Assembly (NCBI GenBank): GCA_963977135.1 | Contig: CAXBNN010000009.1 | Location: 6,771 to 70,770, forward strand | Direction of reading: 5' to 3' | Origin: an uncultured Flavobacteriales bacterium | Lineage (GTDB): Bacteria; Bacteroidota; Bacteroidia; Flavobacteriales_D; Crocinitomicaceae | Length of the DNA stretch: 64,000 nucleotides | Part shown: positions 1 through 64,000 of the stretch, piece after piece | Layout of the letters: each line of letters begins with the position of its first letter | Position numbering within the stretch: the first letter of the stretch is position 1 | The notes under the pieces: generated by a model | What the model was told of the DNA's origin: nothing | Database searches by the model: none | Seen by the model: only the letters and a program-made list of their open reading frames with translations | Made by a program: the position numbers and the translations under genes

Positions 1-335
1 CGAACATATTTGCCAAAATGAAAATCGGTATGAAACATGATTCTTTGAGAATAAAAATTTTCATCTTCAGCATCTTCAGAACTCCAGTTTTTATTATCGC
101 TATATTCCCAACGAGGGCGAAATTCGCCTCCCAAACTTAAATAAATAGATTTGCTTTTATTGAGTGGAATAGCTTTTAGTTTGTTTAGAAAAAAAGCATT
201 GCGAAGTGTATCGTTTTTTAATAAAGAACTATAATCCTCTTCGGCTCTTAATGGCTTTATAGAGGGCAATTCTTGCGCTTTCCCATGCAGCGCAATTAGA
301 AAAAGCATGAATGTGAAAAAGATGTTTTTTATCAT
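1..335 (-). CDS. outer-membrane beta-barrel, alginate-export-like family (N-terminal 111 codons; the gene runs off the left edge)
   Basis: Absent from the ORF track because no stop lies in the window. My reverse translation from ATG (335-333) gives MIKNIFFTFMLFLIALHGKAQELPSIKPLRAEEDYSSLLKND...SLGGEFRPRWEYSDNKNW...RIMFHTDFHFGKYV with no stop down to position 1. It has a signal peptide and the LRxEEDYS / GGExRxRxEY pattern I associate with alginate-export-type porins. ATGA overlap with the stop of ORF 332..1126. Confidence 0.5.
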   Translation of the reverse strand, partial: MIKNIFFTFMLFLIALHGKAQELPSIKPLRAEEDYSSLLKNDTLRNAFFLNKLKAIPLNKSKSIYLSLGGEFRPRWEYSDNKNWSSEDAEDENFYSQRIMFHTDFHFGKYV

Positions 336-1126
336 TTAATAATGAAATTTAAAGTTAAATTTCCTTTGTTTTTTGGGTTGAAATCTGATGGTTTATGGTC
401 AAAAACTTGATTTACTGAATTGGCAGCAATATCTTCTAAACTTGGATGTACAAGGATTTGGTAACTCCCTTTTTTCCAATTTTTATTTGGTTTAAAAGTA
501 TATTTTTGTTCGTTGTTTGTTAATGAAATTAAGCCGTGTATTTCTTTATCATTTTTAAAAACTTTTATTAAAGTTTGTGCAGAAATATGGTCTATTTTAT
601 CTTTAAAATCGATGGTAATGACATCCTTTGTGTTGACTTTTGGCAATGTTAATTGCCAAAATTTTGTATCAGGAGCTATTATGTCTTCTTGTACAGCTAT
701 AAAAGATTTAATAAAATTTTCTTTTAATTGTTGGTCGTTAAAATCAAGCAATAAACTATCAATGGTCAAGGTGTATCTTTTGCCTACATCAAAAGCTCTA
801 CCCATTTTATTGTTTGCTAAAAGCCCTAATTTTACTCTACCAGGGTCTACTATTAGAGTAACTTCTGTTCGGTTTTCATTCCACAATTCGTACTGATTTT
901 CAAAAAATACACCAGTAATGTTTTCACCTTCATCGTTACTTAATTTTATATGCTTTAAAATATCCATTTCTTGCATTGGAGCAGAAAATTGAATATAAAA
1001 TCGAAGAATGTTTACAGGAATACTGTCAGTTGTTGGATAAATTGCAATGATTTTAGGATTGTTTTCTTGTCCAAAAACAACAGTTATGGATTGTAATAAG
1101 AAAAAGCCACAAATAAGTTTTTTCAT
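332..1126 (-). CDS. secreted protein with Ig-like (SbsA/Big_5-like) N-terminal domain, function unknown
   Basis: 264-aa ORF with signal peptide MKKLICGFFLLQSITVVFGQ. The IYPTTDSIPVNILRFYIQFSAPM motif resembles bacterial Ig-like surface domains. Translationally coupled to the downstream porin-like gene. Confidence 0.45.
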   Translation of the reverse strand: MKKLICGFFLLQSITVVFGQENNPKIIAIYPTTDSIPVNILRFYIQFSAPMQEMDILKHIKLSNDEGENITGVFFENQYELWNENRTEVTLIVDPGRVKLGLLANNKMGRAFDVGKRYTLTIDSLLLDFNDQQLKENFIKSFIAVQEDIIAPDTKFWQLTLPKVNTKDVITIDFKDKIDHISAQTLIKVFKNDKEIHGLISLTNNEQKYTFKPNKNWKKGSYQILVHPSLEDIAANSVNQVFDHKPSDFNPKNKGNLTLNFIIK

Positions 1127-1132
1127 AAAAAA

Positions 1133-1711
1133 TTATTTTTTTCGTTCTATTCTGGTGTCAGGTAAAAACCAAACTGAAGCAACGCACATAAAACAGATAA
1201 TCGCTATATAAGTGTTGATATATGCAAAACCAATCCCAATAATATAAATAGCAAGTGAAGCATATTCTTTTTTGTGTGAACCAATCATTTGATGAATTGG
1301 AGATGCTTTTTCATGATTTTTCAGAATTAGTGTTTTTAATATTAGGAAGCTTATAGCACTCATAAGAAATACGAATCCGTAAAGAGCAACAGGCACAGAT
1401 TCTATGTGATTTTCTCCTATCCATGAGGTAGTAAAAGGGATTAATGAAAGCCAAAATAGAAGATGTAAATTGGCCCAAAGTATTTTTCCATTTACCGTTT
1501 CGGTAATTTGAAAGAGGTGATGATGACTATTCCAATAAATTGCTATGTATACAAAGCTTACTAAATAGCTAATAAAAATCGGTGTAATTGAAATTAACCC
1601 TGCTAAATTAGTTTCTTCAGGCGGTTTTAATTCCAATACCATAATGGTAATAATTATGGCTAAAACGCCATCGCTGAATGCCTCTAATCTTGATGATTTC
1701 ATTATAGCCAT
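1133..1711 (-). CDS. TMEM175-family (DUF1211) potassium channel
   Basis: 192 aa with about 6 TM segments. The N-terminal signature RLEAFSDGVLAIIITIMVLEL matches the RxxxFSD helix-1 motif of TMEM175 channels. Confidence 0.8.
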   Translation of the reverse strand: MAIMKSSRLEAFSDGVLAIIITIMVLELKPPEETNLAGLISITPIFISYLVSFVYIAIYWNSHHHLFQITETVNGKILWANLHLLFWLSLIPFTTSWIGENHIESVPVALYGFVFLMSAISFLILKTLILKNHEKASPIHQMIGSHKKEYASLAIYIIGIGFAYINTYIAIICFMCVASVWFLPDTRIERKK

Positions 1712-1751
1712 AATTAAAAGCAGTTACACAATAGAGTTGTGTAACTGCTTT
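1711..1751 (-). terminator. rho-independent terminator (15-bp perfect stem) after ORF 1766..2995
   Basis: aaagcagttacacaa (1717-1731) pairs perfectly with ttgtgtaactgcttt (1737-1751) around a 5-nt loop. On the minus strand it is followed by a U-rich tract (ttttaatta). Confidence 0.6.
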
Positions 1752-1765
1752 ATAAATTATTTGTC

Positions 1766-2995
1766 TTACTTTTTAATAAATTTGTCTTTCCCCAAATCTT
1801 TAATCATCATATTTTGACCTTCTTTCATTGGTAGTTGTTGTCCTTCGTATTTATAGGTAGGCATGTCATATTCCGAAACAAATTCATCTAATCGCAAATA
1901 CATATTTTTTAAGAAAGAAATCAATTCCAAACTACCGGTTTCGTCATTACGTCTTAATGCAGTAATGTGATACCCGTCTTGGTCGTCCATCTGCAACAAA
2001 CCTACCATCGGCAGATTGCTTATAGGTGTGCCTGTATGTTCTGTCATTCCTATATAGCTTACGCCTTCTTCTGTTGCACTTTTACTAATATCATTGATAT
2101 TTATAAACTGTGCAGTACGGTTTCTATTGGCTAAAATAATACCTTCGTAAGGTTTTTTATCATACCCTTCCGATTGGAATTTAATAATATCAACAGGTGT
2201 ATTTCCATATCCTAATTCGGCAATAGTTTTGCCTACAATATGTGCTCCATCTATAATTTCCTTTACAGGAATTAATACCAAAGGCGTACATGTATAAGCA
2301 GCCAAAATGTACTCTTCGTTGTTTAAGGTTACGAATTGCAAAGTTTGAATAGGCGCTCTAGTTTCATTTTGACCGTGAACAGCATGAAAAATCTCAGTGG
2401 AAGAAGTTATTACTTTTGCATTGGTAAATGGATAATCTACCATCCGCAAAGCCGATGAAAATTCCGCATTGGACATACCGCTGATATACACTTTACCGTT
2501 GTGAAAATCTATGTCGGTAAAGGTCATAGAACGCAAAGAAGTTTTGTCCCAAATTTTCAAATCGCTTGTTGGGGCATCGCTTATTTTAGTTTCAGTGTGT
2601 TTTGTAGCATCTAAATCAAACTTACGAATCGTTCCTGCTTGATTTACTACAATAATTTGAGACACATAACCTTTTTTGGTTTTGGTATCAAACGCAATAT
2701 AAGCTTCCTTTGAATCCGGATTTATTGCCATATCTCTAACGATAATGTCCATTACTCCTACTTTTGAAAAAGCGGCAATTTTGTTACTTAAATCATGGAT
2801 GTTGTACGCTTTTTGAGCTTCAGTGTTGTTGCTAGAAGCCACTGTGTAAGCATAAAGTGTAGCCGATTTGCTGTCGCCTACAAATAAAGTATTGGCATCG
2901 CCAAATTTTATTACAGTAACGGATTGTGGTGTAGTGGCAAATGCCAAACCAGTTGTAAGCAGTAAGCCTGCTAATGCTATAGATTTTACTTTCAT
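1766..2995 (-). CDS. secreted hypothetical protein
   Basis: 409-aa ORF with signal peptide MKVKSIALAGLLLTTGLAFA. No motif that I can name. Confidence 0.5.
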   Translation of the reverse strand: MKVKSIALAGLLLTTGLAFATTPQSVTVIKFGDANTLFVGDSKSATLYAYTVASSNNTEAQKAYNIHDLSNKIAAFSKVGVMDIIVRDMAINPDSKEAYIAFDTKTKKGYVSQIIVVNQAGTIRKFDLDATKHTETKISDAPTSDLKIWDKTSLRSMTFTDIDFHNGKVYISGMSNAEFSSALRMVDYPFTNAKVITSSTEIFHAVHGQNETRAPIQTLQFVTLNNEEYILAAYTCTPLVLIPVKEIIDGAHIVGKTIAELGYGNTPVDIIKFQSEGYDKKPYEGIILANRNRTAQFININDISKSATEEGVSYIGMTEHTGTPISNLPMVGLLQMDDQDGYHITALRRNDETGSLELISFLKNMYLRLDEFVSEYDMPTYKYEGQQLPMKEGQNMMIKDLGKDKFIKK

Positions 2996-3075
2996 GTTTT
3001 TGAATTTTTATTTATACAAAAATCAGTACTAATAAATGCCTATGCATTCATGTAGATTAACAAATCACAGAATTG

Positions 3076-3582
3076 TTATTTTTTTCCGGCTATTTTTCCT
3101 CGAATAGTACTTAAAGCTTGTGGAGTAATACCTAAATAGGAGGCAATCATTTTCTGTGGAACTCTCTGAACGATGTCTGGGTAAATTTCAAGGAAGTGAT
3201 TATAACGTTCGATCGCGGACGCACTCATTAGCATGATAATTCGTTTCTGAAGCACACTAATACGTTTGTGTAACTTATGTACATCACTTTTCGGGGGTGA
3301 GCTTTTCGAAATTGGGACAACTACAGAATCTTCCAAGGCATCAATAAACAACTCACCTTTTTCTCCTGGTGCTACGTTGTCTCCGACTATCCAGCCTTCG
3401 GAACCAAACATGAAGATGTGTTCTTTACCTTTTTCATCAATGGTGTAACTTCTTAGTAATCCTTTTTTTACAAGGAATACAGAAGTGCTCAATACTCCTG
3501 TTTTCTGGAGAAATTCGCCTTTCTTAACTTGCTTGATTTTCTCTTCTGAGTCAAGACTTAATATTTCGTTAATGTTTTCCAT
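3076..3582 (-). CDS. Crp/Fnr-family transcriptional regulator (cNMP-binding domain plus C-terminal HTH)
   Basis: 168 aa. Beta-roll pattern FLVKKGLLRSYTIDEKGKEHIFMFGSEGWIVGD and C-terminal HTH QKMIASYLGITPQALSTIRGKI. Confidence 0.8.
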   Translation of the reverse strand: MENINEILSLDSEEKIKQVKKGEFLQKTGVLSTSVFLVKKGLLRSYTIDEKGKEHIFMFGSEGWIVGDNVAPGEKGELFIDALEDSVVVPISKSSPPKSDVHKLHKRISVLQKRIIMLMSASAIERYNHFLEIYPDIVQRVPQKMIASYLGITPQALSTIRGKIAGKK

Positions 3583-3661
3583 TCTCTATTAATGCACGCC
3601 AACTGTTAGGCTAAAATAAGCAAAAACGGTTTGGGTTGGTTAGGTTTGTGTTTTTTTAGTG

Positions 3662-3811
3662 ATTGTTAGGCTTCGTTTTTTCTTTTCTAAAGTAATCGTA
3701 AATCATTTAATCCTCTTGAATACTGGGCATCAATCTTTAGGATGGGAATTTCTCTAAAGTAATTTTAAATCCAAATCTTAATAATTTCATTTTTCAATGA
3801 AGCCTAACAAT
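3662..3811. repeat. 13-bp perfect inverted repeat pair (attgttaggcttc / gaagcctaacaat) bracketing a 124-bp AT-rich segment
   Basis: Left arm 3662-3674, right arm 3799-3811. A third direct near-copy (actgttaggct) lies at 3602-3612. Internal direct repeat tctaaagtaat..taaatc at about 3686-3705 and about 3753-3772. Confidence 0.6.
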
Positions 3812-3812
3812 T

Positions 3813-3838
3813 GGATAATCCATATATGTGGATTATCC
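3813..3838. promoter_or_regulatory. perfect palindrome ggataatcca-tatatg-tggattatcc (10-bp arms, 6-bp spacer); candidate recombinase core site or terminator of the integrase gene
   Basis: Read directly from the sequence. It lies 15 bp downstream of the integrase stop (3853). The geometry matches the two-arm plus 6-8 bp spacer core sites of tyrosine recombinases. Confidence 0.4.
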
Positions 3839-3852
3839 CCATTGTATATTAG

Positions 3853-4992
3853 TTACGAATCTAGCGGATTTTTTATAATTGCAAAAGTATTTGTTGCAAC
3901 ATGAGTATAAATTTCAGTCGTTTTACTGGATTTATGTCCCAATAGAGTTTGTATATAGCGTAAATCCGTTCCAGATTCTAGTAGGTGAGTGGCAAAACTA
4001 TGTCGCAACATGTGCGGATTAACACGTTTATGAATTCCTACTATTCGAGATGCTTTGGTAAGTATTGCAGAAACACTCGTAGTGCTGTATTTATTGCCAT
4101 CTGGCGACTCAAATAACCAATTTTTCGGTCTGTGTTTTTTATAGTAAACCCGTAAATCAAGTAATACTTTTTCAGACAATATAGTCAGTCGATCTCGATT
4201 TCCTTTTCCTTGGTTCACACGAACCAACATGCGTTTGCTATCAATATCTTCAGGTTTCAAGTTCAATAGCTCACCGATGCGCAAACCTGAAGAATACATT
4301 AAACTCAATAAGCACTTGTGTTTAATAGTGGAAGTTGCTTCAATAATATCTTTTACTTCTTGCTTAGCCAATACTTTGGGTAAAGTGTGTTCCTTTATAG
4401 GTCGATCTATACTGTAAAACCGATTCGGCATTCCCTTTACAACTTCATAATAAAATTTTATACTGTTGATCATTAGATTGACATAGGAATTAGACTTCTT
4501 TTCTTGAATCAATTTTTGTAAATACAGCTCCACGTCCTGTTCGTTGATCCGCATCAAGTCGGTTTCCTTTTGCGCATTGATGAATTTCTCAAAACATTGC
4601 ACATACGTTTTTACCGTATTGTTGGCGTATCGTTTCAACTCCAGTTTCAACAAATATTCCTCTGGACAAGTCCTATAGCCTGGGGTTATGATGCGTTTTC
4701 TAAACCAATCTACATTTATTTCTTCGTTCTCTTTATTAATTCTACTCTTAGAAAATAAATAGTTGCTATTTATCCACGCAATGCCGCGAAATTTCTGATA
4801 AATCAAGTTTAAATTTCCTTTCGTATTGGGTACATACGCCATCCCAAACTCCTTGCTCCACTTGATGTTGGGCAATTCTTTCAACAACGCTTGAACAACT
4901 TTATCCGGATGAAACTGTAAGCCAATATACTTCTGTTCTGCAATTAACAAATGCTTCAACGTGATTGATTTTTTATAGTCCATTTTGCTCAT
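3853..4992 (-). CDS. tyrosine-type site-specific recombinase/integrase
   Basis: 379 aa. C-terminal catalytic region GLRIGELLNLK...HMLRHSFATHLLESGTDLRYIQTLLGHKSSKTTEIYTHV carries the R..HxxR..Y signature. SAM-like N-terminal core-binding domain (YANNTVKTYVQCFEKF). Confidence 0.9.
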   Translation of the reverse strand: MSKMDYKKSITLKHLLIAEQKYIGLQFHPDKVVQALLKELPNIKWSKEFGMAYVPNTKGNLNLIYQKFRGIAWINSNYLFSKSRINKENEEINVDWFRKRIITPGYRTCPEEYLLKLELKRYANNTVKTYVQCFEKFINAQKETDLMRINEQDVELYLQKLIQEKKSNSYVNLMINSIKFYYEVVKGMPNRFYSIDRPIKEHTLPKVLAKQEVKDIIEATSTIKHKCLLSLMYSSGLRIGELLNLKPEDIDSKRMLVRVNQGKGNRDRLTILSEKVLLDLRVYYKKHRPKNWLFESPDGNKYSTTSVSAILTKASRIVGIHKRVNPHMLRHSFATHLLESGTDLRYIQTLLGHKSSKTTEIYTHVATNTFAIIKNPLDS

Positions 4993-5076
4993 TTTTCAAC
5001 AAAAGAACCCCAAATCAAACCTACTTCACAAATTTAACCGTAGATTTAAACGTTTAATTCGACGGTTAAAATTTCA

Positions 5077-5110
5077 TTTCGTGCTCATTCGTGCATTAGT
5101 GGCAAAAAAA
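5077..5110 (+). repeat. copy of the ttcgtg...attcgtgcattNgtggcaaaa repeat family (see 43495-43619 and 44071-44103)
   Basis: tttcgtgctcattcgtgcattagtggcaaaaaaaa. The 21-nt core attcgtgcattagtggcaaaa differs by 1 nt from the copies at 43.6 and 44.1 kb. It abuts the ATG at 5113. Confidence 0.7.
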
Positions 5111-5112
5111 AT

Positions 5113-5493
5113 ATGACTGAAAATAAAACTTGTTTAAACTGCCAAAAACCCATAGAAGGAAGAGTAGGCAAGAAATACTGCGATGCTTATTGCAAGTCCA
5201 ACCATTTCTACGAAAAAAACAAAACGAAAGACCAGTCCTTTTTCAAATCCATAGACTTACAACTCAAGAAAAACAGAAGAATTTTAAAAGAGTATAACAA
5301 GGCAGGAAAAGCTACCGTTCGAGAAGAAATTTTATTGGCGGAAGGATTTAACCCAAAATTTTTCACTCATTTTTGGCGCAACTCCGAAGGAAAGGCATAT
5401 ATCTTTTGCTATGAATACGGCTTCATGAAAATAACGGAAAACGATAAAACGAAATATTCTCTTGTGACTTGGCAAAACTACATGAATAGATAA
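5113..5493 (+). CDS. small Zn-ribbon protein, function unknown
   Basis: 126 aa. N-terminal CLNCQKPIEGRVGKKYCDAYC (CxxC...CxxxC). Divergent from the integrase. Confidence 0.5.
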   Translation: MTENKTCLNCQKPIEGRVGKKYCDAYCKSNHFYEKNKTKDQSFFKSIDLQLKKNRRILKEYNKAGKATVREEILLAEGFNPKFFTHFWRNSEGKAYIFCYEYGFMKITENDKTKYSLVTWQNYMNR

Positions 5494-5514
5494 ATTCAAT
5501 TTGAAATTGAACAA

Positions 5515-6183
5515 TCATAAATCCACCAAGCGAAAAATATAACTCCATTCTCCAAGTTTCTTCTCCTTGTGAACTTTCTTAAAAACAATTTTCTGCTCAA
5601 TTGCTAGTTCCTTGATTTTCTCAATTTCACAATCTTGAGAAAGGATAAGAAAAGTTTGGTTTTCGGTAAGCACAGCTTTTTCGTGTAATTGCGCAAACAA
5701 ACGAGTAAAATACTCAAAGTTTGCACCACAGTAAAAAGCACTTTCAGTTGAATTTTCAGGATCCTTTGGGTAGTAAGGAGGATTGATTAATATAAAATCA
5801 AAATCGGAAGCTTGGAGATTTTCAAAAAGGTCGGAGCTAAGGACCGTAATAGGAATTTTTGTTTGTAAGCTGTTCTTTTTCAATCCTGCAATTGCCATTG
5901 GATTAATGTCACTAGCCGTTACAATTGCTTTTTTGTATTTCGCTGCGTAAAAAGAAATCATCCCACTTCCAGCCCCTAATTCCAGCACTTTTTTTCCTTC
6001 AAAATCAAACTTTTGAATGAATTCTATAAAAATATTTGTAGAAAGGAATAGTCCAGGATGAAAAACCGAAGGTTGAATTACCAAATCAATTCCGTATTTG
6101 GAATAGTTGCGCGCACGACTGGAACGAAAAGCATAAATCCTTTTCAGAATTGGAAACAACAGTGATTTGATAATTTTTCTCAC
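5515..6183 (-). CDS. class I SAM-dependent methyltransferase, HemK/MTS-like (NPPY type)
   Basis: 222 aa. Motif I VLELGAGSGMISFYAA and motif IV ILINPPYYP. Confidence 0.8.
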   Translation of the reverse strand: MRKIIKSLLFPILKRIYAFRSSRARNYSKYGIDLVIQPSVFHPGLFLSTNIFIEFIQKFDFEGKKVLELGAGSGMISFYAAKYKKAIVTASDINPMAIAGLKKNSLQTKIPITVLSSDLFENLQASDFDFILINPPYYPKDPENSTESAFYCGANFEYFTRLFAQLHEKAVLTENQTFLILSQDCEIEKIKELAIEQKIVFKKVHKEKKLGEWSYIFRLVDL

Positions 6184-6213
6184 AACTTAAAAATGAAATT
6201 AGTTGACCAATCT

Positions 6214-6221
6214 CAAACTTA
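6214..6221 (-). promoter_or_regulatory. candidate Bacteroidota -7 box (TAagTTTG on the minus strand) for the 5515..6183 methyltransferase
   Basis: The plus strand reads caaactta, 31 bp upstream of the start codon. This is a motif match only. Confidence 0.3.
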
Positions 6222-6564
6222 CCATAAAAATTAAAAGGATACGTCTCTTTCGAGGTCGAGATTTTATATTAAACTCCGTTGGCCTTGATGAACAGGGTTT
6301 TGGAACCGAACTGAAAATGGTGACTTTTGGAGGTAGCTTCGCAGAGTAACGAAGAAGATCACCGATAAAATCCCATTTTTAGGAGTTTTCAAAATGAAGT
6401 GACAAAATCGAGAATTTTATTAAAGTAAAAGCTACACTTCAACTGTTTATCAAAGCCTTGATTTTTTGGTTCTTTTTGTATCAAGACAAAGAACAAAGAG
6501 AATATTTTTGATTGTATGAATTTAATAGATGAGAGAATATTTTTTGTAATCTACATTTTCAAAA

Positions 6565-8076
6565 TTACTCTGAATAAAACCCTTGCTCTTCCGGTTGACG
6601 ATAGCGCCATAATTTATGCAAAGCTTTTATTTCATAGGGAAAAGCATAGATGCCAGAATGATAGCGCCAAGAGGAAACAGCTTTAAGTACCCTACGTTTG
6701 AATGGTGTAATTTTGAAGTCCGTTTGCGTCGGTGAAAAAGCATTCAAAACCGTTTCAAAATTTTTAATGGTGTCGATATGCTTTTTAGTCAGCCAAGGCG
6801 TGAGTGGGTTTTTGCGCAAATCAAAACGCTCCCAAGCTGGGCTTAACCAATCTTCTAAATGTTGTGGGAACTGAAAACCGTGTTCTTGAATTTTCTCATA
6901 CAATTCACTTCCTTCCGTCGGGACTGGACTGTAAACGTATATGATGATTTCGGTATTTGGATTGAGTTTTTTTATTGTTTTTATAAATTGAATATCGTCG
7001 TTGATTTGCTTTGTAACTTTCGCTGGATCATCGTTGGGCATTCCGAGTACAAAACTATATTCTGGAATGATGCCTATTTTCCCCAAACGAGTTGCAAATT
7101 CTTTGATCTGTTTACTGGTTTGCGTTCCGCCTTTGTCCATTTGCTTAAGGACTTCATCATTTCCAGTTTCGGCACCGAGGAAAATCATTTTTAGTCCTGC
7201 TTTTTTCATCAATAGCAAATCGTCATCAGAGTATTTGTTGATGGTATCAATTCGACCTTCTCCCCACCAAGAAATATTGTAGGGCATTACTTTTTCCGCA
7301 AATTCAACCACTCTTTTGCGAGAAGTAAAGAAATTATTGTCGTGAAATTCTACAGCATCAATTCCATATTTTTCTGAGAATAATCGAATGTCGTCTACGA
7401 TTCTATCGGCCGGTAATCCTTTCCATTTGGCATTGTAAATAGGAACTACTGCACAAAAAGAACAAGTAAATGGACAACCAAAACTGGAATGATAAGAAAA
7501 AGTTTTTCTCCCCATAAAAGTCTTGGCCAAGTAGTTTTTTACTGGATAGGTTTCGTCTAATTTCTGATAAGGAAAAGGAGGCAAGGTTTCCATTTCTGGA
7601 AGTGCTGCTTTCTTGGTTTTTACATATTCATTTCCCGACTTAAAAATTAGATTGGGAATATCTTTCAGTTCCATTTTTGTTTTTCCTTCAAGATGGTCAA
7701 GAAGTGATGGAAAAGCTTCGTCACCAGGACCGTTAATGACGTAGTTGACAAAGCCAGAATCAAGTGCAACTTGGTATTGATTCGAAGCAAAATATCCTCC
7801 CCAAACAACGTGTGTTTTCGGGTATTTTTCTTTTATAATTTTTGAAAAGGGAATAGCTTGTTGCAATTGAGGTCCAGGCATTACGGTCACGCCAAAGAAA
7901 TCAATATCTCCTTTATCAAAATAGGACTCGATTTTCGCTAGTGGATCTTTCTCTAAGTTGCCATCAACGAAAATATAATCGTGTTTCCCTTCAATAGAAC
8001 CTCCCACTTGCAAAATGGAATTCGGAATACGGTGTTTGGCATCTGCACTCCTAGGATTAAAAAGAATTCCTTTCAT
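6565..8076 (-). CDS. B12-binding-domain radical SAM protein (class B rSAM), paralogue A
   Basis: 503 aa. N-terminal Rossmann-like segment HVVWGGYFASNQ...INGPGDEAF. Cluster motif FGCPFTCSFCAV (CxxxCxxC). Long C-terminal extension. Confidence 0.85.
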   Translation of the reverse strand: MKGILFNPRSADAKHRIPNSILQVGGSIEGKHDYIFVDGNLEKDPLAKIESYFDKGDIDFFGVTVMPGPQLQQAIPFSKIIKEKYPKTHVVWGGYFASNQYQVALDSGFVNYVINGPGDEAFPSLLDHLEGKTKMELKDIPNLIFKSGNEYVKTKKAALPEMETLPPFPYQKLDETYPVKNYLAKTFMGRKTFSYHSSFGCPFTCSFCAVVPIYNAKWKGLPADRIVDDIRLFSEKYGIDAVEFHDNNFFTSRKRVVEFAEKVMPYNISWWGEGRIDTINKYSDDDLLLMKKAGLKMIFLGAETGNDEVLKQMDKGGTQTSKQIKEFATRLGKIGIIPEYSFVLGMPNDDPAKVTKQINDDIQFIKTIKKLNPNTEIIIYVYSPVPTEGSELYEKIQEHGFQFPQHLEDWLSPAWERFDLRKNPLTPWLTKKHIDTIKNFETVLNAFSPTQTDFKITPFKRRVLKAVSSWRYHSGIYAFPYEIKALHKLWRYRQPEEQGFYSE

Positions 8077-8170
8077 TTTTGTTAGCTCAATTTCTAAAGA
8101 AGCTTAAAGATAGAAGATTCTTGACGTCTAGCAAATAATACAATTGTCAGTCGTTTGTGATAGAAAAGCA

Positions 8171-8409
8171 AACCACGATTAGCCGGATTAGAGGATTACC
8201 GAGATTTCAATATGCTTGTGTGTTTAGGTTATCTAAATTAATCGTGGTTATCTTATCATCCATAAAATCCTGGTTAAAATGGAGAAACCACGATTTAAAG
8301 CCTGCCTGTCGACAGACAAGGATTTCAGATTTCCTGGATTTCATTTTACTTGTGCGTTCGGGTTATACTAAATAATCATGGTAATCCCTTAATCCGGCTA
8401 ATCGTGGTT
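8171..8409. repeat. MITE-like / REP-like element with 30-bp terminal inverted repeats
   Basis: aaccacgattagccggattagaggattacc (8171-8200) versus the reverse complement of ggtaatcccttaatccggctaatcgtggtt (8380-8409): 28/30 identical. Internal extra copies of aaccacgatt in the order fwd/rev/fwd/rev (8171, 8241, 8287, 8400). Internal 10-bp palindrome ctgtcgacag. ORF 8157..8375 inside it looks spurious. Confidence 0.6.
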
Positions 8410-8578
8410 AATTTTTAAAGAATCCCTTGTCGGGCGGAGCCTTTCATTTTTTCTGTTTACCTTTCAGCATTGTAAATCGAATAAGCTTCAATCCATCTCA
8501 AACTCAAAGAATATAGCGATTATAACTCCAGGTTTTCCATCGGATGAGAACGATACAACTTGCATTCCTGCGCTTCAA

Positions 8579-9532
8579 TTGTTCGTCCGAGAACTGAGTA
8601 AGCAGAATGTTCAGATAACTGTTTTCACACTTCATTATCCTTACCGGAATCAGGAATATTTCTGGAACGGAATTACTGTTGTTCCGCTAAACGGAGAAAA
8701 TAAGTTTCTTCGTCGAAAATTTATGTTTCCTAAGTTGAAAACAATCTTTGCAGAAAAAGAACAACTGTTGAAATTTGATATTATTCATGCGTTTTGGTTG
8801 AATGAAGCCACAAGTTTCGCCATAAAACTGGGCAAAAAATTGAATATTCCAGTTATTGCAACGGCTATGGGACAGGATGTATTGAAACAAAACGGCTGGT
8901 TAAAGAAGATGGATTTTTCATTTTTGTCGGAAATCATAATGCTTTCAAAATTTCATCAGAACGAAGCAAAGAAAAGTAGTGTCGAAAATTCTAGAGTTAT
9001 TCACTTTGGAATTGAGGCTTTTCTAGAAAGTGTACCAAATAAAATCTACGATTTCATAGCCATTGGAAATTTAATTCCTCTGAAGCAATTTGATTATTTT
9101 ATTGATGTTTTAGCTGAAGTTAAAAAACAAGCGCCTGGATTTAGAGCTATTGTTATAGGTGATGGAATTGAAAGAAAGGCATTGACCGACCGTATTCAAA
9201 AAAATGGGCTCGAAGAGAATATAGAACTTTGTGGTTTACTTTCATATGCAGATACAATGGAAATGCTGGCTTCGTCCAAAGTTTTAATTCATCCATCCAA
9301 ATATGAAAGTTTTGGGATGATTTTTATTGAAGCTCTGAATTTACAAACCCATGTCTTGGCCTCACAAGTTGGGTTAGCAATGGAGGAGGAACAAATTCAC
9401 AAATTGCAATTTGACGTAAAACATGATGCAGAATTAGCTTTGAGATTATTGGAACAGCCAAAACCGAAACAGAAAGTTTACGAAATAAAAGAAACAGTAA
9501 AAGCTTATCTTGAAATCTACAATCGTTTCTGA
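8579..9532 (+). CDS. GT4-family glycosyltransferase; the annotated TTG start is probably not the true N-terminus (possible 5' truncation or non-canonical start)
   Basis: C-terminal ESFGMIFIEALNLQTHVLAS (EX7E-type GT-B motif). The frame stays open upstream to the stop at 8399-8401 and encodes KNIAIITPGFPSDENDTTCIPALQ (about 8507-8578), a typical GT4 N-terminal strand, but there is no ATG/GTG/TTG in that stretch. Confidence 0.7.
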   Translation: MFVRELSKQNVQITVFTLHYPYRNQEYFWNGITVVPLNGENKFLRRKFMFPKLKTIFAEKEQLLKFDIIHAFWLNEATSFAIKLGKKLNIPVIATAMGQDVLKQNGWLKKMDFSFLSEIIMLSKFHQNEAKKSSVENSRVIHFGIEAFLESVPNKIYDFIAIGNLIPLKQFDYFIDVLAEVKKQAPGFRAIVIGDGIERKALTDRIQKNGLEENIELCGLLSYADTMEMLASSKVLIHPSKYESFGMIFIEALNLQTHVLASQVGLAMEEEQIHKLQFDVKHDAELALRLLEQPKPKQKVYEIKETVKAYLEIYNRF

Positions 9533-10266
9533 ACCATCAACCAAGTAAAAGGTGAGCGCTTTTTAAAAATCTTCAATTTCCATTTTTTCGGTCGATAGAA
9601 AATGGAGTATCCAGAAGGCAAATGATTCCAAATCAAATGATGATAATATTCATTTGCTTGCGGTTCACCAATGTTTTCGAAATAATCAACGGATCTTTCT
9701 TGAGCGTCTTTTTGATCTCTTTGATAGTAAATTGGACTGTCCAATATGTGAATTTCACCTCGTGTATCGAGCAAACTATCTAGAACATCCCAGAATTCTT
9801 TAGTCAATTCAAAGTACTGTATGCTGGCATTGAAGGTGATTAAATCAAATGATTTTTCAGGTAAAAGACTCAAATCTGTACAACATACAAAATGCAAATT
9901 TTCATTTTGAAAACAACGTGCCGCTTGCTCTAGCTCTTCTTTTCCTACGTCCAATCCAACAACAAATTCAGGTTTTCCTAACAGTTGATTGGTGAACCAA
10001 CCGTTGCCACAGCCTATGTCCAAAACTCTGTGAAATGGCTTCAACTTGGTGTATTTCTGAAATTTTTTAACCGTAAATTGTCTCTTTTTCCATTCTGCAA
10101 AATGAGGATGTGTATTTGGCAGAAAGGGTAACTTTTTTACGAGATCATCATCCAATAAACGATTTTCCTTTTTGCGCACTTTTAAATAAACTGATTCGAA
10201 ATCTGTTTTCGCTTGCGTTAAATAATAAACGCCATTTTCGCTTTTGGAAAGAAATTCTGGTTTCAT
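9517..10266 (-). CDS. class I SAM-dependent methyltransferase
   Basis: 249 aa. Motif I VLDIGCGNGWFTNQL. ATGA overlap with the upstream rSAM gene. Its 3' end overlaps the convergent GT4 gene by 16 bp. Confidence 0.8.
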   Translation of the reverse strand: MKPEFLSKSENGVYYLTQAKTDFESVYLKVRKKENRLLDDDLVKKLPFLPNTHPHFAEWKKRQFTVKKFQKYTKLKPFHRVLDIGCGNGWFTNQLLGKPEFVVGLDVGKEELEQAARCFQNENLHFVCCTDLSLLPEKSFDLITFNASIQYFELTKEFWDVLDSLLDTRGEIHILDSPIYYQRDQKDAQERSVDYFENIGEPQANEYYHHLIWNHLPSGYSIFYRPKKWKLKIFKKRSPFTWLMVQKRL

Positions 10267-11615
10267 TTAGCGTTGATATTCATGAGTAAATAAGACAATT
10301 TGGCTTTCAATTTTGGCACCAAAGCATTTGTTCTTTCCGCTTTCCAACTGTTCATGAGATAACGAATCGAATGGCGATAAAATCGATTGGAGTAAGGCAA
10401 TTCAATTTGAATTTCTCTGTCTGTGCTTTTTGACCAATCGCTCGGCAACAGTAACTTGTTTTCAACTTCGGTATACAAACTTGTACCTTTTATGGGATAT
10501 GCTTTTGTTATCGTCAGATAATTCGGCCGACAAGCAACCAGATATTCTTTGGTCAATCGGATATCTTCCTTTGTTTCTCCAGGATAACCAACCATAATAA
10601 AAGTTCCTGCTTCCATTCCTAATTCTTGCGTTCGCAGAATTCTATCTTTCACTTCTTCCAAAGAAACGCGGCGATCCATTTTATCAATAATTTTCTGAGA
10701 ACCACTTTCGGCACCAATCCAAATTCGGAAACAACCCATTTCTTTGAGTTGCATTAACACTTCATCTGGCAATCGTTCAGCTCGCGTAATGCATTCAAAA
10801 TCGATTTTTAAATTGTGTTTTTTGAACTCATCATAGAGTTCGCTTATCCATTTGTGACTAACGGTAAAAACGTCGTCCACAAACCAAAGTGCTTCAACTT
10901 GGAACTTATTTTTAAGTTCTAAAATTTCCTCCACAACCTTATTTGGAGGGTTTCTTCTATAACTTTGACCGTAAACTGCAGTACTACACCATTTGCACGT
11001 GTACGGACAGCCTCGTTGCGTGCTAATATTTGCCGTTCGTTTACCATGATGTTGACCCCAAACTTCGAGGTATTTTTCGAATGGAATGGAATCTCTATCT
11101 GGAAAAGGTATGTCTTGAAGTTCTTTAATTTTTGTTCGTGAAGGAGTTGTAATCACTTTATCTCCAGCAAGAAGAGCAATTCCTTCTATTTCCGAAATAT
11201 CACCTTTTTGTTCTAATGCGGAAGTTAATTCCAACATGGTTTGCTCCCCTTCTCCAATTATTGCAAAATCAAAACCTGCGCGTAAATAGTTTTCTGTATT
11301 GTAAGTTACGTCGGGTCCACCAACGATTAAAGAACAGTCAGGAAGATTTTTTTTGATAAATTGAACCAGCTCCAAGACCCTTATTTTGGTCATTAAATTG
11401 GTGTAAAACGCAATGATTTTCGGCTGAATTTCAAGAATATCATTTTGCCATTTTTCCTGTGATGAAAATGTACTGTCCAAAACCGTAACATCCTTCTTCT
11501 GTTCTTTTAAGAAACTTGAAATATAAAGTAAACCCAAAGTCGGGTATGGGCGCATGATTTCCAATTCTTTAGGGTCTTCGGAAAGAAAATAACCATGCGT
11601 TAATACAATTTTCAT
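10263..11615 (-). CDS. B12-binding-domain radical SAM protein, paralogue B
   Basis: 450 aa. LIVGGPDVTYN...IIGEGEQTM (B12-like domain) and QRGCPYTCKWCS (CxxxCxxC). Clear N-terminal similarity to paralogue C (MKIVLTHGYF / MKILLTHSYF). Confidence 0.85.
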   Translation of the reverse strand: MKIVLTHGYFLSEDPKELEIMRPYPTLGLLYISSFLKEQKKDVTVLDSTFSSQEKWQNDILEIQPKIIAFYTNLMTKIRVLELVQFIKKNLPDCSLIVGGPDVTYNTENYLRAGFDFAIIGEGEQTMLELTSALEQKGDISEIEGIALLAGDKVITTPSRTKIKELQDIPFPDRDSIPFEKYLEVWGQHHGKRTANISTQRGCPYTCKWCSTAVYGQSYRRNPPNKVVEEILELKNKFQVEALWFVDDVFTVSHKWISELYDEFKKHNLKIDFECITRAERLPDEVLMQLKEMGCFRIWIGAESGSQKIIDKMDRRVSLEEVKDRILRTQELGMEAGTFIMVGYPGETKEDIRLTKEYLVACRPNYLTITKAYPIKGTSLYTEVENKLLLPSDWSKSTDREIQIELPYSNRFYRHSIRYLMNSWKAERTNALVPKLKAKLSYLLMNINAK

Positions 11616-11624
11616 TGGTACAAT

Positions 11625-12398
11625 TTACTTCCTTTTCGTCAATTGAATGTAATAATGATCAGCGTAATTCGCTAAAAAGCTGAACGAAAGAAAACGATCT
11701 TTGAATGCTAGAATTGAAATTAGCCAGCTTTTGTTTGAAAACCAATGCGAAAGATAGGAGGGAGGAACTAATAATCCGATAGGTTTTAGTTTTTCGACCT
11801 TAAAATTTGAACCAGCTAATTTCTTAATCTCTTTCGGAGAATAATACCAAGTTTGAATCGTTTCATTTTCTACTGAAACAGAAATTGATTGATAGGTATT
11901 TCGTCGGCCGATTTCACTGAATTTTCCTTTTGCCAATAGGAAAAGATTATCCCAAATACAGTTTTTACCCATAATCAATAGGATAATTTTGGCATCTGCT
12001 TTTAAATTTTGATTCGCTTCGAGAAAGAACTGCTTTATTTCAGCACTTGAGAGACAATTGAAACCGCCAAAATTTGAGAATATGATATTTTTTCCTCTTA
12101 ATTCTTCTCGACAATTTTTGATATCCAATTGTTTGAAATCGATAGATGGAAATTTTGATTTTGAAACCTTGACCATTTCTTGAGAAATATCTGTTGCTAG
12201 AATGTGCATTTTACGTTCTTCCCAGCGTGAAGCATCTTCACCAGTTCCACAATTCAGTTCGAGCACATGACTGTTTTGGGGAAATCTATTTTTATCGATA
12301 TGTCTCCAAACTGCATTGCGCTGTGCTATTCCAATGTTTGTATTGGTGAAAGTTTCATCGTAACGAGTGGCGGCTTTGTCAAAAGATTCTTTCTCCAT
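11625..12398 (-). CDS. class I SAM-dependent methyltransferase
   Basis: 257 aa. Motif I VLELNCGTGEDASRW. The start abuts the stop of the upstream rSAM gene (TAA-ATG). Confidence 0.8.
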   Translation of the reverse strand: MEKESFDKAATRYDETFTNTNIGIAQRNAVWRHIDKNRFPQNSHVLELNCGTGEDASRWEERKMHILATDISQEMVKVSKSKFPSIDFKQLDIKNCREELRGKNIIFSNFGGFNCLSSAEIKQFFLEANQNLKADAKIILLIMGKNCIWDNLFLLAKGKFSEIGRRNTYQSISVSVENETIQTWYYSPKEIKKLAGSNFKVEKLKPIGLLVPPSYLSHWFSNKSWLISILAFKDRFLSFSFLANYADHYYIQLTKRK

Positions 12399-13820
12399 TT
12401 AGCGAATTTTAAATTGGAGATATTTCGCAGCGATGAGGTTGTAAGGAGCTAAAACTGCATAACGCCATGAAATAAATGAATTCCAGTTCTTCCATTTTTT
12501 CATTCCTTGCTGGAAACGAAATTGATGATGGACGAAACGTTGCAGCGTTTTATAATAGTTTGAATCATAGGTTCCTTTGAACATCAAATCCAAATCATCA
12601 GAATCGGTCCAGTTTGATTTTTTACTCAATTGACTTTTTACTGTTTCATAAAAAGGAGTTCCAGGCAAAGGATAGGAAACCGAAATACCTATGTCATCAG
12701 GCTGGTTTTTACGAACCATTTCGGTGGTTAATTTGATATCCTCTTTGGTTTCTCCCAAGTATCCGAATTGTAGAAAATAAGCAACTCGAACACCTTGTTC
12801 TTGTAACATCTCTGTTGATTTATTAATTTGTGCAACAGTCGTTCCTTTGTCCATCGCATCCAATATTTTCTGTGAACCACTTTCGGCGCCTATCCAAACT
12901 TCTTCTAAGCCAGAATCGGCTAGTTCACGAATGGTTTCGTCTTTCAACAATAAATCTGCTCTACTTTGAATTTTATACTTGAATTTAAGTTTTTTCTCCT
13001 GAATCAATTCATTGAAACGTTTCACCCAACCGGGTTTTAATCCGAAGATGTCGTCAGTCATCCAAATGTTTTGAACGCCAAATTTGGTAATGAGCATTTC
13101 TATTTCTTCAACAACGTTTTCTGGACTTCGTGCATTGTAGCGATTTCCATAGATAGGTTTAGCACACCAATTGCATTTAAAAGGGCAACCTCTTGTTGTA
13201 GAAACGTTTAAGGTAAAAGGAAACTTGCTGTTTTTCCATATTGATTTATACTTATCGATATCAATAGCACTCCATTTTGCTATCGGAATCACGTCCAAAT
13301 CATTTAAGTTAAGCCGAGCTTTTGTTTTGGTGATTTTATCCTCATGGAGAAAGCTAATTCCTTCAATTGTGGATATATCTCCATTCTTTTCGATAGCTTT
13401 TAAACATTCCGTTAGCGTGATTTCTGCTTCACCATGAATGACAATATCCGCTCCAGAATCATGATACATTTGTGCATGATCTGTAGAATCAGAACTTGAT
13501 ACAATAACTTTGGCTCCGATTTCTTTGGCGGCGGAAATCATTTCAAAACACGCATGACGCATATTGGTCAAGCACATTTTCGTTAGGTAATTGAAACCAT
13601 CTTCATAAATCACAACAACACTAGGTTTGTTTGCCCGGATGTATTCAATACATTGGCTCGGTCCAGAATCTAATGCAACATCATAAAAATCGGATTGAAA
13701 ACCTTCTTGCTCAATTTTAGCCAATGCAGTAATCGTCGCCAAAGGTGCATAGGGCGTTTGATTAGCCCATTGTTTTTTATCCAGCTGATAGAAATAACTA
13801 TGCGTAAGTAATATCTTCAT
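12399..13820 (-). CDS. B12-binding-domain radical SAM protein, paralogue C
   Basis: 473 aa. VIHGEAEITL (B12-like domain) and TRGCPFKCNWCA (CxxxCxxC). 1-nt overlap (TAATG) with the upstream gene. Confidence 0.85.
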   Translation of the reverse strand: MKILLTHSYFYQLDKKQWANQTPYAPLATITALAKIEQEGFQSDFYDVALDSGPSQCIEYIRANKPSVVVIYEDGFNYLTKMCLTNMRHACFEMISAAKEIGAKVIVSSSDSTDHAQMYHDSGADIVIHGEAEITLTECLKAIEKNGDISTIEGISFLHEDKITKTKARLNLNDLDVIPIAKWSAIDIDKYKSIWKNSKFPFTLNVSTTRGCPFKCNWCAKPIYGNRYNARSPENVVEEIEMLITKFGVQNIWMTDDIFGLKPGWVKRFNELIQEKKLKFKYKIQSRADLLLKDETIRELADSGLEEVWIGAESGSQKILDAMDKGTTVAQINKSTEMLQEQGVRVAYFLQFGYLGETKEDIKLTTEMVRKNQPDDIGISVSYPLPGTPFYETVKSQLSKKSNWTDSDDLDLMFKGTYDSNYYKTLQRFVHHQFRFQQGMKKWKNWNSFISWRYAVLAPYNLIAAKYLQFKIR

Positions 13821-14728
13821 TACATCGCTTTCTTTTCTTCCAAAATTGGGAGGTATTCTTTTTGGAAACGAGTTTGAAGTTCTTCAAATTGTTGAAGTAC
13901 CTTATTTTGAAAATCGTGCGGATGATGTTTCGAAACGTATGGTCTTGACTTCATTGTTAAATCAAATTTAGATTGATCAAACTCTGAGAATTTTCTCTTC
14001 CATCTGTTAAAAGTCAATTGCATAAATTTTCGATCTAACCACTCGCCAAATCTGTTATCAAGCAAGCGCGTAATGATTTTAGACAAAATCGGTTTTTTAA
14101 TTTTCGTTTCTTCACTCTTTCTCAAATCCCTAGTTTTTCGCTCATCTGAAACCCAACTATTTTCTAGGTAAAATTTAGAAAAAATGGAACCTTTTGCTGG
14201 AATTAAAGTCGCAATTTCCGTGGCAGTAAAAAGATTTCTCTCTTCAATTGCAAGATGTTCATTATCAATAAAATAGTTCACGCAAAAAAACTTTCGAGAA
14301 TTCAATAAGAAGATTTTTTTATAAAGAATAAGTAAAGTTCTCGCTATCCACAACCTCTGTGCTTTGGTGATGATAAAAAAATCAAAATCGGCTTCATCCA
14401 TTAAAACTCCTTTTGATAAGGAACCCGAAATTCCAACCCCTTCTACATAAGGAAATTTTGATATGAAGTTAGCTACTTTCAAGGCTTTAGGCAACATGTG
14501 TTTTGCCTTGGCGTTCCCTTTTTTTCTATTTTCTATTTTTGAACCTAAATCAAATACAGTATAATATTCTTCATCCTGAAGAACCAAGTTTTGTTCAACT
14601 AAGGAGCTAAGTTCAATTTCGATATCCTCTATTCCTATGGCAAAAGCAATTTCCTTTTTGGTTAATGGGTAACCAAAAATTTCACTGTATATAAGTTGAT
14701 TAAGGATTTTTTGCTTTACAGGATTCAC
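13820..14728 (-). CDS. hypothetical protein, N-terminal wHTH-like region plus Pol-beta-type nucleotidyltransferase-like core
   Basis: 302 aa, GTG start. GVGISGSLSKGVLMDEADFDFFIIT fits the hG[GS]x9-13DxD minimal NTase motif. First gene of the coupled operon 14728 to 9517. Confidence 0.5.
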   Translation of the reverse strand: MNPVKQKILNQLIYSEIFGYPLTKKEIAFAIGIEDIEIELSSLVEQNLVLQDEEYYTVFDLGSKIENRKKGNAKAKHMLPKALKVANFISKFPYVEGVGISGSLSKGVLMDEADFDFFIITKAQRLWIARTLLILYKKIFLLNSRKFFCVNYFIDNEHLAIEERNLFTATEIATLIPAKGSIFSKFYLENSWVSDERKTRDLRKSEETKIKKPILSKIITRLLDNRFGEWLDRKFMQLTFNRWKRKFSEFDQSKFDLTMKSRPYVSKHHPHDFQNKVLQQFEELQTRFQKEYLPILEEKKAM

Positions 14729-14916
14729 TAAATACTATCTTCTTTTGATATTTAAAAATTGAGCAGAATTGCTAATGTACGGCTTTTATTATTTTGAATT
14801 GGCTCATTTTCAAGACTTTTTTGATTATGAAAGTTAGTTTTGGAACTTGATTAACAGATGTTAAAAAATACCTTTGGTTTCTCGAAGTTGATTGAACGAG
14901 GTGTGTTCAAAATTCT

Positions 14917-14924
14917 TATCTTTG
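14917..14924 (+). promoter_or_regulatory. candidate -7 box TAtcTTTG upstream of pyrH
   Basis: Matches the Bacteroidota TAnnTTTG consensus. TTG elements at 14887-14894 sit at roughly -33 spacing. 27 bp before the pyrH ATG. Confidence 0.35.
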
Positions 14925-14951
14925 GCACGCTTCTAATAGCTAAAATAAAAC

Positions 14952-15659
14952 ATGAAATACAAGAGAATATTGCTCAAACTAAGTGGCGAATCCTTAATGG
15001 GTAACAAGCAGTTCGGCATCGATAATGAAAGGTTAAGTTCTTACGCTCAACAAATTAAGGAGATACATGCCTTGGGCGTTGAAATTGCTATCGTTATTGG
15101 TGGTGGTAATATTTTCAGAGGAGTTCAGGCCGAAGAAGGAGGTATGGATAGAACGCATGGCGACTATATGGGAATGCTTGCAACCATGATAAACTCTATG
15201 GCATTGCAAGCAGCTCTCGAATCAGCAGGTGTTCATACGAGACTTCAATCGGCTATAGAAATGAAAGAAATAGCAGAACCTTTTGTTAGACGAAGAGCCA
15301 TGCGCCACCTAGAAAAGGGAAGAGTTGTTATTTTTGGAGCTGGAACAGGAAATCCATATTTTACAACGGATTCTGCGGCTTCGTTAAGAGCCATTGAGGT
15401 TGATGCAGATGTAATATTGAAAGGTACTCGCGTTGATGGAATTTATACGGCAGACCCGTTAAAGGATCCAACTGCAACAAAATACGACATGATTAGCTTC
15501 GATGATGCTTACAGCAAAGGATTGAAAATAATGGATATGACGGCGTTTACATTGTGTAAAGAAAATGATTTGCCAATAATCGTTTTTGATATGGACACGC
15601 CTGGTAGATTAAAGCAATTGATGGAAGGAGAACAGATTGGCACGATTGTTCGGAATTAA
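14952..15659 (+). CDS. pyrH: UMP kinase
   Basis: 235 aa. [12 protein letters not shown]...[10 protein letters not shown]...[15 protein letters not shown] is the canonical PyrH pattern. Followed by frr as in most bacteria. Confidence 0.95.
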
Positions 15660-15682
15660 AAGTTGAATTTGAAAAAATTGTT

Positions 15683-16246
15683 ATGACAGAAGAATTACAA
15701 ATGATTTATGATGATTTCAAAGCTTCCAATGGAAAATCCATGGAGCGGTTGGAAACTGAATTAACAAAAATAAGAGCAGGAAAAGCAACGCCAGGAATGC
15801 TGAGCGGGGTAATGGTAGATTATTACGGATCGGCTACACCAATTCAACAAACGGCCTCTATAAGTACAATGGATGCAAGAACAATCACTGTTCAACCATT
15901 CGAAAAATCAATGTTGGAAGAGATTTCAAAAGGAATTATCAATGCGAATTTGGGATTTGCCCCTCAAAGCAATGGCGAATCTTTAATCATTAATGTTCCG
16001 GCATTAACAGAAGATCGCAGACGTGATTTAGTGAAAAAAGCAAAAGCAGAGTGTGAGAACATGAAAGTAGCCATTCGAAATCATCGAAAAGATGCACTCG
16101 ATATGATAAAAGACTTGAAGAACGATGGTCTTTCTGAGGATTTGGCAAAAGTTGCTGAAGCTGAAGTACAAAGTATTACTGATGCGTACACGAAGAAAAT
16201 AGATGATCACCTAGAAGTTAAAGAGAAAGATATCATGACTATATAG
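15683..16246 (+). CDS. frr: ribosome recycling factor
   Basis: 187 aa. LTKIRAGKATPGMLSGVMVDYYGSATPIQQ...INVPALTEDRRRDLVK. Confidence 0.95.
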   Translation: MTEELQMIYDDFKASNGKSMERLETELTKIRAGKATPGMLSGVMVDYYGSATPIQQTASISTMDARTITVQPFEKSMLEEISKGIINANLGFAPQSNGESLIINVPALTEDRRRDLVKKAKAECENMKVAIRNHRKDALDMIKDLKNDGLSEDLAKVAEAEVQSITDAYTKKIDDHLEVKEKDIMTI

Positions 16247-16270
16247 ATTCTGAGACTTTAGATATTAGAC

Positions 16271-16309
16271 AAAAGACTTAATCCAAATATGGGTTAAGTC
16301 TTTTTTTTT
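16271..16309 (+). terminator. rho-independent terminator after frr
   Basis: 10-bp stem gacttaatcc / gggttaagtc (one G-U pair), 6-nt loop, followed by a T9 tract (16301-16309). Confidence 0.8.
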
Positions 16310-16317
16310 CCTAATCT

Positions 16318-16352
16318 GACTAAAGACTAAAGACTAAAGACTAAAGACTAAA
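16318..16352. repeat. heptanucleotide tandem repeat (gactaaa) x5, perfect
   Basis: Counted directly from the sequence. Followed by aaaatct x2. Lies between the convergent 3' ends of frr and the OmpA-family gene. Confidence 0.9.
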
Positions 16353-16368
16353 GTCCAAAATCTAAAAT

Positions 16369-17583
16369 CTATAAAATAACGATTTCTACCCTTCGATTGG
16401 CCTGTTCTTCTTCTTTTCTAACTGGATTTGGGTAAATGGGTCTTGATGCTCCGTAACCTACAGCTTTCATCCTTTTTTTATTAATACCACCGTTGACCAA
16501 GTAGATCATAACACGTTTTGCTCGATCTTCAGACATTTTTTGTCCGCCGGCTGTCGTAGCGTTTGGTTCAAAAACATGTCCCTGAATTTCAATGTTTATT
16601 TTTGCGTTTAATCCCATAAATTCTCTCAATCGCAAAAGCACTGGTTCGGCACTAGGCAAGAATTCTGTAGTACCGGGTTTGAATTGAATATCTTCCAATT
16701 GAACAGATTTTCCTTTCTTCAATTGTTGTAATTTGATTTCAATTATCTTTTCTGAATTGGGAGAAACTTCGTCTTTTCTATCCACAAAGAAATAACCTTC
16801 AACACTACAAGCGATTGACAATAAACCACTTCTATTTGGTTGGAATATAAGGTCACTTGCTTTTTCAGTAATCTCGTCGTCTTTGGTTCCGTATAAATGT
16901 ATTGTTGCTACTACGGGGTCGCCCGTTTCTATATCTCTTAATTCGATAGTCGTTGTTGGGCCCGGATTTTCTTCGGTTAAATCTACTAATTTCTTTTTAT
17001 TGTCGCTTGGTTTGAAAATTTGTTCCACGTTGTTTGGAACTAATTCCACGTCCATGGTTATTTTCGTTTTTCGAGTTTTTCGGGTGAAAATAACAAAGTG
17101 AATTTTATCACCTTTCCTCATGTTTAAAGGGCGCAATCCATTTTTAATATCACGATTTATCAACCACACAATTGGTGATTCTTCGCGAACCAGCATACGT
17201 TTTATTTCTGCTCGACCACTTTCAATGTCTCCACAAATATCTTTTCCATCCGTTTGAAACACGACTAGATTCAAATCTCCCGATTCTGTTTCAGCTTTCA
17301 AGGTGAATTTTCCATCGAACTCAGCAATGAAAGAAAACCATACTGAGTTTCCTACTTCAAGATCTTTGAGAGCCGCGTATTCTGTGAATTCATCTTTTTT
17401 TCCAGCTGTTCCAGGCAGTTCCGTCCGACTTGTACCAGATTGAAGAATGGGTAAAGCTCCATCGCAATCTGCAATATTATCAGACGTAATCAGTTTACCC
17501 TTTCCTGAGGCGCAAGAGAAGGAAATAAGAACAATTAACAAGAAATGGGGTAAGTTCCGCATTAAGCTTAATAAAAGTAACAT
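16369..17583 (-). CDS. OmpA-family protein (lipoprotein-like N-terminus, C-terminal OmpA/peptidoglycan-binding domain)
   Basis: 404 aa. Lipobox-like LISFSCAS. C-terminus GHVFEP...DRAKRVMIYLVNGGINKKRMKAVGYGASRPIYPN...NRRVEIVIL. Confidence 0.8.
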   Translation of the reverse strand: MLLLLSLMRNLPHFLLIVLISFSCASGKGKLITSDNIADCDGALPILQSGTSRTELPGTAGKKDEFTEYAALKDLEVGNSVWFSFIAEFDGKFTLKAETESGDLNLVVFQTDGKDICGDIESGRAEIKRMLVREESPIVWLINRDIKNGLRPLNMRKGDKIHFVIFTRKTRKTKITMDVELVPNNVEQIFKPSDNKKKLVDLTEENPGPTTTIELRDIETGDPVVATIHLYGTKDDEITEKASDLIFQPNRSGLLSIACSVEGYFFVDRKDEVSPNSEKIIEIKLQQLKKGKSVQLEDIQFKPGTTEFLPSAEPVLLRLREFMGLNAKINIEIQGHVFEPNATTAGGQKMSEDRAKRVMIYLVNGGINKKRMKAVGYGASRPIYPNPVRKEEEQANRRVEIVIL

Positions 17584-17631
17584 TTAACACTCGAAATAAT
17601 AAATATACCTTTGCAATTCATTATAAAACAA

Positions 17632-18000
17632 ATGTTCACAAATCTATATACAGAAATTGGGCCAGAAAGGTTACGTTTACTAGTGAATCGCTTTTATTCA
17701 GAAGTTTTTTCAAACGATATTTTAACTCCACTTTTTTCAAAAAGTGAAAGAACTGTGATCGAAACCAAGCAATTTCAATTTTTAAGTCAGTTTTTAGGTG
17801 GCCCAAGTTTGTATTCAGATCAATACGGTCATCCAAAAATGCGAATGCGTCACATGCCGCACAAAATTACAGAAGACGCAAAAAATGAATGGTTAATTTG
17901 TATTGAACGGGCTATTGATTCATTGGAAATGGAAGATGCTTTAAAAGTCAAACTTTACCAAGTATTCCCAAAAATTGCGGCTCATATGGTGAATAGTTGA
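17632..18000 (+). CDS. group-2 truncated haemoglobin (YjbI-like globin)
   Basis: The FLSQFLGGPSLYSDQYGHPKMRMRHMPHKIT pattern is typical of trHb. I prefer ATG 17632 (MFTNLYTEIG) over the TTG at 17611 given in the ORF track. Confidence 0.7.
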   Translation: MFTNLYTEIGPERLRLLVNRFYSEVFSNDILTPLFSKSERTVIETKQFQFLSQFLGGPSLYSDQYGHPKMRMRHMPHKITEDAKNEWLICIERAIDSLEMEDALKVKLYQVFPKIAAHMVNS

Positions 18001-19401
18001 TTACAATTTGAGAGATAGATTACCTTCCAAGTCAATTACAACACGCAGTTCGCGAGCACCTATATGCATATTTGAGAAATTTATTTTAGACATTTTTCCG
18101 CTAAGGTGAACAAATTGTCCTTTTTGAAATTCTATGGATGAATTTAACTGACTGTCGATCTCTATACGTGCTTTTTCAAGTTGATCTGTTAAGTCATATG
18201 TGGCTTTTGCTCTAAACGCTTCGGTTAGTTTTTTATCAAACAACCATTTTGCGGCCTTCAAAACGGCATCTCGCGAACGTATATCAAACGTTAAATCGGG
18301 AAAGCTAATTTCATATGTTTTGGGATCAAAAACGGGTGTTCCAAGTAAATACAATGTTCCTTTTTTACTGCCAGTAAATTGCACTTTGAAGAGTAACTGT
18401 TTTCCGACAGGACCTAAGGCAAAAGCGTCAGTAATGATTATTTGTTTTTTCTTAAATGGAATTACCATTCCACGAACTTCTTTCGATAGAATTGCATTTA
18501 TACTATCGTAAGAGGCAAGTGTTAGAAGAGGTACATTAAAATTTTCTTTGGTTGATATTTTAGATAGAAATGGCAAGCTTTGCTTAATGCTAACCAAAGT
18601 GTCAGAAGAAAAAACAGGACTCAACTCCATATTTATGACCAAGTTTGCCGACAAATTATTGAAAGAAATAGGCTCAATTCCTATGGCTCTTGGTTGAAAA
18701 TAGAGATAACCTAAATCCGGAACTAATATAGCTTCTTGCATAGCCTTCCATGCTTCATCTATTGGCGTTTTGATATCAACTTTTTCAATCTGGTCATCTA
18801 TTACAGCCTCCATTTCTTTAAGATAATCACTCATCTCTTCCTCGATTAGTTTCGAAGCGTCATAATTAATGAAAGATAATTCACATGGATCAATGGTCTT
18901 CACACCTTTTAAGCGGGTTTTCGCTTTCAATAAATAGTTTGAGGCAATTGAAATATCACTTTCAAAATCAATTCCAATTTTTCTCAAAGGTTCGCCTATC
19001 CCGCAGCTTACATATATACGCGGAGTTAAACAAAAAGGGTCATAACCGAATACAGAAGAACATTGAGCGCAATAATTGGCTCTTATATTGTATTCACCAT
19101 TGATTTTGTAACTCATGGTTTTTTTTAAACCATTAAACTCAATCGGTTGACGGATAAAATAATATTTGAAAGAAACGCCATCACATTTTTCTTCGTTGCC
19201 CCTAAATGTTTTAGGAATAGATTTGTCTGCCATATCCAAATAAGGTTCAAGATTAATTTCAAGTGGAATACGAACAACACCTCTAGTTTCAGGAACTTTT
19301 ATTGGTGTTTCATCTGTGATATATGGTTGTTGGGGAACAATACTTCCGCATGAAGTAAGCAGGAGAAATAGCAAAAAATAAAAAGCACAACGTTTTTCCA
19401 T
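18001..19401 (-). CDS. lipoprotein, DUF4403-like, function unknown
   Basis: 466 aa. Lipobox LLLTSCGS. The size and architecture remind me of the Bacteroidota DUF4403 family, but the family assignment is uncertain. Confidence 0.4.
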   Translation of the reverse strand: MEKRCAFYFLLFLLLTSCGSIVPQQPYITDETPIKVPETRGVVRIPLEINLEPYLDMADKSIPKTFRGNEEKCDGVSFKYYFIRQPIEFNGLKKTMSYKINGEYNIRANYCAQCSSVFGYDPFCLTPRIYVSCGIGEPLRKIGIDFESDISIASNYLLKAKTRLKGVKTIDPCELSFINYDASKLIEEEMSDYLKEMEAVIDDQIEKVDIKTPIDEAWKAMQEAILVPDLGYLYFQPRAIGIEPISFNNLSANLVINMELSPVFSSDTLVSIKQSLPFLSKISTKENFNVPLLTLASYDSINAILSKEVRGMVIPFKKKQIIITDAFALGPVGKQLLFKVQFTGSKKGTLYLLGTPVFDPKTYEISFPDLTFDIRSRDAVLKAAKWLFDKKLTEAFRAKATYDLTDQLEKARIEIDSQLNSSIEFQKGQFVHLSGKMSKINFSNMHIGARELRVVIDLEGNLSLKL

Positions 19402-19466
19402 TGTAGTAAAATTAATAGATAACTTTGTTTCCTTAACGAAATCATTTAAAACTTGTTTTTACGAAA

Positions 19467-20063
19467 ATGGAAAATCTTTTCTTGAATTGGGGTTGGAGCC
19501 ACACAATGTCAAAATTGACTCCTTATTTGTTACTCGTAATATTGGGTATTTTATTAATGCGATTTATTTTAAAATCAAGTCGTATTAAAAATAAAATCGC
19601 TAAAATATCGGTAGCCGTATTGTTGTTGCTTGCTCCTTTTGGAGTCTACTTTGCGGTTAATCCAATTTATCAAGGTGATTTTAGTCAAAATGGAAAAGAT
19701 TTAAAAATCAGAAATGCAAAAACTACCTCCATTGATAATGGATTATTGGTATTGACCATTCCTGGTTGCCCCTATTGTTTTGAAAGTGTCCAATCCTTAA
19801 AATATTTGAAATCAAGAAACCCAGAATTGAAGATTCAATTTGCTGTAACAGGTACAGACGATAAATCCTATTTAGAGGGATACAAAAAGGAAGTAAACGG
19901 TTCTTTTGATGTTGTTTTATATGAGAAAGCTAGAACTTTAGTTAGTGAGACTGGAGGTCAATTTCCAACTTTTGTAATGATAAAAAATGGCAAGGCAATT
20001 TACTCCTGGACCAACGATGAATTTGGAGTGAGAGCTAAAGACAAGCTGGAAAATTGGAAATAA
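19467..20063 (+). CDS. membrane-anchored thioredoxin-fold protein (CPYC active site)
   Basis: 198 aa. Two N-terminal TM helices, then LTIPGCPYCFES. Confidence 0.55.
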   Translation: MENLFLNWGWSHTMSKLTPYLLLVILGILLMRFILKSSRIKNKIAKISVAVLLLLAPFGVYFAVNPIYQGDFSQNGKDLKIRNAKTTSIDNGLLVLTIPGCPYCFESVQSLKYLKSRNPELKIQFAVTGTDDKSYLEGYKKEVNGSFDVVLYEKARTLVSETGGQFPTFVMIKNGKAIYSWTNDEFGVRAKDKLENWK

Positions 20064-20591
20064 TTATTTTTTGAATAATTCTGCGAATTGGATAGTGTAG
20101 ATTAATGTACTTTTTACATCGAAAACTTCATCTTCTCCATCCGATTTACTTGCTGTTCCTCCTTCAGACTTACTGCAAACAATTTCAAAATAAAGGGAAT
20201 TATCTTTCTTTTCTAATCTTGTTTGATAGTAGTTATTTTCAACTTCATATTGAGAGAAGAGAGTGTTGTTTAACATAATTTCATCAATCAAGATCCCATT
20301 TTTTTCGTCTAAGAAATAATGCTGACCATCCGAATATTTGGTATTTACTTTTAAGACGTAGTCTTTGAGAATGTCTCTATATTTCTCGCTGAAATATCTA
20401 AATTTCTGGGTCCACGACTCACCTTTTTCTATAATGTCAATGTCTAAGGAAATTTTTAGAGAATCGATTTTTCGATCAGGAAATTCTAGAAACATATAGC
20501 CTTCGTAATGGCCTATCCAATTGTCCATTGAATTTGATTGTCCAAAAATAGAACTGGTGATGAAACAGAACAAAAAAGTTGTGATTTTCAT
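20064..20591 (-). CDS. secreted hypothetical protein
   Basis: 175 aa. Signal peptide MKITTFLFCFITSSIFGQ. Confidence 0.45.
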   Translation of the reverse strand: MKITTFLFCFITSSIFGQSNSMDNWIGHYEGYMFLEFPDRKIDSLKISLDIDIIEKGESWTQKFRYFSEKYRDILKDYVLKVNTKYSDGQHYFLDEKNGILIDEIMLNNTLFSQYEVENNYYQTRLEKKDNSLYFEIVCSKSEGGTASKSDGEDEVFDVKSTLIYTIQFAELFKK

Positions 20592-20598
20592 AGTCCAT

Positions 20599-20628
20599 AA
20601 AAAAGGCTCCGAGAAAATTCTCGAAGCC
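20599..20628 (-). terminator. rho-independent terminator after icd
   Basis: The minus strand reads ggcttcgagaattttctcggagcc followed by tttttt, 25 nt after the icd stop. Confidence 0.7.
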
Positions 20629-20652
20629 TAAATGTATTGAATAAATATTGAA

Positions 20653-22914
<2,262 letters not shown>

Positions 22915-22974
22915 TTAGCTCCGCAAATTTACGCATTCACAAAGGATTTATCAACTGAAATGCGCGAGTAAAAC

Positions 22975-23550
22975 CTAATTGTTCTTAATAAATTTCAACA
23001 TTTTCTCAATTGCTCTCCCTCTATGGCTGATTTTGCTTTTCTCGCTCATTTCCATTTCAGCGAAGCTACAATTTGCTTCGTCTGGTTGAAAAATGGGGTC
23101 GTAGCCAAAACCTTTGTTCCCTTTTCGTTCTTTGAGAATTTTTCCTTTAACGACGCCCTCGAATTGGTAAAACTCACCTTCCCAATAAAGCGAAATAATT
23201 GTTTTGAATTGAGCATTTCGGTTTTCGTTTCCTTCCAACTTTTTTAAAAGCAAATCCATGTTGGCTTCACTGTTTTTGTCTTCGCCTGAGTAGCGAGCTG
23301 AATAAACGCCAGGTTCACCATTCAATGCTTCAACCTCTAAACCTGTATCGTCCGCAAAACAATTTTCTTCAAATTTCTTTGCCACAAACTCTGCTTTGAT
23401 CCGCGCATTTTCTTCCAAAGTCGAACCTGTTTCGGGAATTTCGTCGTGGTAATCGAGTTCGCTTAAAGTTGTTAGTTCAACGCTAAAAGGCAATTGAGAA
23501 GCAATTTCCATTGCTTTGTGTGAGTTGTGTGTAGCAAATATTAATGTCAT
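22975..23550 (-). CDS. rdgB: non-canonical purine NTP pyrophosphatase (RdgB/HAM1 family)
   Basis: 191 aa. FATHNSHKAMEI...ETGSTLEENA...DDTGLEVEALNGEPGVYSARY...GFGYDPIF. Confidence 0.9.
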   Translation of the reverse strand: MTLIFATHNSHKAMEIASQLPFSVELTTLSELDYHDEIPETGSTLEENARIKAEFVAKKFEENCFADDTGLEVEALNGEPGVYSARYSGEDKNSEANMDLLLKKLEGNENRNAQFKTIISLYWEGEFYQFEGVVKGKILKERKGNKGFGYDPIFQPDEANCSFAEMEMSEKSKISHRGRAIEKMLKFIKNN

Positions 23551-24617
23551 TTTTTCTGGAATAGATTTCTATAAATTTTTTCTTGCGACAAAACGGAATA
23601 GGCATCAATAATGCGTTGTCGACCGTTCATGGCAATTTGTTTTCTTTTGCTTTCATCGGTTAAAAGTTCATCCAATAAGTTGAACCAATCTTCTTCCGTT
23701 TTGGCGAAAAAACCATTTTCATTGTCTTTAACGATAGTTAAATTAACACCAACCGGTGAAAGAACCGTTGGAATGGCACATGCCATATATTGCAAACCTT
23801 TGAAACCGCATTTTGCAGCCGACCAACGATCTTCTTTCAAAGGCATAACTCCAATTTGTATTTCAGCTAAATCTTGTATTTCAGTTTCTTTTTTCCATTT
23901 GATGAACTCTAAATTAGGTAATTTCCAATCGGGAGCTTGGTTAGAAATTAATCGAAAAAGGTATTCATGTTTTTTATTAAGTCTTTCCAATACAGGCAAA
24001 AGTTCATCCAAATAATGCATTGTAGTATGCGTACCTGTCCAACCAATTCTTAAAGGTTTTTGCTCTGGTTTTGAAAGAATGTTGTGATGATTTTCGGTAT
24101 CGATAGTTGTTGGAAGAACAATTACATTCTTATTAAATTTTGAAGCATAAGTCGATAAAAATCTATTTCCTGCAGTTACTTGTCCAGCCCAGCGTATGAT
24201 AAAAGGAACTTTCCAGTATGCTTTTAATCTTTGAAAACGTGCATTGGTTTCGCTGAAATTTGGAATCCAAATAGCATCGTCAAAATCGTAGATGTATTTT
24301 TTCCTGAGAACTTTTGCTAATATCCATTCTATAATTGGTGGACCAATTTGTGTTGCTTCGCGGTGAATGAAAATATGGTCGGCTTTGGCTAATTTTGGCA
24401 GTAAAGCTAATCTTCGGGCAAAGCTACCAAGCATTTTTCTTGCTTTGAATCCAAATTGACCAGGAACATACAATTTCTTCCAAGTTTCTTGGTCGATGAA
24501 AGGATGAATTTCTATTTCGAATTCTTTTTCCAAGAATGAAAGGTATTGTTCAAAGCGGAAACGCTGAGAGGGCGCAGATCCGACTGGATAAGGAACAAGA
24601 AAGATTATTTTCTCCAT
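23547..24617 (-). CDS. glycosyltransferase (GT-B fold, GT1/GT4-like)
   Basis: 356 aa. Located in the polysaccharide operon. 13-bp overlap with the upstream gene and 4-bp overlap with the downstream gene. Confidence 0.6.
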   Translation of the reverse strand: MEKIIFLVPYPVGSAPSQRFRFEQYLSFLEKEFEIEIHPFIDQETWKKLYVPGQFGFKARKMLGSFARRLALLPKLAKADHIFIHREATQIGPPIIEWILAKVLRKKYIYDFDDAIWIPNFSETNARFQRLKAYWKVPFIIRWAGQVTAGNRFLSTYASKFNKNVIVLPTTIDTENHHNILSKPEQKPLRIGWTGTHTTMHYLDELLPVLERLNKKHEYLFRLISNQAPDWKLPNLEFIKWKKETEIQDLAEIQIGVMPLKEDRWSAAKCGFKGLQYMACAIPTVLSPVGVNLTIVKDNENGFFAKTEEDWFNLLDELLTDESKRKQIAMNGRQRIIDAYSVLSQEKIYRNLFQKK

Positions 24618-25840
24618 AATCGTTCGTAAATGTCGGAATAGATTTTGATTCCCTTGACGATATCGAAATAATCTTTTGCACCTGAACGGGTTAGTTCCGG
24701 GTTGAAATTTGATTTATCGAGTTCTACATTTCTATAGTTTTCATCCTTAAGTTCATTTATAACCAAGCCAGAATTGTATTTTGTTACTACGGAATCCGTA
24801 TCACCAACTCCAGAATTACACAATACAGGAATGCCCATTCCCATTATTTCTCCTTGTTTGACCGGTGAAGAAGCCTGCTTAGAAAAGCTTGGAATAATAA
24901 AGAATATGGAGAAATCAAAAAGTGAAATGTATAATGGCATTTTGTTTCTTGGACTTGAAGTTATGCGAATTGCTTCAGTATTTATTCCTTTTGATACAGC
25001 CAATTCCTGTATCATTTGTGGATTTTCATTGGTCACAAAAAGGAAGATTGCTTTATCGTTTTTGGAATGAAACACTTTGAAAAAATCTAACATTTCGGGC
25101 AGCATATACCACGTTCCAATTGACCCAACGTAACCTAAAACGAAATTTTCATCTTTAATTTCATGCTGAGTACGTAGCGATTCTTGTTCCGCTATAACTA
25201 TGTGAGATGGATTAAATAGATCCATATCCGCACAACAAGGTATAACATCAATTTTTACTCGATTACTTTTCCAAGAATCCCAGGTTTCAATAACTTCTTT
25301 TCCTTTGTTTGTTAAGGAAACGATAGCATCTGCTTGAGATAGGAATTTACCTTCTTGTTTTTTGAAGAAGGTATAGGTTCGTTTGAAAACAGGATTGCTC
25401 AAATTCCAGATTTTTCCTTCAACTCGTTCATCAGCCCAAAATCCTCGCATGTCGAAAAGAAATTTGGTGCCGAATCGCTTTTTCATTCCCAGACCGACTA
25501 TTGCAGAAAGATAACTACGGCAATGAACAATACTGAATTTTTCTGTTTTATTTAGTTGGTACGCCAACTTCTTCATACGCTGAATGTCGTATAACGTAGA
25601 CAATAAAGGTGGCTTTTTTGTATAAGAAAGAGGGTGCCAGATTATGTTGCTTCGCGTGCAGATAGCTTCAATTACAGCTTTGTTTTCATGGAATCGTTCT
25701 TCTTTTTCGAAACTGATGATATGAAAAAGAACGTTTTTTTTAGCGGCTAAACCTTCCAAATAAGGCAAAACTTGAGACTGACCGAGCGAATCCGTCATCC
25801 CGTCATAGGAGAGATATAGAACATTTTTTACTTCATCCAT
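24605..25840 (-). CDS. GT4-family glycosyltransferase
   Basis: 411 aa. N-terminal LYLSYDGMTDSLGQSQVLPYL motif is typical of a GT4 subgroup. Confidence 0.7.
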   Translation of the reverse strand: MDEVKNVLYLSYDGMTDSLGQSQVLPYLEGLAAKKNVLFHIISFEKEERFHENKAVIEAICTRSNIIWHPLSYTKKPPLLSTLYDIQRMKKLAYQLNKTEKFSIVHCRSYLSAIVGLGMKKRFGTKFLFDMRGFWADERVEGKIWNLSNPVFKRTYTFFKKQEGKFLSQADAIVSLTNKGKEVIETWDSWKSNRVKIDVIPCCADMDLFNPSHIVIAEQESLRTQHEIKDENFVLGYVGSIGTWYMLPEMLDFFKVFHSKNDKAIFLFVTNENPQMIQELAVSKGINTEAIRITSSPRNKMPLYISLFDFSIFFIIPSFSKQASSPVKQGEIMGMGIPVLCNSGVGDTDSVVTKYNSGLVINELKDENYRNVELDKSNFNPELTRSGAKDYFDIVKGIKIYSDIYERLWRK

Positions 25841-27732
25841 CGCTCATACCACATTTGAAACATCAACAAATACCATAATTTGGAATCTAGTTCCTTTCTC
25901 CCGCTAAAAAAACGACTTTTTAAGTTCGAAACTGCTGTCCAATTGAATAGACCTTGCTCTTTTATTTTAGATTCACTTATATATTCTTCGACGTGATTTT
26001 TTAATTCATTTTGCATCCAATTGGCAATAGGAATAGCGAAACCCATTTTGGGTCTATCCATCATTTCTTTTGGAATATACTGATGAACTATTTCTTTTAA
26101 AATGTATTTCTTTTCTCCGTTTCTATATTTGAAATCATCAGGTAATTGAGCAGAAAATTCGATGATTCGATGATCCAAGAGTGGTTCGCGACCTTCTAAA
26201 CTTACCGTCATTGATGCTCGATCGACTTTTTGTAAAATATCGTCAACCAAGTACGTTTGATAGTCAATTGCCATCATATACGAGAGCGGAGACTGGAGTG
26301 CAGATTTCAATTCTTTACTAATGTATGCAGTTGTTGGAAAGTGAATTGATTCCTGCATGAGTTCCATCAGTTGTTTGTCCGTAAATTGCTGACTAACACT
26401 CAACATAATACTTTCTGAACTTGGGTCTCGTAAGATTCCTTTGAGCTTTTCGTATCTGTTGTGGAAATTGTATTTATCTCGCAATACGGGTAATTTTTCG
26501 CTTGAAACCTTATCCATCAAATAGGCGGTTCCTTTTCGGGCAAAGCTTGGGATTTTATTTAGTTTCTTCTGATATCGACTTAAAAAATCATATCGATTGT
26601 AACCAGCAAAGGTTTCATCGCCACCATCTGCACTTAAAGCAACTGTAACGTGTTCTCTAGCCATTTTACTGACCAAAGTGGTTGGAATAGCGCTGCTATC
26701 TGCAAACGGTTCGTCATAATTAAACGGAAGCTCATCTATTAGCTCTATCGCTTCCTTGGTTGTGCAATTGAATTCATAATGTTCTGTTCCCAAATGTTTG
26801 GCTACGTCTTTCGCATAAGGCGCTTCATTTAAGCCAATATCGGGAACGCCAATGGTGAATGTTTTAATTTTTTCGGATCGTTCTTTTTGTAATAATGCCG
26901 CAACACAAGCACTATCATAACCTCCACTGAGAAAAACGCCAACTGGAACATCAGAAACCATTCTGTAATCTACTGCAGATTGAATTATTTTTTCTGTCTC
27001 AACCTTTGCCTCGACGAAAGATAATTTACTTTTTGGTGCGTTGTAATAATCGTAAACGTTCCAGTATTGTTTTGTTTCACAAGTTTTTTTGTCAAGATTA
27101 AACGTAAGTGTGTGTCCAGCTTTTAACTTGTGGCAATTTTCAAAAATGCAGAGATCTGAAGGAACATTTCCAAATTGCATGAAAGCTCCAACAGCTGAAA
27201 GGTTCAATTCTTTCTTGAAATTTGGATGCTCGTGAAATGTTTTCAATTCTGAGCCGAAAAGAAATAAATCGTCCGTTTGGTAATAGAAAAATGGTTTTAC
27301 TCCTGCGCGATCTCTAGCGCAAAAAAGTTGATTTTTTTTCTTGTCATAGATGACAAAGGCAAACATGCCGATGAATCTTTCTAAGCATTTCTTACCCCAA
27401 ACGGCATAGCTTTTTAGAATTACTTCTGTATCTCCGTTGGTATGAAAAGATTCTCCAAGTTGCTCAAGTTCAGCACGAATTTCTTTGAAATTATAAATCT
27501 CACCGTTGAAAGTAATCCAGTTTCCATTGACTTCCATGGGTTGTTTGGAGTGTTCAGAAAGATCAATAATAGACAAACGTCTATGACCAAAACCAAGTTG
27601 GAAATTTTTCATTTCCAGTATTTCCAGACCAAATCCATCTGGACCTCGATGAAACATTGTATCGGTCATTTTCTCCAAAATTTCTTTTGATGAATTTTTC
27701 TTGAAGTCAATAAAACCAGTTGTTCCGCACAT
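25828..27732 (-). CDS. asnB: asparagine synthase (glutamine-hydrolysing) family amidotransferase, polysaccharide-cluster type
   Basis: 634 aa. Ntn nucleophile MCG at the N-terminus. PP-loop VGVFLSGGYDSACVAA. Confidence 0.85.
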   Translation of the reverse strand: MCGTTGFIDFKKNSSKEILEKMTDTMFHRGPDGFGLEILEMKNFQLGFGHRRLSIIDLSEHSKQPMEVNGNWITFNGEIYNFKEIRAELEQLGESFHTNGDTEVILKSYAVWGKKCLERFIGMFAFVIYDKKKNQLFCARDRAGVKPFFYYQTDDLFLFGSELKTFHEHPNFKKELNLSAVGAFMQFGNVPSDLCIFENCHKLKAGHTLTFNLDKKTCETKQYWNVYDYYNAPKSKLSFVEAKVETEKIIQSAVDYRMVSDVPVGVFLSGGYDSACVAALLQKERSEKIKTFTIGVPDIGLNEAPYAKDVAKHLGTEHYEFNCTTKEAIELIDELPFNYDEPFADSSAIPTTLVSKMAREHVTVALSADGGDETFAGYNRYDFLSRYQKKLNKIPSFARKGTAYLMDKVSSEKLPVLRDKYNFHNRYEKLKGILRDPSSESIMLSVSQQFTDKQLMELMQESIHFPTTAYISKELKSALQSPLSYMMAIDYQTYLVDDILQKVDRASMTVSLEGREPLLDHRIIEFSAQLPDDFKYRNGEKKYILKEIVHQYIPKEMMDRPKMGFAIPIANWMQNELKNHVEEYISESKIKEQGLFNWTAVSNLKSRFFSGRKELDSKLWYLLMFQMWYERWMK

Positions 27733-27747
27733 TGCTTTCTAAGCTAT

Positions 27748-28875
27748 TTAGCCAAAGTATTTACGATACAAATCGTATAGTTTTGTCAATCGTTTTTCGT
27801 CATTAGGATAATCGCGATACGTTTTTACCGGAAGTTTCATGATTTCCTCAAATTGTTCGACCGAAATCTCAAACTTCTTAGCAATATAAGCTTTTTCAGC
27901 ATCTATTGTTTCGGGATTGTAGGACAATTTTTTTAATTCTTCAATTGCTTCCTCACGCTTTGCTGTCCCTGCACAAATTTGTGTAGCATAAGTGGCTCTT
28001 CGGTAATCAATTCCGAACTTAACAGGTTGTATATACGATTGAACGAATCCGGTAAATTTACTTTCGTAATGCTTTCCGCCGTAATATTTCCAACCCAACT
28101 CTTCTTTAAGAAATGCCATGGCTTTATCTTTATCATAGGGCAGATAATTGAGCAAATACATCATTTTGATGCCTTTTACGAATTTGAAATAAATTTCTTT
28201 TTTAAAATCAAACGTAGGAAAGGTTTTCAGTTTTTTTGAACCAAATTGCTTTTGAATACTGTTCAATAATTTTGAATCTTTTGGGTCGTAAAACCAACTA
28301 TTTGGTAAGATTCCTTCAGTTGCAAAGTTACCTCCAGAAATAATGTATTTAATATTATTTTCTGCTGCTATTCGGTGTAATGCTCCTGGAATTGCTATAT
28401 CGGTTGGGATTTCCATTTCAACAATTGAAGCTTTCAAAAAAGAAAGCTGTAAATCCTTGAACTCCTCCCAATTGAGTACGTAACTTTGGTAGTCAATGTC
28501 CAATTTTCCACATACATTTTTAATATTTTGAACAGCTTCTTCTGAGTTCCAACCGTTGTCGAGATGCACAGCCAAAGATCTTAATCCTAGTTTTTTACAC
28601 TGGTAAGCAACATAAGAACTGTCAACTCCTCCGCTAACGCCGATAAGGCAATCGTATTCGTTGTTTTTACCTTTTTCCTGAATATTTTTCACCCATTCAG
28701 CGAGTTGTTTGTCGCTTTCAGTGCCAACATAAGAACGCTTGGCTGTTTTGGTTAAAAACTCTGTACAATGATTGCAATTTCCCTCATTGTCGAACTCAAT
28801 AAAAGGATCGCTCGTATCCATTACGCAGCGCTGACAAATTTGGTATTCTCTATCCGACATTCGGTGATTTTTCAA
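27748..28875 (-). CDS. N-acetyl sugar amidotransferase (WbpG/LPS PP-loop family)
   Basis: 375 aa. N-terminal Cys-rich CQRCVMD...CNHC and PP-loop CLIGVSGGVDSSYVA. Sits directly upstream of the HisF/HisH paralogues, as in known acetamidino-sugar loci. Confidence 0.8.
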   Translation of the reverse strand: MKNHRMSDREYQICQRCVMDTSDPFIEFDNEGNCNHCTEFLTKTAKRSYVGTESDKQLAEWVKNIQEKGKNNEYDCLIGVSGGVDSSYVAYQCKKLGLRSLAVHLDNGWNSEEAVQNIKNVCGKLDIDYQSYVLNWEEFKDLQLSFLKASIVEMEIPTDIAIPGALHRIAAENNIKYIISGGNFATEGILPNSWFYDPKDSKLLNSIQKQFGSKKLKTFPTFDFKKEIYFKFVKGIKMMYLLNYLPYDKDKAMAFLKEELGWKYYGGKHYESKFTGFVQSYIQPVKFGIDYRRATYATQICAGTAKREEAIEELKKLSYNPETIDAEKAYIAKKFEISVEQFEEIMKLPVKTYRDYPNDEKRLTKLYDLYRKYFG

Positions 28876-29636
28876 AGGCTAAAAATACGAGTTAATTCTG
28901 TTTTGTCAGGATAATTGACTAGAACACCGCGTTTTTTACTTTGGTAAATAAATAAACTTCCAGCCGCCATGGCATTCGCATTTCCGTCAAAATAAGCGGA
29001 TTTCAAATCATTAATTGTTCCTGCTCCACCCAAGGCAACAACTGGAATAGTAACTGAATTTGAAATTTCGGCTGTTAAATTCAAATCATAACCTTCCATT
29101 TTACCGTCCATATCTATAGATTGAATGATAATCTCACCAGCGCCTTTTTGCGCCATTAGTTTGGCAAATTCAACAGCTGAGTATGAATGAGACTTAGTAC
29201 CGTTTAGCGTATATGTTTTTTGTTTTCCAAAAAGATTTTTTTTCACATCTATACAAACAGTTATGGTTGAAGACCCGAAATTCTCGACAGCTATTCTTAT
29301 AAAATCAGGATTTTCAAAAGCTACAGTTGAAAGAACAACTTTTTCGGCTCCTGCAGCAATTAATTTTTGAATGTCGTCAATAGTTCTAATTCCACCACCA
29401 ACGCCGAAAGGCATATTTGTTTCTTCAGCAAGTTTTTTAACGAAGTCTATAGAAATTAATCGTTTTTCTTTTGAAGCTTGCGTATCCAAGAATATCAGTT
29501 CATCGGCTTTTAAATCGTTGAATATTTTTACAGCATTTATTGGGTCGCCTATGTACTTATGGTTTTTGAACTGAATCGACTTTACCAAAGCTTTATTTTT
29601 GATAAGTAAAACAGGAATGATTCTCGGTCGAAACAT
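28872..29636 (-). CDS. hisF: HisF-like cyclase subunit (AglZ/HisF2-type acetamidino modification protein)
   Basis: 254 aa. RIIPVLLIKNKALVKS...FGVGGGIRT...ALGGAGT is a HisF-fold pattern. No other his genes are nearby. Confidence 0.8.
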   Translation of the reverse strand: MFRPRIIPVLLIKNKALVKSIQFKNHKYIGDPINAVKIFNDLKADELIFLDTQASKEKRLISIDFVKKLAEETNMPFGVGGGIRTIDDIQKLIAAGAEKVVLSTVAFENPDFIRIAVENFGSSTITVCIDVKKNLFGKQKTYTLNGTKSHSYSAVEFAKLMAQKGAGEIIIQSIDMDGKMEGYDLNLTAEISNSVTIPVVALGGAGTINDLKSAYFDGNANAMAAGSLFIYQSKKRGVLVNYPDKTELTRIFSL

Positions 29637-29638
29637 AT

Positions 29639-30259
29639 TTACAGGTCTATGAAGTTTTGAAAAACTTGATCGCCGACATCATGACTTTTTTCAGGATGAT
29701 ATTGTAAACCAAATATATTTTCCTTCTGAAAACCCGAGACGAATAAGTGTGAGTAATCAGTAATGTTGATAGCGAATTTCTCATCTTTTAACTCAACGTG
29801 ATAAGCATGGACAAAGTAAAATTCGGCGTCATCTGAAACATTTTTCATTAATGCAGAATTGTTTTTTAATTGCACCGAATTCCAGCCCATGTGAGGGACT
29901 TTGAATTTTTGTTTATCAGAAACATCAAATCGTTTTACTTTCCCAGCTATCCAAGAAAGACCTTCAACATTTCCTTCTTCGCTCCATTCACACATCAATT
30001 GCATGCCTAAACAAATACCGAGAACTGGAATTTTTTTCTCAAGAACTAGTTCATTTAAAATGGGAAGTAAATTGAGCTGGTTTAAATTTTCCATTGCCTT
30101 ATTGAAATGGCCAACTCCTGGAAGTATAAGTTTGTCTGCTGTTCGAATTTCGTCAACATTGGAACTAACTATTGAATTGGCTTTTAAACGATCTAACTTT
30201 CGTTTAACGGAGTTTAAATTTCCCATTCCATAATCCACGATGACTATTCGTTGCGACAT
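29639..30259 (-). CDS. hisH: HisH-like glutamine amidotransferase subunit
   Basis: IVIVDYGMGNLNSV...LPGVGHF...GICLGMQL...HMGWN...GLQYHPEKS. I prefer ATG at 30259 (MSQRIVIVDYG) over the TTG at 30295 in the ORF track. Confidence 0.85.
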   Translation of the reverse strand: MSQRIVIVDYGMGNLNSVKRKLDRLKANSIVSSNVDEIRTADKLILPGVGHFNKAMENLNQLNLLPILNELVLEKKIPVLGICLGMQLMCEWSEEGNVEGLSWIAGKVKRFDVSDKQKFKVPHMGWNSVQLKNNSALMKNVSDDAEFYFVHAYHVELKDEKFAINITDYSHLFVSGFQKENIFGLQYHPEKSHDVGDQVFQNFIDL

Positions 30260-30313
30260 GTTGCGAAGATAAGGAAAAGGGTTGGTGACTTTCAATTGAA
30301 TTCTTCAAAACTC

Positions 30314-31642
30314 TCAACAAAGCGTTTTTATCAATTCAGCAAACTTTTCAACTTGAATTTTTCTAGAATAATTTTCTGTGTTTTTTGAATGACACTGGAT
30401 TGCACGATTGATCGCAAATTCTTGAGCTAATTCCGCTAGAACTTGCCCCAAATGTGCTGAATTAATAATTGCAACACCTGAATTTGTTAGTTTAATGAGT
30501 TCTTCCTGCAGTTTATTGCTTTGTGATTCAACTGCTTTTAAAGGGAAATAGGTTGATTTTAATTCCTCAGCTTTTTTGTCAGCAGTAAAGCAAAGTAAAA
30601 TTTTACGCTTTAACCCCATGTAATCGAATATTTTAGTGCCCAATATCGAAAAGTGATTAAACAATAAAAGGACATTGCAAGCGGCTAATTTCTCAAGTAA
30701 TTCAGGATTTGGGATCCTTGGAAAGATAAAAGTAGAATCTAATAATTCAGGGTATTTAGAGACGATTTTATCTTTTAATTCATCCTCAATATTTACTCCG
30801 TAAAAGTGAAGTTCAATTAGTTGATTTGGGTTAGTTTTTATGAATGATACCATCGTTTCCAAGAAACTATCAATAGGGTTCCAGAAGAAAATGGAACCAG
30901 CAAAACCAATACGCAGCACATCGGAATTTTGCTTAATCTCTTTCACTTTAGCCATGGCTTCTGAATCGTAGCCATTTGGAATGATTCGGATGTTTTTTTG
31001 AAGAGTAAGATCTTCGATTTTTACTTTCAATAAATCGGATACTGTCACAACCGCATTTGCAGAACTTACTATTCTTTTTTCCCAAAAACGATTCCATTTT
31101 TTCTCAAAGAAAGTGCCGTTATTTTCATAGTCATGAGACCAAGGGTCACGATAATCGGCTATCCATGGAGTTTGGTACTTTGAGCTTAGCTGTTTAGCAT
31201 ATTTGAATAAAACAAATGGATCGCCAGTGGCAATTATACAATCAACTTTATTTTTAGAAAGGTATTCGTTCGCTGCTTGATAGAGTCCTCTTTTTGTTCC
31301 AATTGGTAAAATGAATTGAAAAATTTCAAAATACGCAGTTAGTATTTTGCGAATCAATCGAAATCTGTTTTCACCATATTTTAAAAGAAGTCTATTGGAT
31401 AAGTTGGGTTGATAAGCTGATTTAATAATCGTTCCTTCGGGTAAATTTTCTATCAAAGTTGAATTCGACTCACCTTTGTCTACATAATCCAAAAAGTTGC
31501 CGTGTTTGTTACTCCATTGACGAGTAATAACAATAGGTTCCAAGTCCTGACTCTTAAAATGATCCAACCAAGCTTTTGGTCGAAGTCCACCTACTGAAAC
31601 GTAAGGAGGAAAGTCATAGGCTAGAATTAGGACTTTCTTCAT
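30314..31642 (-). CDS. glycosyltransferase (GT4-like)
   Basis: 442 aa. N-terminal KVLILAYDFPPYVSVGGLR pattern. Operon context. Confidence 0.6.
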   Translation of the reverse strand: MKKVLILAYDFPPYVSVGGLRPKAWLDHFKSQDLEPIVITRQWSNKHGNFLDYVDKGESNSTLIENLPEGTIIKSAYQPNLSNRLLLKYGENRFRLIRKILTAYFEIFQFILPIGTKRGLYQAANEYLSKNKVDCIIATGDPFVLFKYAKQLSSKYQTPWIADYRDPWSHDYENNGTFFEKKWNRFWEKRIVSSANAVVTVSDLLKVKIEDLTLQKNIRIIPNGYDSEAMAKVKEIKQNSDVLRIGFAGSIFFWNPIDSFLETMVSFIKTNPNQLIELHFYGVNIEDELKDKIVSKYPELLDSTFIFPRIPNPELLEKLAACNVLLLFNHFSILGTKIFDYMGLKRKILLCFTADKKAEELKSTYFPLKAVESQSNKLQEELIKLTNSGVAIINSAHLGQVLAELAQEFAINRAIQCHSKNTENYSRKIQVEKFAELIKTLC

Positions 31643-32907
31643 GATTCTTTGCCTTTTAAAAGATGAGCAAACTCCTTATAATTAGCCGAAGCATTGAATT
31701 TATTTTCCCATTGTTTCAATGCCATTTTTTTCATTTCTAGTTTAGCATCAATCGACAAGGAAAAGTATTTTTCTAAAGTATTTTTCACTTCTTCTGCATC
31801 AGGTTTTTCTGATAATAGAATTCCACAGTCAGGACTAATTAATTCTAGAATTCCACCAATATTTGGTCCAACAACAGGAATTCCTACTGATAGAGCTTCC
31901 ATCATAGAAACAGGAATTCCTTCAGAAGCACTAGTGTTTATGAGTAAATCAATTTCTTCCGTTTCTAGAAACTGCTTAATTTCAGCGTTTGGAATGGTTC
32001 CTTTAAAAGTTACCGTATTTTCAAAATCTGCTATACTAGCTTTCGCTACTTGATGAATTTTTTGAGCGTACAAATCTTCTCCATCGCCAATATGTGTCCA
32101 ATGGAATGGGACTTCCAATTTCGCTAAAGCCTCGATTAATAATTCGATATTTTTTACTGGGCTGAGAAATGCAATTGAGAGAATATTGAGCTTTTCATTC
32201 TCACCCATTTTATCATTAAATTTCAAGGATGAGGTTCCCAATCTTGCTACTTTAATATTAGATTGATCTGAAATTTTGAAATTCTCTAAAATGTAATTTT
32301 TAGCATTTTCAGATATTGGAAAAAACCCATTAAGTTTTAATATAATCCGTTTGCGATAGGGCAAAAATGGCGGATTGTGTCTTTCCTCATAAACATCCCA
32401 ACCATGAGCTCTTGAGTAGATTTTATATTTTTCAGATGTACTTTTCAACTTCGTTAATCCTAAGGTAAATTCATTCAACCAATAAGAATAAAGAATAATA
32501 TTCTCGGGTTGAATGCCTCTTTTTGTTAGAAAACTCGTTAAGCTTTTTTCGAAAAGACTCGATCGACTTTCATAATAAAGAACACTTTTTAAAGCCTGTA
32601 TTTTATCAGCAAGTTTGAAATTAGGTTTTCTTGATTTTAACTCAGAAAATAGTTCAAAAGGCTTCAGCTTAAAAACGGAAGAAGTTTTTTCTGACAAAGA
32701 AACGGATGTTTCTAACTCAACTAACTCAACATTTTCCGGAACTTGAAAGTAAATTTTCTTGTCTTGAAGCAAATGAGTATCGGTCAGAAAGACAATTATT
32801 TTTGTAAAATGTTGACTTAAAACCAATAATTCTTCATGAAAAAAAGATTCGGATAAGGCATACGGATAATGCACGCCTACAATGCCAAGAATCTTTTGAT
32901 TTTCCAT
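31639..32907 (-). CDS. GT4-family glycosyltransferase
   Basis: 422 aa. SEGIPVSMMEALSVGIPVVG motif. Confidence 0.75.
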   Translation of the reverse strand: MENQKILGIVGVHYPYALSESFFHEELLVLSQHFTKIIVFLTDTHLLQDKKIYFQVPENVELVELETSVSLSEKTSSVFKLKPFELFSELKSRKPNFKLADKIQALKSVLYYESRSSLFEKSLTSFLTKRGIQPENIILYSYWLNEFTLGLTKLKSTSEKYKIYSRAHGWDVYEERHNPPFLPYRKRIILKLNGFFPISENAKNYILENFKISDQSNIKVARLGTSSLKFNDKMGENEKLNILSIAFLSPVKNIELLIEALAKLEVPFHWTHIGDGEDLYAQKIHQVAKASIADFENTVTFKGTIPNAEIKQFLETEEIDLLINTSASEGIPVSMMEALSVGIPVVGPNIGGILELISPDCGILLSEKPDAEEVKNTLEKYFSLSIDAKLEMKKMALKQWENKFNASANYKEFAHLLKGKES

Positions 32908-32962
32908 TTGTTTTTTACTTCTGCTAAATATAGCAACGAATTATAGAACCGTTTTTACTAAT

Positions 32963-34063
32963 CTAGTTTTTCAAAGGGCTAAATTTCAATTTCAGTTTCA
33001 AAAAGTAACTTTCGAAATAGCGGTAAGAAAGAATACTTACCAATAAACTTAGACCAAGGGAGACGATAGGTTTAATAAGTAAAACTGAAAGTTGACTTTC
33101 AGGTAAATGAATTATATCGTCAAAAACTGTGTGGGTTATAAAATTGCAAATGACATGAAATAAATACAAACCGTAGGTGTACTTCCCAAGCCTTTCAAAA
33201 AATGGAATCTTTTTGAATTGAAATCGTTTGTTTTGAACTTGAAAAGCGATAATATATCCTATCAGTAACGCTATTAACGCAACGCTTAGATAGGAACCAA
33301 TTCCATTAATCGATGCGTAAATGCTTCCAAAAAGCAAGAATAAAACTCCAATAAATAAACCAGTAGAGATGTTAGTCAGTTTTTCAATTCGGTTTTTGTG
33401 ATAATAAACCAAATAACCAAACAACGCACCTGAAGAAAGATAAATCATACAATGAACCGTATTCTTGGCCACTAAATCAAAAGAATAGGAGATTAGCACG
33501 GAAGAAATTAGTGTAATGAGTACAGCTAAACCAAATCTTTTCTTTGGAAAGAGTAAAAGGATCAGTGGCCAGAAAAGATAAAACTGCTCTTCCACGCTAA
33601 CACTCCAAGTTGGTCCTAATCCAACTCCAAATGGTAACGTTTCTTGTGCCAATTGATCGAAATTGCTTAGAAAAAGTGCATACATAATAGGGTTGGCTGT
33701 TTCCCCAGTAGGTAGATGAAGAACATACAATCGTATGATTGGAAAAACAACAAATCCGAATATCAGTACGACAAAGTAGATAGGCCAAATGCGCAATACT
33801 CTGCGTAAATAAAAATGTTTTAAATTGAAATAATTTTTCTCCTGTTGTTCTTTCAACATGAGAAAGGTGATTAAAAACCCACTTAGTACAAAGAAAATAG
33901 GCACCCCGAAACTGAAAAAATGAGAAAAGCTGATTGCAAATTTGAAGGCAGATGAATCCGCAATTATATCTGATTGAGTATAAAATGCATGAGCACAGAA
34001 AGTGGATAAAAAGGCAATTGTCCTAATACTATCAAGGTTTTGAAATCTGAATTTTTCGCCCAT
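32963..34063 (-). CDS. acyltransferase family 3 (O-acyl/acetyltransferase), integral membrane
   Basis: 366 aa, about 10 TM segments. LDSIRTIAFLSTF...RRVLRIWPIYF...WSVSVEEQFYLFWPL. Confidence 0.8.
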   Translation of the reverse strand: MGEKFRFQNLDSIRTIAFLSTFCAHAFYTQSDIIADSSAFKFAISFSHFFSFGVPIFFVLSGFLITFLMLKEQQEKNYFNLKHFYLRRVLRIWPIYFVVLIFGFVVFPIIRLYVLHLPTGETANPIMYALFLSNFDQLAQETLPFGVGLGPTWSVSVEEQFYLFWPLILLLFPKKRFGLAVLITLISSVLISYSFDLVAKNTVHCMIYLSSGALFGYLVYYHKNRIEKLTNISTGLFIGVLFLLFGSIYASINGIGSYLSVALIALLIGYIIAFQVQNKRFQFKKIPFFERLGKYTYGLYLFHVICNFITHTVFDDIIHLPESQLSVLLIKPIVSLGLSLLVSILSYRYFESYFLKLKLKFSPLKN

Positions 34064-34068
34064 AATTT

Positions 34069-35214
34069 CTATTTGGAAATAATTGATTGATAGAATGAGA
34101 TCAATTCATCTGTTTTTGGTCCTATCGCAAATTTAGAAGCAAATTGCTGAGCATTCTGAGAAAGACGTTTGTATAAAACTGAATCTTCCTTCAATTTCAT
34201 GATTTTTCCCACGAATAAATCAGGGTTTTGCTCGTCGAAAATATATCCATTCTCATCGTGTTGAATAACATCAGAATTGCCTTTTCCATTCAAAATAATG
34301 CATGGTAAACCTGAAGCCATTGCTTCTAATAGCACTAATCCAAAAGGTTCGTAATAAGCTGAATGTAGATAAATATGAGATTCATTTAACCATTCTTCAA
34401 CATTGTCGACATTGCCTCTCAGGAAAATGCAATCCTCTAATTTTGCATCAGTTATAAGTGATTGAATTTTTGCCATTTCAACGCCAACACCAAGCAAGTT
34501 CATTTCAAAGTCAACCTTTTCTTCACGTAATCTCTTGGCAATTTCAATTAGAAGCTGTTGATTTTTATATATGGCAAATCGACCCACATTAATCAATTTA
34601 ATTTTCCCTTGAGGAATTTCAGTTGCACGGTTTGCATTTAAGAAACGGTTTAAATCAAATCCGTATTCTATCAATTTCACATTCCTTTTTAGAAATGACG
34701 GTACGTTTTTTTGATAATAGGCCAAAGTATCTTTTGAATTGGCAATGAAATGACAATTCTTGTTCTTTCGATATTTGTTTTTGACAATTAAGTTCTTCTC
34801 AAAAAAATTGGTCAAAAGGGATTTTTGAGCGAATGTTTTCAATCCAAAGTTTAAAAATTCCTTCATATTATCATGACCGTGCGTAACGAACGCCACATTT
34901 TCGGGAACATATAAACTTGAATACAATTCAGAGCGAAACAAGTGGGTGTGAATGATGTCAGGCTGAAAATCGTCAACTATTTGTTTGTATTTTGAAAAAT
35001 CAAAGTTGTTCTTCTTGCGAATGGATGGAATATACGGCCCATCCAATTCAACGTAAGGAATATCGTTGGTAAGATAGCCGAAATCATTTCCGGGTTGAAG
35101 AATAATTAGTTTATAAACGATATGATTTCGTCTGTTGAATTCACGACACAAATCAATAACGTAGCGCTCGGCACCACCTTTTTCCAAAGACTTTAAAATG
35201 TGTAAAATCCTCAT
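34069..35214 (-). CDS. GT4-family glycosyltransferase
   Basis: 381 aa. GGAERYVIDL and EPFGLVLLEAMASGLPCI. Confidence 0.8.
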   Translation of the reverse strand: MRILHILKSLEKGGAERYVIDLCREFNRRNHIVYKLIILQPGNDFGYLTNDIPYVELDGPYIPSIRKKNNFDFSKYKQIVDDFQPDIIHTHLFRSELYSSLYVPENVAFVTHGHDNMKEFLNFGLKTFAQKSLLTNFFEKNLIVKNKYRKNKNCHFIANSKDTLAYYQKNVPSFLKRNVKLIEYGFDLNRFLNANRATEIPQGKIKLINVGRFAIYKNQQLLIEIAKRLREEKVDFEMNLLGVGVEMAKIQSLITDAKLEDCIFLRGNVDNVEEWLNESHIYLHSAYYEPFGLVLLEAMASGLPCIILNGKGNSDVIQHDENGYIFDEQNPDLFVGKIMKLKEDSVLYKRLSQNAQQFASKFAIGPKTDELISFYQSIISK

Positions 35215-36194
35215 TTGCTCTTTCTTCTCAACTTTTGAATTCTTGGTCGAACTCGATACATAATTTGTACAAAGGCAAAGTTAAGAGGATGGATTGTTTT
35301 TCGCCATTTATCTGCAATTTGCTTGAATTCTTTGTGCTTAGTTAATTGATAAAGTGCGTCGAGCTGCGGAATATGTACATTTTTTTGATAATAATATTTC
35401 ACTAATTCTTTGTAATGCAAATCGTAGATAGACCAATAACCAAGGTCATAACGTTGAATGTTGTTTTTCAGAGTTTCAAAATACTTCTCTAAGTCGTTTT
35501 GAACTTCTTTTTTACCCGTTACACGAGAGTAATCAACTAATCCAAAGATTGCGTAAACGAAGCCATTTAAAACATAAGAAGATGGAGTAGAAGGGTATTC
35601 TTCAAGCCACCAATCACCTTTTTCATCAATCACTTTTACTCCGTTATTCTGAACACTGACTTTTGTTGAATTGTAGATTTTATGGCATTTTTCGAGAATT
35701 TCAGATTCATCGGTAATTTGATACATCCTTAGATAAAATGACAAACATTCCCCAAGAGACATTGCTGAAGTCCAATTCGACTTTAGGTTATAACGCTCTG
35801 TATCATAAGATTCTCGCCAGAAAATACAATCGCTTTCTTCTGACTCCATTGAGGAAATTTGCTTCAAACAAGCCTTCATGACTGATAGATATTCGTCAGA
35901 ATTATTCTCAAGCCAAATGTCGTGCAGAATAAATCCATATTGAGCGATATTTACAGCGCTATATTTTGCTTTCTTTCCCCAACCAACCATTGGAACTCCA
36001 AAATCATCAAAATCACCGAAAATTCCTGCATCATATTGCTGGAATGCTTCGCGCATATCTAGATAATATGATCCTAATTTTTTGCTGTCACCAAATGAAT
36101 TGCACGAAATCGTTATATGGTCGAATTCCTTTGTTTCAGTATGAATTTTATCCTTGCTGAAACGCGATTTTGGGAGTATTACTGGATAAATCAT
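35211..36194 (-). CDS. D-glucuronyl C5-epimerase C-terminal-domain-like protein
   Basis: 327 aa. WTSAMSLGECLSFYLRMYQITDE...WWLEEYPSTPSSYVLNGFVYAIFGLVDY resembles the conserved (alpha/alpha) core of heparosan glucuronyl C5-epimerases (LNGfiyal.GLyDy). Confidence 0.55.
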   Translation of the reverse strand: MIYPVILPKSRFSKDKIHTETKEFDHITISCNSFGDSKKLGSYYLDMREAFQQYDAGIFGDFDDFGVPMVGWGKKAKYSAVNIAQYGFILHDIWLENNSDEYLSVMKACLKQISSMESEESDCIFWRESYDTERYNLKSNWTSAMSLGECLSFYLRMYQITDESEILEKCHKIYNSTKVSVQNNGVKVIDEKGDWWLEEYPSTPSSYVLNGFVYAIFGLVDYSRVTGKKEVQNDLEKYFETLKNNIQRYDLGYWSIYDLHYKELVKYYYQKNVHIPQLDALYQLTKHKEFKQIADKWRKTIHPLNFAFVQIMYRVRPRIQKLRRKSK

Positions 36195-37114
36195 ATTAAA
36201 GGATGAATTCCACTTAAATCGATACGTACTCCAGTTTTAAGATCTTTGGCTTGAGCGGAACATATTTTATCTTTTCCCTCCCAAGGTGCCTTAGTGCCGT
36301 CATGTCGCCATTGACTGTTTTTAAAATTCATGAAATGAAGATACATAAAGTTTCTATCGTCGCGGTTATTGGTGATCTCTCCATCAATATAAGTCCAATT
36401 TGATGGTTGTTCGCTATTTACACTTCCGTCCAACCAAGGTTTTGGTAAAAACGGGGTTGTGTATTGCTCAACCATGTGCATTTTTTTCGCTTTTTGTCTT
36501 TTATACCAATTGCTCAAAGAATTGCTTAGATCAATTTTGAATTTATCTCGAATCTTATCTAAGAAGGTTTGTGTATAAGCATTTGTTATTCCATACTCGT
36601 CGATTCCGACAAATTCTGGGTTGTTAAGTGCTTCTTCCCACTGATAGATTCTTTTATAAACCTCCTTGTTTTTTAAATTGTTTCTAAACAGCGCAAAATG
36701 CCCTGAAATACGATCAGCGTGAGTGGAGAACACATCATATGAATTCAATATTTCCGGTGTTAAGAATGCTGAAATATCACCGAGTAATAGATCGATATCC
36801 ATCCAACCGAAAAAATCGTAACCTTCTACTGTTCTGGAATGAATTTTACCGAAAAGTGGTCTCAAATCACAAATTTTGTAAGGATTCTGAATATTTATTG
36901 GTGAGGAAATTTGTCCTTGAGCATGCTTAACGTACTCGTCAAAATTCATCATCTCAAAATGGACATTGGATGCAGAATAAGACTGAGTCTCACAATCTGT
37001 AAAGAAATGAAAGTCAATTTTCTCATTTCTTCGCATCGTTTCAAAGAACAAGTGAAACCACTCAGGCCATTTGCCGAAATAGGGGATAAGGAGTATGATT
37101 TTGTTTTTTGTCAT
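36191..37114 (-). CDS. DUF6625-like putative glycosyltransferase
   Basis: 307 aa. ILLIPYFGKWPEWFHLFFETMRRN...FFTD and YDFFGWMDIDLLLGD (DxD-like), as seen in capsule and O-antigen loci. Confidence 0.45.
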   Translation of the reverse strand: MTKNKIILLIPYFGKWPEWFHLFFETMRRNEKIDFHFFTDCETQSYSASNVHFEMMNFDEYVKHAQGQISSPINIQNPYKICDLRPLFGKIHSRTVEGYDFFGWMDIDLLLGDISAFLTPEILNSYDVFSTHADRISGHFALFRNNLKNKEVYKRIYQWEEALNNPEFVGIDEYGITNAYTQTFLDKIRDKFKIDLSNSLSNWYKRQKAKKMHMVEQYTTPFLPKPWLDGSVNSEQPSNWTYIDGEITNNRDDRNFMYLHFMNFKNSQWRHDGTKAPWEGKDKICSAQAKDLKTGVRIDLSGIHPLI

Positions 37115-37129
37115 TTAACAAAGCGGATT

Positions 37130-38353
37130 TTAGTCCTTATTTTTTCCGTTTTTGTCAATAGAAAATATAAAATCTTTTTGAACGATTGAGGTAATATTGG
37201 CCGTTTGAATTTCGTAAATATTTCCTGAATCGACTTCAATTGTTATGTCTTCTTCAGTGTAATCTTGTTCGATTCCATTACCTGACAACCATACACCAAC
37301 TTTGTATACGCCAGCCGACAACCCAAGTTTATCCAATTCAAATTGATATGTATTGCTGGCTTGATATTCTATTGTTTCATTATAACAATAAGTGCTTAGC
37401 TGAAAAACCGTATTATTTAATTCATCAAAAACGAATACGGATAAGTCAATTTTTCCATTAAATTCTTCAGTTTTTCCAAGGCTGATATTTACTTTAAAAT
37501 CAGACGACGGCAAATAATTGATGTGATTAAATTCAATCGATTCGACATAAATCTGTTTTATTCCTCGTTTTCTTGAGCTATAATCGGAAGTGTCAAATTT
37601 CAATTTTTGTTGAGAAGCAATAGAATTATATCGGGAAATTGCGTCTTGAATTGATCCTTCAAACGTAACTTGTCCCTTGTCAATCAAAATTGCTCGGGTG
37701 CATAAATTTTTAACTGCAGCCATGTTGTGACTAACGAAGAGTACTGTTCTGCCAGCTTTGGCAACTTCGTCCATTTTCCCAAGGCATTTCTTTTGAAATT
37801 CAGCATCGCCAACGGCTAAGACTTCATCGATGATTAATATTTCTGGTTCAAGATGTGCTGCCACAGCAAATGCTAGTCTTACATACATTCCTGAAGAGTA
37901 ATGCTTTACAGCCGTGTCAATAAATTTTTCAATTCCAGAAAACACTACGATTTCGTCAAATTTTAATTTCACTTCTTTGCGACTCATTCCTAGAATAGTC
38001 CCGTTCAGAAATATATTTTCTCGGCCTGTTAATTCGGGATGAAAACCGGTCCCTACTTCAAGTAAAGATGCAACCCTGCCGCGAATTTCTATTTGTCCTT
38101 GACTTGGTTTGGTAATTTGAGATACTAGTTTTAATAAGGTGCTTTTACCTGCTCCGTTTTTCCCAATTATACCAACAACTTCACCTTTTTTCACCTCAAA
38201 ATTTACATTTTTCAATGCCCAAAAGTCTTCGCCCTTATTTGCAGCACTTTTAAAAACATTTGCCAGGGAAGAGCGAAAAGTTCCATCCTTCTGCTTACCG
38301 ATGGTATATTTTTTACCAAGATTAGAAACCTTAAGTGCTAGATTATTGTCCAT
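37130..38353 (-). CDS. polysaccharide ABC exporter ATP-binding protein (Wzt/TagH-like) with C-terminal beta-sandwich extension
   Basis: 407 aa. Walker A GKNGAGKST, signature SSGMYVRLAFA, Walker B ILIIDEVLAVGD. About 150 extra C-terminal residues. Confidence 0.85.
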   Translation of the reverse strand: MDNNLALKVSNLGKKYTIGKQKDGTFRSSLANVFKSAANKGEDFWALKNVNFEVKKGEVVGIIGKNGAGKSTLLKLVSQITKPSQGQIEIRGRVASLLEVGTGFHPELTGRENIFLNGTILGMSRKEVKLKFDEIVVFSGIEKFIDTAVKHYSSGMYVRLAFAVAAHLEPEILIIDEVLAVGDAEFQKKCLGKMDEVAKAGRTVLFVSHNMAAVKNLCTRAILIDKGQVTFEGSIQDAISRYNSIASQQKLKFDTSDYSSRKRGIKQIYVESIEFNHINYLPSSDFKVNISLGKTEEFNGKIDLSVFVFDELNNTVFQLSTYCYNETIEYQASNTYQFELDKLGLSAGVYKVGVWLSGNGIEQDYTEEDITIEVDSGNIYEIQTANITSIVQKDFIFSIDKNGKNKD

Positions 38354-38356
38354 TTC

Positions 38357-39181
38357 TTATACGTAGTCAGCCATTTCAGACTCTACTTTTTTAAAATACA
38401 TTAACCCTGAAATCAATAGCAGAATCACCATTGCGAATGAAATAAAAATCATAGAACTTGGAGGTGTTCCTCCAAAAATACTCCATCTAAAACCTTGAAT
38501 AACGCCAGCCATGGGATTTAAATAATATATTGATTCCGCCCATTTCGGTAAATGTTGTGATACTAATTCTATCGGATAAGCTACAGGAGTTAAATATAAA
38601 CCCACTTGAACCATAAATGGAACAACATGCTGAAAATCCCTGAACCTTACTGTTAATGCACTCAGCCAGATTCCGACAGCCAAAGCTGAAATCATACCAA
38701 TAATAACAAATATTGGTGCAAAAAAGATGGTTTTTGCAGGTGCCACTTGATAGTAAATCATTAAAACGATCAATATTAATATAGTAATTCCAAAATCTAT
38801 CAATCCAACTAAGGCCTTAGACAGTGGAATAATGAGACGAGGAAAGTAGATTTTTTTCACCATATCCTGACTTTGTATTATCGAGCTTCCGGAGTTGGTC
38901 ATTACATAAGAAAAATAAGACCACATACTAAGTCCACAAACAGTAAAAACTATATGGGGCACTTCAGTTTCAACACCTGCAAACTTGTTAAATACTAATG
39001 TTAAGATTAATAAAGTAACGATGGGTTGAAGCAAAGCCCAAAGAAATCCAATTGTGGTTTGAGCATATCGAACACGAAAGTCACGCCAAGATAAGGTTAA
39101 AAATAAATCCTTATAGCGGTATAATTCCTTGAAATCGGGGAAAATACTTGTGTTTCCAGCTTGAATTATTTTTATGCTCAT
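38357..39181 (-). CDS. ABC-2 type polysaccharide exporter permease (Wzm-like)
   Basis: 274 aa, 6 TM segments. LSWRDFRVRYAQTTIGFLWALLQP. Confidence 0.85.
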   Translation of the reverse strand: MSIKIIQAGNTSIFPDFKELYRYKDLFLTLSWRDFRVRYAQTTIGFLWALLQPIVTLLILTLVFNKFAGVETEVPHIVFTVCGLSMWSYFSYVMTNSGSSIIQSQDMVKKIYFPRLIIPLSKALVGLIDFGITILILIVLMIYYQVAPAKTIFFAPIFVIIGMISALAVGIWLSALTVRFRDFQHVVPFMVQVGLYLTPVAYPIELVSQHLPKWAESIYYLNPMAGVIQGFRWSIFGGTPPSSMIFISFAMVILLLISGLMYFKKVESEMADYV

Positions 39182-39196
39182 GTTTCTCTATTTCAA

Positions 39197-40309
39197 CTAG
39201 TTGAATTTATTCTTGAGTTTCAAAAACGGTTTCTCGAGAATATGATAACTAAGATAGGCAAATATAAGGGTTGCAGTTAAAGCAATGGCTGTTTCTAAAA
39301 AGATAACTTGCCACAGTTGATTGTTCAAACCAAGTAATTTAGTGCTTTGGATGGCGATTAGTATTCCGATAAAATGAAGGCAATACAATCCATAAGTGTA
39401 CTTACCTAATCGCGTTAAAACCTTATTATTCTTCATTTTAAAAAAAGAATTCTCCGAAAAATTCTGCTCCAAGATAATAAATGCGATTACTGAAGCGAGA
39501 AACATTCTTTCCAGAATCATCATCACAAAGCCTGATCCAACAATGTATCCTCTATAAAAAATGAAAAGCAAAAAGATCAAATAGACTAAACCAATCAATG
39601 GTTTCTTGGTTTTTCTAATGCGCTCAAGGAATACAGGATATTGAATAATTAACCAAGCCGAAAATCCACCAACTACAAGATCAACCATACAGCTAAAAGA
39701 ATGTACTTCAAGTGAAATGGGCGCTGGGTTTTTAGACCTGAACCATAAGCTGATTAGAATTAAAATGATGAATAGATAATTATACCTTTTAAAAGGAACT
39801 ACAAGTAATAAAATAGGCCAAATCATATAAAATTGCTCCTCAATTGAAACGCTCCAAAGCACCCCTAAAATTGATGCATCAGGCAAGCCATTGTTGATAA
39901 GGTCGAAATTACTTGTAAAGGTTAAATAGTAAATAATATTTGCGGTTTCCATTGAGGTTTGACCAAGCATTGATTTAAAAAGTGGAAACAACAAAAAACC
40001 AAAGAGAACGCAGAAAAAATACAAAGGCCAAATTCTCAAAACTCGTCTTGCCCAAAACTTTGGTAGATTTATTTTGTTGCTAGATTTTTTTTCTAAAATG
40101 ATGAAATAACTTATTAAAAAACCACTTAATACAAAAAAGAAATTGACTCCAATATTACCATTTATAAATAACTTTTTGGTGATAAATTGGTAAATCGGGG
40201 AATCGATAATCAATTGATTTTCAGTATAAAAACTGTGATAGAAAAAGACCATCAAAAATGAAACGGTTCGCCATCCATCCAAATTATCGAAATATATTTT
40301 ATTTTTCAT
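39197..40309 (-). CDS. acyltransferase family 3, integral membrane (second copy)
   Basis: 370 aa. LDGWRTVSFLMVF...RRVLRIWPLYF...WSVSIEEQFYMIWPI. Paralogue of 32963..34063. Confidence 0.8.
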   Translation of the reverse strand: MKNKIYFDNLDGWRTVSFLMVFFYHSFYTENQLIIDSPIYQFITKKLFINGNIGVNFFFVLSGFLISYFIILEKKSSNKINLPKFWARRVLRIWPLYFFCVLFGFLLFPLFKSMLGQTSMETANIIYYLTFTSNFDLINNGLPDASILGVLWSVSIEEQFYMIWPILLLVVPFKRYNYLFIILILISLWFRSKNPAPISLEVHSFSCMVDLVVGGFSAWLIIQYPVFLERIRKTKKPLIGLVYLIFLLFIFYRGYIVGSGFVMMILERMFLASVIAFIILEQNFSENSFFKMKNNKVLTRLGKYTYGLYCLHFIGILIAIQSTKLLGLNNQLWQVIFLETAIALTATLIFAYLSYHILEKPFLKLKNKFN

Positions 40310-41633
40310 GGACGGTTGCTAACTGCTCATTTTCAGTAGGTTTTATGGTCAATAGGATAATGAAAAAAGGCAGAATAATTGTTTTAAATCTAACTAAAAC
40401 TCCAAAGAGTCCAGAGGAGAATCCAACTGAGAATCCCATGATAATAACAAAAAACAAACTGAAAGTTAAAATGGGTGTTTTATTAATTAATTGAACACGG
40501 CTCCAAAAACCGGTTGTAAAAAACTTAAAACTTAAAAAAAGTAAGAATAAGTTTTCTATACCGTTCATTAAAAGCACTGGACTTAACGATTCCCATGGGA
40601 ATGGTCGGTATAAAGCTGCAGTAAGTGCAGCTGGAATTGTTCGAATGATTCCTAATGTAGAGTAATCTGTTATATTAAGGTCATAACGATTTGTACCATA
40701 CGTGGTGTTTGCATTAAAATCTTTTTGAATAATAATAATTTCATCAATTATATTGTCCAATGTTTTAAATTGAATAAATAGAAAAATCACGCCAATTCCC
40801 AGTCCATAAAAGAAAATTCTAATGGTTGTTTTTTTAAGATTATTCGTTTTGGCCCTATTAGAAAACCAAATACTAATTGCAGCAAAAAAACTTGATAGCA
40901 AGGCAATTAAAATATAAAATCGCGATTGAATTATAAAAAATAAAATAAGAACAACCCACAAGATTTGAGACAATTTATTAGAGCCTTTTTTTGTAAATAA
41001 TAGAATAATTTGGCGGACTAATAAACAAACTGCAATGTATACAAAAGTGTCTTTTGAAACTCCTGAACACCAGAATGCCACTGATGGTAAAAATAAAACA
41101 CCTACAGCAAGCCATTTTTCATCATTAATACCAAGAGATTTGATAGCCAAGAAAAATTTCCACGTTACCAATGAGGTTATGTACCCTAAAACTATCGTTG
41201 CTGCCAGATAACTTTGGAATGTGATTAAACTAATCGGAACAAGAATTTTACAGATAAAATAACTTTCAGGCTCTTTATAAATCCAACTTGGCGGGTACCC
41301 AGTTGCTGAATTGAAATTTTTAGTAATTGTATATATGTCTGGAGTTTCCCATATTTCCGAAAGAAATGCTGCCGGAGAATCAGAAAATAAATTATGAAGC
41401 GCAACTCCACCATCCCAATATGCAGTCGTATCACCTCCTCCATAGTACAAAAGGTAAAATATACCGAAAAATAAAGCCATTCCTACGTGAAAATATACCT
41501 GTGGCTGGAAAAGTCGATTGCTTTCATCCAGTTTCATCCTAGATCTTTGAAGGCCTGTTAAAAGCACGACAATTATCAACCAAAGAAAGGCAGAAATGAT
41601 ATTTGTCGCATTGAAATATTCTACAATTTTCAT
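40299..41633 (-). CDS. polytopic membrane protein (about 11 TM), function unknown (polymerase/ligase/GT-C-like?)
   Basis: 444 aa, very hydrophobic. First gene of the polysaccharide operon. No motif that I can name. Confidence 0.4.
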   Translation of the reverse strand: MKIVEYFNATNIISAFLWLIIVVLLTGLQRSRMKLDESNRLFQPQVYFHVGMALFFGIFYLLYYGGGDTTAYWDGGVALHNLFSDSPAAFLSEIWETPDIYTITKNFNSATGYPPSWIYKEPESYFICKILVPISLITFQSYLAATIVLGYITSLVTWKFFLAIKSLGINDEKWLAVGVLFLPSVAFWCSGVSKDTFVYIAVCLLVRQIILLFTKKGSNKLSQILWVVLILFFIIQSRFYILIALLSSFFAAISIWFSNRAKTNNLKKTTIRIFFYGLGIGVIFLFIQFKTLDNIIDEIIIIQKDFNANTTYGTNRYDLNITDYSTLGIIRTIPAALTAALYRPFPWESLSPVLLMNGIENLFLLFLSFKFFTTGFWSRVQLINKTPILTFSLFFVIIMGFSVGFSSGLFGVLVRFKTIILPFFIILLTIKPTENEQLATVHEK

Positions 41634-41678
41634 TCAAAGATATAGTCCAAAGATAAAAGAATTGTTGTGAATCCTGAC

Positions 41679-42152
41679 TTAACTATGGTGATAAGGTTCA
41701 CCTCTCAAAATAGTCATAGAACGATAAACTTGTTCAAAGAAAATCATACGTACCATTTGATGCGAAAAAGTCATTTTGGATAAGGCAATCTTTCCATTAG
41801 CTCTTTCATAAATTTCATCTGAAAAGCCAAATGCTCCTCCAATTAGAAAAACTAGATTTTTCCCGCCAGCATTAAATCTTTTCTGAAAAAAATCTGCAAA
41901 ATTTTCACTTGTAAATTCTTTCCCTTTCTCGTCCAGAAGATAAACAACGTCACCAGATTCTATTTTTGCTAAAAATTCTTGACCTTCAGCTAATTTGACT
42001 TGATTTTGCTGCAAATTTTTCGCATTCCGAATATCGGGAATTTCTATTTTTTCAACGGGAACATAGTGCGTTAAGCGTTTTAAGTATTCCTTCTCACCTT
42101 CAATTAAAAATGATTTCCCGGTTTTTCCTATGCAAATTACTTTTATCTTCAC
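41679..42152 (-). CDS. rlmH: 23S rRNA (pseudouridine1915-N3)-methyltransferase
   Basis: 157 aa. LDEKGKEFTSENFADF...LVFLIGGAFGFSDE...LSKMTFSHQMVRMIFFEQVYRSMTILRGEPYHH. Confidence 0.9.
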   Translation of the reverse strand: MKIKVICIGKTGKSFLIEGEKEYLKRLTHYVPVEKIEIPDIRNAKNLQQNQVKLAEGQEFLAKIESGDVVYLLDEKGKEFTSENFADFFQKRFNAGGKNLVFLIGGAFGFSDEIYERANGKIALSKMTFSHQMVRMIFFEQVYRSMTILRGEPYHHS

Positions 42153-42240
42153 AGCTCAAAAGTAGTGTTCTTAACATATTTTTACAAATGCCTTTTTACG
42201 GCAAGGTATTTGTAGCTTTCATATCAATAATCGAAGAGAA

Positions 42241-42618
42241 ATGAGTTATTTTTATATTCTTTTAGCAAGTTTGGTTTTGTCCTTCGTAGGGTCAGACATT
42301 CCCCATGGTGAGTTGGAAAGAGCATTTAATGCTAATGATGCCAATGCAATCGTTGAATTGTCGAAAGAAAAAGTTTTGATGAATATTCTTGGCAGTGAAG
42401 GTGCTTATTCGCAATCTCAGGCTAAAATTGTACTGAAAGATTTCTTTTCCAAGCAACCAAACGGCAAGTTTACTTTTATTTTTAGAGGTAAAGAAGCAGA
42501 TAGCGGTTCATTTTCTATTGGGAATTATGTTTCAAAAGGCATTACTTTCCGCACAACATTCCATTTCAAAAAAATAGGCTCAGTTTTTAGAATTGAATCC
42601 TTGAACATCGAATCATAA
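42241..42618 (+). CDS. DUF4783-like small secreted protein
   Basis: 125 aa. N-terminal hydrophobic segment. The pattern ...YSQSQAKIVLKDFF...F.F..rG... resembles the DUF4783 family that I recall being linked to nadC in Bacteroidota. Confidence 0.45.
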   Translation: MSYFYILLASLVLSFVGSDIPHGELERAFNANDANAIVELSKEKVLMNILGSEGAYSQSQAKIVLKDFFSKQPNGKFTFIFRGKEADSGSFSIGNYVSKGITFRTTFHFKKIGSVFRIESLNIES

Positions 42619-42637
42619 TTTTTCCTGTTGTGTTTTC

Positions 42638-42645
42638 TATATTTG
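42638..42645 (+). promoter_or_regulatory. candidate -7 box TAtaTTTG only 4 nt before the nadC ATG (leaderless-type)
   Basis: Motif match read directly from the sequence. ATG at 42650. Confidence 0.3.
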
Positions 42646-42649
42646 CTTT

Positions 42650-43486
42650 ATGATTGAAGAAATAATTGAAAACGCACTTCGCGAAGACATAGGGTCAGGC
42701 GATCACTCAACTTTATCTTGTGTTCCTGAGAATGCTCAAGGAACAGCTAAATTACTCGTTAAAGACGAAGGGATTCTCGCTGGAGTAGAGTTAGCCAAAA
42801 AAATATTTCATCATTTCGACCCTAATTTAAAAATGGAAATTTTCATCAAAGATGGAACGCCTGTTAAATTTGGAGATATTGCTTTTACCGTAACAGGTAG
42901 TTCTCGATCTATTTTAACGACAGAGCGGTTGGTGCTCAATTTCATGCAACGTATGTCTGGAATTGCGACGAAAACAAATAGCATCGTAAAGATCATAGAA
43001 GGAACTAACACAAAACTTTTAGACACGCGAAAAACTACTCCAGGAATCCGATACATGGAAAAATGGGCTGTTAAAATCGGCGGTGGAGAGAATCATCGTT
43101 TCGCTCTATATGATATGATTATGCTGAAAGACAATCACGTAGATTATGCTGGCGGAATCAAACAAGCGATTGAAAGAGCAAACAATTATATAAAAGAAAA
43201 TAATCTCGATTTGAAAATAGAAATCGAAGTGCGCAACGAGGACGAATTAAAACAAGTTCTAGAAACGGGCAATGTGGATAGAATTATGCTTGATAATTTC
43301 ACTCCTGAGCGTATAAAAGCTGTTTTGCCAACTATTCCAAGTCAATACGAAACAGAAGCTTCTGGAGGAATTACTTTGGAAACGATTCGTGGATTTGCAG
43401 AAACGGGTGTTCAATTTATTTCTGTTGGTGCGCTAACGCATTCTGCAAAGAGTTTGGATATGAGTTTGAAGGCGGTTTATTCTTGA
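42650..43486 (+). CDS. nadC: nicotinate-nucleotide diphosphorylase (carboxylating) / quinolinate phosphoribosyltransferase
   Basis: 278 aa. ERLVLNFMQRMSGIAT...LLDTRKTTPGIRYMEKWAVKIGGGENHRFALYDMIMLKDNH...LDNF. Confidence 0.92.
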   Translation: MIEEIIENALREDIGSGDHSTLSCVPENAQGTAKLLVKDEGILAGVELAKKIFHHFDPNLKMEIFIKDGTPVKFGDIAFTVTGSSRSILTTERLVLNFMQRMSGIATKTNSIVKIIEGTNTKLLDTRKTTPGIRYMEKWAVKIGGGENHRFALYDMIMLKDNHVDYAGGIKQAIERANNYIKENNLDLKIEIEVRNEDELKQVLETGNVDRIMLDNFTPERIKAVLPTIPSQYETEASGGITLETIRGFAETGVQFISVGALTHSAKSLDMSLKAVYS

Positions 43487-43494
43487 GAATGAAT

Positions 43495-43619
43495 GCCACG
43501 AATGCACGAATGGGGCACGAATTATGTGTTTATATTCTTGTGGAATCAAGTATATTGTAAATTTCCGAGTCGTATCTCCGCTCCATTATTCGTGTAAAAT
43601 TCGTGCATTCGTGGCAAAA
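43495..43619. repeat. inverted pair of the cacgaatgcacgaat repeat family, forming a long hairpin after nadC
   Basis: gccacgaatgcacgaatggggcacgaat (43495-43522) versus attcgtgtaaaattcgtgcattcgtggc (43588-43615): 24/28 complementary, about 65-nt loop. Confidence 0.75.
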
Positions 43620-43634
43620 AAAATAACGATACTA

Positions 43635-44024
43635 CTAATACACAATTCTTTTGTATTCAAGTTTACCACGTCCAAAATTCACCAATAATGCCAATTTGTT
43701 ATCAGAAACCTTCAAATAGTTAATGCATTGAGCCATGTGTTCATCAGTTAATGTTGAAACACATTTTATTTCCAATATAATTTTGTCAAGAACAACAAAG
43801 TCTGCATAAAAGAAATGTTTTAGTATTTCATTTCGAAATTCAACTTCATACTTCTTTTCTCTTTCAAAAGAAATTCCATCCTCGTAGAATACCTTTTCGA
43901 GTGCATCTTTATAAACAATTTCAAGAAATCCATGTCCAAGTTCAGAGTGGACTTCCATACATTTTCCGATTATTTCGTACGCCTCATTCCGGTAGATTAG
44001 ATCCTTCATTATTTCAGTTTTCAC
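43635..44024 (-). CDS. GxxExxY protein (PD-(D/E)XK-fold family)
   Basis: 129 aa. Diagnostic GFLEIVY (GxxExxY) after IIGKCMEVHSELGHG. The ending LLVNFGRGKLEYKRIV is typical of the family. Confidence 0.85.
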   Translation of the reverse strand: MKTEIMKDLIYRNEAYEIIGKCMEVHSELGHGFLEIVYKDALEKVFYEDGISFEREKKYEVEFRNEILKHFFYADFVVLDKIILEIKCVSTLTDEHMAQCINYLKVSDNKLALLVNFGRGKLEYKRIVY

Positions 44025-44070
44025 TTTAAGTTAGCGAAAAATGTTTTATGCAAATTCATCTACGAAAAAA

Positions 44071-44103
44071 TATTCGTGTAAAATTCGTGCATTCGTGGCA
44101 AAA
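44071..44103 (+). repeat. 33-bp perfect direct repeat of 43587-43619 (tattcgtgtaaaattcgtgcattcgtggcaaaa)
   Basis: Compared base by base. The two copies bracket the GxxExxY gene (484-bp period). Confidence 0.9.
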
Positions 44104-44108
44104 GAAAA

Positions 44109-44825
44109 CTACTTATGATAAGCCAACAAACTACCATTCGAAACTATCCTTTTCTCAACATACCTTTTTGCTCGTAAACAAGCCTTAATCATCGGGTAGT
44201 CCAAAGCTAAATTGGCTAACAAAGCACTAGCAAAAATACAGCCTGTCCCATGCTTCGAAAAATCTGTTTTTACGTGAGGAGCGAAAGGAAATTCTTTACC
44301 TTCAAAATACAAAACATCTTTCCCTTTATTTTCTGAATGACCACCTTTTAAATAAATTGTAGCTGAGTTATTCTTTAATTCAAGTGACTCGTATTCAGGA
44401 ATATTAGGAGTGATAATTATGTTTTTACAAACGTCACTTTTCAAAAATTCATTAAATCGTATCAAGTTAAATTCACCGCCGGCACTTGCACTTAAAATCG
44501 GATCCCAAACAATAGTCGGTTTGTTGCATTTTTCATTCAGAATATGGATGATTTTTTCCAACAAATCTCCGGAAGAAATTAAACCAATTTTGATGAATTG
44601 AATTTTGTATCGATCAAGAAGGAGGTTCAGTTGTTCGAGAATGATTTCATTAGCAATCCAATCAACGTGTTTGAAAGAATCTTCGGTTTGCATTGTATTC
44701 GCCGTAATCACCGCTAAACCTTGAGTTTTGCTCTGTTCAAAGGATTTGCAATCCGCCAAAACGCCAGCACCGCCACTAGGGTCAAATCCGGCAATGGTCA
44801 AACAATACGGTCTTACTTTTGGCAT
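44109..44825 (-). CDS. thiD: hydroxymethylpyrimidine / phosphomethylpyrimidine kinase
   Basis: 238 aa. LTIAGFDPSGGAGVLADCKSF...IVWDPIL...GTGCIFASAL. Confidence 0.85.
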   Translation of the reverse strand: MPKVRPYCLTIAGFDPSGGAGVLADCKSFEQSKTQGLAVITANTMQTEDSFKHVDWIANEIILEQLNLLLDRYKIQFIKIGLISSGDLLEKIIHILNEKCNKPTIVWDPILSASAGGEFNLIRFNEFLKSDVCKNIIITPNIPEYESLELKNNSATIYLKGGHSENKGKDVLYFEGKEFPFAPHVKTDFSKHGTGCIFASALLANLALDYPMIKACLRAKRYVEKRIVSNGSLLAYHK

Positions 44826-45391
44826 ATTTCGAATATTTCTTTGAAAGCATCTAATGGATTTTCATTCAACCAAACACTTCCTAACAAGGCGAATTTAGTG
44901 AATCCAAGTTCTTGTGCGTCGATTATTGTTTTTGAATTAAGTCCACCCAAAGCTACAGCCTTTGCTTTAAGCTCTGTTGCCCAATCGTTAATTTCCCAAT
45001 TTTCATCCGAAGAATAGTTCTTCTTAGAAATGCTTTGAAACACAGGCGAACAAAAGAAATAATCAAATTCATTTCCCAATTCTAATGCGTCCATTTTACT
45101 ATGAAAAGATGTCGAATTGAGCGAAGAACTTTTTACAAAACCTTCTCTATCTATTTCCTTATAGTGCAAACCTATTTTCGGAAAATTCAACTGCAAATCA
45201 TGAAAAGAATGAATCGATATCCGAGGATAAAACAGTGGATTGATTTCCAATAAATACTCAAGATAATCTTCCTTCGACCAATTCACTTTTCGTAAATGAA
45301 AACGCAATGTTTCATCCAAGCGCAGCATTTCCTGAACCAATGGGATTTCGTTGGCAACAGAATACTCTGGCGATATCAGTATTAGGTTCAA
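44813..45391 (-). CDS. ThiE/TenI-family protein (divergent thiamine-phosphate synthase-like)
   Basis: 192 aa. Sits between thiC and thiD. C-terminal ALGGLNSKTIIDAQELGFTKFALLGSVW resembles the ThiE/TenI phosphate-binding end, while the N-terminal half is divergent. Confidence 0.6.
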   Translation of the reverse strand: MNLILISPEYSVANEIPLVQEMLRLDETLRFHLRKVNWSKEDYLEYLLEINPLFYPRISIHSFHDLQLNFPKIGLHYKEIDREGFVKSSSLNSTSFHSKMDALELGNEFDYFFCSPVFQSISKKNYSSDENWEINDWATELKAKAVALGGLNSKTIIDAQELGFTKFALLGSVWLNENPLDAFKEIFEICQK

Positions 45392-45397
45392 ATTTGC

Positions 45398-47492
<2,095 letters not shown>

Positions 47493-47529
47493 TCTTCAAA
47501 TATATACTCTAGGGAAAACCTTGCTGGGC

Positions 47530-47612
47530 TGTCACTTTTCCTTACGTCGGGATCAACCGATTCAAGTTCAAAGGGTATTTCTCAGACTATTTTGAAGTCA
47601 CCCCTAAAGTCA
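47530..47612 (-). promoter_or_regulatory. TPP (THI-box) riboswitch controlling thiS-thiC-thiE-like-thiD
   Basis: The minus strand reads aggggtgacttcaaaatagtctgagaaataccctttgaacttgaatcggttgatcccgacgtaaggaa. It contains the GGGGUG...CUGAGA.AUACCC...CUUGAAUCGG..GAU.CCCGACGUAAGGA elements of the THI consensus. Confidence 0.75.
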
Positions 47613-47751
47613 TACAAAATTACGAATTCTGACTGGAATTATTTGTTTTTCGAAGCGATATTTGAATTTCCCCCTTTGGAGGGCGATAAAGGGGAGGATA
47701 CAAGGGCTTATAAAATGAAAGAATTGAGCCGGAAATTGAATAATCCTCCCC

Positions 47752-47779
47752 CTCGGTCCCCCTCCAAAGGGGGACCGAG
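47752..47779. repeat. GC-rich perfect hairpin (12-bp stem, 4-nt loop) ctcggtccccct-ccaa-agggggaccgag
   Basis: Paired base by base. A related ccccttt...aaagggg hairpin lies at 47671-47694, and ggggaggat/atcctcccc pair between 47691-47699 and 47742-47750. Confidence 0.8.
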
Positions 47780-47827
47780 TAAATCTCAATTCATATGGGA
47801 ATTTTTTGTAATTTTACCACGTAAACT

Positions 47828-47905
47828 TTTAGGGGTGTCTGACAAACTTGTCATTCTGAGAAATACCCTCATCACCTGATGTAGATAATGCTGCCGAAGG
47901 AAAAA
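47828..47905 (+). promoter_or_regulatory. TPP (THI-box) riboswitch controlling thiE-thiG-thiH
   Basis: aggggtgtctgacaaacttgtcattctgagaaataccctcatcacctgatgtagataatgctgccgaaggaa is a close match to the THI consensus (GGGGUG, CUGAGA, ACCC, ACCUGAU, AUAAUGC, GAAGGA). Confidence 0.85.
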
Positions 47906-47955
47906 AGTGAGGCGCTTGGCGTTCCTGAAAGTTTTGCACGTAAAAAAACAGGAAA

Positions 47956-48621
47956 ATGAATTTGCCGCGCATCCAATACATCACCCATCCAGAGGAAGAT
48001 TTCTCGAATTTATCTTGGCTTGAAAAACTAGCTGAAGGTGGAATTTATTGGGTTCAATTGCGAATCAAAGAAGATGATTTAGCTGAGTTTCATCCAACAC
48101 TTCATTACAAAGCGACTTTGATAGAAATTGCTGATTTATTGCGTGAAAAAACAAAGGAATTAGGAATGATTCTTACCATTAATGATCACCCAGAAGTTGC
48201 TCGTTTAGCGAATGCGGATGGAATCCATTTAGGGCAAGAGGATACACTAGAAGATTCTGAAACAGATGGTTTTGATATTTTTGGTGGAACTGCTCATGAT
48301 CTTGCTGAAATGAAAAAGCACCCGATAGCTAAATTGAATTATTTCGGGGTAGGACCGTTCAAAGAAACAACAACTAAAAAGAAAATAAAATCCGTTTTGG
48401 GATCAGAAGGTTATGAATCTCTGTTCGTAGAAATGAAGAAAGAAGGAATTCAAAAACCAATTTTTGCCATCGGCGGAATTGAAGAAAATGATATTCCTGA
48501 AATAATGAAAACGGGTGTTTATGGAATTGCCCTTTCTGGATTAATTCACAAAAGCAATTTCAATAGTCAATTGATTAAAAATATAGTTCAAAAAGTTAAC
48601 GACCATGCAAGATCCATTTAA
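47956..48621 (+). CDS. thiE: thiamine-phosphate synthase
   Basis: 221 aa. IQYITHPE...WVQLRIKE...[22 protein letters not shown]...FAIGGI...GVYGIALSG. Confidence 0.85.
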
Positions 48622-49372
48622 AATAGGCGACAAGATTTTTCAATCACGATTGTTTACGGGTACCGGTAAATTTAGTTCGAACAAAGAAATGGAAGCTGCA
48701 CTTTTGGCTTCTGAAAGTGAATTGATTACCGTTGCTTTGAAAAGAGTAGAAGCAACCAAAGAAGATAATTTATTGAAACATTTGAATCATCCACACATCA
48801 ATTTATTGCCAAATACTTCAGGTGTCAGGACGGCAAAAGAAGCAGTTTTCGCTGCTGAATTGGCTCGAGAAGCTTTTGAAACGAATTGGATAAAATTGGA
48901 GATTCATCCCGAACCAAAATATTTGATGCCTGATCCAATCGAAACGTTAAAAGCCACAGAGGAATTAGCGAAAAAAGGGTTTATTGTGTTGCCTTATATT
49001 CATGCAGATCCAGTTTTGTGCAAGCATTTAGAAGATGCAGGAACGGCCGCGGTTATGCCTCTTGGTGCGCCAATTGGTTCTAACAAAGGTTTGAAAACCA
49101 TGGATTTTCTCAAAATAATCATAGAACAAGCAAAAGTTCCGGTTATTGTGGATGCAGGTTTAGGTTCGCCTTCACATGCAGCTGAAGCTATGGAAATAGG
49201 AGCAAGCGCAGTTTTGGTAAATACTGCAATAGCCATAAATAGAAATCCAGTTCAAATGGCAATCGCTTTTAAAATGGCTGTGCAGGCAGGAAGAATGGCT
49301 TATTTAGCTGGAACGAATCAAATTTTAGAAAGAGCAGAGGCTTCATCGCCACTTACTGCTTTTTTAGATTAA
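48605..49372 (+). CDS. thiG: thiazole synthase
   Basis: 255 aa. [10 protein letters not shown]...VALKRV...LLPNTSG...[16 protein letters not shown]...[14 protein letters not shown]...[14 protein letters not shown]. Confidence 0.95.
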
Positions 49373-49379
49373 AAAATAT

Positions 49380-49477
49380 GCCTTCGACTCCGCTCAGTCA
49401 GCTTTTTCTCAATTGATTGAAGGGGAGTTTGAAAGTTTAAGAACAAATAACAAGGTGACTGAGCGGAGTCGAAGGCA
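49380..49477. repeat. 21-bp perfect inverted repeat (gccttcgactccgctcagtca / tgactgagcggagtcgaaggc) between thiG and thiH
   Basis: Arms at 49380-49400 and 49457-49477, 56-nt loop. The GC-rich arms contrast with the AT-rich surroundings. Confidence 0.85.
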
Positions 49478-49495
49478 CCGACAAAAAGAAATAAC

Positions 49496-50608
49496 ATGGA
49501 AACATTCAGCGAACATTTCGAAAAACTAAATTGGGACCAAATAAAGTCTGATATCTACTCCAAAACGGAAGCAGATGTTCGTCGTGCGTTAGATAAGCCC
49601 AAAATAAATCTCGAAGATTTCCAAGCATTGATTTCTCCAGCTGCAGCTCCATTTTTAGAAGAAATGGCGCAAAAAAGTAAAGCTCTGACTCAGAAGAGAT
49701 TTGGTAAAGCTTTGCGTATGTACATTCCTATGTACTTATCGAATGAATGTCAAAATATTTGCACGTATTGCGGATTTTCAATGGACAATAAAATCCCTCG
49801 AAAAACCCTTTCTGACGAAGAAATTATCAAAGAAGCTGAAATCGTTAAAGCGATGGGCTACGATCACATTCTTCTTGTCACAGGAGAAGCGAACAAAACG
49901 GTTGGAGTTGATTATTTCGTAAATGCTATTCGTTTGTTGAAGCCTTATTTTTCTCAGATATCTATCGAAGTTCAACCTATGGACCAAGATGAATATGAAA
50001 TCTTGAATAAAGAAGGTGTTTATGCCGTTTTGGTTTATCAGGAAACTTATAAAGAAGACGATTATAAATTGCATCACCCCAAAGGAAAGAAATCGAATTT
50101 CCAATACCGACTAAAAACCCCGGACAGGCTAGGGAAGGCGGGAATTCATAAAATAGGTTTAGGTGTGCTTTACGGTTTAGAAGATTGGCGGGTTGATACT
50201 TACATGTCTGCTGAACATCTCGATTATTTAGAAAAGACCTATTGGAAAACACATTATGCTATTTCTTTCCCAAGGTTAAGACCTTGTGCCGGGGGAATTG
50301 ATTTGAAATCTAACATGACGGACCGAGAATTGGTTCAATTGATTTGTGCGTATCGATTGTTGAATGAAGAATTGGAACTTTCCATGTCAACTCGTGAATC
50401 GGAAAATTTTAGAAACAATGTAATTCCACTAGGTATAACTTCAATTTCTGCCGATTCCAAAACAGATCCAGGAGGTTACGCAAATCCGCAAGTTAATTTG
50501 GAGCAATTCGAAATCGACGACAAAAGATCTACGGAATCGTTTATTGATGTAATCAAAAATCAAGGCTACGAGCCTGTTTTTAAAGATTGGGATAATTCTT
50601 TGATGTGA
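49496..50608 (+). CDS. thiH: 2-iminoacetate synthase (radical SAM)
   Basis: 370 aa. NECQNICTYCGF (CxxxCxxC). Position after thiG. Confidence 0.9.
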   Translation: METFSEHFEKLNWDQIKSDIYSKTEADVRRALDKPKINLEDFQALISPAAAPFLEEMAQKSKALTQKRFGKALRMYIPMYLSNECQNICTYCGFSMDNKIPRKTLSDEEIIKEAEIVKAMGYDHILLVTGEANKTVGVDYFVNAIRLLKPYFSQISIEVQPMDQDEYEILNKEGVYAVLVYQETYKEDDYKLHHPKGKKSNFQYRLKTPDRLGKAGIHKIGLGVLYGLEDWRVDTYMSAEHLDYLEKTYWKTHYAISFPRLRPCAGGIDLKSNMTDRELVQLICAYRLLNEELELSMSTRESENFRNNVIPLGITSISADSKTDPGGYANPQVNLEQFEIDDKRSTESFIDVIKNQGYEPVFKDWDNSLM

Positions 50609-50679
50609 AAAAAAGTGGAAAGTTTTAAAGTGGAAAGTAGAGAGTCTTTTTATGTTAAACTCACTCTATACTTTTTCAT

Positions 50680-51417
50680 TCATAACTTTACACTCTGCAT
50701 TGAAGCAATATCCAATAAAAAATCAACATTCTCTTCAATATGATTTCCAATTACGATAACGTTTGCTCCAGCATTTTTAGCTAGATTAATTTGTTCGATA
50801 GTTCTTATTCCACCACCAATAATTAGGGGAACATTTAGTTTGGAACATCTTTCAATAATTTCAGTTGAAATCGAATGTTCGGCTCCGCTGCCAGCATCTA
50901 GATAAATTAAACTCTTGCCTTGAAGAATTCCAGCAATTGCCGTATTCTCAATTAAATTAACCTGATTCTGAGGAATTGGGGATGTTTGGCTAACATATGC
51001 AACGGCAGAATGATTTCCGCCATCAATTAATAAGTATGCAGTGGGAATTATTTCCAAGTTAGATTCTGCAATTTTTTTCGCTGTGCGAACATGTTGACCA
51101 ATTAAATAATCAGGGTTCCGACCCGAAAGAAGACTTAAATATAAAATTGCATTGGCATTTTCGTCATATTGATATACATCTCCAGGGAATAATACAATTG
51201 GTAAATTAATTTCTTCTTTTAGAAAAGAGATTATTCTATTCAAATCATTTTTTTCGACTGTGCTTCCTCCGACAAAAATGAAATCAACTTTTGCGAATTG
51301 TAGTTTTTTAATAAAGTCTTCTTTTCTGGAGAAATCAAATTTGTCAGGATCAACCAATATGGCAATTTGCCCATTTTTAGACTTGAACTGATTATATATT
51401 TCTTGATTCAATTTCAA
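50680..51417 (-). CDS. geranylgeranylglyceryl-phosphate synthase family protein (PcrB/GGGPS, bacterial group II type)
   Basis: 245 aa. ILVDPDK...VDFIFVGGS...LPIVLFPG...IYLDAGSGA...PLIIGGGIRT...AGANVIVIGN matches the GGGPS TIM-barrel blocks. Confidence 0.75.
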   Translation of the reverse strand: MKLNQEIYNQFKSKNGQIAILVDPDKFDFSRKEDFIKKLQFAKVDFIFVGGSTVEKNDLNRIISFLKEEINLPIVLFPGDVYQYDENANAILYLSLLSGRNPDYLIGQHVRTAKKIAESNLEIIPTAYLLIDGGNHSAVAYVSQTSPIPQNQVNLIENTAIAGILQGKSLIYLDAGSGAEHSISTEIIERCSKLNVPLIIGGGIRTIEQINLAKNAGANVIVIGNHIEENVDFLLDIASMQSVKL

Positions 51418-52030
51418 TTGGATCAGAATTAATGGTTAATACATTATGCCCAGAATCAAAAACACGCAATGGGACATGAATTATGGCATCAGGATTGTGT
51501 ATAGTGCCAACCCAATTATCTCCTTCTTTATGCAATCTTAAATCATCTTTAAAAATAATTTCTTTTCGACCAGCAAGCTTATAAAGAGTTTCCTTTGCCG
51601 ACCATGCCATTGTCATTTCTAATTCACTTTTAGTGTCAAAAATGGCTAGCTCTTCCTCATGAAGAAATTTTGGAAAAAGCTTAATCGCCTTTGCGCGTAT
51701 AGGTTCTAGATCAAAACCTATTTTAAAATCTGAAATTGCAATACCAACTATATCTGTTGTGTGACTTATTGAAATATATTTTCTTGCTCCAATATGTGGG
51801 GCTCCAATAGAATCATAGGTAATTTCATCCTTTCCAAATATCGAATTCCTCAGCATTCGGGTTGCAACAAATTCCCTTTGTTTCACTTCATGCTGTATTG
51901 ATTTTAAACGATTGAATTCGATAGGTAACAAGTCTTTTTCAAAGTCGTAAGGGTCGAAATCATTGTAGGACAGCAAATTAATTGTCGTTTTTGAGTTGAT
52001 ATTTATTTTGTGAATGTTTGAAAAATCCAT
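51392..52030 (-). CDS. 4'-phosphopantetheinyl transferase (Sfp-type)
   Basis: ISISHTTDIVGIAIS...IGFDLEPIR...WSAKETLYKLAG. I prefer ATG at 52030 (MDFSNIH) over the TTG at 52051. The 3' end overlaps the GGGPS start by 26 bp. Confidence 0.7.
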   Translation of the reverse strand: MDFSNIHKININSKTTINLLSYNDFDPYDFEKDLLPIEFNRLKSIQHEVKQREFVATRMLRNSIFGKDEITYDSIGAPHIGARKYISISHTTDIVGIAISDFKIGFDLEPIRAKAIKLFPKFLHEEELAIFDTKSELEMTMAWSAKETLYKLAGRKEIIFKDDLRLHKEGDNWVGTIHNPDAIIHVPLRVFDSGHNVLTINSDPIEIESRNI

Positions 52031-52140
52031 TGTTAAAACCAAAGATAGCAAAATTCAGAAGTGACTTGATAATTATTTAGACATGTATAATGTTGTAAAA
52101 TTTCGTTAAGAAAGTGTTAACAAAACCGAAATAGGTTTCC

Positions 52141-52148
52141 TATCTTTG
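52141..52148 (+). promoter_or_regulatory. candidate -7 box TAtcTTTG upstream of the TBDR-like operon
   Basis: Motif match, 115 bp before ATG 52264. Confidence 0.3.
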
Positions 52149-52263
52149 TTAAGTTAAGTTAAAGAAAACTTAGAAAAATTTATTTCAGGCGATTTTGAAA
52201 AGAGGAAATTGTCTATATTTACGACTTCTTGCAAAAAAAATGTTAAAATAAAAATATAAGCAT

Positions 52264-55200
52264 ATGCTACGTAATTTTACTTTGTTGCTGTTAATCTTCT
52301 TATCCACAGCTACTTTTGGTTTCGGTCAGGTAGGTTTGGGTACCTTGAAGGGGTCAGTTATCGATGCCGACACGAAACAACCAATACCTTTCTGTAAGGT
52401 ATTAATCATGCAAAACGGAAGCGTTAAGGGTGGAGCGAATACAGATTTTGATGGAAAGTTTCAAATTAATTCCATCGGTGTTGGTTCTTATGATGTCGAA
52501 GTTAGAAATGAGACAGAAGGATATCAACCTACGGTTTTAACTGGGGTTATAGTTTCTTCTGATCAGATTACTTTCTTGGATAAAATGACAATCGCAAAAG
52601 CGAAAAGTGTCCAGGAAATTGAAGAGGTAAAAGTAGTTGCATATAGAGTTCCTCTTATTAATAAAGATGGTGGTTCTTCAGGTGCAACAGTTACTCGTGA
52701 GGATATTGCTCGATTACCAGTTCGTTCTGCTGCTGGAGTTGCATCAACAGTTGGTGGTGTAAATGCTCAAGAAGGAGGAGGAATTAGTGTAAGAGGTTCT
52801 CGTGAAGATGGAACATTCTACTATATAGATGGTATTAAAGTTCGTGGTTCTTCAAACTTACCGAAATCAGCGATTGAGGAAGTAACAGTAATTACTGGTG
52901 GTTTACCTGCAAATTATGGTGATGCAACTGGTGGTATTATCTCTGTTACAACTAGAGGCCCAAGTGCACAGTATTTCGGTAGTGCGGAAGTCGTATCATC
53001 GGGCTTTTATTTTAAAGGTAAAGATGAGAACGGTTACGACGGAAAAGTTTTTGGTTTAGATAAATATGCATACAACCTTATGGAAGGTATGTTCTCGGGA
53101 CCACTTTGGATGATTAAAGATTCTACAGGTGCAAAAGTAAAACCTCGTTTAGGATTTTTATTATCTGCTAACTACACACGTGAATTAGATCCGAGACCAC
53201 TTGCAAATGGTGGGCAATGGAGAGTTAAGAAAGAAGTTCGTGATTCTTTAATTGCAAATCCTTTACGTCCAAGTGGATTGGGTTCAGGCACATTTAGTAA
53301 TGCACTTTATTTACGTCAAAATGATTTTGAGCAAACGCCATGGAGAATGAATGCTCGACAAGGGGTTATTTCTGCGCAAGGTAAATTGGATGTAAACACA
53401 GGGCCAAGCATCAACCTTACATTTGGTGGGTCTATGAATATAAATAATCGAACTCTAGCTGATAGAGGAAATTCACTTCTGAATTTTACAAACTTCGGCG
53501 TTGCTAAATCTTTTGATTGGAGGGTCTTCGGTCGTTTAACGCAACGTTTTTCTAACGACAGAGAAGGTGGAGCATCTAAAATTGGAAGCGCATTTTATTC
53601 TTTAATGATAGATTATTCTAAGCAAAAAGGTGAATTTTACGATCGAAACCATCAATTTAATTTATTCAATTATGGGCACGTTGGAACATATACCACAACT
53701 AGAAGACCATCTTATGGGTATGACGATGTTGCAAAAGTATATCGTCACAATGGATTTAGAGATTTGTTAGTTGATTTTGTTCCTTCAGAAACGAATGCGA
53801 CTTTAGCTGCAATAACTACTCAATACTATTCTATATACGAAGGTCAAGCTGCAGGTAACTACGAAAACTTGTTCCAAATCCAACAAGGTAACGCATTAAG
53901 AAATGGAGATTTACCGCAAAGTGTTTATGACATTTGGTCAAATATCGGTGCACCTTATAACGCTTTTGGTAAAAATGAAAATGATCAGTTTAGAATAACT
54001 GGTTCAGGTTCTGCTAACATCGGTGATCACTCTTTATCTATTGGTTTTGAGTATGAGCAGAGATGGGATCGAGGCTGGGGAAGCGGAGATGTTGCAATCA
54101 CAAGTATTTGGACAAATGCTCGTCAATTAGCTAATTCACACATTCAAGAATTAGATTTATCTTCAGGTACCCAAAGTGATTCTGGTTCAATTAAGAAAAT
54201 CACCTATAACCGTTTGAATACTGGATATGCGTATAATTCTGGTACTGGAGATTATGGAGGACAAGGTGGTAAACAAGATATCAACGGAAATACTATTTTT
54301 GATGCACAATCGTTCTTCGATTATAATTTACGTCAAAAACTTGGTTACGATGTAGCAGGTACAGATTTCATTGATATTGATCAATACGATCCGAATACCT
54401 TTACGTTAGACATGTTTACTCCAGATGAGTTATTTAACTCAGGAAATTCATTTGTTAGCTATTATGGATATGACCATACTGGTAAAAAAGTAAGAGGTAA
54501 AACAGACGTGAACAGTTACTTCGAGAAATTTGACGAAAATGGAAATTATGAGCGATTCATTGGAGCTTTTCAACCAATATATGTTGCGGGTTATTTAATG
54601 GATAAATTCTCTTTTAATGACTTGGTATTCAATGTCGGTGTTCGTGTCGATGTATTTAACGCAAACCAACCTGTATTGAAAGATCCATATTTGTTGTACA
54701 ATTCTAGAACTGTTAAGGAAGCAAGAGAGTTGGCAAGTACAGACCCTAATACATATGACTGGGTTGTAATTCCAACTTCTATGGGAGATGATTATACAGT
54801 TTATGTAAATGATTTCAAAAACCCAACAGCTATAAATGGATTTAGAAAAGACGGTGTGTTTTATGATGCACAAGGAACGCAAGTTTCAGATCCTAAATTA
54901 ATTGACGGACCAACAGGAATTCAACCATGGCGTTTAGACCCATTCCAAAATGCACCGAATGCTAGTGCTTTTAAAGATTATAAGCCACAGATTAATGTGA
55001 TGCCACGTGTTGCGTTTTCTTTCCCAGTATCAGATGAAGCTTCTTTCTTTGCACACTATGATATCTTAACAAAACGTCCAACAAGTGCAGGAAGATTTGA
55101 TCCATATGAGTATCAGTTTTTAGCTACTAGAGGAAGAACAATCAATAATCCAAATTTGCAACCTGAAAAAACGATTGATTACGAAATTGGATTCCAACAA

Positions 55201-56052
55201 GTGTTGTCTAAAACTTCTTCTTTGAAAATTTCAGCATTCTACCGTGAACAGAGAAATAACGTACAATTGCAAAATGTTAGTGGGGCTTATCCTGTGACAT
55301 ATAATACATTTGGTAACCGTGACTTTGGTACGGTTAAGGGTTTGACAGTAGCTTATGATTTAAGAAGAACCGGAAACGTTAGAATAACTGCTAACTACAC
55401 ATTGCAATTTGCGGATGGTACTGGTTCTGATGTAACTTCATCAGCAGCCCTTATCCAAGCAGGATTACCTAATTTACGTGTTATTCAACCATACAACTTT
55501 GATCAGAGACATGCATTTGCTGTGACAATTGATTATAGATATGGTTCAGGAGCGAATTACAACGGGCCGGTAATTAAAGATTTCAATATTTTTGAAAATA
55601 CAGGTTTGAACATTTTCTCAAATATTTACTCAGGTTCGCCATATTCTGCTCAAAGTAATATTACAAATGTTGCTCAAGGAAATACGGTTACACCAAGTTT
55701 AACTGGAACTCAAAATGGTTCTAGATTACCTTGGTCTTACCGTTTAGATATGCAGTTAGATAGAACTTTTGATTTAGAAATTAAAAGAGGTGAAAATAAG
55801 AAGAAACCAGTTTTCTTGAATGTTTATGTTCGTGCAACGAATTTATTGAACCAATTCAATAGAATTAACGTTTATCGCGCTACAGGTAACTGGGATGATG
55901 ATGGATATCTTGCGGCAGCGTCAAGTCAGTCGTCAATTCAGAATCAGACAGATGAGCAATCGTTTAGAGATTATTATACGATGAGTGTTCAGAATGCATT
56001 TAACATATCTGTTCCAAGAACGATAAGATTAGGGGTGAAATTTGATTTTTAA
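52264..56052 (+). CDS. very large TonB-dependent-receptor-like outer-membrane protein (CarboxypepD_reg domain + plug + oversized barrel)
   Basis: 1262 aa. Signal peptide. GTLKGSVIDADTKQPIPFCKVLI...TDFDGKFQI (carboxypeptidase-regulatory-like). Plug ISVRGSREDGTFYYIDGIKVRG...TVITGGLPANYGDATGGIISVTTR. Ends ...RTIRLGVKFDF (terminal aromatic residue). Confidence 0.8.
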   Translation: MLRNFTLLLLIFLSTATFGFGQVGLGTLKGSVIDADTKQPIPFCKVLIMQNGSVKGGANTDFDGKFQINSIGVGSYDVEVRNETEGYQPTVLTGVIVSSDQITFLDKMTIAKAKSVQEIEEVKVVAYRVPLINKDGGSSGATVTREDIARLPVRSAAGVASTVGGVNAQEGGGISVRGSREDGTFYYIDGIKVRGSSNLPKSAIEEVTVITGGLPANYGDATGGIISVTTRGPSAQYFGSAEVVSSGFYFKGKDENGYDGKVFGLDKYAYNLMEGMFSGPLWMIKDSTGAKVKPRLGFLLSANYTRELDPRPLANGGQWRVKKEVRDSLIANPLRPSGLGSGTFSNALYLRQNDFEQTPWRMNARQGVISAQGKLDVNTGPSINLTFGGSMNINNRTLADRGNSLLNFTNFGVAKSFDWRVFGRLTQRFSNDREGGASKIGSAFYSLMIDYSKQKGEFYDRNHQFNLFNYGHVGTYTTTRRPSYGYDDVAKVYRHNGFRDLLVDFVPSETNATLAAITTQYYSIYEGQAAGNYENLFQIQQGNALRNGDLPQSVYDIWSNIGAPYNAFGKNENDQFRITGSGSANIGDHSLSIGFEYEQRWDRGWGSGDVAITSIWTNARQLANSHIQELDLSSGTQSDSGSIKKITYNRLNTGYAYNSGTGDYGGQGGKQDINGNTIFDAQSFFDYNLRQKLGYDVAGTDFIDIDQYDPNTFTLDMFTPDELFNSGNSFVSYYGYDHTGKKVRGKTDVNSYFEKFDENGNYERFIGAFQPIYVAGYLMDKFSFNDLVFNVGVRVDVFNANQPVLKDPYLLYNSRTVKEARELASTDPNTYDWVVIPTSMGDDYTVYVNDFKNPTAINGFRKDGVFYDAQGTQVSDPKLIDGPTGIQPWRLDPFQNAPNASAFKDYKPQINVMPRVAFSFPVSDEASFFAHYDILTKRPTSAGRFDPYEYQFLATRGRTINNPNLQPEKTIDYEIGFQQVLSKTSSLKISAFYREQRNNVQLQNVSGAYPVTYNTFGNRDFGTVKGLTVAYDLRRTGNVRITANYTLQFADGTGSDVTSSAALIQAGLPNLRVIQPYNFDQRHAFAVTIDYRYGSGANYNGPVIKDFNIFENTGLNIFSNIYSGSPYSAQSNITNVAQGNTVTPSLTGTQNGSRLPWSYRLDMQLDRTFDLEIKRGENKKKPVFLNVYVRATNLLNQFNRINVYRATGNWDDDGYLAAASSQSSIQNQTDEQSFRDYYTMSVQNAFNISVPRTIRLGVKFDF

Positions 56053-56072
56053 AAAATTAATATAATAGAGTT

Positions 56073-59000
56073 ATGAAAAAAGTATCAGTCCGTTTTTTAC
56101 TGGTCACAATCGCAATGTTTTCTGCGCAATTAGTTTTTGCGAAGGAAGATGTCGGAGGAAAATCACAAAATGGTTCTCCAAATAAGCCAGCTTTAATTAC
56201 GTCTAAGGCCGCAGGTTGTGATCCGTCCAATACGGTATTAACAATGGAATTCAACGATGTTCGAGCTTTGCTACAGCAAGGTGGGCGAATGTTTGAAAGA
56301 CCTGGCACGCAGGTTGCTGCTTATGAGGTTCCTAAAAATAGTGGTCTATATGCCATATTCGCTGGTTCTTTATGGATGGGTGGAGTTGATGCAAATGGTC
56401 AATTGAAATTAGCAGCAGTTCGTTTTAGATCTGTAGGTAATGACTTTTGGGCAGGACCGTTAACGGTTAATAGTAACAGTGGAAACTATGATCCGTCAGT
56501 TCCTGGAGCAGATGATGTTGTCAGAGATTTTGGTCCTGCTGATATCAACAACAGTGAATGTAAAGCTTATGATAAATTCTTCACCATAAGAAAAGGAGAG
56601 GTTATCAATTTTGTTACATGGTGGAATTATACAAATGGATTTTCAACAGTAGCTGTTGATGATATTAACGCAGAAGTCCTTAATAGAATTATAAATTGGC
56701 CAGCGCACGGTGATGTAGGTTTAGGACAAGATTATTTCTTGGCTCCTTTTTATGATAACACGATTAAGAATGGTGCTAATAACGCATACAATCCGATTGA
56801 GGATGGAGATTATCCTTGGTATGATGATATCTTGGGTAAAGATGACATAGAATGTGGAATTGATAGAAGAATTTCATTGTTCGGAGATGAAACACATTGG
56901 TGGGTCTTCAATGATAAAGGAAATATTCACACAGAAACAGGTGGTGATCCAATAGGAATGGAAATTCGTGCTCAGGCATTCGGTTTTGCGACTAATGACG
57001 AGGTAAATAGAATGACATTCTACAACTATGAATTGATAAATAGAGGTGTTCAAACATTGTTTACTACATATTTCTCTCAGTGGTTGGATCCAGATTTAGG
57101 AAATGCACAAGATGATTACGTTGGTTGTGATGTATCTAGAGGTCTTGGTTATTGCTACAATGGTGATAATAATGACCAAAGTGCAAGTTCTAATATTGGA
57201 TATGGTTTAAATCCACCAGCAATAGGTATTGACTTCTTTGAAGGACCATACTTGGATGCTGATGGTATTGATAATCCTGGGCCGATTTTTGACTCAATAA
57301 ACAATGTTTATATTCCGCCAGCAATCCAAAACGCACTTGACAGTAATGGTATTGTTTACCGTGGAATTGGAACAGGATATTCAGATGGTGTTATCGATAA
57401 CGAGCGATTTGGAATGAGACGATTCACCTATTTCACGAATGGTGCCTCGTTCCCATACTCTGACCCTTCATCTGCAGCACAATATTACAATTTCATGCAA
57501 GGTTCATGGGCTAATGGATCAGAGATGGTTTATGGTGGTACTGGTGCTATCGGAACGCCTGGAGCCACTAATATCCCTTCAGATTATATGTTCCCTGATG
57601 ACTCTGACCCACTAAATTGGGCTACAGCAGGTACAGATCCAGGATTTGATTGGAGTGAGGCTTCAACGGATGGAGCAGGTAACTCTACACAACCAGGCGA
57701 TAGACGTTTCGTTCAATCTGCTGGTCCGTTTACATTACGTCCCGGTGCTGTCAACAACATTACTGTTGGGATAGCTTACGGAAGAGGAAATGCTGGTGAT
57801 TTGTTTAGTTCAGTGAGAGCATTAAAACGTGCAGATACGAAAGCACAAGCTTTATTCGATGCTTGTTTCAAAATTTTAGATCCACCGAATGCGCCAAGAT
57901 TGATAATTCAAGAACTTGAAAATGAATTGATTTTAACATTGGATAATCCTGTTGGTTCAAATAATTACCGTGAGGAGTACGAAGAGATTGATGAGATTAA
58001 TATTGTTGATCCAGGTGTAGACAGATATTACCGTTTTGAAGGATATCAAATTTATCAGTTGGTAAGCGCTTCTGCTTCGATTGCTGATATCGCCGATCAA
58101 ACAAAAGCAAGAATTGTTGGACAATGTGACCTTAGAAACTTCGAAAAGAATTCTGCTGGAATAGATAACCCTGAAAAACCGATTAAAGATTTAATAAATT
58201 TCGAGTTTGACGAAGAGCTTGGATTTGATATTCCGACTTTAAAAGTGAGTGGTTCAAATACTGGAATTAAGCATTCATTTAAAATTACGGAAGATTTATT
58301 TGCTCAAGGAACTAGAACTTTGGTAAACCATAAAACATATTATTATGTGGCTGTTTCTTATGGTTTCAATAATTACTCAGATTACGATCCAAATGATGCA
58401 AGCAAAGTAAATGGTCAAAAGATCAAGTATATCGCTTCACGATTAGGTTATGATCAAACAGCAATTAAACCAGTTGAAGCAATACCACATAATCCTGCTC
58501 CAGAAGCGGGTGGTACATATCAGTTTGCTGAATATGGAATAACTCCGAAAATTACTCGTATTGATGGCCATGGAAATGGTGGAAGGGTATTGGAGCTGAC
58601 AGCAGAATCTGAAAAACAAATTCTTAGTAACGGTTTCATGGCGAAACCTGAGTACCAGAAAGGTAAAGGACCTATTAATATTAAAGTCGTAGATCCTTTG
58701 AATGTTGCTGACGGTTATTACGAATGTATATTTAGAGATTACAACACAAACGGTAGTTTACTTGGGAATGCAGCTGATACTGCTCGATGGACAATAAATC
58801 GCTATGTCGATGGAAATTTGGTAGAATCCGTTAAATCTGATACAATGATTTCAATTGATAATGAACAATTGATTCCTCAATGGGGAGTTTCTGTTCAAAT
58901 TTATCAGAACAAGCATTTTATTGAGGTAGGAAACGGAACGCTTACCCAAGAAACGACAGACATTTTAGAATCTACACTTGAGTTTACTGATAGTTCTAAA

Positions 59001-60347
59001 CCTTGGTTGAGAGGTGTTATTGATGCGGATGATTATACGCCAAATAACTGGATTAGATCAGGTAGCTTTACAGCCGATCCTGCCACAACATATCCATTCC
59101 CGCCAGTTGAACTTGGCTCGGAACGTTATGAAAGTGGTCAGTGTTATAGAGATGAGATAGGAAAAGATCCAAACAAACGTTGGACAAAAGTGCTTAATGG
59201 TACTATGGCACCTCATTCATTAGTAGGTTACCAATGTGACTTTATGCCATTGGCTTACTACAAAAGCTCTCAAAGTTACCCAACTGCACCAGAATCAACA
59301 CCTGGAGCGGCAAGAAATAACGCAGCTTTGGCTTTCTCTCCGAGTATAGACATTGTCATAACAAAAGATCAATCACTTTGGACAAAATGTCCAGTAATTG
59401 AGTTGGGTAGAGATCCAGCTTTGAATGTTGGTAATGCAAAACCAGGTGGATTAAGAAAGCAAGCTGGTTTAAATAAAAATGGTATAGCCGACGGATCAAA
59501 TCCAGATGGTATGAGTTGGTTCCCAGGTTACGCTATAGATATTGAAACTGGTGCGCGTTTATTCATGGCTTTTGGTGAGAATTCTTTCTTAGGTCAAGAT
59601 GGTGGAAATGATATGAAATGGGAACCAAGTGCGAACCTTTATGGTCCTACTGGAGCTGCTTTGTTAGGAGGTCAGCATCCTATCTACGTTTTCTCTCACA
59701 AACAAAAAGAAATAAATGGGGCTAGTAGTCTTTACGATATGGGTTATTACAATGAAGGCAGTACTGAACTGTTCGACTTGATGACCAATATGGTTGACAA
59801 CAACAGTAATACTGCTAAAACTAACTTCTACAATAGTTTGACTTGGATTGGTTACCCGCTATTAGCGCCAAATCGTTCTATGTTTGAAACTACTGTGAGA
59901 ATCAGAGTTAGAGTAAACAAAGAATATAAAACGTTTAATGCTACAGGAGAAAATAATGGTAAGCCGAAGTATTCATGGTCTATGGATGAGTTGACACCTC
60001 GTAAGTCAGATAGAAATGCTTTAGCGGATATTTTGAACACAATTAGAGTTGTCCCTAATCCATATTATGCTTATTCTGAATATGAGCGTAATAGATTGGA
60101 TACTCGAGTGAAAATCACCAATCTACCTGAAGTATGTAATGTGAATATTTATACTACAAACGGTAAACTGGTGCGTTCTTATAAAAAGGATAGTCCAATA
60201 ACAAGTATAGATTGGGATTTAAATAATTTTAAGTCCATACCTGTATCTAGTGGTGTGTACTTAGTACATGTTGAAGTTCCAGGCATTGGAGAAAGAGTTC
60301 TTAAATTCTTCTGTGGAGTTCGTCAGGTTGACCTTCAAGGTATATAA
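56073..60347 (+). CDS. 1424-aa secreted protein with T9SS-type C-terminal sorting domain, function unknown
   Basis: Signal peptide MKKVSVRFLLVTIAMFSAQLVFA. The last ~100 aa, VVPNPYYAYSEYE..RVKITNLPEVCNVNIYTTNGKLVRSY...WDLNNFKSIPVSSGVYLVHVEV...KFF, fit the Por_Secre_tail / FlgD-Ig-like pattern. No catalytic motif recognised. Confidence 0.7.
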   Translation: MKKVSVRFLLVTIAMFSAQLVFAKEDVGGKSQNGSPNKPALITSKAAGCDPSNTVLTMEFNDVRALLQQGGRMFERPGTQVAAYEVPKNSGLYAIFAGSLWMGGVDANGQLKLAAVRFRSVGNDFWAGPLTVNSNSGNYDPSVPGADDVVRDFGPADINNSECKAYDKFFTIRKGEVINFVTWWNYTNGFSTVAVDDINAEVLNRIINWPAHGDVGLGQDYFLAPFYDNTIKNGANNAYNPIEDGDYPWYDDILGKDDIECGIDRRISLFGDETHWWVFNDKGNIHTETGGDPIGMEIRAQAFGFATNDEVNRMTFYNYELINRGVQTLFTTYFSQWLDPDLGNAQDDYVGCDVSRGLGYCYNGDNNDQSASSNIGYGLNPPAIGIDFFEGPYLDADGIDNPGPIFDSINNVYIPPAIQNALDSNGIVYRGIGTGYSDGVIDNERFGMRRFTYFTNGASFPYSDPSSAAQYYNFMQGSWANGSEMVYGGTGAIGTPGATNIPSDYMFPDDSDPLNWATAGTDPGFDWSEASTDGAGNSTQPGDRRFVQSAGPFTLRPGAVNNITVGIAYGRGNAGDLFSSVRALKRADTKAQALFDACFKILDPPNAPRLIIQELENELILTLDNPVGSNNYREEYEEIDEINIVDPGVDRYYRFEGYQIYQLVSASASIADIADQTKARIVGQCDLRNFEKNSAGIDNPEKPIKDLINFEFDEELGFDIPTLKVSGSNTGIKHSFKITEDLFAQGTRTLVNHKTYYYVAVSYGFNNYSDYDPNDASKVNGQKIKYIASRLGYDQTAIKPVEAIPHNPAPEAGGTYQFAEYGITPKITRIDGHGNGGRVLELTAESEKQILSNGFMAKPEYQKGKGPINIKVVDPLNVADGYYECIFRDYNTNGSLLGNAADTARWTINRYVDGNLVESVKSDTMISIDNEQLIPQWGVSVQIYQNKHFIEVGNGTLTQETTDILESTLEFTDSSKPWLRGVIDADDYTPNNWIRSGSFTADPATTYPFPPVELGSERYESGQCYRDEIGKDPNKRWTKVLNGTMAPHSLVGYQCDFMPLAYYKSSQSYPTAPESTPGAARNNAALAFSPSIDIVITKDQSLWTKCPVIELGRDPALNVGNAKPGGLRKQAGLNKNGIADGSNPDGMSWFPGYAIDIETGARLFMAFGENSFLGQDGGNDMKWEPSANLYGPTGAALLGGQHPIYVFSHKQKEINGASSLYDMGYYNEGSTELFDLMTNMVDNNSNTAKTNFYNSLTWIGYPLLAPNRSMFETTVRIRVRVNKEYKTFNATGENNGKPKYSWSMDELTPRKSDRNALADILNTIRVVPNPYYAYSEYERNRLDTRVKITNLPEVCNVNIYTTNGKLVRSYKKDSPITSIDWDLNNFKSIPVSSGVYLVHVEVPGIGERVLKFFCGVRQVDLQGI

Positions 60348-60353
60348 TACAAA

Positions 60354-61427
60354 GTGCAAAAAATGAGAAATTCAATGAGATCAATCAAAAATAAGATGTT
60401 TATTGGTGCACTGCTTTGCAGTTTTGCAGCAACAGCTGGAAATGAGGATCGAGTAGGTTCGTCAGGGGCATCTCAACTTTTAGTAAATCCATGGGCACGT
60501 AGCTCCGGTTTAGGTGATGCGAACATTGCATCGGCTGTAGGTTTAGAGGCAAGCTATATTAACATCGCAGGTTTGGCTTTTACAGACAAAACGCAATTAA
60601 AATTTAACACTGGAAATTGGATGGGTAACGCAGGTATCAGTATGATGTCTGCCGGAATTGCTCAAAGAGTTTCGGAACAAGGTGTTTTAACTTTAAGTGT
60701 GCAGTCTTTGAACTATGGTGACATAGATATTACGACTGTGAACCTTCCAGAAGGTGGTATTGGAACGTTTTCGCCGAGAACGAACATTATTAATGTTGGG
60801 TATGCCAAAACATTTTCAAGTTCAATCCATGCCGGAATTAACTTTAAACTTATTTCCGAAAGCATTTCAAATGTGAAAGGTACTGGAATTGCAATCGATG
60901 CAGGTATTAAATACATTACAGGAGAGCAGGACCAAATGAAGTTTGGTATTACCTTGAAAAATGTTGGACCAACGCTAAGATATAAAGGTGATGGTTTTAC
61001 GAATCAAGCGACTTACTCTTCAACTGGTAACGTAACTTCTTTGGATCAAAGAGTGCAAGCATACGAGTTACCATCGCTACTTGGAATTGGTGCATCATAT
61101 GATTTCATTGTTGATGAGAGAAACAAGATTGTTGCAAATCTAGGATATACCGCAAATTCATTCTTTTATGATCAATTTAGATTAGGAGTGGATTATGGTA
61201 TGACAACAGAAAAATTTGCTTTTAACTTAAGAGGTGGATTCGTTTACGAGAAAAATCTATTCTCTGTTGAAAACAGATCTAATGCTATGCTAGGTCCAAC
61301 TGGAGGTTTTTCAATAGATGCTTTAGTTGGTAAAAACAAGACGGCTCTTGGTGCAGAATATAGCGCGAGGTTTGCTGGGGTTTTTGGTGTAATTCACACA
61401 TTTGGTATTACGATAAGTTTGAAATAA
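60354..61427 (+). CDS. PorV/PorQ-like outer-membrane beta-barrel
   Basis: 357 aa (GTG start; ATG alternatives at 60363 and 60375). After the signal peptide, GSSGASQLLVNPWARSSGLGDANIASAVGLEASYINIAGLAF parallels the PorV N-terminal motif (..FL.i..dARa.GMGd.gvA....s..wNPA.laf). Alternating beta-strand pattern, ends in ...GITISLK. Confidence 0.6.
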   Translation: MQKMRNSMRSIKNKMFIGALLCSFAATAGNEDRVGSSGASQLLVNPWARSSGLGDANIASAVGLEASYINIAGLAFTDKTQLKFNTGNWMGNAGISMMSAGIAQRVSEQGVLTLSVQSLNYGDIDITTVNLPEGGIGTFSPRTNIINVGYAKTFSSSIHAGINFKLISESISNVKGTGIAIDAGIKYITGEQDQMKFGITLKNVGPTLRYKGDGFTNQATYSSTGNVTSLDQRVQAYELPSLLGIGASYDFIVDERNKIVANLGYTANSFFYDQFRLGVDYGMTTEKFAFNLRGGFVYEKNLFSVENRSNAMLGPTGGFSIDALVGKNKTALGAEYSARFAGVFGVIHTFGITISLK

Positions 61428-61452
61428 GATAAAGCTTAATTATATTTGCTAG

Positions 61453-61490
61453 ACAAGAGGGTCCAATTTGGGCTCTCTTGTTTTCATTTT
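61453..61490 (+). terminator. rho-independent terminator after the PorV-like gene (also lies in the greA leader)
   Basis: acaagagggtcc / gggctctcttgt forms a 12-bp stem (2 G-U pairs) with a 5-nt loop, then ttttcattttt. Confidence 0.7.
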
Positions 61491-61514
61491 TATTAAATTG
61501 ATAAAAGGAATAAA

Positions 61515-61991
61515 ATGTCACAAATATCATATTATACAGAGGCCGGTTTAAAGAAATTGAAAGATGAACTTCATGACATGAAAACTGTTCAACGACCTTC
61601 TATTAGCGAGCAAATAGGCGAAGCTAGAGATAAGGGTGATTTGTCGGAGAACGCTGAGTACGATGCGGCAAAAGAAGCGCAAGGAATTCTCGAGATGAAG
61701 ATTGCAAAATTGGAGGCTATACTTGCAAACGCGAGAATTGTTGATGAAACCAATATGGATGATTCAAAAGTTTTCATTCTTTCAACCGTGAAAATCAAGA
61801 ATCTTGCCAACAAAGCTGAAATGAGTTACACTTTGGTTGCAGAAAATGAAGCGGATTTGAAAGTTAAAAAGATATCTATTGATTCGCCAATTGGTAAGGG
61901 CCTTTTAGGAAAAAAGAAAGGTGATATCGCGAATGTTGAAACTCCAAATGGAATTATAAAGTTCGAAATAATTGATATCTCAAGAGGATGA
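61515..61991 (+). CDS. greA: transcription elongation factor GreA
   Basis: 158 aa. Y.T..G..KL..EL......RP.I...I..AR..GDLSENAEYDAAKE.Q is the canonical GreA coiled-coil. C-terminal domain SPIGKGLLGKKKGD. Confidence 0.95.
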   Translation: MSQISYYTEAGLKKLKDELHDMKTVQRPSISEQIGEARDKGDLSENAEYDAAKEAQGILEMKIAKLEAILANARIVDETNMDDSKVFILSTVKIKNLANKAEMSYTLVAENEADLKVKKISIDSPIGKGLLGKKKGDIANVETPNGIIKFEIIDISRG

Positions 61992-62377
61992 GTTCAATTT
62001 TTAAAAAAATAATTGACGGAGAAATCCCTGCGCATAAAGTAGCAGAGTCAGATAAACATTTGGCTTTTTTAGATATTCAGCCTTTGAGAAAAGGTCATGT
62101 TTTGGTAATTCCAAAAAAGGAGACTGATAATATCTTTGATATCGAGGATAATGAACTTGGTGAATTAATGATTTTTGCGAAAACCGTTGCAAAAAAAATA
62201 GCCAAAGAGTTTCCATGTAGAAAAGTTGGCGTGGCGGTTGTAGGACTTGAGGTTCCGCATGCGCATGTGCATCTAATTCCGATTAATCAAGTATCGGATA
62301 TGGATTTTAAGCAGGCTAAATTGAACTTATCGAACGAGGAATTGGCAAGTATCGCCGAGCGCTTGAGTAAGGCATAG
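61988..62377 (+). CDS. HIT-family (HinT-like) nucleotide hydrolase
   Basis: 129 aa. IFKKIIDGEIPA...LAFLDIQPLRKGHVLVIPK...VPHAHVHLIP (histidine triad). Confidence 0.9.
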   Translation: MSSIFKKIIDGEIPAHKVAESDKHLAFLDIQPLRKGHVLVIPKKETDNIFDIEDNELGELMIFAKTVAKKIAKEFPCRKVGVAVVGLEVPHAHVHLIPINQVSDMDFKQAKLNLSNEELASIAERLSKA

Positions 62378-62400
62378 TTATTGGAACATACTCGTATAGA

Positions 62401-63483
62401 ATGAAAAGTATATTTATGAGAAGATTGTTTAAGCTTATCCTTGCGTTTTTGTTTGGGAGTCCAGCTTTTTCACAAAAAACGGCCCAAGAAGATTTAAATA
62501 TTTTGTTTGTTGGTAATAGCTATACTCATATGAATGAGATGCCTTTTATTTTTGACAAAATAGCGAAATCCAAAGGGAAATCAGTCCATGTGGAAATGAA
62601 TACTAGAAGTGGATCATCTTTTCAAATTCATACGACAAGACCCGATTTGTTCCAAACGATTAAAAGCAGAAAATGGGATTTTATAGTTTTACAAGGCTAT
62701 AGCCGAGAACTATCCTATGAGCCCGAATATTTGGATACAGCGACAATGCCATATATCCAACAAATTCTAGATAGCGTTTACCTAAATGATTCTTGTACCA
62801 ACGTTCTATTATATATGACTTGGGGATATAAAGAAGGATTTCTTGAGAGAGAAGAAACGGATACATATGAAAAAATGGCAGATAAAATTGCTGCAGGTTA
62901 CCAATATTTGAGCGATTCATTGAATTTACCAATCGTTCCAGTTGGAATGGTTTGGAAAAATGTCAGAAAAAAATATCCTGAAATAGAACTATATGATGCT
63001 GATAAGGCACACCCAAGTAAAAACGGCTCTTATATTGCTGCGAGCAGTTTTTACACAGCAATATTTAATGAATCCCCAGAAGGAGCTATAACCTCGACTA
63101 TAAGCAATGAGATAGCACCAAAAATTCAAAAAATGGCAGCTACTTATGTTCTAGAAAACTATAAACGGTATAAACTTGAAGTGAACACCTATAGTATTAA
63201 AGATATGAGAACCGTAGATGGTAAATACATGATGTATGGAAAATCCAATTTTCCGGAATCGACATCAATTCACTGGGATTTTGGTGATGGCAAAACATCT
63301 ACTGATAAAAACCCTACGCATCGTTATCTAAATCCAGGAGTGTACAAGATTGTGCTTACTGTTGAGGATGTATGTGGAACTCGTGTTATCGAGAGAACCG
63401 CTGAGTTCAAGGAGCCTAAGAAGCCAATCGCAAAACCAACTCCTAAGCCAAAAAAAGGAAATACACCTAAAAAGAAAATTTAA
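62401..63483 (+). CDS. secreted SGNH/DUF4886-like hydrolase-fold protein with PKD domain and Lys/Pro-rich tail
   Basis: 360 aa. Signal peptide, ILFVGNSYTH near the N-terminus, PKD signature HWDFGDGKTSTDKNPTHRYLNPGVYKIVLTVED, tail KKPIAKPTPKPKKGNTPKKKI. Confidence 0.55.
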   Translation: MKSIFMRRLFKLILAFLFGSPAFSQKTAQEDLNILFVGNSYTHMNEMPFIFDKIAKSKGKSVHVEMNTRSGSSFQIHTTRPDLFQTIKSRKWDFIVLQGYSRELSYEPEYLDTATMPYIQQILDSVYLNDSCTNVLLYMTWGYKEGFLEREETDTYEKMADKIAAGYQYLSDSLNLPIVPVGMVWKNVRKKYPEIELYDADKAHPSKNGSYIAASSFYTAIFNESPEGAITSTISNEIAPKIQKMAATYVLENYKRYKLEVNTYSIKDMRTVDGKYMMYGKSNFPESTSIHWDFGDGKTSTDKNPTHRYLNPGVYKIVLTVEDVCGTRVIERTAEFKEPKKPIAKPTPKPKKGNTPKKKI

Positions 63484-64000
63484 TTCTTCAAAATTGCGCT
63501 TTTAATTTTTCTAAAAGGCCAAAAAATAATTGATTTAAACTTATTGTAAACAGTCGTTAATGGTTCCAAATATTTAGTGAATATAACGAATACCGTAATA
63601 AATCCAATCGCAGAAAGAATCGCCTGCAATGGAGTCAATGAATCTTTTATGTATTGGTTTAATCCGAAACCAAATATTCCACTGTAAAGAATAATAACGT
63701 GAACAATATATATTTGCAAGGTATTTTGACCAACTTTTAAAAACAATGAGTCTTTTACATTCAAGTATTTTTCAACAAACATTAATATTCCAATCACTAT
63801 TAATACCTGTCCAAGACGACCGTAAAGCCAGGAGTTAAATGATAAATCGATAACACTATCTGAATGAAGAAATTTGAAAATTAAATCAACTGTTTCAAAA
63901 ATAGTGTAACCAAAGAGGTTGAGGGCCAATCCTAATCCAATAAAAGTGATAGGGAACCAATCTTTTCGCACGTAGGCGTGAAATCTATTTAAAAGAGCAC
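63480..64000 (-). CDS. integral membrane protein, acyltransferase/DUF1624-like (C-terminal part; the gene runs off the right edge)
   Basis: The frame stays open upstream of the GTG at 63971 all the way to position 64000 (..ALLNRFHAYVRKDW..), so the gene is truncated by the window. About 5 TM segments. GQNTLQIYIVHVIILY motif. Confidence 0.4.
   Translation of the reverse strand, partial: ALLNRFHAYVRKDWFPITFIGLGLALNLFGYTIFETVDLIFKFLHSDSVIDLSFNSWLYGRLGQVLIVIGILMFVEKYLNVKDSLFLKVGQNTLQIYIVHVIILYSGIFGFGLNQYIKDSLTPLQAILSAIGFITVFVIFTKYLEPLTTVYNKFKSIIFWPFRKIKSAILKN

Follow-up and report, generated by a model that had tools for sequence, protein, structure and literature searches.

Class B (B12-domain) radical SAM enzymes and class I SAM-dependent methyltransferases are combined in the bottromycin, polytheonamide, gentamicin and cystobactamid systems and in the BzaC/BzaD/BzaE route, and most of the characterised class B enzymes are methylases. 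An arrangement in which the two enzyme types stand side by side is thus within textbook chemistry, contrary to an earlier note on the DNA analysed here. The locus lies in a window of 64,000 nucleotides from an uncultured Flavobacteriales bacterium and comprises eight genes, which encode three radical SAM enzymes, three class I methyltransferases, a nucleotidyltransferase (NT) and a GT4 glycosyltransferase. Its features are the following:

13820..14728, minus strand: NT, the operon's first gene; wHTH, long helix, Pol-beta-type nucleotidyltransferase core and C-terminal helical domain
12399..13820, minus strand: rSAM1, class B (B12-domain) radical SAM enzyme by HMM and predicted fold; PF04055, 80.4 bits
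11625..12398, minus strand: MT1, class I SAM-dependent methyltransferase of the Methyltransf_25 type
10263..11615, minus strand: rSAM2, class B radical SAM enzyme by HMM; PF04055, 85.4 bits, and PF02310, 53.1 bits
9517..10266, minus strand: MT2, class I SAM-dependent methyltransferase of the Methyltransf_11/25 type
8579..9532, plus strand: GT4 glycosyltransferase; PF00534, 80.3 bits, and PF13439
8164..8416, no strand: nested palindromic (MITE- or REP-like) element between GT4 and rSAM3, with inverted repeat arms
6565..8076, minus strand: rSAM3, class B radical SAM enzyme by HMM, with a C-terminal extension of ~100 aa; PF04055 and PF02310
6184..6564, no strand: non-coding insertion of ~370 nt between rSAM3 and MT3, from alignment with the syntenic locus L085
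5515..6183, minus strand: MT3, HemK/MTS-type N-methyltransferase with an NPPY motif and a GTG start; PF05175, 60.5 bits

The open reading frames of all eight genes are present at the coordinates first given, and the genes, motifs and junctions required only small corrections. The rSAM1 start overlaps the NT stop (TAATG at 13820), rSAM1 and MT1 abut as TAA-ATG at 12398/12399, MT1 and rSAM2 are 9 nt apart (gap before 11615), and rSAM2 and MT2 overlap in an ATGA at 10263-10266. MT2 and GT4 converge and overlap by 16 bp (9517-9532). The statement that each radical SAM gene immediately adjoins its methyltransferase gene had to be amended, as 380 nt (6184-6564) separate rSAM3 from MT3. In the closest relative, L085, the same gap measures 14 nt, and hence this segment is a lineage-specific insertion. 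It was seen in this genome only, has no second copy in the window and contains no credible ORF.

The palindromic element has inverted repeat arms of 43 nt (DNA fold of -45.7 kcal/mol, z = -6.6) and was not found in 88 other loci. At its position, Fluviicola-type clusters instead carry a PMT_2-like GT-C gene and an arylsulfotransferase-like gene, neither of which is present in the GT4/rSAM3 gap of the window. The single GT4 that the window retains lacks a canonical start: its frame is open from 8402, and translation of the upstream frame gave no ATG, GTG or TTG before the conserved N-terminal strand KNIAIITPGFP. The public gene call has only 269 aa; the orthologues have 350-363 aa. The cluster adjoins pyrH and frr, and an ABC-transporter-type polysaccharide locus is found at 23.5-41.6 kb of the window.

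All three radical SAM proteins (450-503 aa) match PF04055 in Pfam. Their [4Fe-4S] cluster motifs (CPFKCNWC in rSAM1, CPYTCKWC in rSAM2 and CPFTCSFC in rSAM3) and GEAE, GEGE and GPGD segments show little or no variation in 73 rSAM1, 60 rSAM2 and 9 rSAM3 orthologues. The B12-binding domain suspected in each of them was recovered by PF02310 above the gathering score in rSAM2 and rSAM3 (33.1 bits vs 32.1 for the latter), but not in rSAM1 (26.1 bits, E = 8e-6). PF02310 is nonetheless found in many rSAM1 orthologues, and the predicted model of rSAM1 (pLDDT 83.9) aligns along its entire length with structures of cobalamin radical SAM enzymes, namely TsrM, MgmA, OxsB, AprD4, CysS (the cystobactamid enzyme, structure 9n1b) and TokK, with the methylases TsrM and MgmA ranked first. 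Judged by HMM matches and predicted fold, all three proteins are class B enzymes. Their chemistry may be methylation or something else, since these fold neighbours include not only methylases (TsrM, MgmA, CysS and TokK) but also the non-methylases OxsB and AprD4. The best NCBIfam match of rSAM2 is BchE, at 164 bits vs a cut-off of 481, and its top PDB sequence match is AprD4. The nearest sequence relative with a solved structure is MgmA, a protein Gln C-methylase (PMC11796369), and the action of MgmA on protein counts against a glycan target.

The earlier note regarded the locus as three iterated pairs. MT1, MT2 and MT3 are all class I enzymes according to Pfam, but have no significant BLAST similarity to one another; rSAM1 and rSAM2 are 32% identical, and rSAM3 is only 23% identical to either. 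Hence, the pairs are not a duplicated unit. Motif I of MT1 (E.NcGtG.D) is conserved in 66 orthologues, and the INPPYYP motif of MT3 is invariant in 9. MT3 missed all curated HemK/PrmC cut-offs; among solved structures it is closest to HemK, METTL5 and N6AMT1.

In the AF2 model of NT (pLDDT 89.5), the N-terminal domain is predicted to be a classical wHTH, in which a beta-hairpin comes after three helices; its matches include IclR and TrmB. The best Foldseek matches of this model are MntA, ANT(4'), AadA/AAD(9) and LinB (probability 0.9-0.99). A closer look at the nucleotidyltransferase motif, initially given as GSx11DxD, shows a spacing of GS-x10-DxD (G102, S103, D114, D116). S101, G102, D114, D116 and residues 266-270 are invariant, as is an SKHHP motif in the C-terminal helical domain. 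The family has 5821 matches, with 690 clusters at 50% identity and E <= 1e-30. Nucleotide-sugars are not usually made by Pol-beta nucleotidyltransferases, which counts against the glycan explanation. NT matched no Pfam or NCBIfam family in profile searches, no cluster protein reached a curated NCBIfam cut-off, and we found no description of the cluster in the literature searched, all of which agrees with the original view of an uncharacterised system. The gene cluster is real and conserved.

The gene order is not peculiar to this genome. The order NT > rSAM1 > MT1 > rSAM2 (> MT2) recurs widely, and the cluster family is present in at least 541 species, almost all of them Flavobacteriales, in which it behaves as a largely vertically conserved chromosomal locus. 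The gene immediately after NT is rSAM1 in 67 of 71 loci, and in 55 of 69 rSAM2 is one of the first five genes that come after NT. MT1 is present in 66 of 81 loci and MT2 in 31 loci only; roughly half of the rSAM2-containing loci have no MT2. In four loci without rSAM2 (L018, L021, L022 and L080), rSAM1 is followed by an MT2-MT1 fusion with MT2 as its N-terminal half. rSAM3, the most conserved gene of the set (orthologues 65-77% identical across Flavobacteriales and in Marinilongibacter), is directly followed by MT3 in L024, L025, L038, L058, L075, L076, L078, L082, L085, L090 and L091, and this pair can sit elsewhere in the genome. Pairing of a radical SAM enzyme with a methyltransferase is therefore not obligate, and the cluster consists of two modules: NT-rSAM1-MT1-rSAM2(-MT2) and rSAM3 with the NPPY-type MT3.

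The modules have a specific and one-sided association with genes for glycan assembly. Recurrent glycosyltransferase families lie downstream of NT (within ~10 kb) in 49 of 61 loci vs 2 of 51 upstream (within 9 kb), although these families were defined by recurrence in the same loci and the upstream control thus undercounts singleton glycosyltransferases. For GT-C families the figures are 35/61 and 1/51. A glycosyltransferase is part of NT's tight co-directional chain in 24 of 61 loci. About 10 of 62 have no recognised one nearby, which, like the lone GT4 of the window, counts against a glycan role. The neighbours include GT-C enzymes (PMT_2-like and GT87-like), GT2, a GT2 that resembles the polyprenyl-P-sugar synthases PpgS, AglJ and ArnC, a Polysacc_synt flippase, a sulfotransferase-like family, a 'DEAHH' GT-C-like family, Wzy, Wzz, a DprE1/E2-like fusion, Wzm/Wzt, Wza, polysaccharide deacetylase and AlgX. 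In Marinilongibacter, the radical SAM and methyltransferase genes form one co-directional array with GT-C, deacetylase, acetyltransferase and GT4 genes. A 681-aa GT4+NT fusion occurs in two independent sources; the next gene, which overlaps it, is rSAM1-like, and both belong to a Bac_transf/Wzy/RgpF locus. There is one example each of NT fused to a methyltransferase (MT+NT) and to a phosphoglycosyl transferase (Bac_transf+NT). No defence-system match was found for the cluster. At the sequence level, neighbours and fusions point to decoration of a surface polysaccharide rather than of a peptide or antibiotic, and a glycan or glycoconjugate is the likely target of the cassette.

A glycan target would not by itself settle the chemistry. 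The radical SAM enzymes could rearrange or deoxygenate sugars, by ring contraction or carbocycle formation (OxsB, HpnJ) or diol dehydration (AprD4), and leave all methyl groups to the class I enzymes. The matches to OxsB and AprD4, HpnJ scores comparable to those of methylase families (96-131 bits) and the low PF02310 score of rSAM1 fit this explanation, but TsrM and MgmA head the structural ranking, rSAM2 and rSAM3 pass the B12-binding threshold, methylases prevail among characterised class B enzymes and no curated non-methylase cut-off was reached; we consider it unlikely. On a glycan, the radical SAM enzymes are somewhat more probably methylases. A membrane or polyprenyl lipid is a rather improbable target; its isoprenoid or acyl chain would be methylated or cyclised, as by HpnP, HpnR, GrsA or ladderane-type enzymes, and the glycosyltransferases would do no more than glycosylate this lipid or would be unrelated. 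Polyprenyl-phosphate-using enzymes are indeed the commonest neighbours, and HpnR, HpnJ and 'lipid biosynthesis B12-binding/radical SAM protein' are matched at 105-125 bits. However, the cut-offs (360-650 bits) lie far above these scores, BchE, PhpK and MgmA score at least as high, the loci contain no recurrent terpene cyclase, prenyltransferase or fatty-acid gene, and the fusion partners of NT are GT4 and phosphoglycosyl transferase, not lipid enzymes.

Modification of a protein or RiPP encoded elsewhere, in which C-methylation would resemble that of MgmA, Mmp10 or PoyC, the HemK-like MT3 would methylate nitrogen and the MNT-like NT would AMPylate, would account for the relationship to MgmA (PMC11796369), the matches to the RiPP C-methylase families ApyD and rSAM_ocin_1, the resemblance of MT3 to protein Gln N-methylases and the best fold match of NT, the protein-AMPylating MntA. 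It leaves the glycosyltransferase association and the NT fusions unexplained, and the RiPP and MgmA family cut-offs were missed by a wide margin. A search of 80 loci and their surroundings gave no conserved small ORF (the most widespread family is confined to three closely related loci), and neither a protease nor a RiPP-type transporter recurred. The N-terminus of NT is a classical wHTH and not the PqqD-like peptide-binding domain that is a feature of RiPP systems. This explanation is very improbable, and the earlier preference for an endogenous glycan over a RiPP is strengthened by the small-ORF result, the one-sided glycosyltransferase association and the fusions of NT to GT4 and phosphoglycosyl transferase. 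We give equally little credence to a diffusible aminoglycoside-, nucleoside- or phosphonate-like metabolite with coincidental glycan neighbours. An ANT-like NT, several class B enzymes, N- and O-methyltransferases and a GT4 do resemble an aminoglycoside tailoring set, and PhpK, Sden_1168 and Fom3-like annotations appear; but the locus behaves as a chromosomal and largely vertical one in hundreds of species, stands beside pyrH and frr here, has polysaccharide-type export genes nearby and in no case includes a scaffold gene (2-deoxy-scyllo-inosose synthase, PEP mutase, NRPS or PKS).

The explanation we favour, at about even chances, is a conserved cytoplasmic cassette for tailoring a polysaccharide or glycolipid of the Flavobacteriales cell surface, for which we infer the substrate, the nucleotide and the reaction type; the tailoring would probably consist of C-, O- and N-methylation. 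At the cytoplasmic face, NT would nucleotidylate (probably adenylylate) a hydroxyl or phosphate group on an intermediate that contains a sugar, and so provide a handle or activated group. The cobalamin radical SAM enzymes would next methylate unactivated carbons, and the class I enzymes would methylate oxygen or nitrogen, in the case of MT3 the nitrogen of an amide or amino group. The decorated unit would then be built into, or exported with, a glycan with the participation of the neighbouring GT4, polyprenyl-phosphate-sugar synthase, GT-C transferases, flippases and Wzy/Wzz/Wza-type machinery. The role proposed for NT would be akin to the action of ANT, AadA and LinB on amino-sugar antibiotics. 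Some radical SAM steps may extend a methyl group set by a partner methyltransferase, which is a feature of CysS.

The cluster at 5515-14728, which lies in a window of ~35% G+C, comprises the following ORFs:

13820-14728, minus strand: NT, predicted wHTH and Pol-beta-type nucleotidyltransferase, 302 aa, transcribed first
12399-13820, minus strand: rSAM1, predicted B12-binding radical SAM protein, 473 aa
11625-12398, minus strand: MT1, class I methyltransferase, 257 aa
10263-11615, minus strand: rSAM2, predicted B12-binding radical SAM protein, 450 aa
9517-10266, minus strand: MT2, class I methyltransferase, 249 aa
8579-9532, plus strand: GT4 glycosyltransferase ORF, converging on MT2
6565-8076, minus strand: rSAM3, predicted B12-binding radical SAM protein, 503 aa
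5515-6183, minus strand: MT3, class I methyltransferase of the NPPY type, 222 aa

All ORFs listed for this region by the earlier note are present, and so are the junctions that it described: the TAATG overlap at 13820, the TAA-ATG abutment at 12398/12399, the 9-nt gap, the ATGA at 10263-10266 and the 16-bp convergent overlap of GT4 with MT2. Its statement that each radical SAM gene is located directly 5' of its own methyltransferase gene holds for rSAM1 and rSAM2, but not for rSAM3 and MT3, which are 380 nt apart. As a further correction to the note, rSAM1 and rSAM2 share 32% identity, and rSAM3 is only 23% identical to either. MT1, MT2 and MT3 show no significant BLAST similarity to one another.

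A comparison of gene order in about 80 non-redundant related loci (designated by L numbers) shows that rSAM1 directly follows NT in 67 of 71 loci and that rSAM2 is among the next five genes in 55 of 69. The NT-rSAM-MT-rSAM order, the recurrence of which the earlier note had asked about, does recur, with the strict order NT-rSAM1-MT1-rSAM2 found in 45/69 loci. The idea that rSAM and MT genes are iterated as paired units was not borne out. MT2 is found in 31 loci versus about 59 for rSAM2, and in four loci (L018, L021, L022 and L080) rSAM1 is followed by a single 517-aa protein consisting of an MT2-like and an MT1-like half, and rSAM2 is absent. MT3 is positioned 0-14 nt after rSAM3 wherever a locus holds both genes, and one Crocinitomicaceae genome carries NT alone at one locus (L017) and rSAM3-MT3 elsewhere amid glycan genes (L091). 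The rSAM/MT pairs are not obligate units, and the system is better described as two modules: module A, NT-rSAM1-MT1-rSAM2(-MT2), and module B, rSAM3-MT3. Module B is often accompanied by a SPASM-domain radical SAM gene, which adjoins rSAM3-MT3.

The NT family is large. It has 5821 matches in a 90%-clustered database, 690 clusters at 50% identity (E <= 1e-30) and at least 541 relatives when one genome per species is considered. The closest relatives of NT come from uncultured Flavobacteriales, Crocinitomicaceae and Fluviicola, and among the 80 loci listed almost all belong to Flavobacteriales, with a few from Chitinophagales and Saprospiraceae. The cluster is also carried by cultured bacteria, among them Aquimarina, Kordia, Winogradskyella, Tenacibaculum, Algibacter and Marinilongibacter. 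Of the cluster proteins, rSAM3 is the most conserved (65-77% identity), and its range extends to Marinilongibacter (Cytophagales). Three contigs (L024, L075 and L042) are filed under the MAGs Bifidobacterium sp., Bifidobacterium breve and Henriciella pelagia, and these labels are probably binning errors.

Class B radical SAM enzymes are among the largest enzyme groups with mostly unknown reactions. By sequence and fold prediction, rSAM1, rSAM2 and rSAM3 are members of this superfamily. As the earlier note had anticipated, all three match the radical SAM domain PF04055 (53-85 bits), and their CxxxCxxC [4Fe-4S] motifs are invariant among orthologs. The N-terminal Rossmann-type cobalamin-binding domain, PF02310, is recognized above its gathering score of 32.1 in rSAM2 (53.1 bits) and rSAM3 (33.1 bits), but rSAM1 falls short of it with 26.1 bits, although many rSAM1 orthologs do carry PF02310. 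The AlphaFold model of rSAM1 (pLDDT 83.9) superposes over its full length on TsrM, MgmA, OxsB, CysS and TokK, and also on AprD4, with TM values of 0.6-0.7 and E-values down to 1e-20 for the class B methylase structures. This full-length match to cobalamin radical SAM folds confirms the predicted class B architecture of rSAM1. The fold comparison is compatible with methylase as well as with non-methylase chemistry.

Sequence comparisons do not narrow down the reaction. PDB searches with the radical SAM proteins gave remote matches alone (<=61.5 bits). The nearest solved structure is 9CCB for rSAM1 and AprD4, with 9CCB a close second, for rSAM2; 9CCB is MgmA, the MCR glutamine C-methylase (PMC11796369). 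The best NCBIfam model is BchE (110-164 bits versus a cut-off of 481), and the other scores are up to 153 bits for PhpK (versus 600), 96-131 for HpnJ (versus 578), up to 118 for TIGR04014, the MgmA family (versus 360), up to 121 for TIGR04072 (versus 360) and 46-101 for BzaD (versus 450). No curated NCBIfam cut-off of the BchE, HpnJ, HpnR, PhpK, MgmA, BzaD, ladderane radical SAM or AprD4 equivalogs is reached. As the proteins score alike on the PhpK, HpnJ, HpnR, ApyD, MgmA and ladderane models, homology picks no reaction. The names given to the radical SAM proteins in public databases ('anaerobic Mg-protoporphyrin IX monomethyl ester cyclase', 'YgiQ' and '2-hydroxyethylphosphonate methyltransferase') are wrong.

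The three methyltransferases all belong to class I according to Pfam, and their PDB sequence searches also gave remote matches alone (at most ~31 bits). MT3 is of the MTS/HemK type (PF05175, 60.5 bits) with an NPPY motif, and the sequence INPPYYP is invariant among its orthologs. Its nearest solved structures are HemK, METTL5 and N6AMT1, which methylate amide or exocyclic amino nitrogens. JGI names MT3 a 'release factor glutamine methyltransferase'. This name is unsupported because MT3 scores below the HemK/PrmC equivalog cut-offs (TIGR03534, 65.7 bits versus 199; TIGR00536, 50.6 versus 115.5) and because its constant neighbor is rSAM3 and not prfA.

The lead protein, NT, matches nothing in Pfam or NCBIfam, PF01909 (NTP_transf_2) included, a precomputed PF01909 match exists in a few orthologs only, and a profile search of the PDB returned nothing significant. 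Its catalytic motif consists of G102, S103, ten intervening residues and D114-F-D116, so that the spacing is GS-x10-DxD instead of the GSx11DxD reported earlier. This motif and a second one, SKHHP, are invariant in 86 homologs. The NT model (pLDDT 89.5) contains a wHTH, which matches IclR- and TrmB-type domains, a long helix, a Pol-beta nucleotidyltransferase core and a helical C-terminal domain. The best Foldseek matches are MntA, ANT(4'), AadA/AAD(9) and LinB, with probabilities of 0.9-0.99, weak E-values of 6e-3 and above and a TM of ~0.25 on the query length. By the motif hG[GS]-x9-13-DxD and by its modeled fold, NT is a Pol-beta superfamily nucleotidyltransferase of the MNT/ANT type, with a predicted activity.

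The surroundings of the cassette suggest that it acts on a surface glycan. We grouped the ORFs of all loci into families and annotated those that recur. These include the GT4 enzyme; three families of GT-C-type membrane glycosyltransferases (PMT_2-like, GT87-like and one with a 'DEAHH' motif); a small GT2 akin to the polyprenyl-phosphate-sugar synthases PpgS, AglJ and ArnC; Wzx-like flippases and an MsbA-like ABC protein; SGNH and NodB esterases; a sulfotransferase-like family; and a secreted arylsulfotransferase-like protein. Another recurrent family, represented by L065:11803-12951 and found in 18 other loci, is a secreted protein of ~380 aa with an invariant KCxWCHE (CxxCH, heme-c-like) motif. 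It has no family in Pfam or NCBIfam, and in the Flavobacteriaceae versions its gene is located directly after rSAM2 or a GT-C gene. Contigs annotated with Pfam also contain Wzy, Wzz, a GT22/PMT_2 enzyme and a DprE1/E2-like fusion, and further such contigs carry Wzm/Wzt, Wza and DegT in one case and AlgX, Wzy and Wzz in another. The DprE1/DprE2-like protein, a FAD_binding_4 and SDR fusion, is encoded next to the GT22/PMT_2 enzyme; this fusion and the SPASM-domain gene beside rSAM3-MT3 are additions to some versions of the cluster (L089:1-886, L088:17087-17986, L090:8920-9999 and L091:12173-13243). In Marinilongibacter, the radical SAM and methyltransferase genes are interleaved with GT-C, deacetylase, acetyltransferase and GT4 genes in one co-directional array.

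As a control for this link, the two sides of NT were compared. A recurrent glycosyltransferase family is found within ~10 kb downstream of NT in 49/61 loci, but within 9 kb upstream in only 2/51, and the corresponding numbers for GT-C families are 35/61 and 1/51. A glycosyltransferase is part of NT's own tightly spaced co-directional chain in 24/61 loci. The cassette co-locates specifically with glycosyltransferases, a flippase or ABC exporter and polymerase or chain-length genes, the gene content of a surface-polysaccharide locus. Fusion proteins provide independent evidence for a surface-glycan setting. A 681-aa GT4-NT fusion is found in two separate data sources, and NT fusions to a class I methyltransferase and to Bac_transf, an initiating phosphoglycosyl transferase, each occur as a singleton. 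The GT4-NT gene is overlapped at its 3' end by an rSAM1-like gene, and its locus holds Bac_transf, two Wzy_C genes, RgpF, a carbamoyltransferase and another B12 radical SAM gene.

The window itself contains a large ABC-transporter-type polysaccharide locus at 23547-41633 on the minus strand, with five GT4 genes, Wzm/Wzt, an asparagine-synthase-like amidotransferase, two Acyl_transf_3 genes, a glucuronyl C5-epimerase-like gene, DUF6625 and a trio of NAD-synthase-like, HisF-like and HisH-like genes. The trio resembles the WbuX/Y/Z set, which makes acetamidino sugars. Elsewhere in the window, a 50-nt direct repeat (43574-43623 and 44058-44107, 86% identical) occupies the intergenic region between the quinolinate phosphoribosyltransferase gene and the next ORF, and two divergent TPP riboswitches are found ~200 nt apart at 47522-47615 (minus strand) and 47821-47919 (plus strand), with scores of 69.9 and 57.6 bits against a gathering score of 54.3. 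Rfam detected no RNA element within the cluster and no cobalamin riboswitch across the window. A scan for sigma-70 promoters and terminators found no more sites than in shuffled sequence, with models that do not cover Bacteroidota promoters.

The state of the cluster in this genome is best judged against its syntenic relative, L085, the NT of which is 69% identical to that of the window and the cluster of which likewise adjoins pyrH and frr. In L085, the GT4 is called as an intact protein of 363 aa from an upstream start. In the window, the GT4 ORF has the expected domains (PF00534, 80.3 bits; PF13439, 38 bits) and a GT-B fold, and its frame is open at 8402-8579, where it encodes the conserved N-terminal strand KNIAIITPGFP, but no ATG, GTG or TTG is present in this frame between the stop codon at 8399-8401 and position 8579. 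The start may be non-canonical, the start codon may have been lost, or the enzyme may be truncated at its N terminus. The spacer between GT4 and rSAM3 contains a nested palindromic element of ~250 nt (8164-8416), in which the core AACCACGATT occurs four times and the terminal inverted repeats are 43 nt long. Its predicted folding energy as single-stranded DNA is -45.7 kcal/mol (z = -6.6). Because neither the syntenic relative nor any of 88 other loci has this element, it has the appearance of a MITE- or REP-like insertion. A further non-coding insertion of ~370 nt (6184-6564), which has no second copy within the window, separates the rSAM3 stop from the MT3 start, as compared to 14 nt in L085. 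Between GT4 and rSAM3, Fluviicola-type clusters carry GT-C and arylsulfotransferase-like genes that neither the window nor L085 has. In the window, module A seems to be intact, with its genes tightly coupled, and the glycosyl-transfer side of the cluster seems to be reduced.

Just beyond MT3, at 3853-5493, the window contains a tyrosine recombinase that is XerA/integron-integrase-like (217 bits versus a cut-off of 220) and a divergent Cys-rich ORF of 126 aa without a family. A similar pair (40% identity for the integrase and 31% for the small ORF) is found ~5 kb upstream of NT in another locus, L065. The idea of a mobile island was considered and rejected: both the recombinase and the Cys-rich ORF are missing downstream of MT3 in L085, and the integrase marks a later insertion and not mobility of the cluster.

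Several other explanations of the cluster have been considered. Bottromycin, polytheonamide, gentamicin (GenK/GenD1 with GenN/GenL), cystobactamid (CysS and an O-methyltransferase) and BzaC/BzaD/BzaE all combine class B radical SAM enzymes with class I methyltransferases. Because such mixed sets are known in secondary metabolism, the pairing itself is not anomalous, and the earlier view that it falls outside textbook chemistry is not upheld. A RiPP cluster was considered as well. When intergenic ORFs of 18-99 aa from 80 loci were clustered, no conserved small-ORF family that could represent a precursor emerged, the largest family being confined to three closely related loci, and the two gaps in the window contain no credible ORF. 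The absence of a precursor peptide noted before is upheld.

Remodeling of the cobamide lower ligand by Bza-like enzymes is contradicted by the missed BzaD cut-off and by the lack of bzaA, bzaB and cobT nearby, and P- or C-methylation of a phosphonate by the lack of a PEP mutase in any locus. Hopanoid and bacteriochlorophyll pathways lack their pathway-defining partner genes in all loci in addition to the missed cut-offs. No known anti-phage defense system was matched: PADLOC gave weak generic radical SAM and methyltransferase hits alone and none for NT. Neither Pfam nor NCBIfam places any cluster protein in an equivalog, and we found no description of the cluster in the searchable literature, in agreement with the earlier judgment that it is uncharacterized. 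A search for the 'rhizo-twelve' B12 radical SAM system likewise found nothing, and lipids, glycans and Flavobacteria go unmentioned in a 2026 review on B12 radical SAM enzymes.

Tailoring of a surface glycan could proceed as follows. On the cytoplasmic side of the membrane, NT would add a nucleotide, most simply AMP, to an intermediate that contains a sugar, at a hydroxyl or a phosphate group. A sugar acceptor is favored because of the likeness of NT to ANT, AadA and LinB, which adenylylate sugar hydroxyls, and because of the GT4 fusion. In nearly all loci, the stop codon of NT overlaps the start codon of rSAM1, which suggests a joint action of the two proteins. In fosfomycin biosynthesis, the cytidylyltransferase Fom1 first installs a nucleotide handle, and the B12 radical SAM C-methylase Fom3 then acts. 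By analogy, the nucleotide added by NT may be a recognition handle for the radical enzyme. The class B enzymes would methylate unactivated carbons, the class I enzymes would add O- or N-methyl groups, and the target of MT3 would be the nitrogen of an amide or amine. In cystobactamid biosynthesis, the radical enzyme CysS extends a methyl group placed on oxygen. A similar lengthening of a heteroatom-bound methyl group here would explain why the two enzyme types are often adjacent, yet not strictly paired. The finished unit would then be incorporated, flipped and transferred by the neighboring glycan machinery.

Taken as a whole, it is a tentative proposal, and one we would not yet bet on, that marine and freshwater Flavobacteriales use cobalamin radical chemistry to set C-methyl or longer alkyl groups, along with N- and O-methyl groups, on a surface polysaccharide with NT providing a transient handle. 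If true, class B radical SAM enzymes would for the first time be seen to modify a glycan of the bacterial cell surface, and surface-polysaccharide tailoring would gain a new type of chemistry. Marine and freshwater Flavobacteriales are largely B12-auxotrophic. The surface structure of the carriers would then depend on environmental vitamin B12, and B12 supply would be connected to the way in which phages, grazers and hosts recognize these abundant marine heterotrophs. The cluster also offers three orphan radical SAM subfamilies and an unclassified nucleotidyltransferase family in one conserved and genetically tractable setting.

The individual components resemble known systems to different degrees. 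The radical SAM proteins share with TsrM, MgmA, CysS and TokK the domain order, in which the radical SAM barrel with CxxxCxxC comes after an N-terminal Rossmann B12 domain, but only 15-19% sequence identity. Those enzymes act on Trp, a protein Gln or carrier-bound intermediates of the aromatic or carbapenem type, none of them in the setting of a glycan locus. NT shares a Pol-beta core with GS...DxD and a C-terminal helical domain with ANT(4'), AadA/AAD(9), LinB and MntA. Unlike these products of resistance or toxin-antitoxin genes, it has an N-terminal wHTH and the family-specific SKHHP motif, and it heads a biosynthetic operon. Fom1 and Fom3 differ in that the nucleotidyltransferase domain of Fom1 is not of the Pol-beta type; there are no PEP mutase or phosphonate genes here, and PhpK and Sden_1168 scores are far under the cut-offs.

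In hopanoid tailoring, the head group of a glycolipid is processed by the glycosyltransferase HpnI, the deacetylase HpnK and the B12-type radical SAM enzyme HpnJ. Some of our loci have recurrent polysaccharide deacetylases as well, but no locus has a squalene-hopene cyclase or any other hpn gene. The clusters for bottromycin, polytheonamide, gentamicin, cystobactamid and BzaC/BzaD/BzaE likewise combine B12-radical C-methylation with class I O- or N-methylation on one scaffold. All of these belong to secondary metabolism, contain a precursor peptide or a scaffold-forming gene and have a narrow distribution, whereas the cassette described here is a widespread chromosomal one that is tied to surface-glycan genes, carries no scaffold gene and is led by NT. 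The PpgS/AglJ/ArnC-like GT2, the PMT_2-like and GT87-like GT-C enzymes and the flippases that recur next to the cluster have counterparts in ArnC/ArnT, PpgS with its GT-C partner and GtrB/GtrC, polyprenyl-phosphate-sugar systems that act outside the cytoplasmic membrane. These systems have neither radical SAM enzymes nor a Pol-beta nucleotidyltransferase, and the GT-C and GT2 neighbors are absent from the window. Judged by sequence, the superfamilies (class B radical SAM, class I methyltransferase, Pol-beta nucleotidyltransferase and GT4) are known, and none of the proteins falls into a characterized family at the equivalog level. What is unusual is the setting, a widespread chromosomal cassette that is wired into surface-polysaccharide loci and led by an unclassified wHTH-nucleotidyltransferase.

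Follow-up and report, generated by a model that had tools for sequence, protein, structure and literature searches.

Can a protein delivered through the T9SS serve as a lasting extracellular subunit of a TonB-dependent transporter, held in place by an outer-membrane barrel of its own? This question is raised by three neighbouring genes (here gene 1, gene 2 and gene 3, or g1, g2 and g3, names which we also use for their products) in a window of 64,000 nucleotides, that is, the whole stretch of DNA analysed. The features on which the following discussion draws are:

52141-52148, + strand: candidate Bacteroidota -7 promoter box, TATCTTTG, which fits TAnnTTTG
52264-56052, + strand: gene 1, predicted TonB-dependent transporter of Oar-type architecture, 1262 aa, ATG start, with signal peptide, CarboxypepD_reg and Plug
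52618-52644, + strand: TonB-box-like motif IEEVKVVAY, aa 119-127 of gene 1, located after the N-terminal extension and before the plug
56073-60347, + strand: gene 2, predicted T9SS cargo, secreted, 1424 aa, ATG start, signal peptide MKK...LVFA/KE
60045-60344, + strand: C-terminal domain (CTD) of gene 2, approximately aa 1325-1424, a PorZ-like T9SS CTD as judged by HMM, family profile and fold
60354-61427, + strand: gene 3, predicted PorV/PorQ-family outer-membrane barrel, 357 aa, GTG start, with matches to NF033709, PF19572 and PDB PorV
61451-61493, + strand: intrinsic terminator closing the three-gene unit, with a 15-bp stem, a loop of 3 nt and a tail rich in T

The locus and its predicted products

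The three genes are transcriptionally packed. Their reading frames lie on the same strand with spacings of 20 and 6 nt, just as a preliminary description of this DNA had reported, and the strong terminator that it placed 3' of gene 3 is likewise present: a 15-bp stem (61451-61483) including 6 GC pairs begins 24 nt past the gene 3 stop and is followed by a T-run, and no internal terminator was found within the three-gene unit. The -7 box proposed at 52141 exists as read and is the sole + strand TAnnTTTG of the 212-nt intergenic region; however, this motif is not rarer in the window than chance would have it (104 found versus approximately 90 expected), and TATCTTTG alone therefore proves nothing. 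Since the orthologues of gene 3 begin about 14 nt past gene 2, translation of gene 3 more probably starts at ATG 60363 (354 aa, gap of 15 nt). Near the module, whose neighbours are housekeeping genes, we found no regulator, SusD, enzymes or catabolic genes, and no T9SS core genes occur in the 64,000 nt. The neighbours of gene 1 are gene 2 and the genes for a phosphopantetheinyl transferase and a PcrB-family protein; none of these neighbours is SusD-like, so that the SusD-like partner described as absent is indeed absent.

Judged by its domains, gene 1 is a predicted TonB-dependent transporter and not a member of SusC/RagA. Both domains that had been read from the sequence score above their cut-offs, CarboxypepD_reg (PF13620) at aa 27-103 with 41 bits versus 32.3 and the TonB plug (Plug, PF07715) at aa 139-225 with 36.5 bits versus 23.9, and the gene 1 profile matched the plugs of Cir and PfeA in the PDB. 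A PF13620 extension followed by a plug assigns gene 1 to the Oar subclass, which is an architectural class only. The motif IEEVKVVAY is a putative TonB box, a function suggested by its position and by the pattern (E/T)x(V/F)xV(V/I)xY kept there across 19 gene 1 orthologues. No barrel match was obtained for gene 1 itself, which ends in ...VKFDF; PF00593 (TonB_dep_Rec_b-barrel) was matched by 5 of the 19 orthologues (best 1e-11), and a match to it is also seen in the L085 orthologue. An assignment as SusC was considered and rejected, as the curated HMM thresholds were missed: for SusC/RagA (TIGR04056), no NCBIfam match was found at E 0.1 or better.

The profiles place gene 3 in the PorV/PorQ family, in a clade of its own which is neither canonical PorV nor canonical PorQ. 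It passes NF033709 (129.9 bits, cut-off 90) and PF19572 (36.3, cut-off 27) and matches PorV in the PDB (6h3i_F, E 5.5e-6); the PorV equivalog NF033710 gives 70.6 bits, below its cut-off of 250, and the PorQ equivalog NF033711 gives 79.2 bits, below its cut-off of 220 and on aa 37-209 only. All 20 of 20 gene 3 orthologues match the PorV/PorQ family, the best E for the PorV equivalog being 7.7e-23. With no FadL or porin match among the Pfam and NCBIfam profiles, the PorV-like nature first ascribed to gene 3 holds.

Gene 2, which its signal peptide marks as Sec-exported, is of a different kind. No Pfam family reaches threshold on it, and sequence searches indicate that it belongs to a very large family lacking a Pfam model: 6970 clusters at 50% identity match at E<=1e-3, and the family is present in at least 597 species genomes, as befits the uncharacterised large-protein family that had been suspected. 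Of the supposed richness in W, N, G and D, the part concerning G (9.6%), N (8.1%) and D (7.5%) stands, but W accounts for only 1.6%. The preliminary description saw no catalytic motif, and profile, PDB and Foldseek searches agree in giving no recognisable catalytic or binding domain. When the PDB was searched with the gene 2 sequence alone, no matches were returned, and the family profile retrieved the PorZ CTD (5m11) as its sole match. The AF2 models (pLDDT 81 and 86.5) gave no beta-propeller match in fold searches and, against a viral structure library, matches to FN3-like repeats only, and they point to a protein without solved structural relatives except in the CTD. Foldseek against the PDB matched the gene 2 body only weakly, with E 1e-4 to 1e-2 and TM 0.2 or less, to beta-sandwich N-domains of GH15-like, GH94, GH116 and GH149 enzymes; an enzyme assignment based on these matches was rejected, since such enzymes have an (alpha/alpha)6 catalytic barrel that is missing from gene 2. 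An S-layer reading, suggested by a weak match to 7ptp (probability 0.44), was rejected as well, the family being far too conserved.

It should also be noted that the fold of the N-terminal 550 residues of gene 2 weakly resembles that of glycoside hydrolase and phosphorylase beta-sandwich domains, and that DxDxDG loops resembling Ca-binding ones occur in the protein; this modelled resemblance and the loops are the sole hint, and a weak one, as to a substrate. A conserved E/D/S/D/H cluster is found at aa 1169-1202 (AFGE-S..., GGxH) and may represent a metal site. A GDSL/SGNH or Ser-Asp-His site at the same residues was rejected, as the spacing is far too short.

In the models, the last approximately 100 residues of gene 2 form a beta-sandwich of T9SS type whose nearest counterpart is the CTD of PorZ. 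What had been called a clear T9SS CTD falls below the curated cut-offs, with 14.5 versus 27 for PF18962 and 21.4 versus 23 for TIGR04183, but it gains support from relatives, family profile and structure: PF18962 is matched by 9 of 35 gene 2 relatives at E 0.05 or better (best 2e-12), relatives carry annotation as type A sorting-domain proteins, and a model of pLDDT 86.5 has the C-terminal beta-sandwich fold of T9SS CTDs, with Foldseek matches to the PorZ CTD 5m11 (E 9.5e-6) and to the translocon-bound NucA CTD 8glk_D (probability 1.0, TM 0.67). The CTD is also the most conserved segment of gene 2 (majority fraction 0.64 versus 0.39-0.61 elsewhere), with a mean distance in the family of 0.36 versus 0.50 for the body and a conserved tail ...KFFxGxRQVDLQGI. 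We considered and rejected the idea that such extreme conservation is specific to the triad, as copies of gene 2 standing alone share strong conservation; in 7 of 11 stand-alone paralogues two CTD motifs have changed (DWDL to DWxL, K[FW]FG to K[AS]FI), and the remaining 4 of 11 keep the triad-type motifs.

Distribution and co-divergence

Among the best 80 loci listed, 60 have flanks that can be evaluated, and in 46 of these the order g1-g2-g3 is intact, down to approximately 40% identity; the proposed genetic tie of gene 3 to a cargo and a large TonB-type barrel is thereby borne out for the loci listed. Carriers of the triad include Flavobacteriales, Bacteroidales, Lentimicrobiaceae, a MAG labelled as 'Chlorobi' and Crocinitomix catalasitica ATCC 23190, which like Luteibaculum oceani is a cultured carrier, and Flavobacteriales from the sea and from fresh water are rich in members of the gene 2 family. 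The suspected spread to other FCB phyla gained no solid support: in the matches listed, the named sources are Bacteroidota, with one MAG labelled 'Chlorobi bacterium' as the sole exception. The preliminary description fared better in suggesting that the module is undescribed, as a search of full-text literature found no description of a module of TonB receptor, T9SS cargo and PorV-like protein, and nothing relevant on PorV-like paralogues together with TonB receptors.

A larger block, g1-g2-g3-greA-HIT, is kept across orders in 53-54 of 56 gene 3-bearing loci among those listed. Stand-alone gene 2 paralogues, with no adjacent gene 1 or gene 3, occur in 10 of the 60 loci and additionally at L084 (again among the loci listed), and several genomes contain two or more gene 2 copies. 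In one genome the module is split into g1-g2 and g2-g3-greA-HIT, each half with a gene 2 of its own, which makes gene 2 the common partner.

Pairwise divergences among the three genes are correlated with r 0.91-0.95 (versus 0.66-0.75 with the adjacent greA and 0.22-0.34 with HIT) and retain a partial r of 0.86-0.91 given greA and HIT, with a residual correlation between the CTD and gene 3 of only 0.25; all of these values are confounded by shared ancestry, the greA and HIT controls are short and noisy, and the mirror-tree analysis is suggestive only. Taken together, the best explanation is that the triad constitutes an outer-membrane module of three genes which is inherited vertically in the class Bacteroidia.

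Retention, transient shuttling and other readings

By analogy with PorQ and PorZ, we favour the reading, to which we assign a probability of about 0.45, that gene 3 collects gene 2 and holds it at the surface via an uncleaved CTD, and that gene 2 serves the transporter. Gene 2 would cross the outer membrane via the T9SS translocon, at which gene 3, and not the general shuttle PorV, would collect it; binding of the uncleaved CTD by gene 3 would then retain gene 2 on the cell surface, as PorQ does with PorZ. Anchored beside or over gene 1, gene 2 could act as an extracellular capture or processing subunit in the place of a SusD-type lipoprotein, and gene 1 would import the product with TonB energy. 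The CTD of PorZ is known to be retained and bound by PorQ, the PorQ-PorZ complex forms without PorV or PorU, and PorQ has been proposed as the collector of PorZ at Sov (PMC10947112; PMC10202324). A CTD which is both PorZ-like and the most conserved segment of gene 2 argues for retention over cleavage. Passage through the T9SS together with collection and anchoring by gene 3 appears much better supported than the coupling of gene 2 to gene 1 and the import, and we infer one machine of three proteins solely from the packed operon, the synteny and the correlation of the divergences. Against the favoured reading speak the CTD scores just under both type A thresholds, the gene 2 copies standing alone, the confounding of the correlated divergence by shared ancestry, the absence from gene 2 of any recognisable catalytic or binding domain, and the neighbourhood consisting only of housekeeping genes, in which nothing hints at nutrient uptake.

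Cleavage is normal for type A cargo (PMC10202324), gene 2 relatives are annotated as type A, with 9 of 35 matching PF18962, and gene 2 copies occur without gene 1 or gene 3. These facts would suit a gene 3 acting as a transient cargo-specific shuttle, after which PorU would remove the CTD and gene 2 would either become attached to anionic LPS or be released, with gene 1 as an ordinary stand-alone transporter which merely shares the operon. We consider this unlikely, as a discarded signal is not expected to be the best-conserved part of a 1400-aa protein, complete with a conserved tail, as the nearest CTD is the one of PorZ, where it is retained, and as the linkage of gene 1 to gene 2 is as tight as that of gene 3 to gene 2.

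Less probable again is a housekeeping envelope machine, handling for example lipid, LPS or another surface polymer, in which genes 2 and 3 would form the surface part and nutrients would not be imported. Such a role would agree with the near-constant g1-g2-g3-greA-HIT block in the gene 3 loci listed, which comes without regulators or catabolic genes, with the very high conservation of gene 1 (approximately 70% at family level) and gene 2 (approximately 60%), with the Oar domain architecture of gene 1 (PMC6434023) and with the handling of A-LPS by PorZ, the relative of the CTD (PMC10202324). Among the TBDTs of Bacteroidetes, however, the Oar type is just the most frequent one (PMC6434023), no such module is known from the model Bacteroidota, so that it may not be universal, and the linkage to greA and HIT may reflect inherited gene order only, since at the locus of the window a terminator lies in between.

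That genes 2 and 3 represent the PorZ and PorQ of this lineage in the general T9SS attachment complex is very improbable and was rejected for PorZ and PorQ proper on the curated HMM thresholds: PorQ is the top equivalog for gene 3 and PorZ the top CTD match for gene 2, but the PorZ model NF052228, whose cut-off is 260, reaches 35.4 bits in an alignment confined to aa 1311-1399, in effect the CTD, the PorQ model reaches 79 versus 220, the gene 2 models show no propeller match at twice the length of PorZ, and several genomes have two or more gene 2 copies.

In current T9SS models, PorV is the one general shuttle for type A cargo, to which the special pair of PorQ and PorZ is added. With a third PorV/PorQ clade that is widespread and linked to a single cargo, private barrels for retained CTDs would become a general strategy of building surface complexes. 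A TonB-dependent transporter that lacks SusD and is coupled to a barrel and cargo of this kind would have acquired its extracellular subunit in a novel manner. Going further, we tentatively suggest, while regarding it as somewhat doubtful, that the triad is an ancient and hitherto overlooked composite outer-membrane machine of Bacteroidia, in which a third PorV/PorQ class lastingly joins a T9SS cargo of new fold to a barrel energised by TonB. If true, this would be the first T9SS-built subunit of a TonB-dependent transporter, and retained CTDs of the PorZ type would serve for anchoring in general instead of being peculiar to the attachment complex. The cultured carriers make these predictions directly testable.

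Comparison with known systems

Oar is a TonB-dependent transporter of Myxococcus xanthus needed for PopC secretion. Gene 1 resembles it in the succession of PF13620 extension, TonB box, plug and, as predicted for gene 1, long barrel (PMC6434023), a likeness of domain order only, and for Oar no partner of the T9SS or PorV-like kind is known. SusC/SusD systems share with the present locus the adjacency of two genes, one for a large TonB-dependent barrel (predicted in our case) that has an N-terminal extension of CarboxypepD_reg type and one for a surface-exposed partner, likewise predicted here; in contrast to these systems, the present locus has no TIGR04056 match and no genes for a SusD lipoprotein, a regulator or CAZymes, and the partner would depend on the T9SS and the hold of a barrel instead of a lipid anchor.

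In the Bacteroidota BAM, the loops of BamG, a FadL/PorV-like barrel, hold the large extracellular protein BamH (PMC12578637). Unlike gene 2, BamH is a lipoprotein and not a T9SS cargo, and BamG docks on BamA, whereas gene 3 scores as a member of the PorV/PorQ family. In Flavobacterium johnsoniae, SprF and other PorP/SprF-like barrels set the secretion and the final location of their own type B CTD cargo, which is SprB in the case of SprF; according to the same work, PorV itself recognises all type A CTDs (PMC12618676). The genes for SprF and SprB share with our locus the adjacency of a cargo gene and the gene of its own outer-membrane barrel, but those proteins represent the PorP/SprF family (TIGR03519) and type B CTDs, whereas a PorV/PorQ-family barrel and a type A/PorZ-like CTD are predicted here.

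The closest parallel is offered by PorQ and PorZ of the T9SS attachment complex of Porphyromonas gingivalis, the latter being a 776-aa double beta-propeller. Outside its CTD, gene 2 has no relationship with PorZ, lacks beta-propellers in its models and is 1424 aa long, gene 3 remains under the PorQ equivalog threshold, and the pair is joined here to a TonB-dependent transporter, with no link to PorU or A-LPS seen at this locus. What both have in common is the pairing of one T9SS cargo with a barrel of the PorV/PorQ family and, in sequence as well as in modelled fold, a CTD nearest to that of PorZ, whose strong conservation in gene 2 would fit the retained-CTD anchor reported for PorZ.

Layout of the three-gene unit and its surroundings

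The evidence supports well a co-transcribed and co-inherited set, in which a TonB-dependent transporter (gene 1) is combined with a T9SS-type cargo carrying a PorZ-like C-terminal domain (CTD; gene 2) and a private barrel of the PorV/PorQ family (gene 3). The relevant features are:

52141: candidate promoter box TATCTTTG, inside the gap upstream of gene 1
52264-56052 (+): gene 1, 1262 aa
56073-60347 (+): gene 2, 1424 aa
60354-61427 (+): gene 3, 357 aa, GTG start as called
61451-61483 (+): terminator, 15-bp stem-loop with T-run, 24 nt past the last stop
61515-62377: greA and a HIT-family gene, directly after the triad and separated from it here by the terminator

The intergenic gaps of 20 nt (genes 1 and 2) and 6 nt (genes 2 and 3) given in the preliminary description agree with these coordinates, and the strong terminator it placed after gene 3 was recovered; within the three-gene unit no further terminator-like site was found. 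Since gene 3 starts about 14 nt past gene 2 in orthologues, the ATG at 60363 is the likelier start. The promoter box proposed at 52141 is present, but its motif occurs 104 times in the window against about 90 expected, that is, at chance frequency. Upstream of gene 1, a 212-nt gap is followed by a divergent phosphopantetheinyl-transferase gene, the same flank also holding thiamine genes and a PcrB-family gene; downstream lie greA, the HIT gene and a PKD protein. The genes flanking the triad are housekeeping genes. The 360-aa PKD/DUF4886 protein after HIT (62401-63483, +) has no detected T9SS CTD; members of its BLAST cluster are found close to the triad in 21 loci, all of them in Flavobacteriales-type genomes and none among the distant Bacteroidales triads.

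Elsewhere in the window there are two divergent TPP riboswitches, one (47522-47615, -, 69.9 bits) controlling minus-strand thiC and the other (47821-47919, +, 57.6 bits) plus-strand thiE-thiG-thiH, both above the gathering score of 54.3; a 150-aa TTG ORF overlapping both riboswitches (47427-47879) is probably no gene. A long polysaccharide biosynthesis locus (~23547-41633, -; ten ORFs scanned), with several GT4 glycosyltransferases, two Acyl_transf_3 proteins, an asparagine synthase and an ABC-transporter ATPase, may make O-antigen or capsule by an ABC-dependent route. Three B12-binding radical SAM proteins (503, 450 and 473 aa) occur with a GT4 glycosyltransferase at 6565-13820 (-) and 8579-9532 (+), and adjacent genes for a DUF4403 protein (18001-19401, -) and an OmpA-family protein (16369-17583, -) are uncharacterised envelope genes unrelated to the triad. 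A tyrosine integrase gene (3853-4992, -) adjoins the stretch of lowest GC (0.306 in 1-2000), and positions 1-4992 may be a mobile-element edge.

The transporter, the cargo and its C-terminal domain

Gene 1 carries a signal peptide and, by domain search, CarboxypepD_reg (aa 27-103) and Plug (aa 139-225) domains, with a TonB-box-like motif (IEEVKVVAY, aa 119-127) whose pattern is kept in 19 orthologues. Matches of the orthologue profile are the plugs of Cir and PfeA and, in a SusC homologue, the N-terminal extension. Profile search gave no SusC/RagA match, and, as the preliminary description had maintained for SusD alone, no SusD was found among the neighbours; gene 1 is therefore a TonB-dependent transporter of Oar-type architecture, the commonest type in Bacteroidetes (PMC6434023). 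Judged from sequence, its barrel is divergent: PF00593 is matched in five of 19 orthologues and in the orthologue at L085 (a gene 2 locus of another genome), with no match in the window protein.

Gene 2 also carries a signal peptide; none of the Pfam families reaches threshold on it. Two AlphaFold models built from a 55-sequence alignment are confident as predictions (aa 600-1424, pLDDT 86.5, pTM 0.85; aa 25-1200, pLDDT 81, pTM 0.71). In the PDB the N-terminal half finds only weak matches to beta-sandwich domains of glycoside hydrolases/phosphorylases, and in the C-terminal half the CTD alone matches, first PorZ (5m11, E 9.5e-6) and second the translocon-bound NucA CTD (8glk_D); a viral structure library gave FN3-like matches only. 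The gene 2 body is thus without a solved relative or assignable activity. The "clear" T9SS-type CTD of the preliminary description holds for the predicted fold; by sequence the C-terminus falls just below the type A thresholds and finds a better match at the PorZ model's C-terminal end (35 bits).

This CTD is the most conserved segment of gene 2 (majority fraction 0.64 vs 0.39-0.61 elsewhere in 35 diverse relatives), its mean pairwise distance over 42 triads is 0.36 vs 0.50 for the body, and a conserved tail, ...K(F/W)FGxxR(Q/P)xDLxx(F/I), extends past the last canonical strand. In its sequence conservation it behaves like a working part rather than a disposable tag. PorZ and PorU are the cargoes known to retain their CTDs; PorQ holds PorZ in a complex that assembles without PorV or PorU, and PorZ has been proposed to be collected by PorQ directly at the translocon (PMC10947112; PMC10202324). 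With fair support, gene 3 would likewise collect gene 2 and anchor it via an uncleaved CTD. The rival reading, a transient gene 3 shuttle with cleavage of the gene 2 CTD, has to be weighed against this conservation. A recent study of F. johnsoniae states that PorV recognises all type A CTDs and that, among cargoes, only those of type B have known private shuttles (PMC12618676).

Gene order and co-divergence in other genomes

The family of gene 2 is very large: a word-limited search yielded more than 5800 90%-identity clusters, and when 50%-identity representatives were searched exhaustively, 6970 matched at E<=1e-3 and 1676 at the stricter E<=1e-30; where sources name them, it is only as 'hypothetical protein' or 'T9SS type A sorting domain-containing protein'. 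Named carriers belong to Crocinitomicaceae, other Flavobacteriales, Vicingaceae, Salinivirgaceae and other Bacteroidales, besides Luteibaculum oceani and one 'Chlorobi bacterium' MAG; for the supposed spread to other FCB phyla no solid evidence was found.

Scanning one genome per species confirmed at least 597 loci. Among the best 80 of these, 60 had evaluable flanks, comprising 46 complete triads in the order gene 1, gene 2, gene 3, which bears out the expected synteny, 10 with gene 2 alone and four partial. Triads reach down to ~40% gene 2 identity within these 80, and carriers include Crocinitomix catalasitica ATCC 23190, Bacteroidales and Lentimicrobiaceae MAGs and the 'Chlorobi' MAG. Within the same best 80, greA and HIT follow immediately 3' in 53-54 of 56 loci with gene 3, even at ~40% gene 2 identity; this makes the block an old, vertically inherited one and no mobile island. 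It is unusual for an outer-membrane operon and two housekeeping genes to keep their order at such depth, and a housekeeping envelope or export role of the triad is among the rival explanations to be considered.

Deviating arrangements exist: L082 has a second, tandem gene 2 after gene 3 (13402-17427), and contig PACT01000037 (L059, L066) carries genes 1 and 2 ahead of an RND efflux operon and, in a separate half, a UvrD-like helicase gene followed by gene 2, gene 3, greA and HIT, so that gene 2 is present in both halves, in agreement with its being the partner they share. Stand-alone paralogues (L024, L027, L033, L040, L044, L053, L071) lie among unrelated genes. Stand-alone copies retain the conserved CTD, with two motifs altered in 7 of 11 (DWDL to DWxL, K[FW]FG to K[AS]FI). 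The altered positions are candidate specificity determinants and may decide which barrel binds the CTD. Divergence of the three genes is correlated (r 0.91-0.95), more closely than with greA or HIT, and the residual correlation of the CTD with gene 3 is small (0.25, against 0.08 with gene 1); this is only suggestive because of shared phylogeny and short control genes.

Gene 3 and the comparison with known systems

Gene 3 scores 129.9 bits on the PorV/PorQ family model (cut-off 90) and also passes Pfam PorV, so that its description as PorV-like stands; by sequence, PorV of F. johnsoniae is the sole relative in the PDB. All equivalog cut-offs are far from reached (PorQ 79/220, PorV 71/250, 'PorV2' 35/325), with the same behaviour in 20 of 20 orthologues tested, and the rival reading that genes 2 and 3 are PorZ and PorQ themselves, for all the PorZ-like CTD, has to be set against these scores. 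More tentatively than the anchoring by gene 3, anchored gene 2 might be an extracellular subunit that does the capture or processing for gene 1 in TonB-driven import. No description of the triad combination, the third PorV/PorQ clade or the gene 2 fold turned up in the searchable literature, in Pfam, in NCBIfam or in the PDB; each part of the triad, taken singly, belongs to a known kind.
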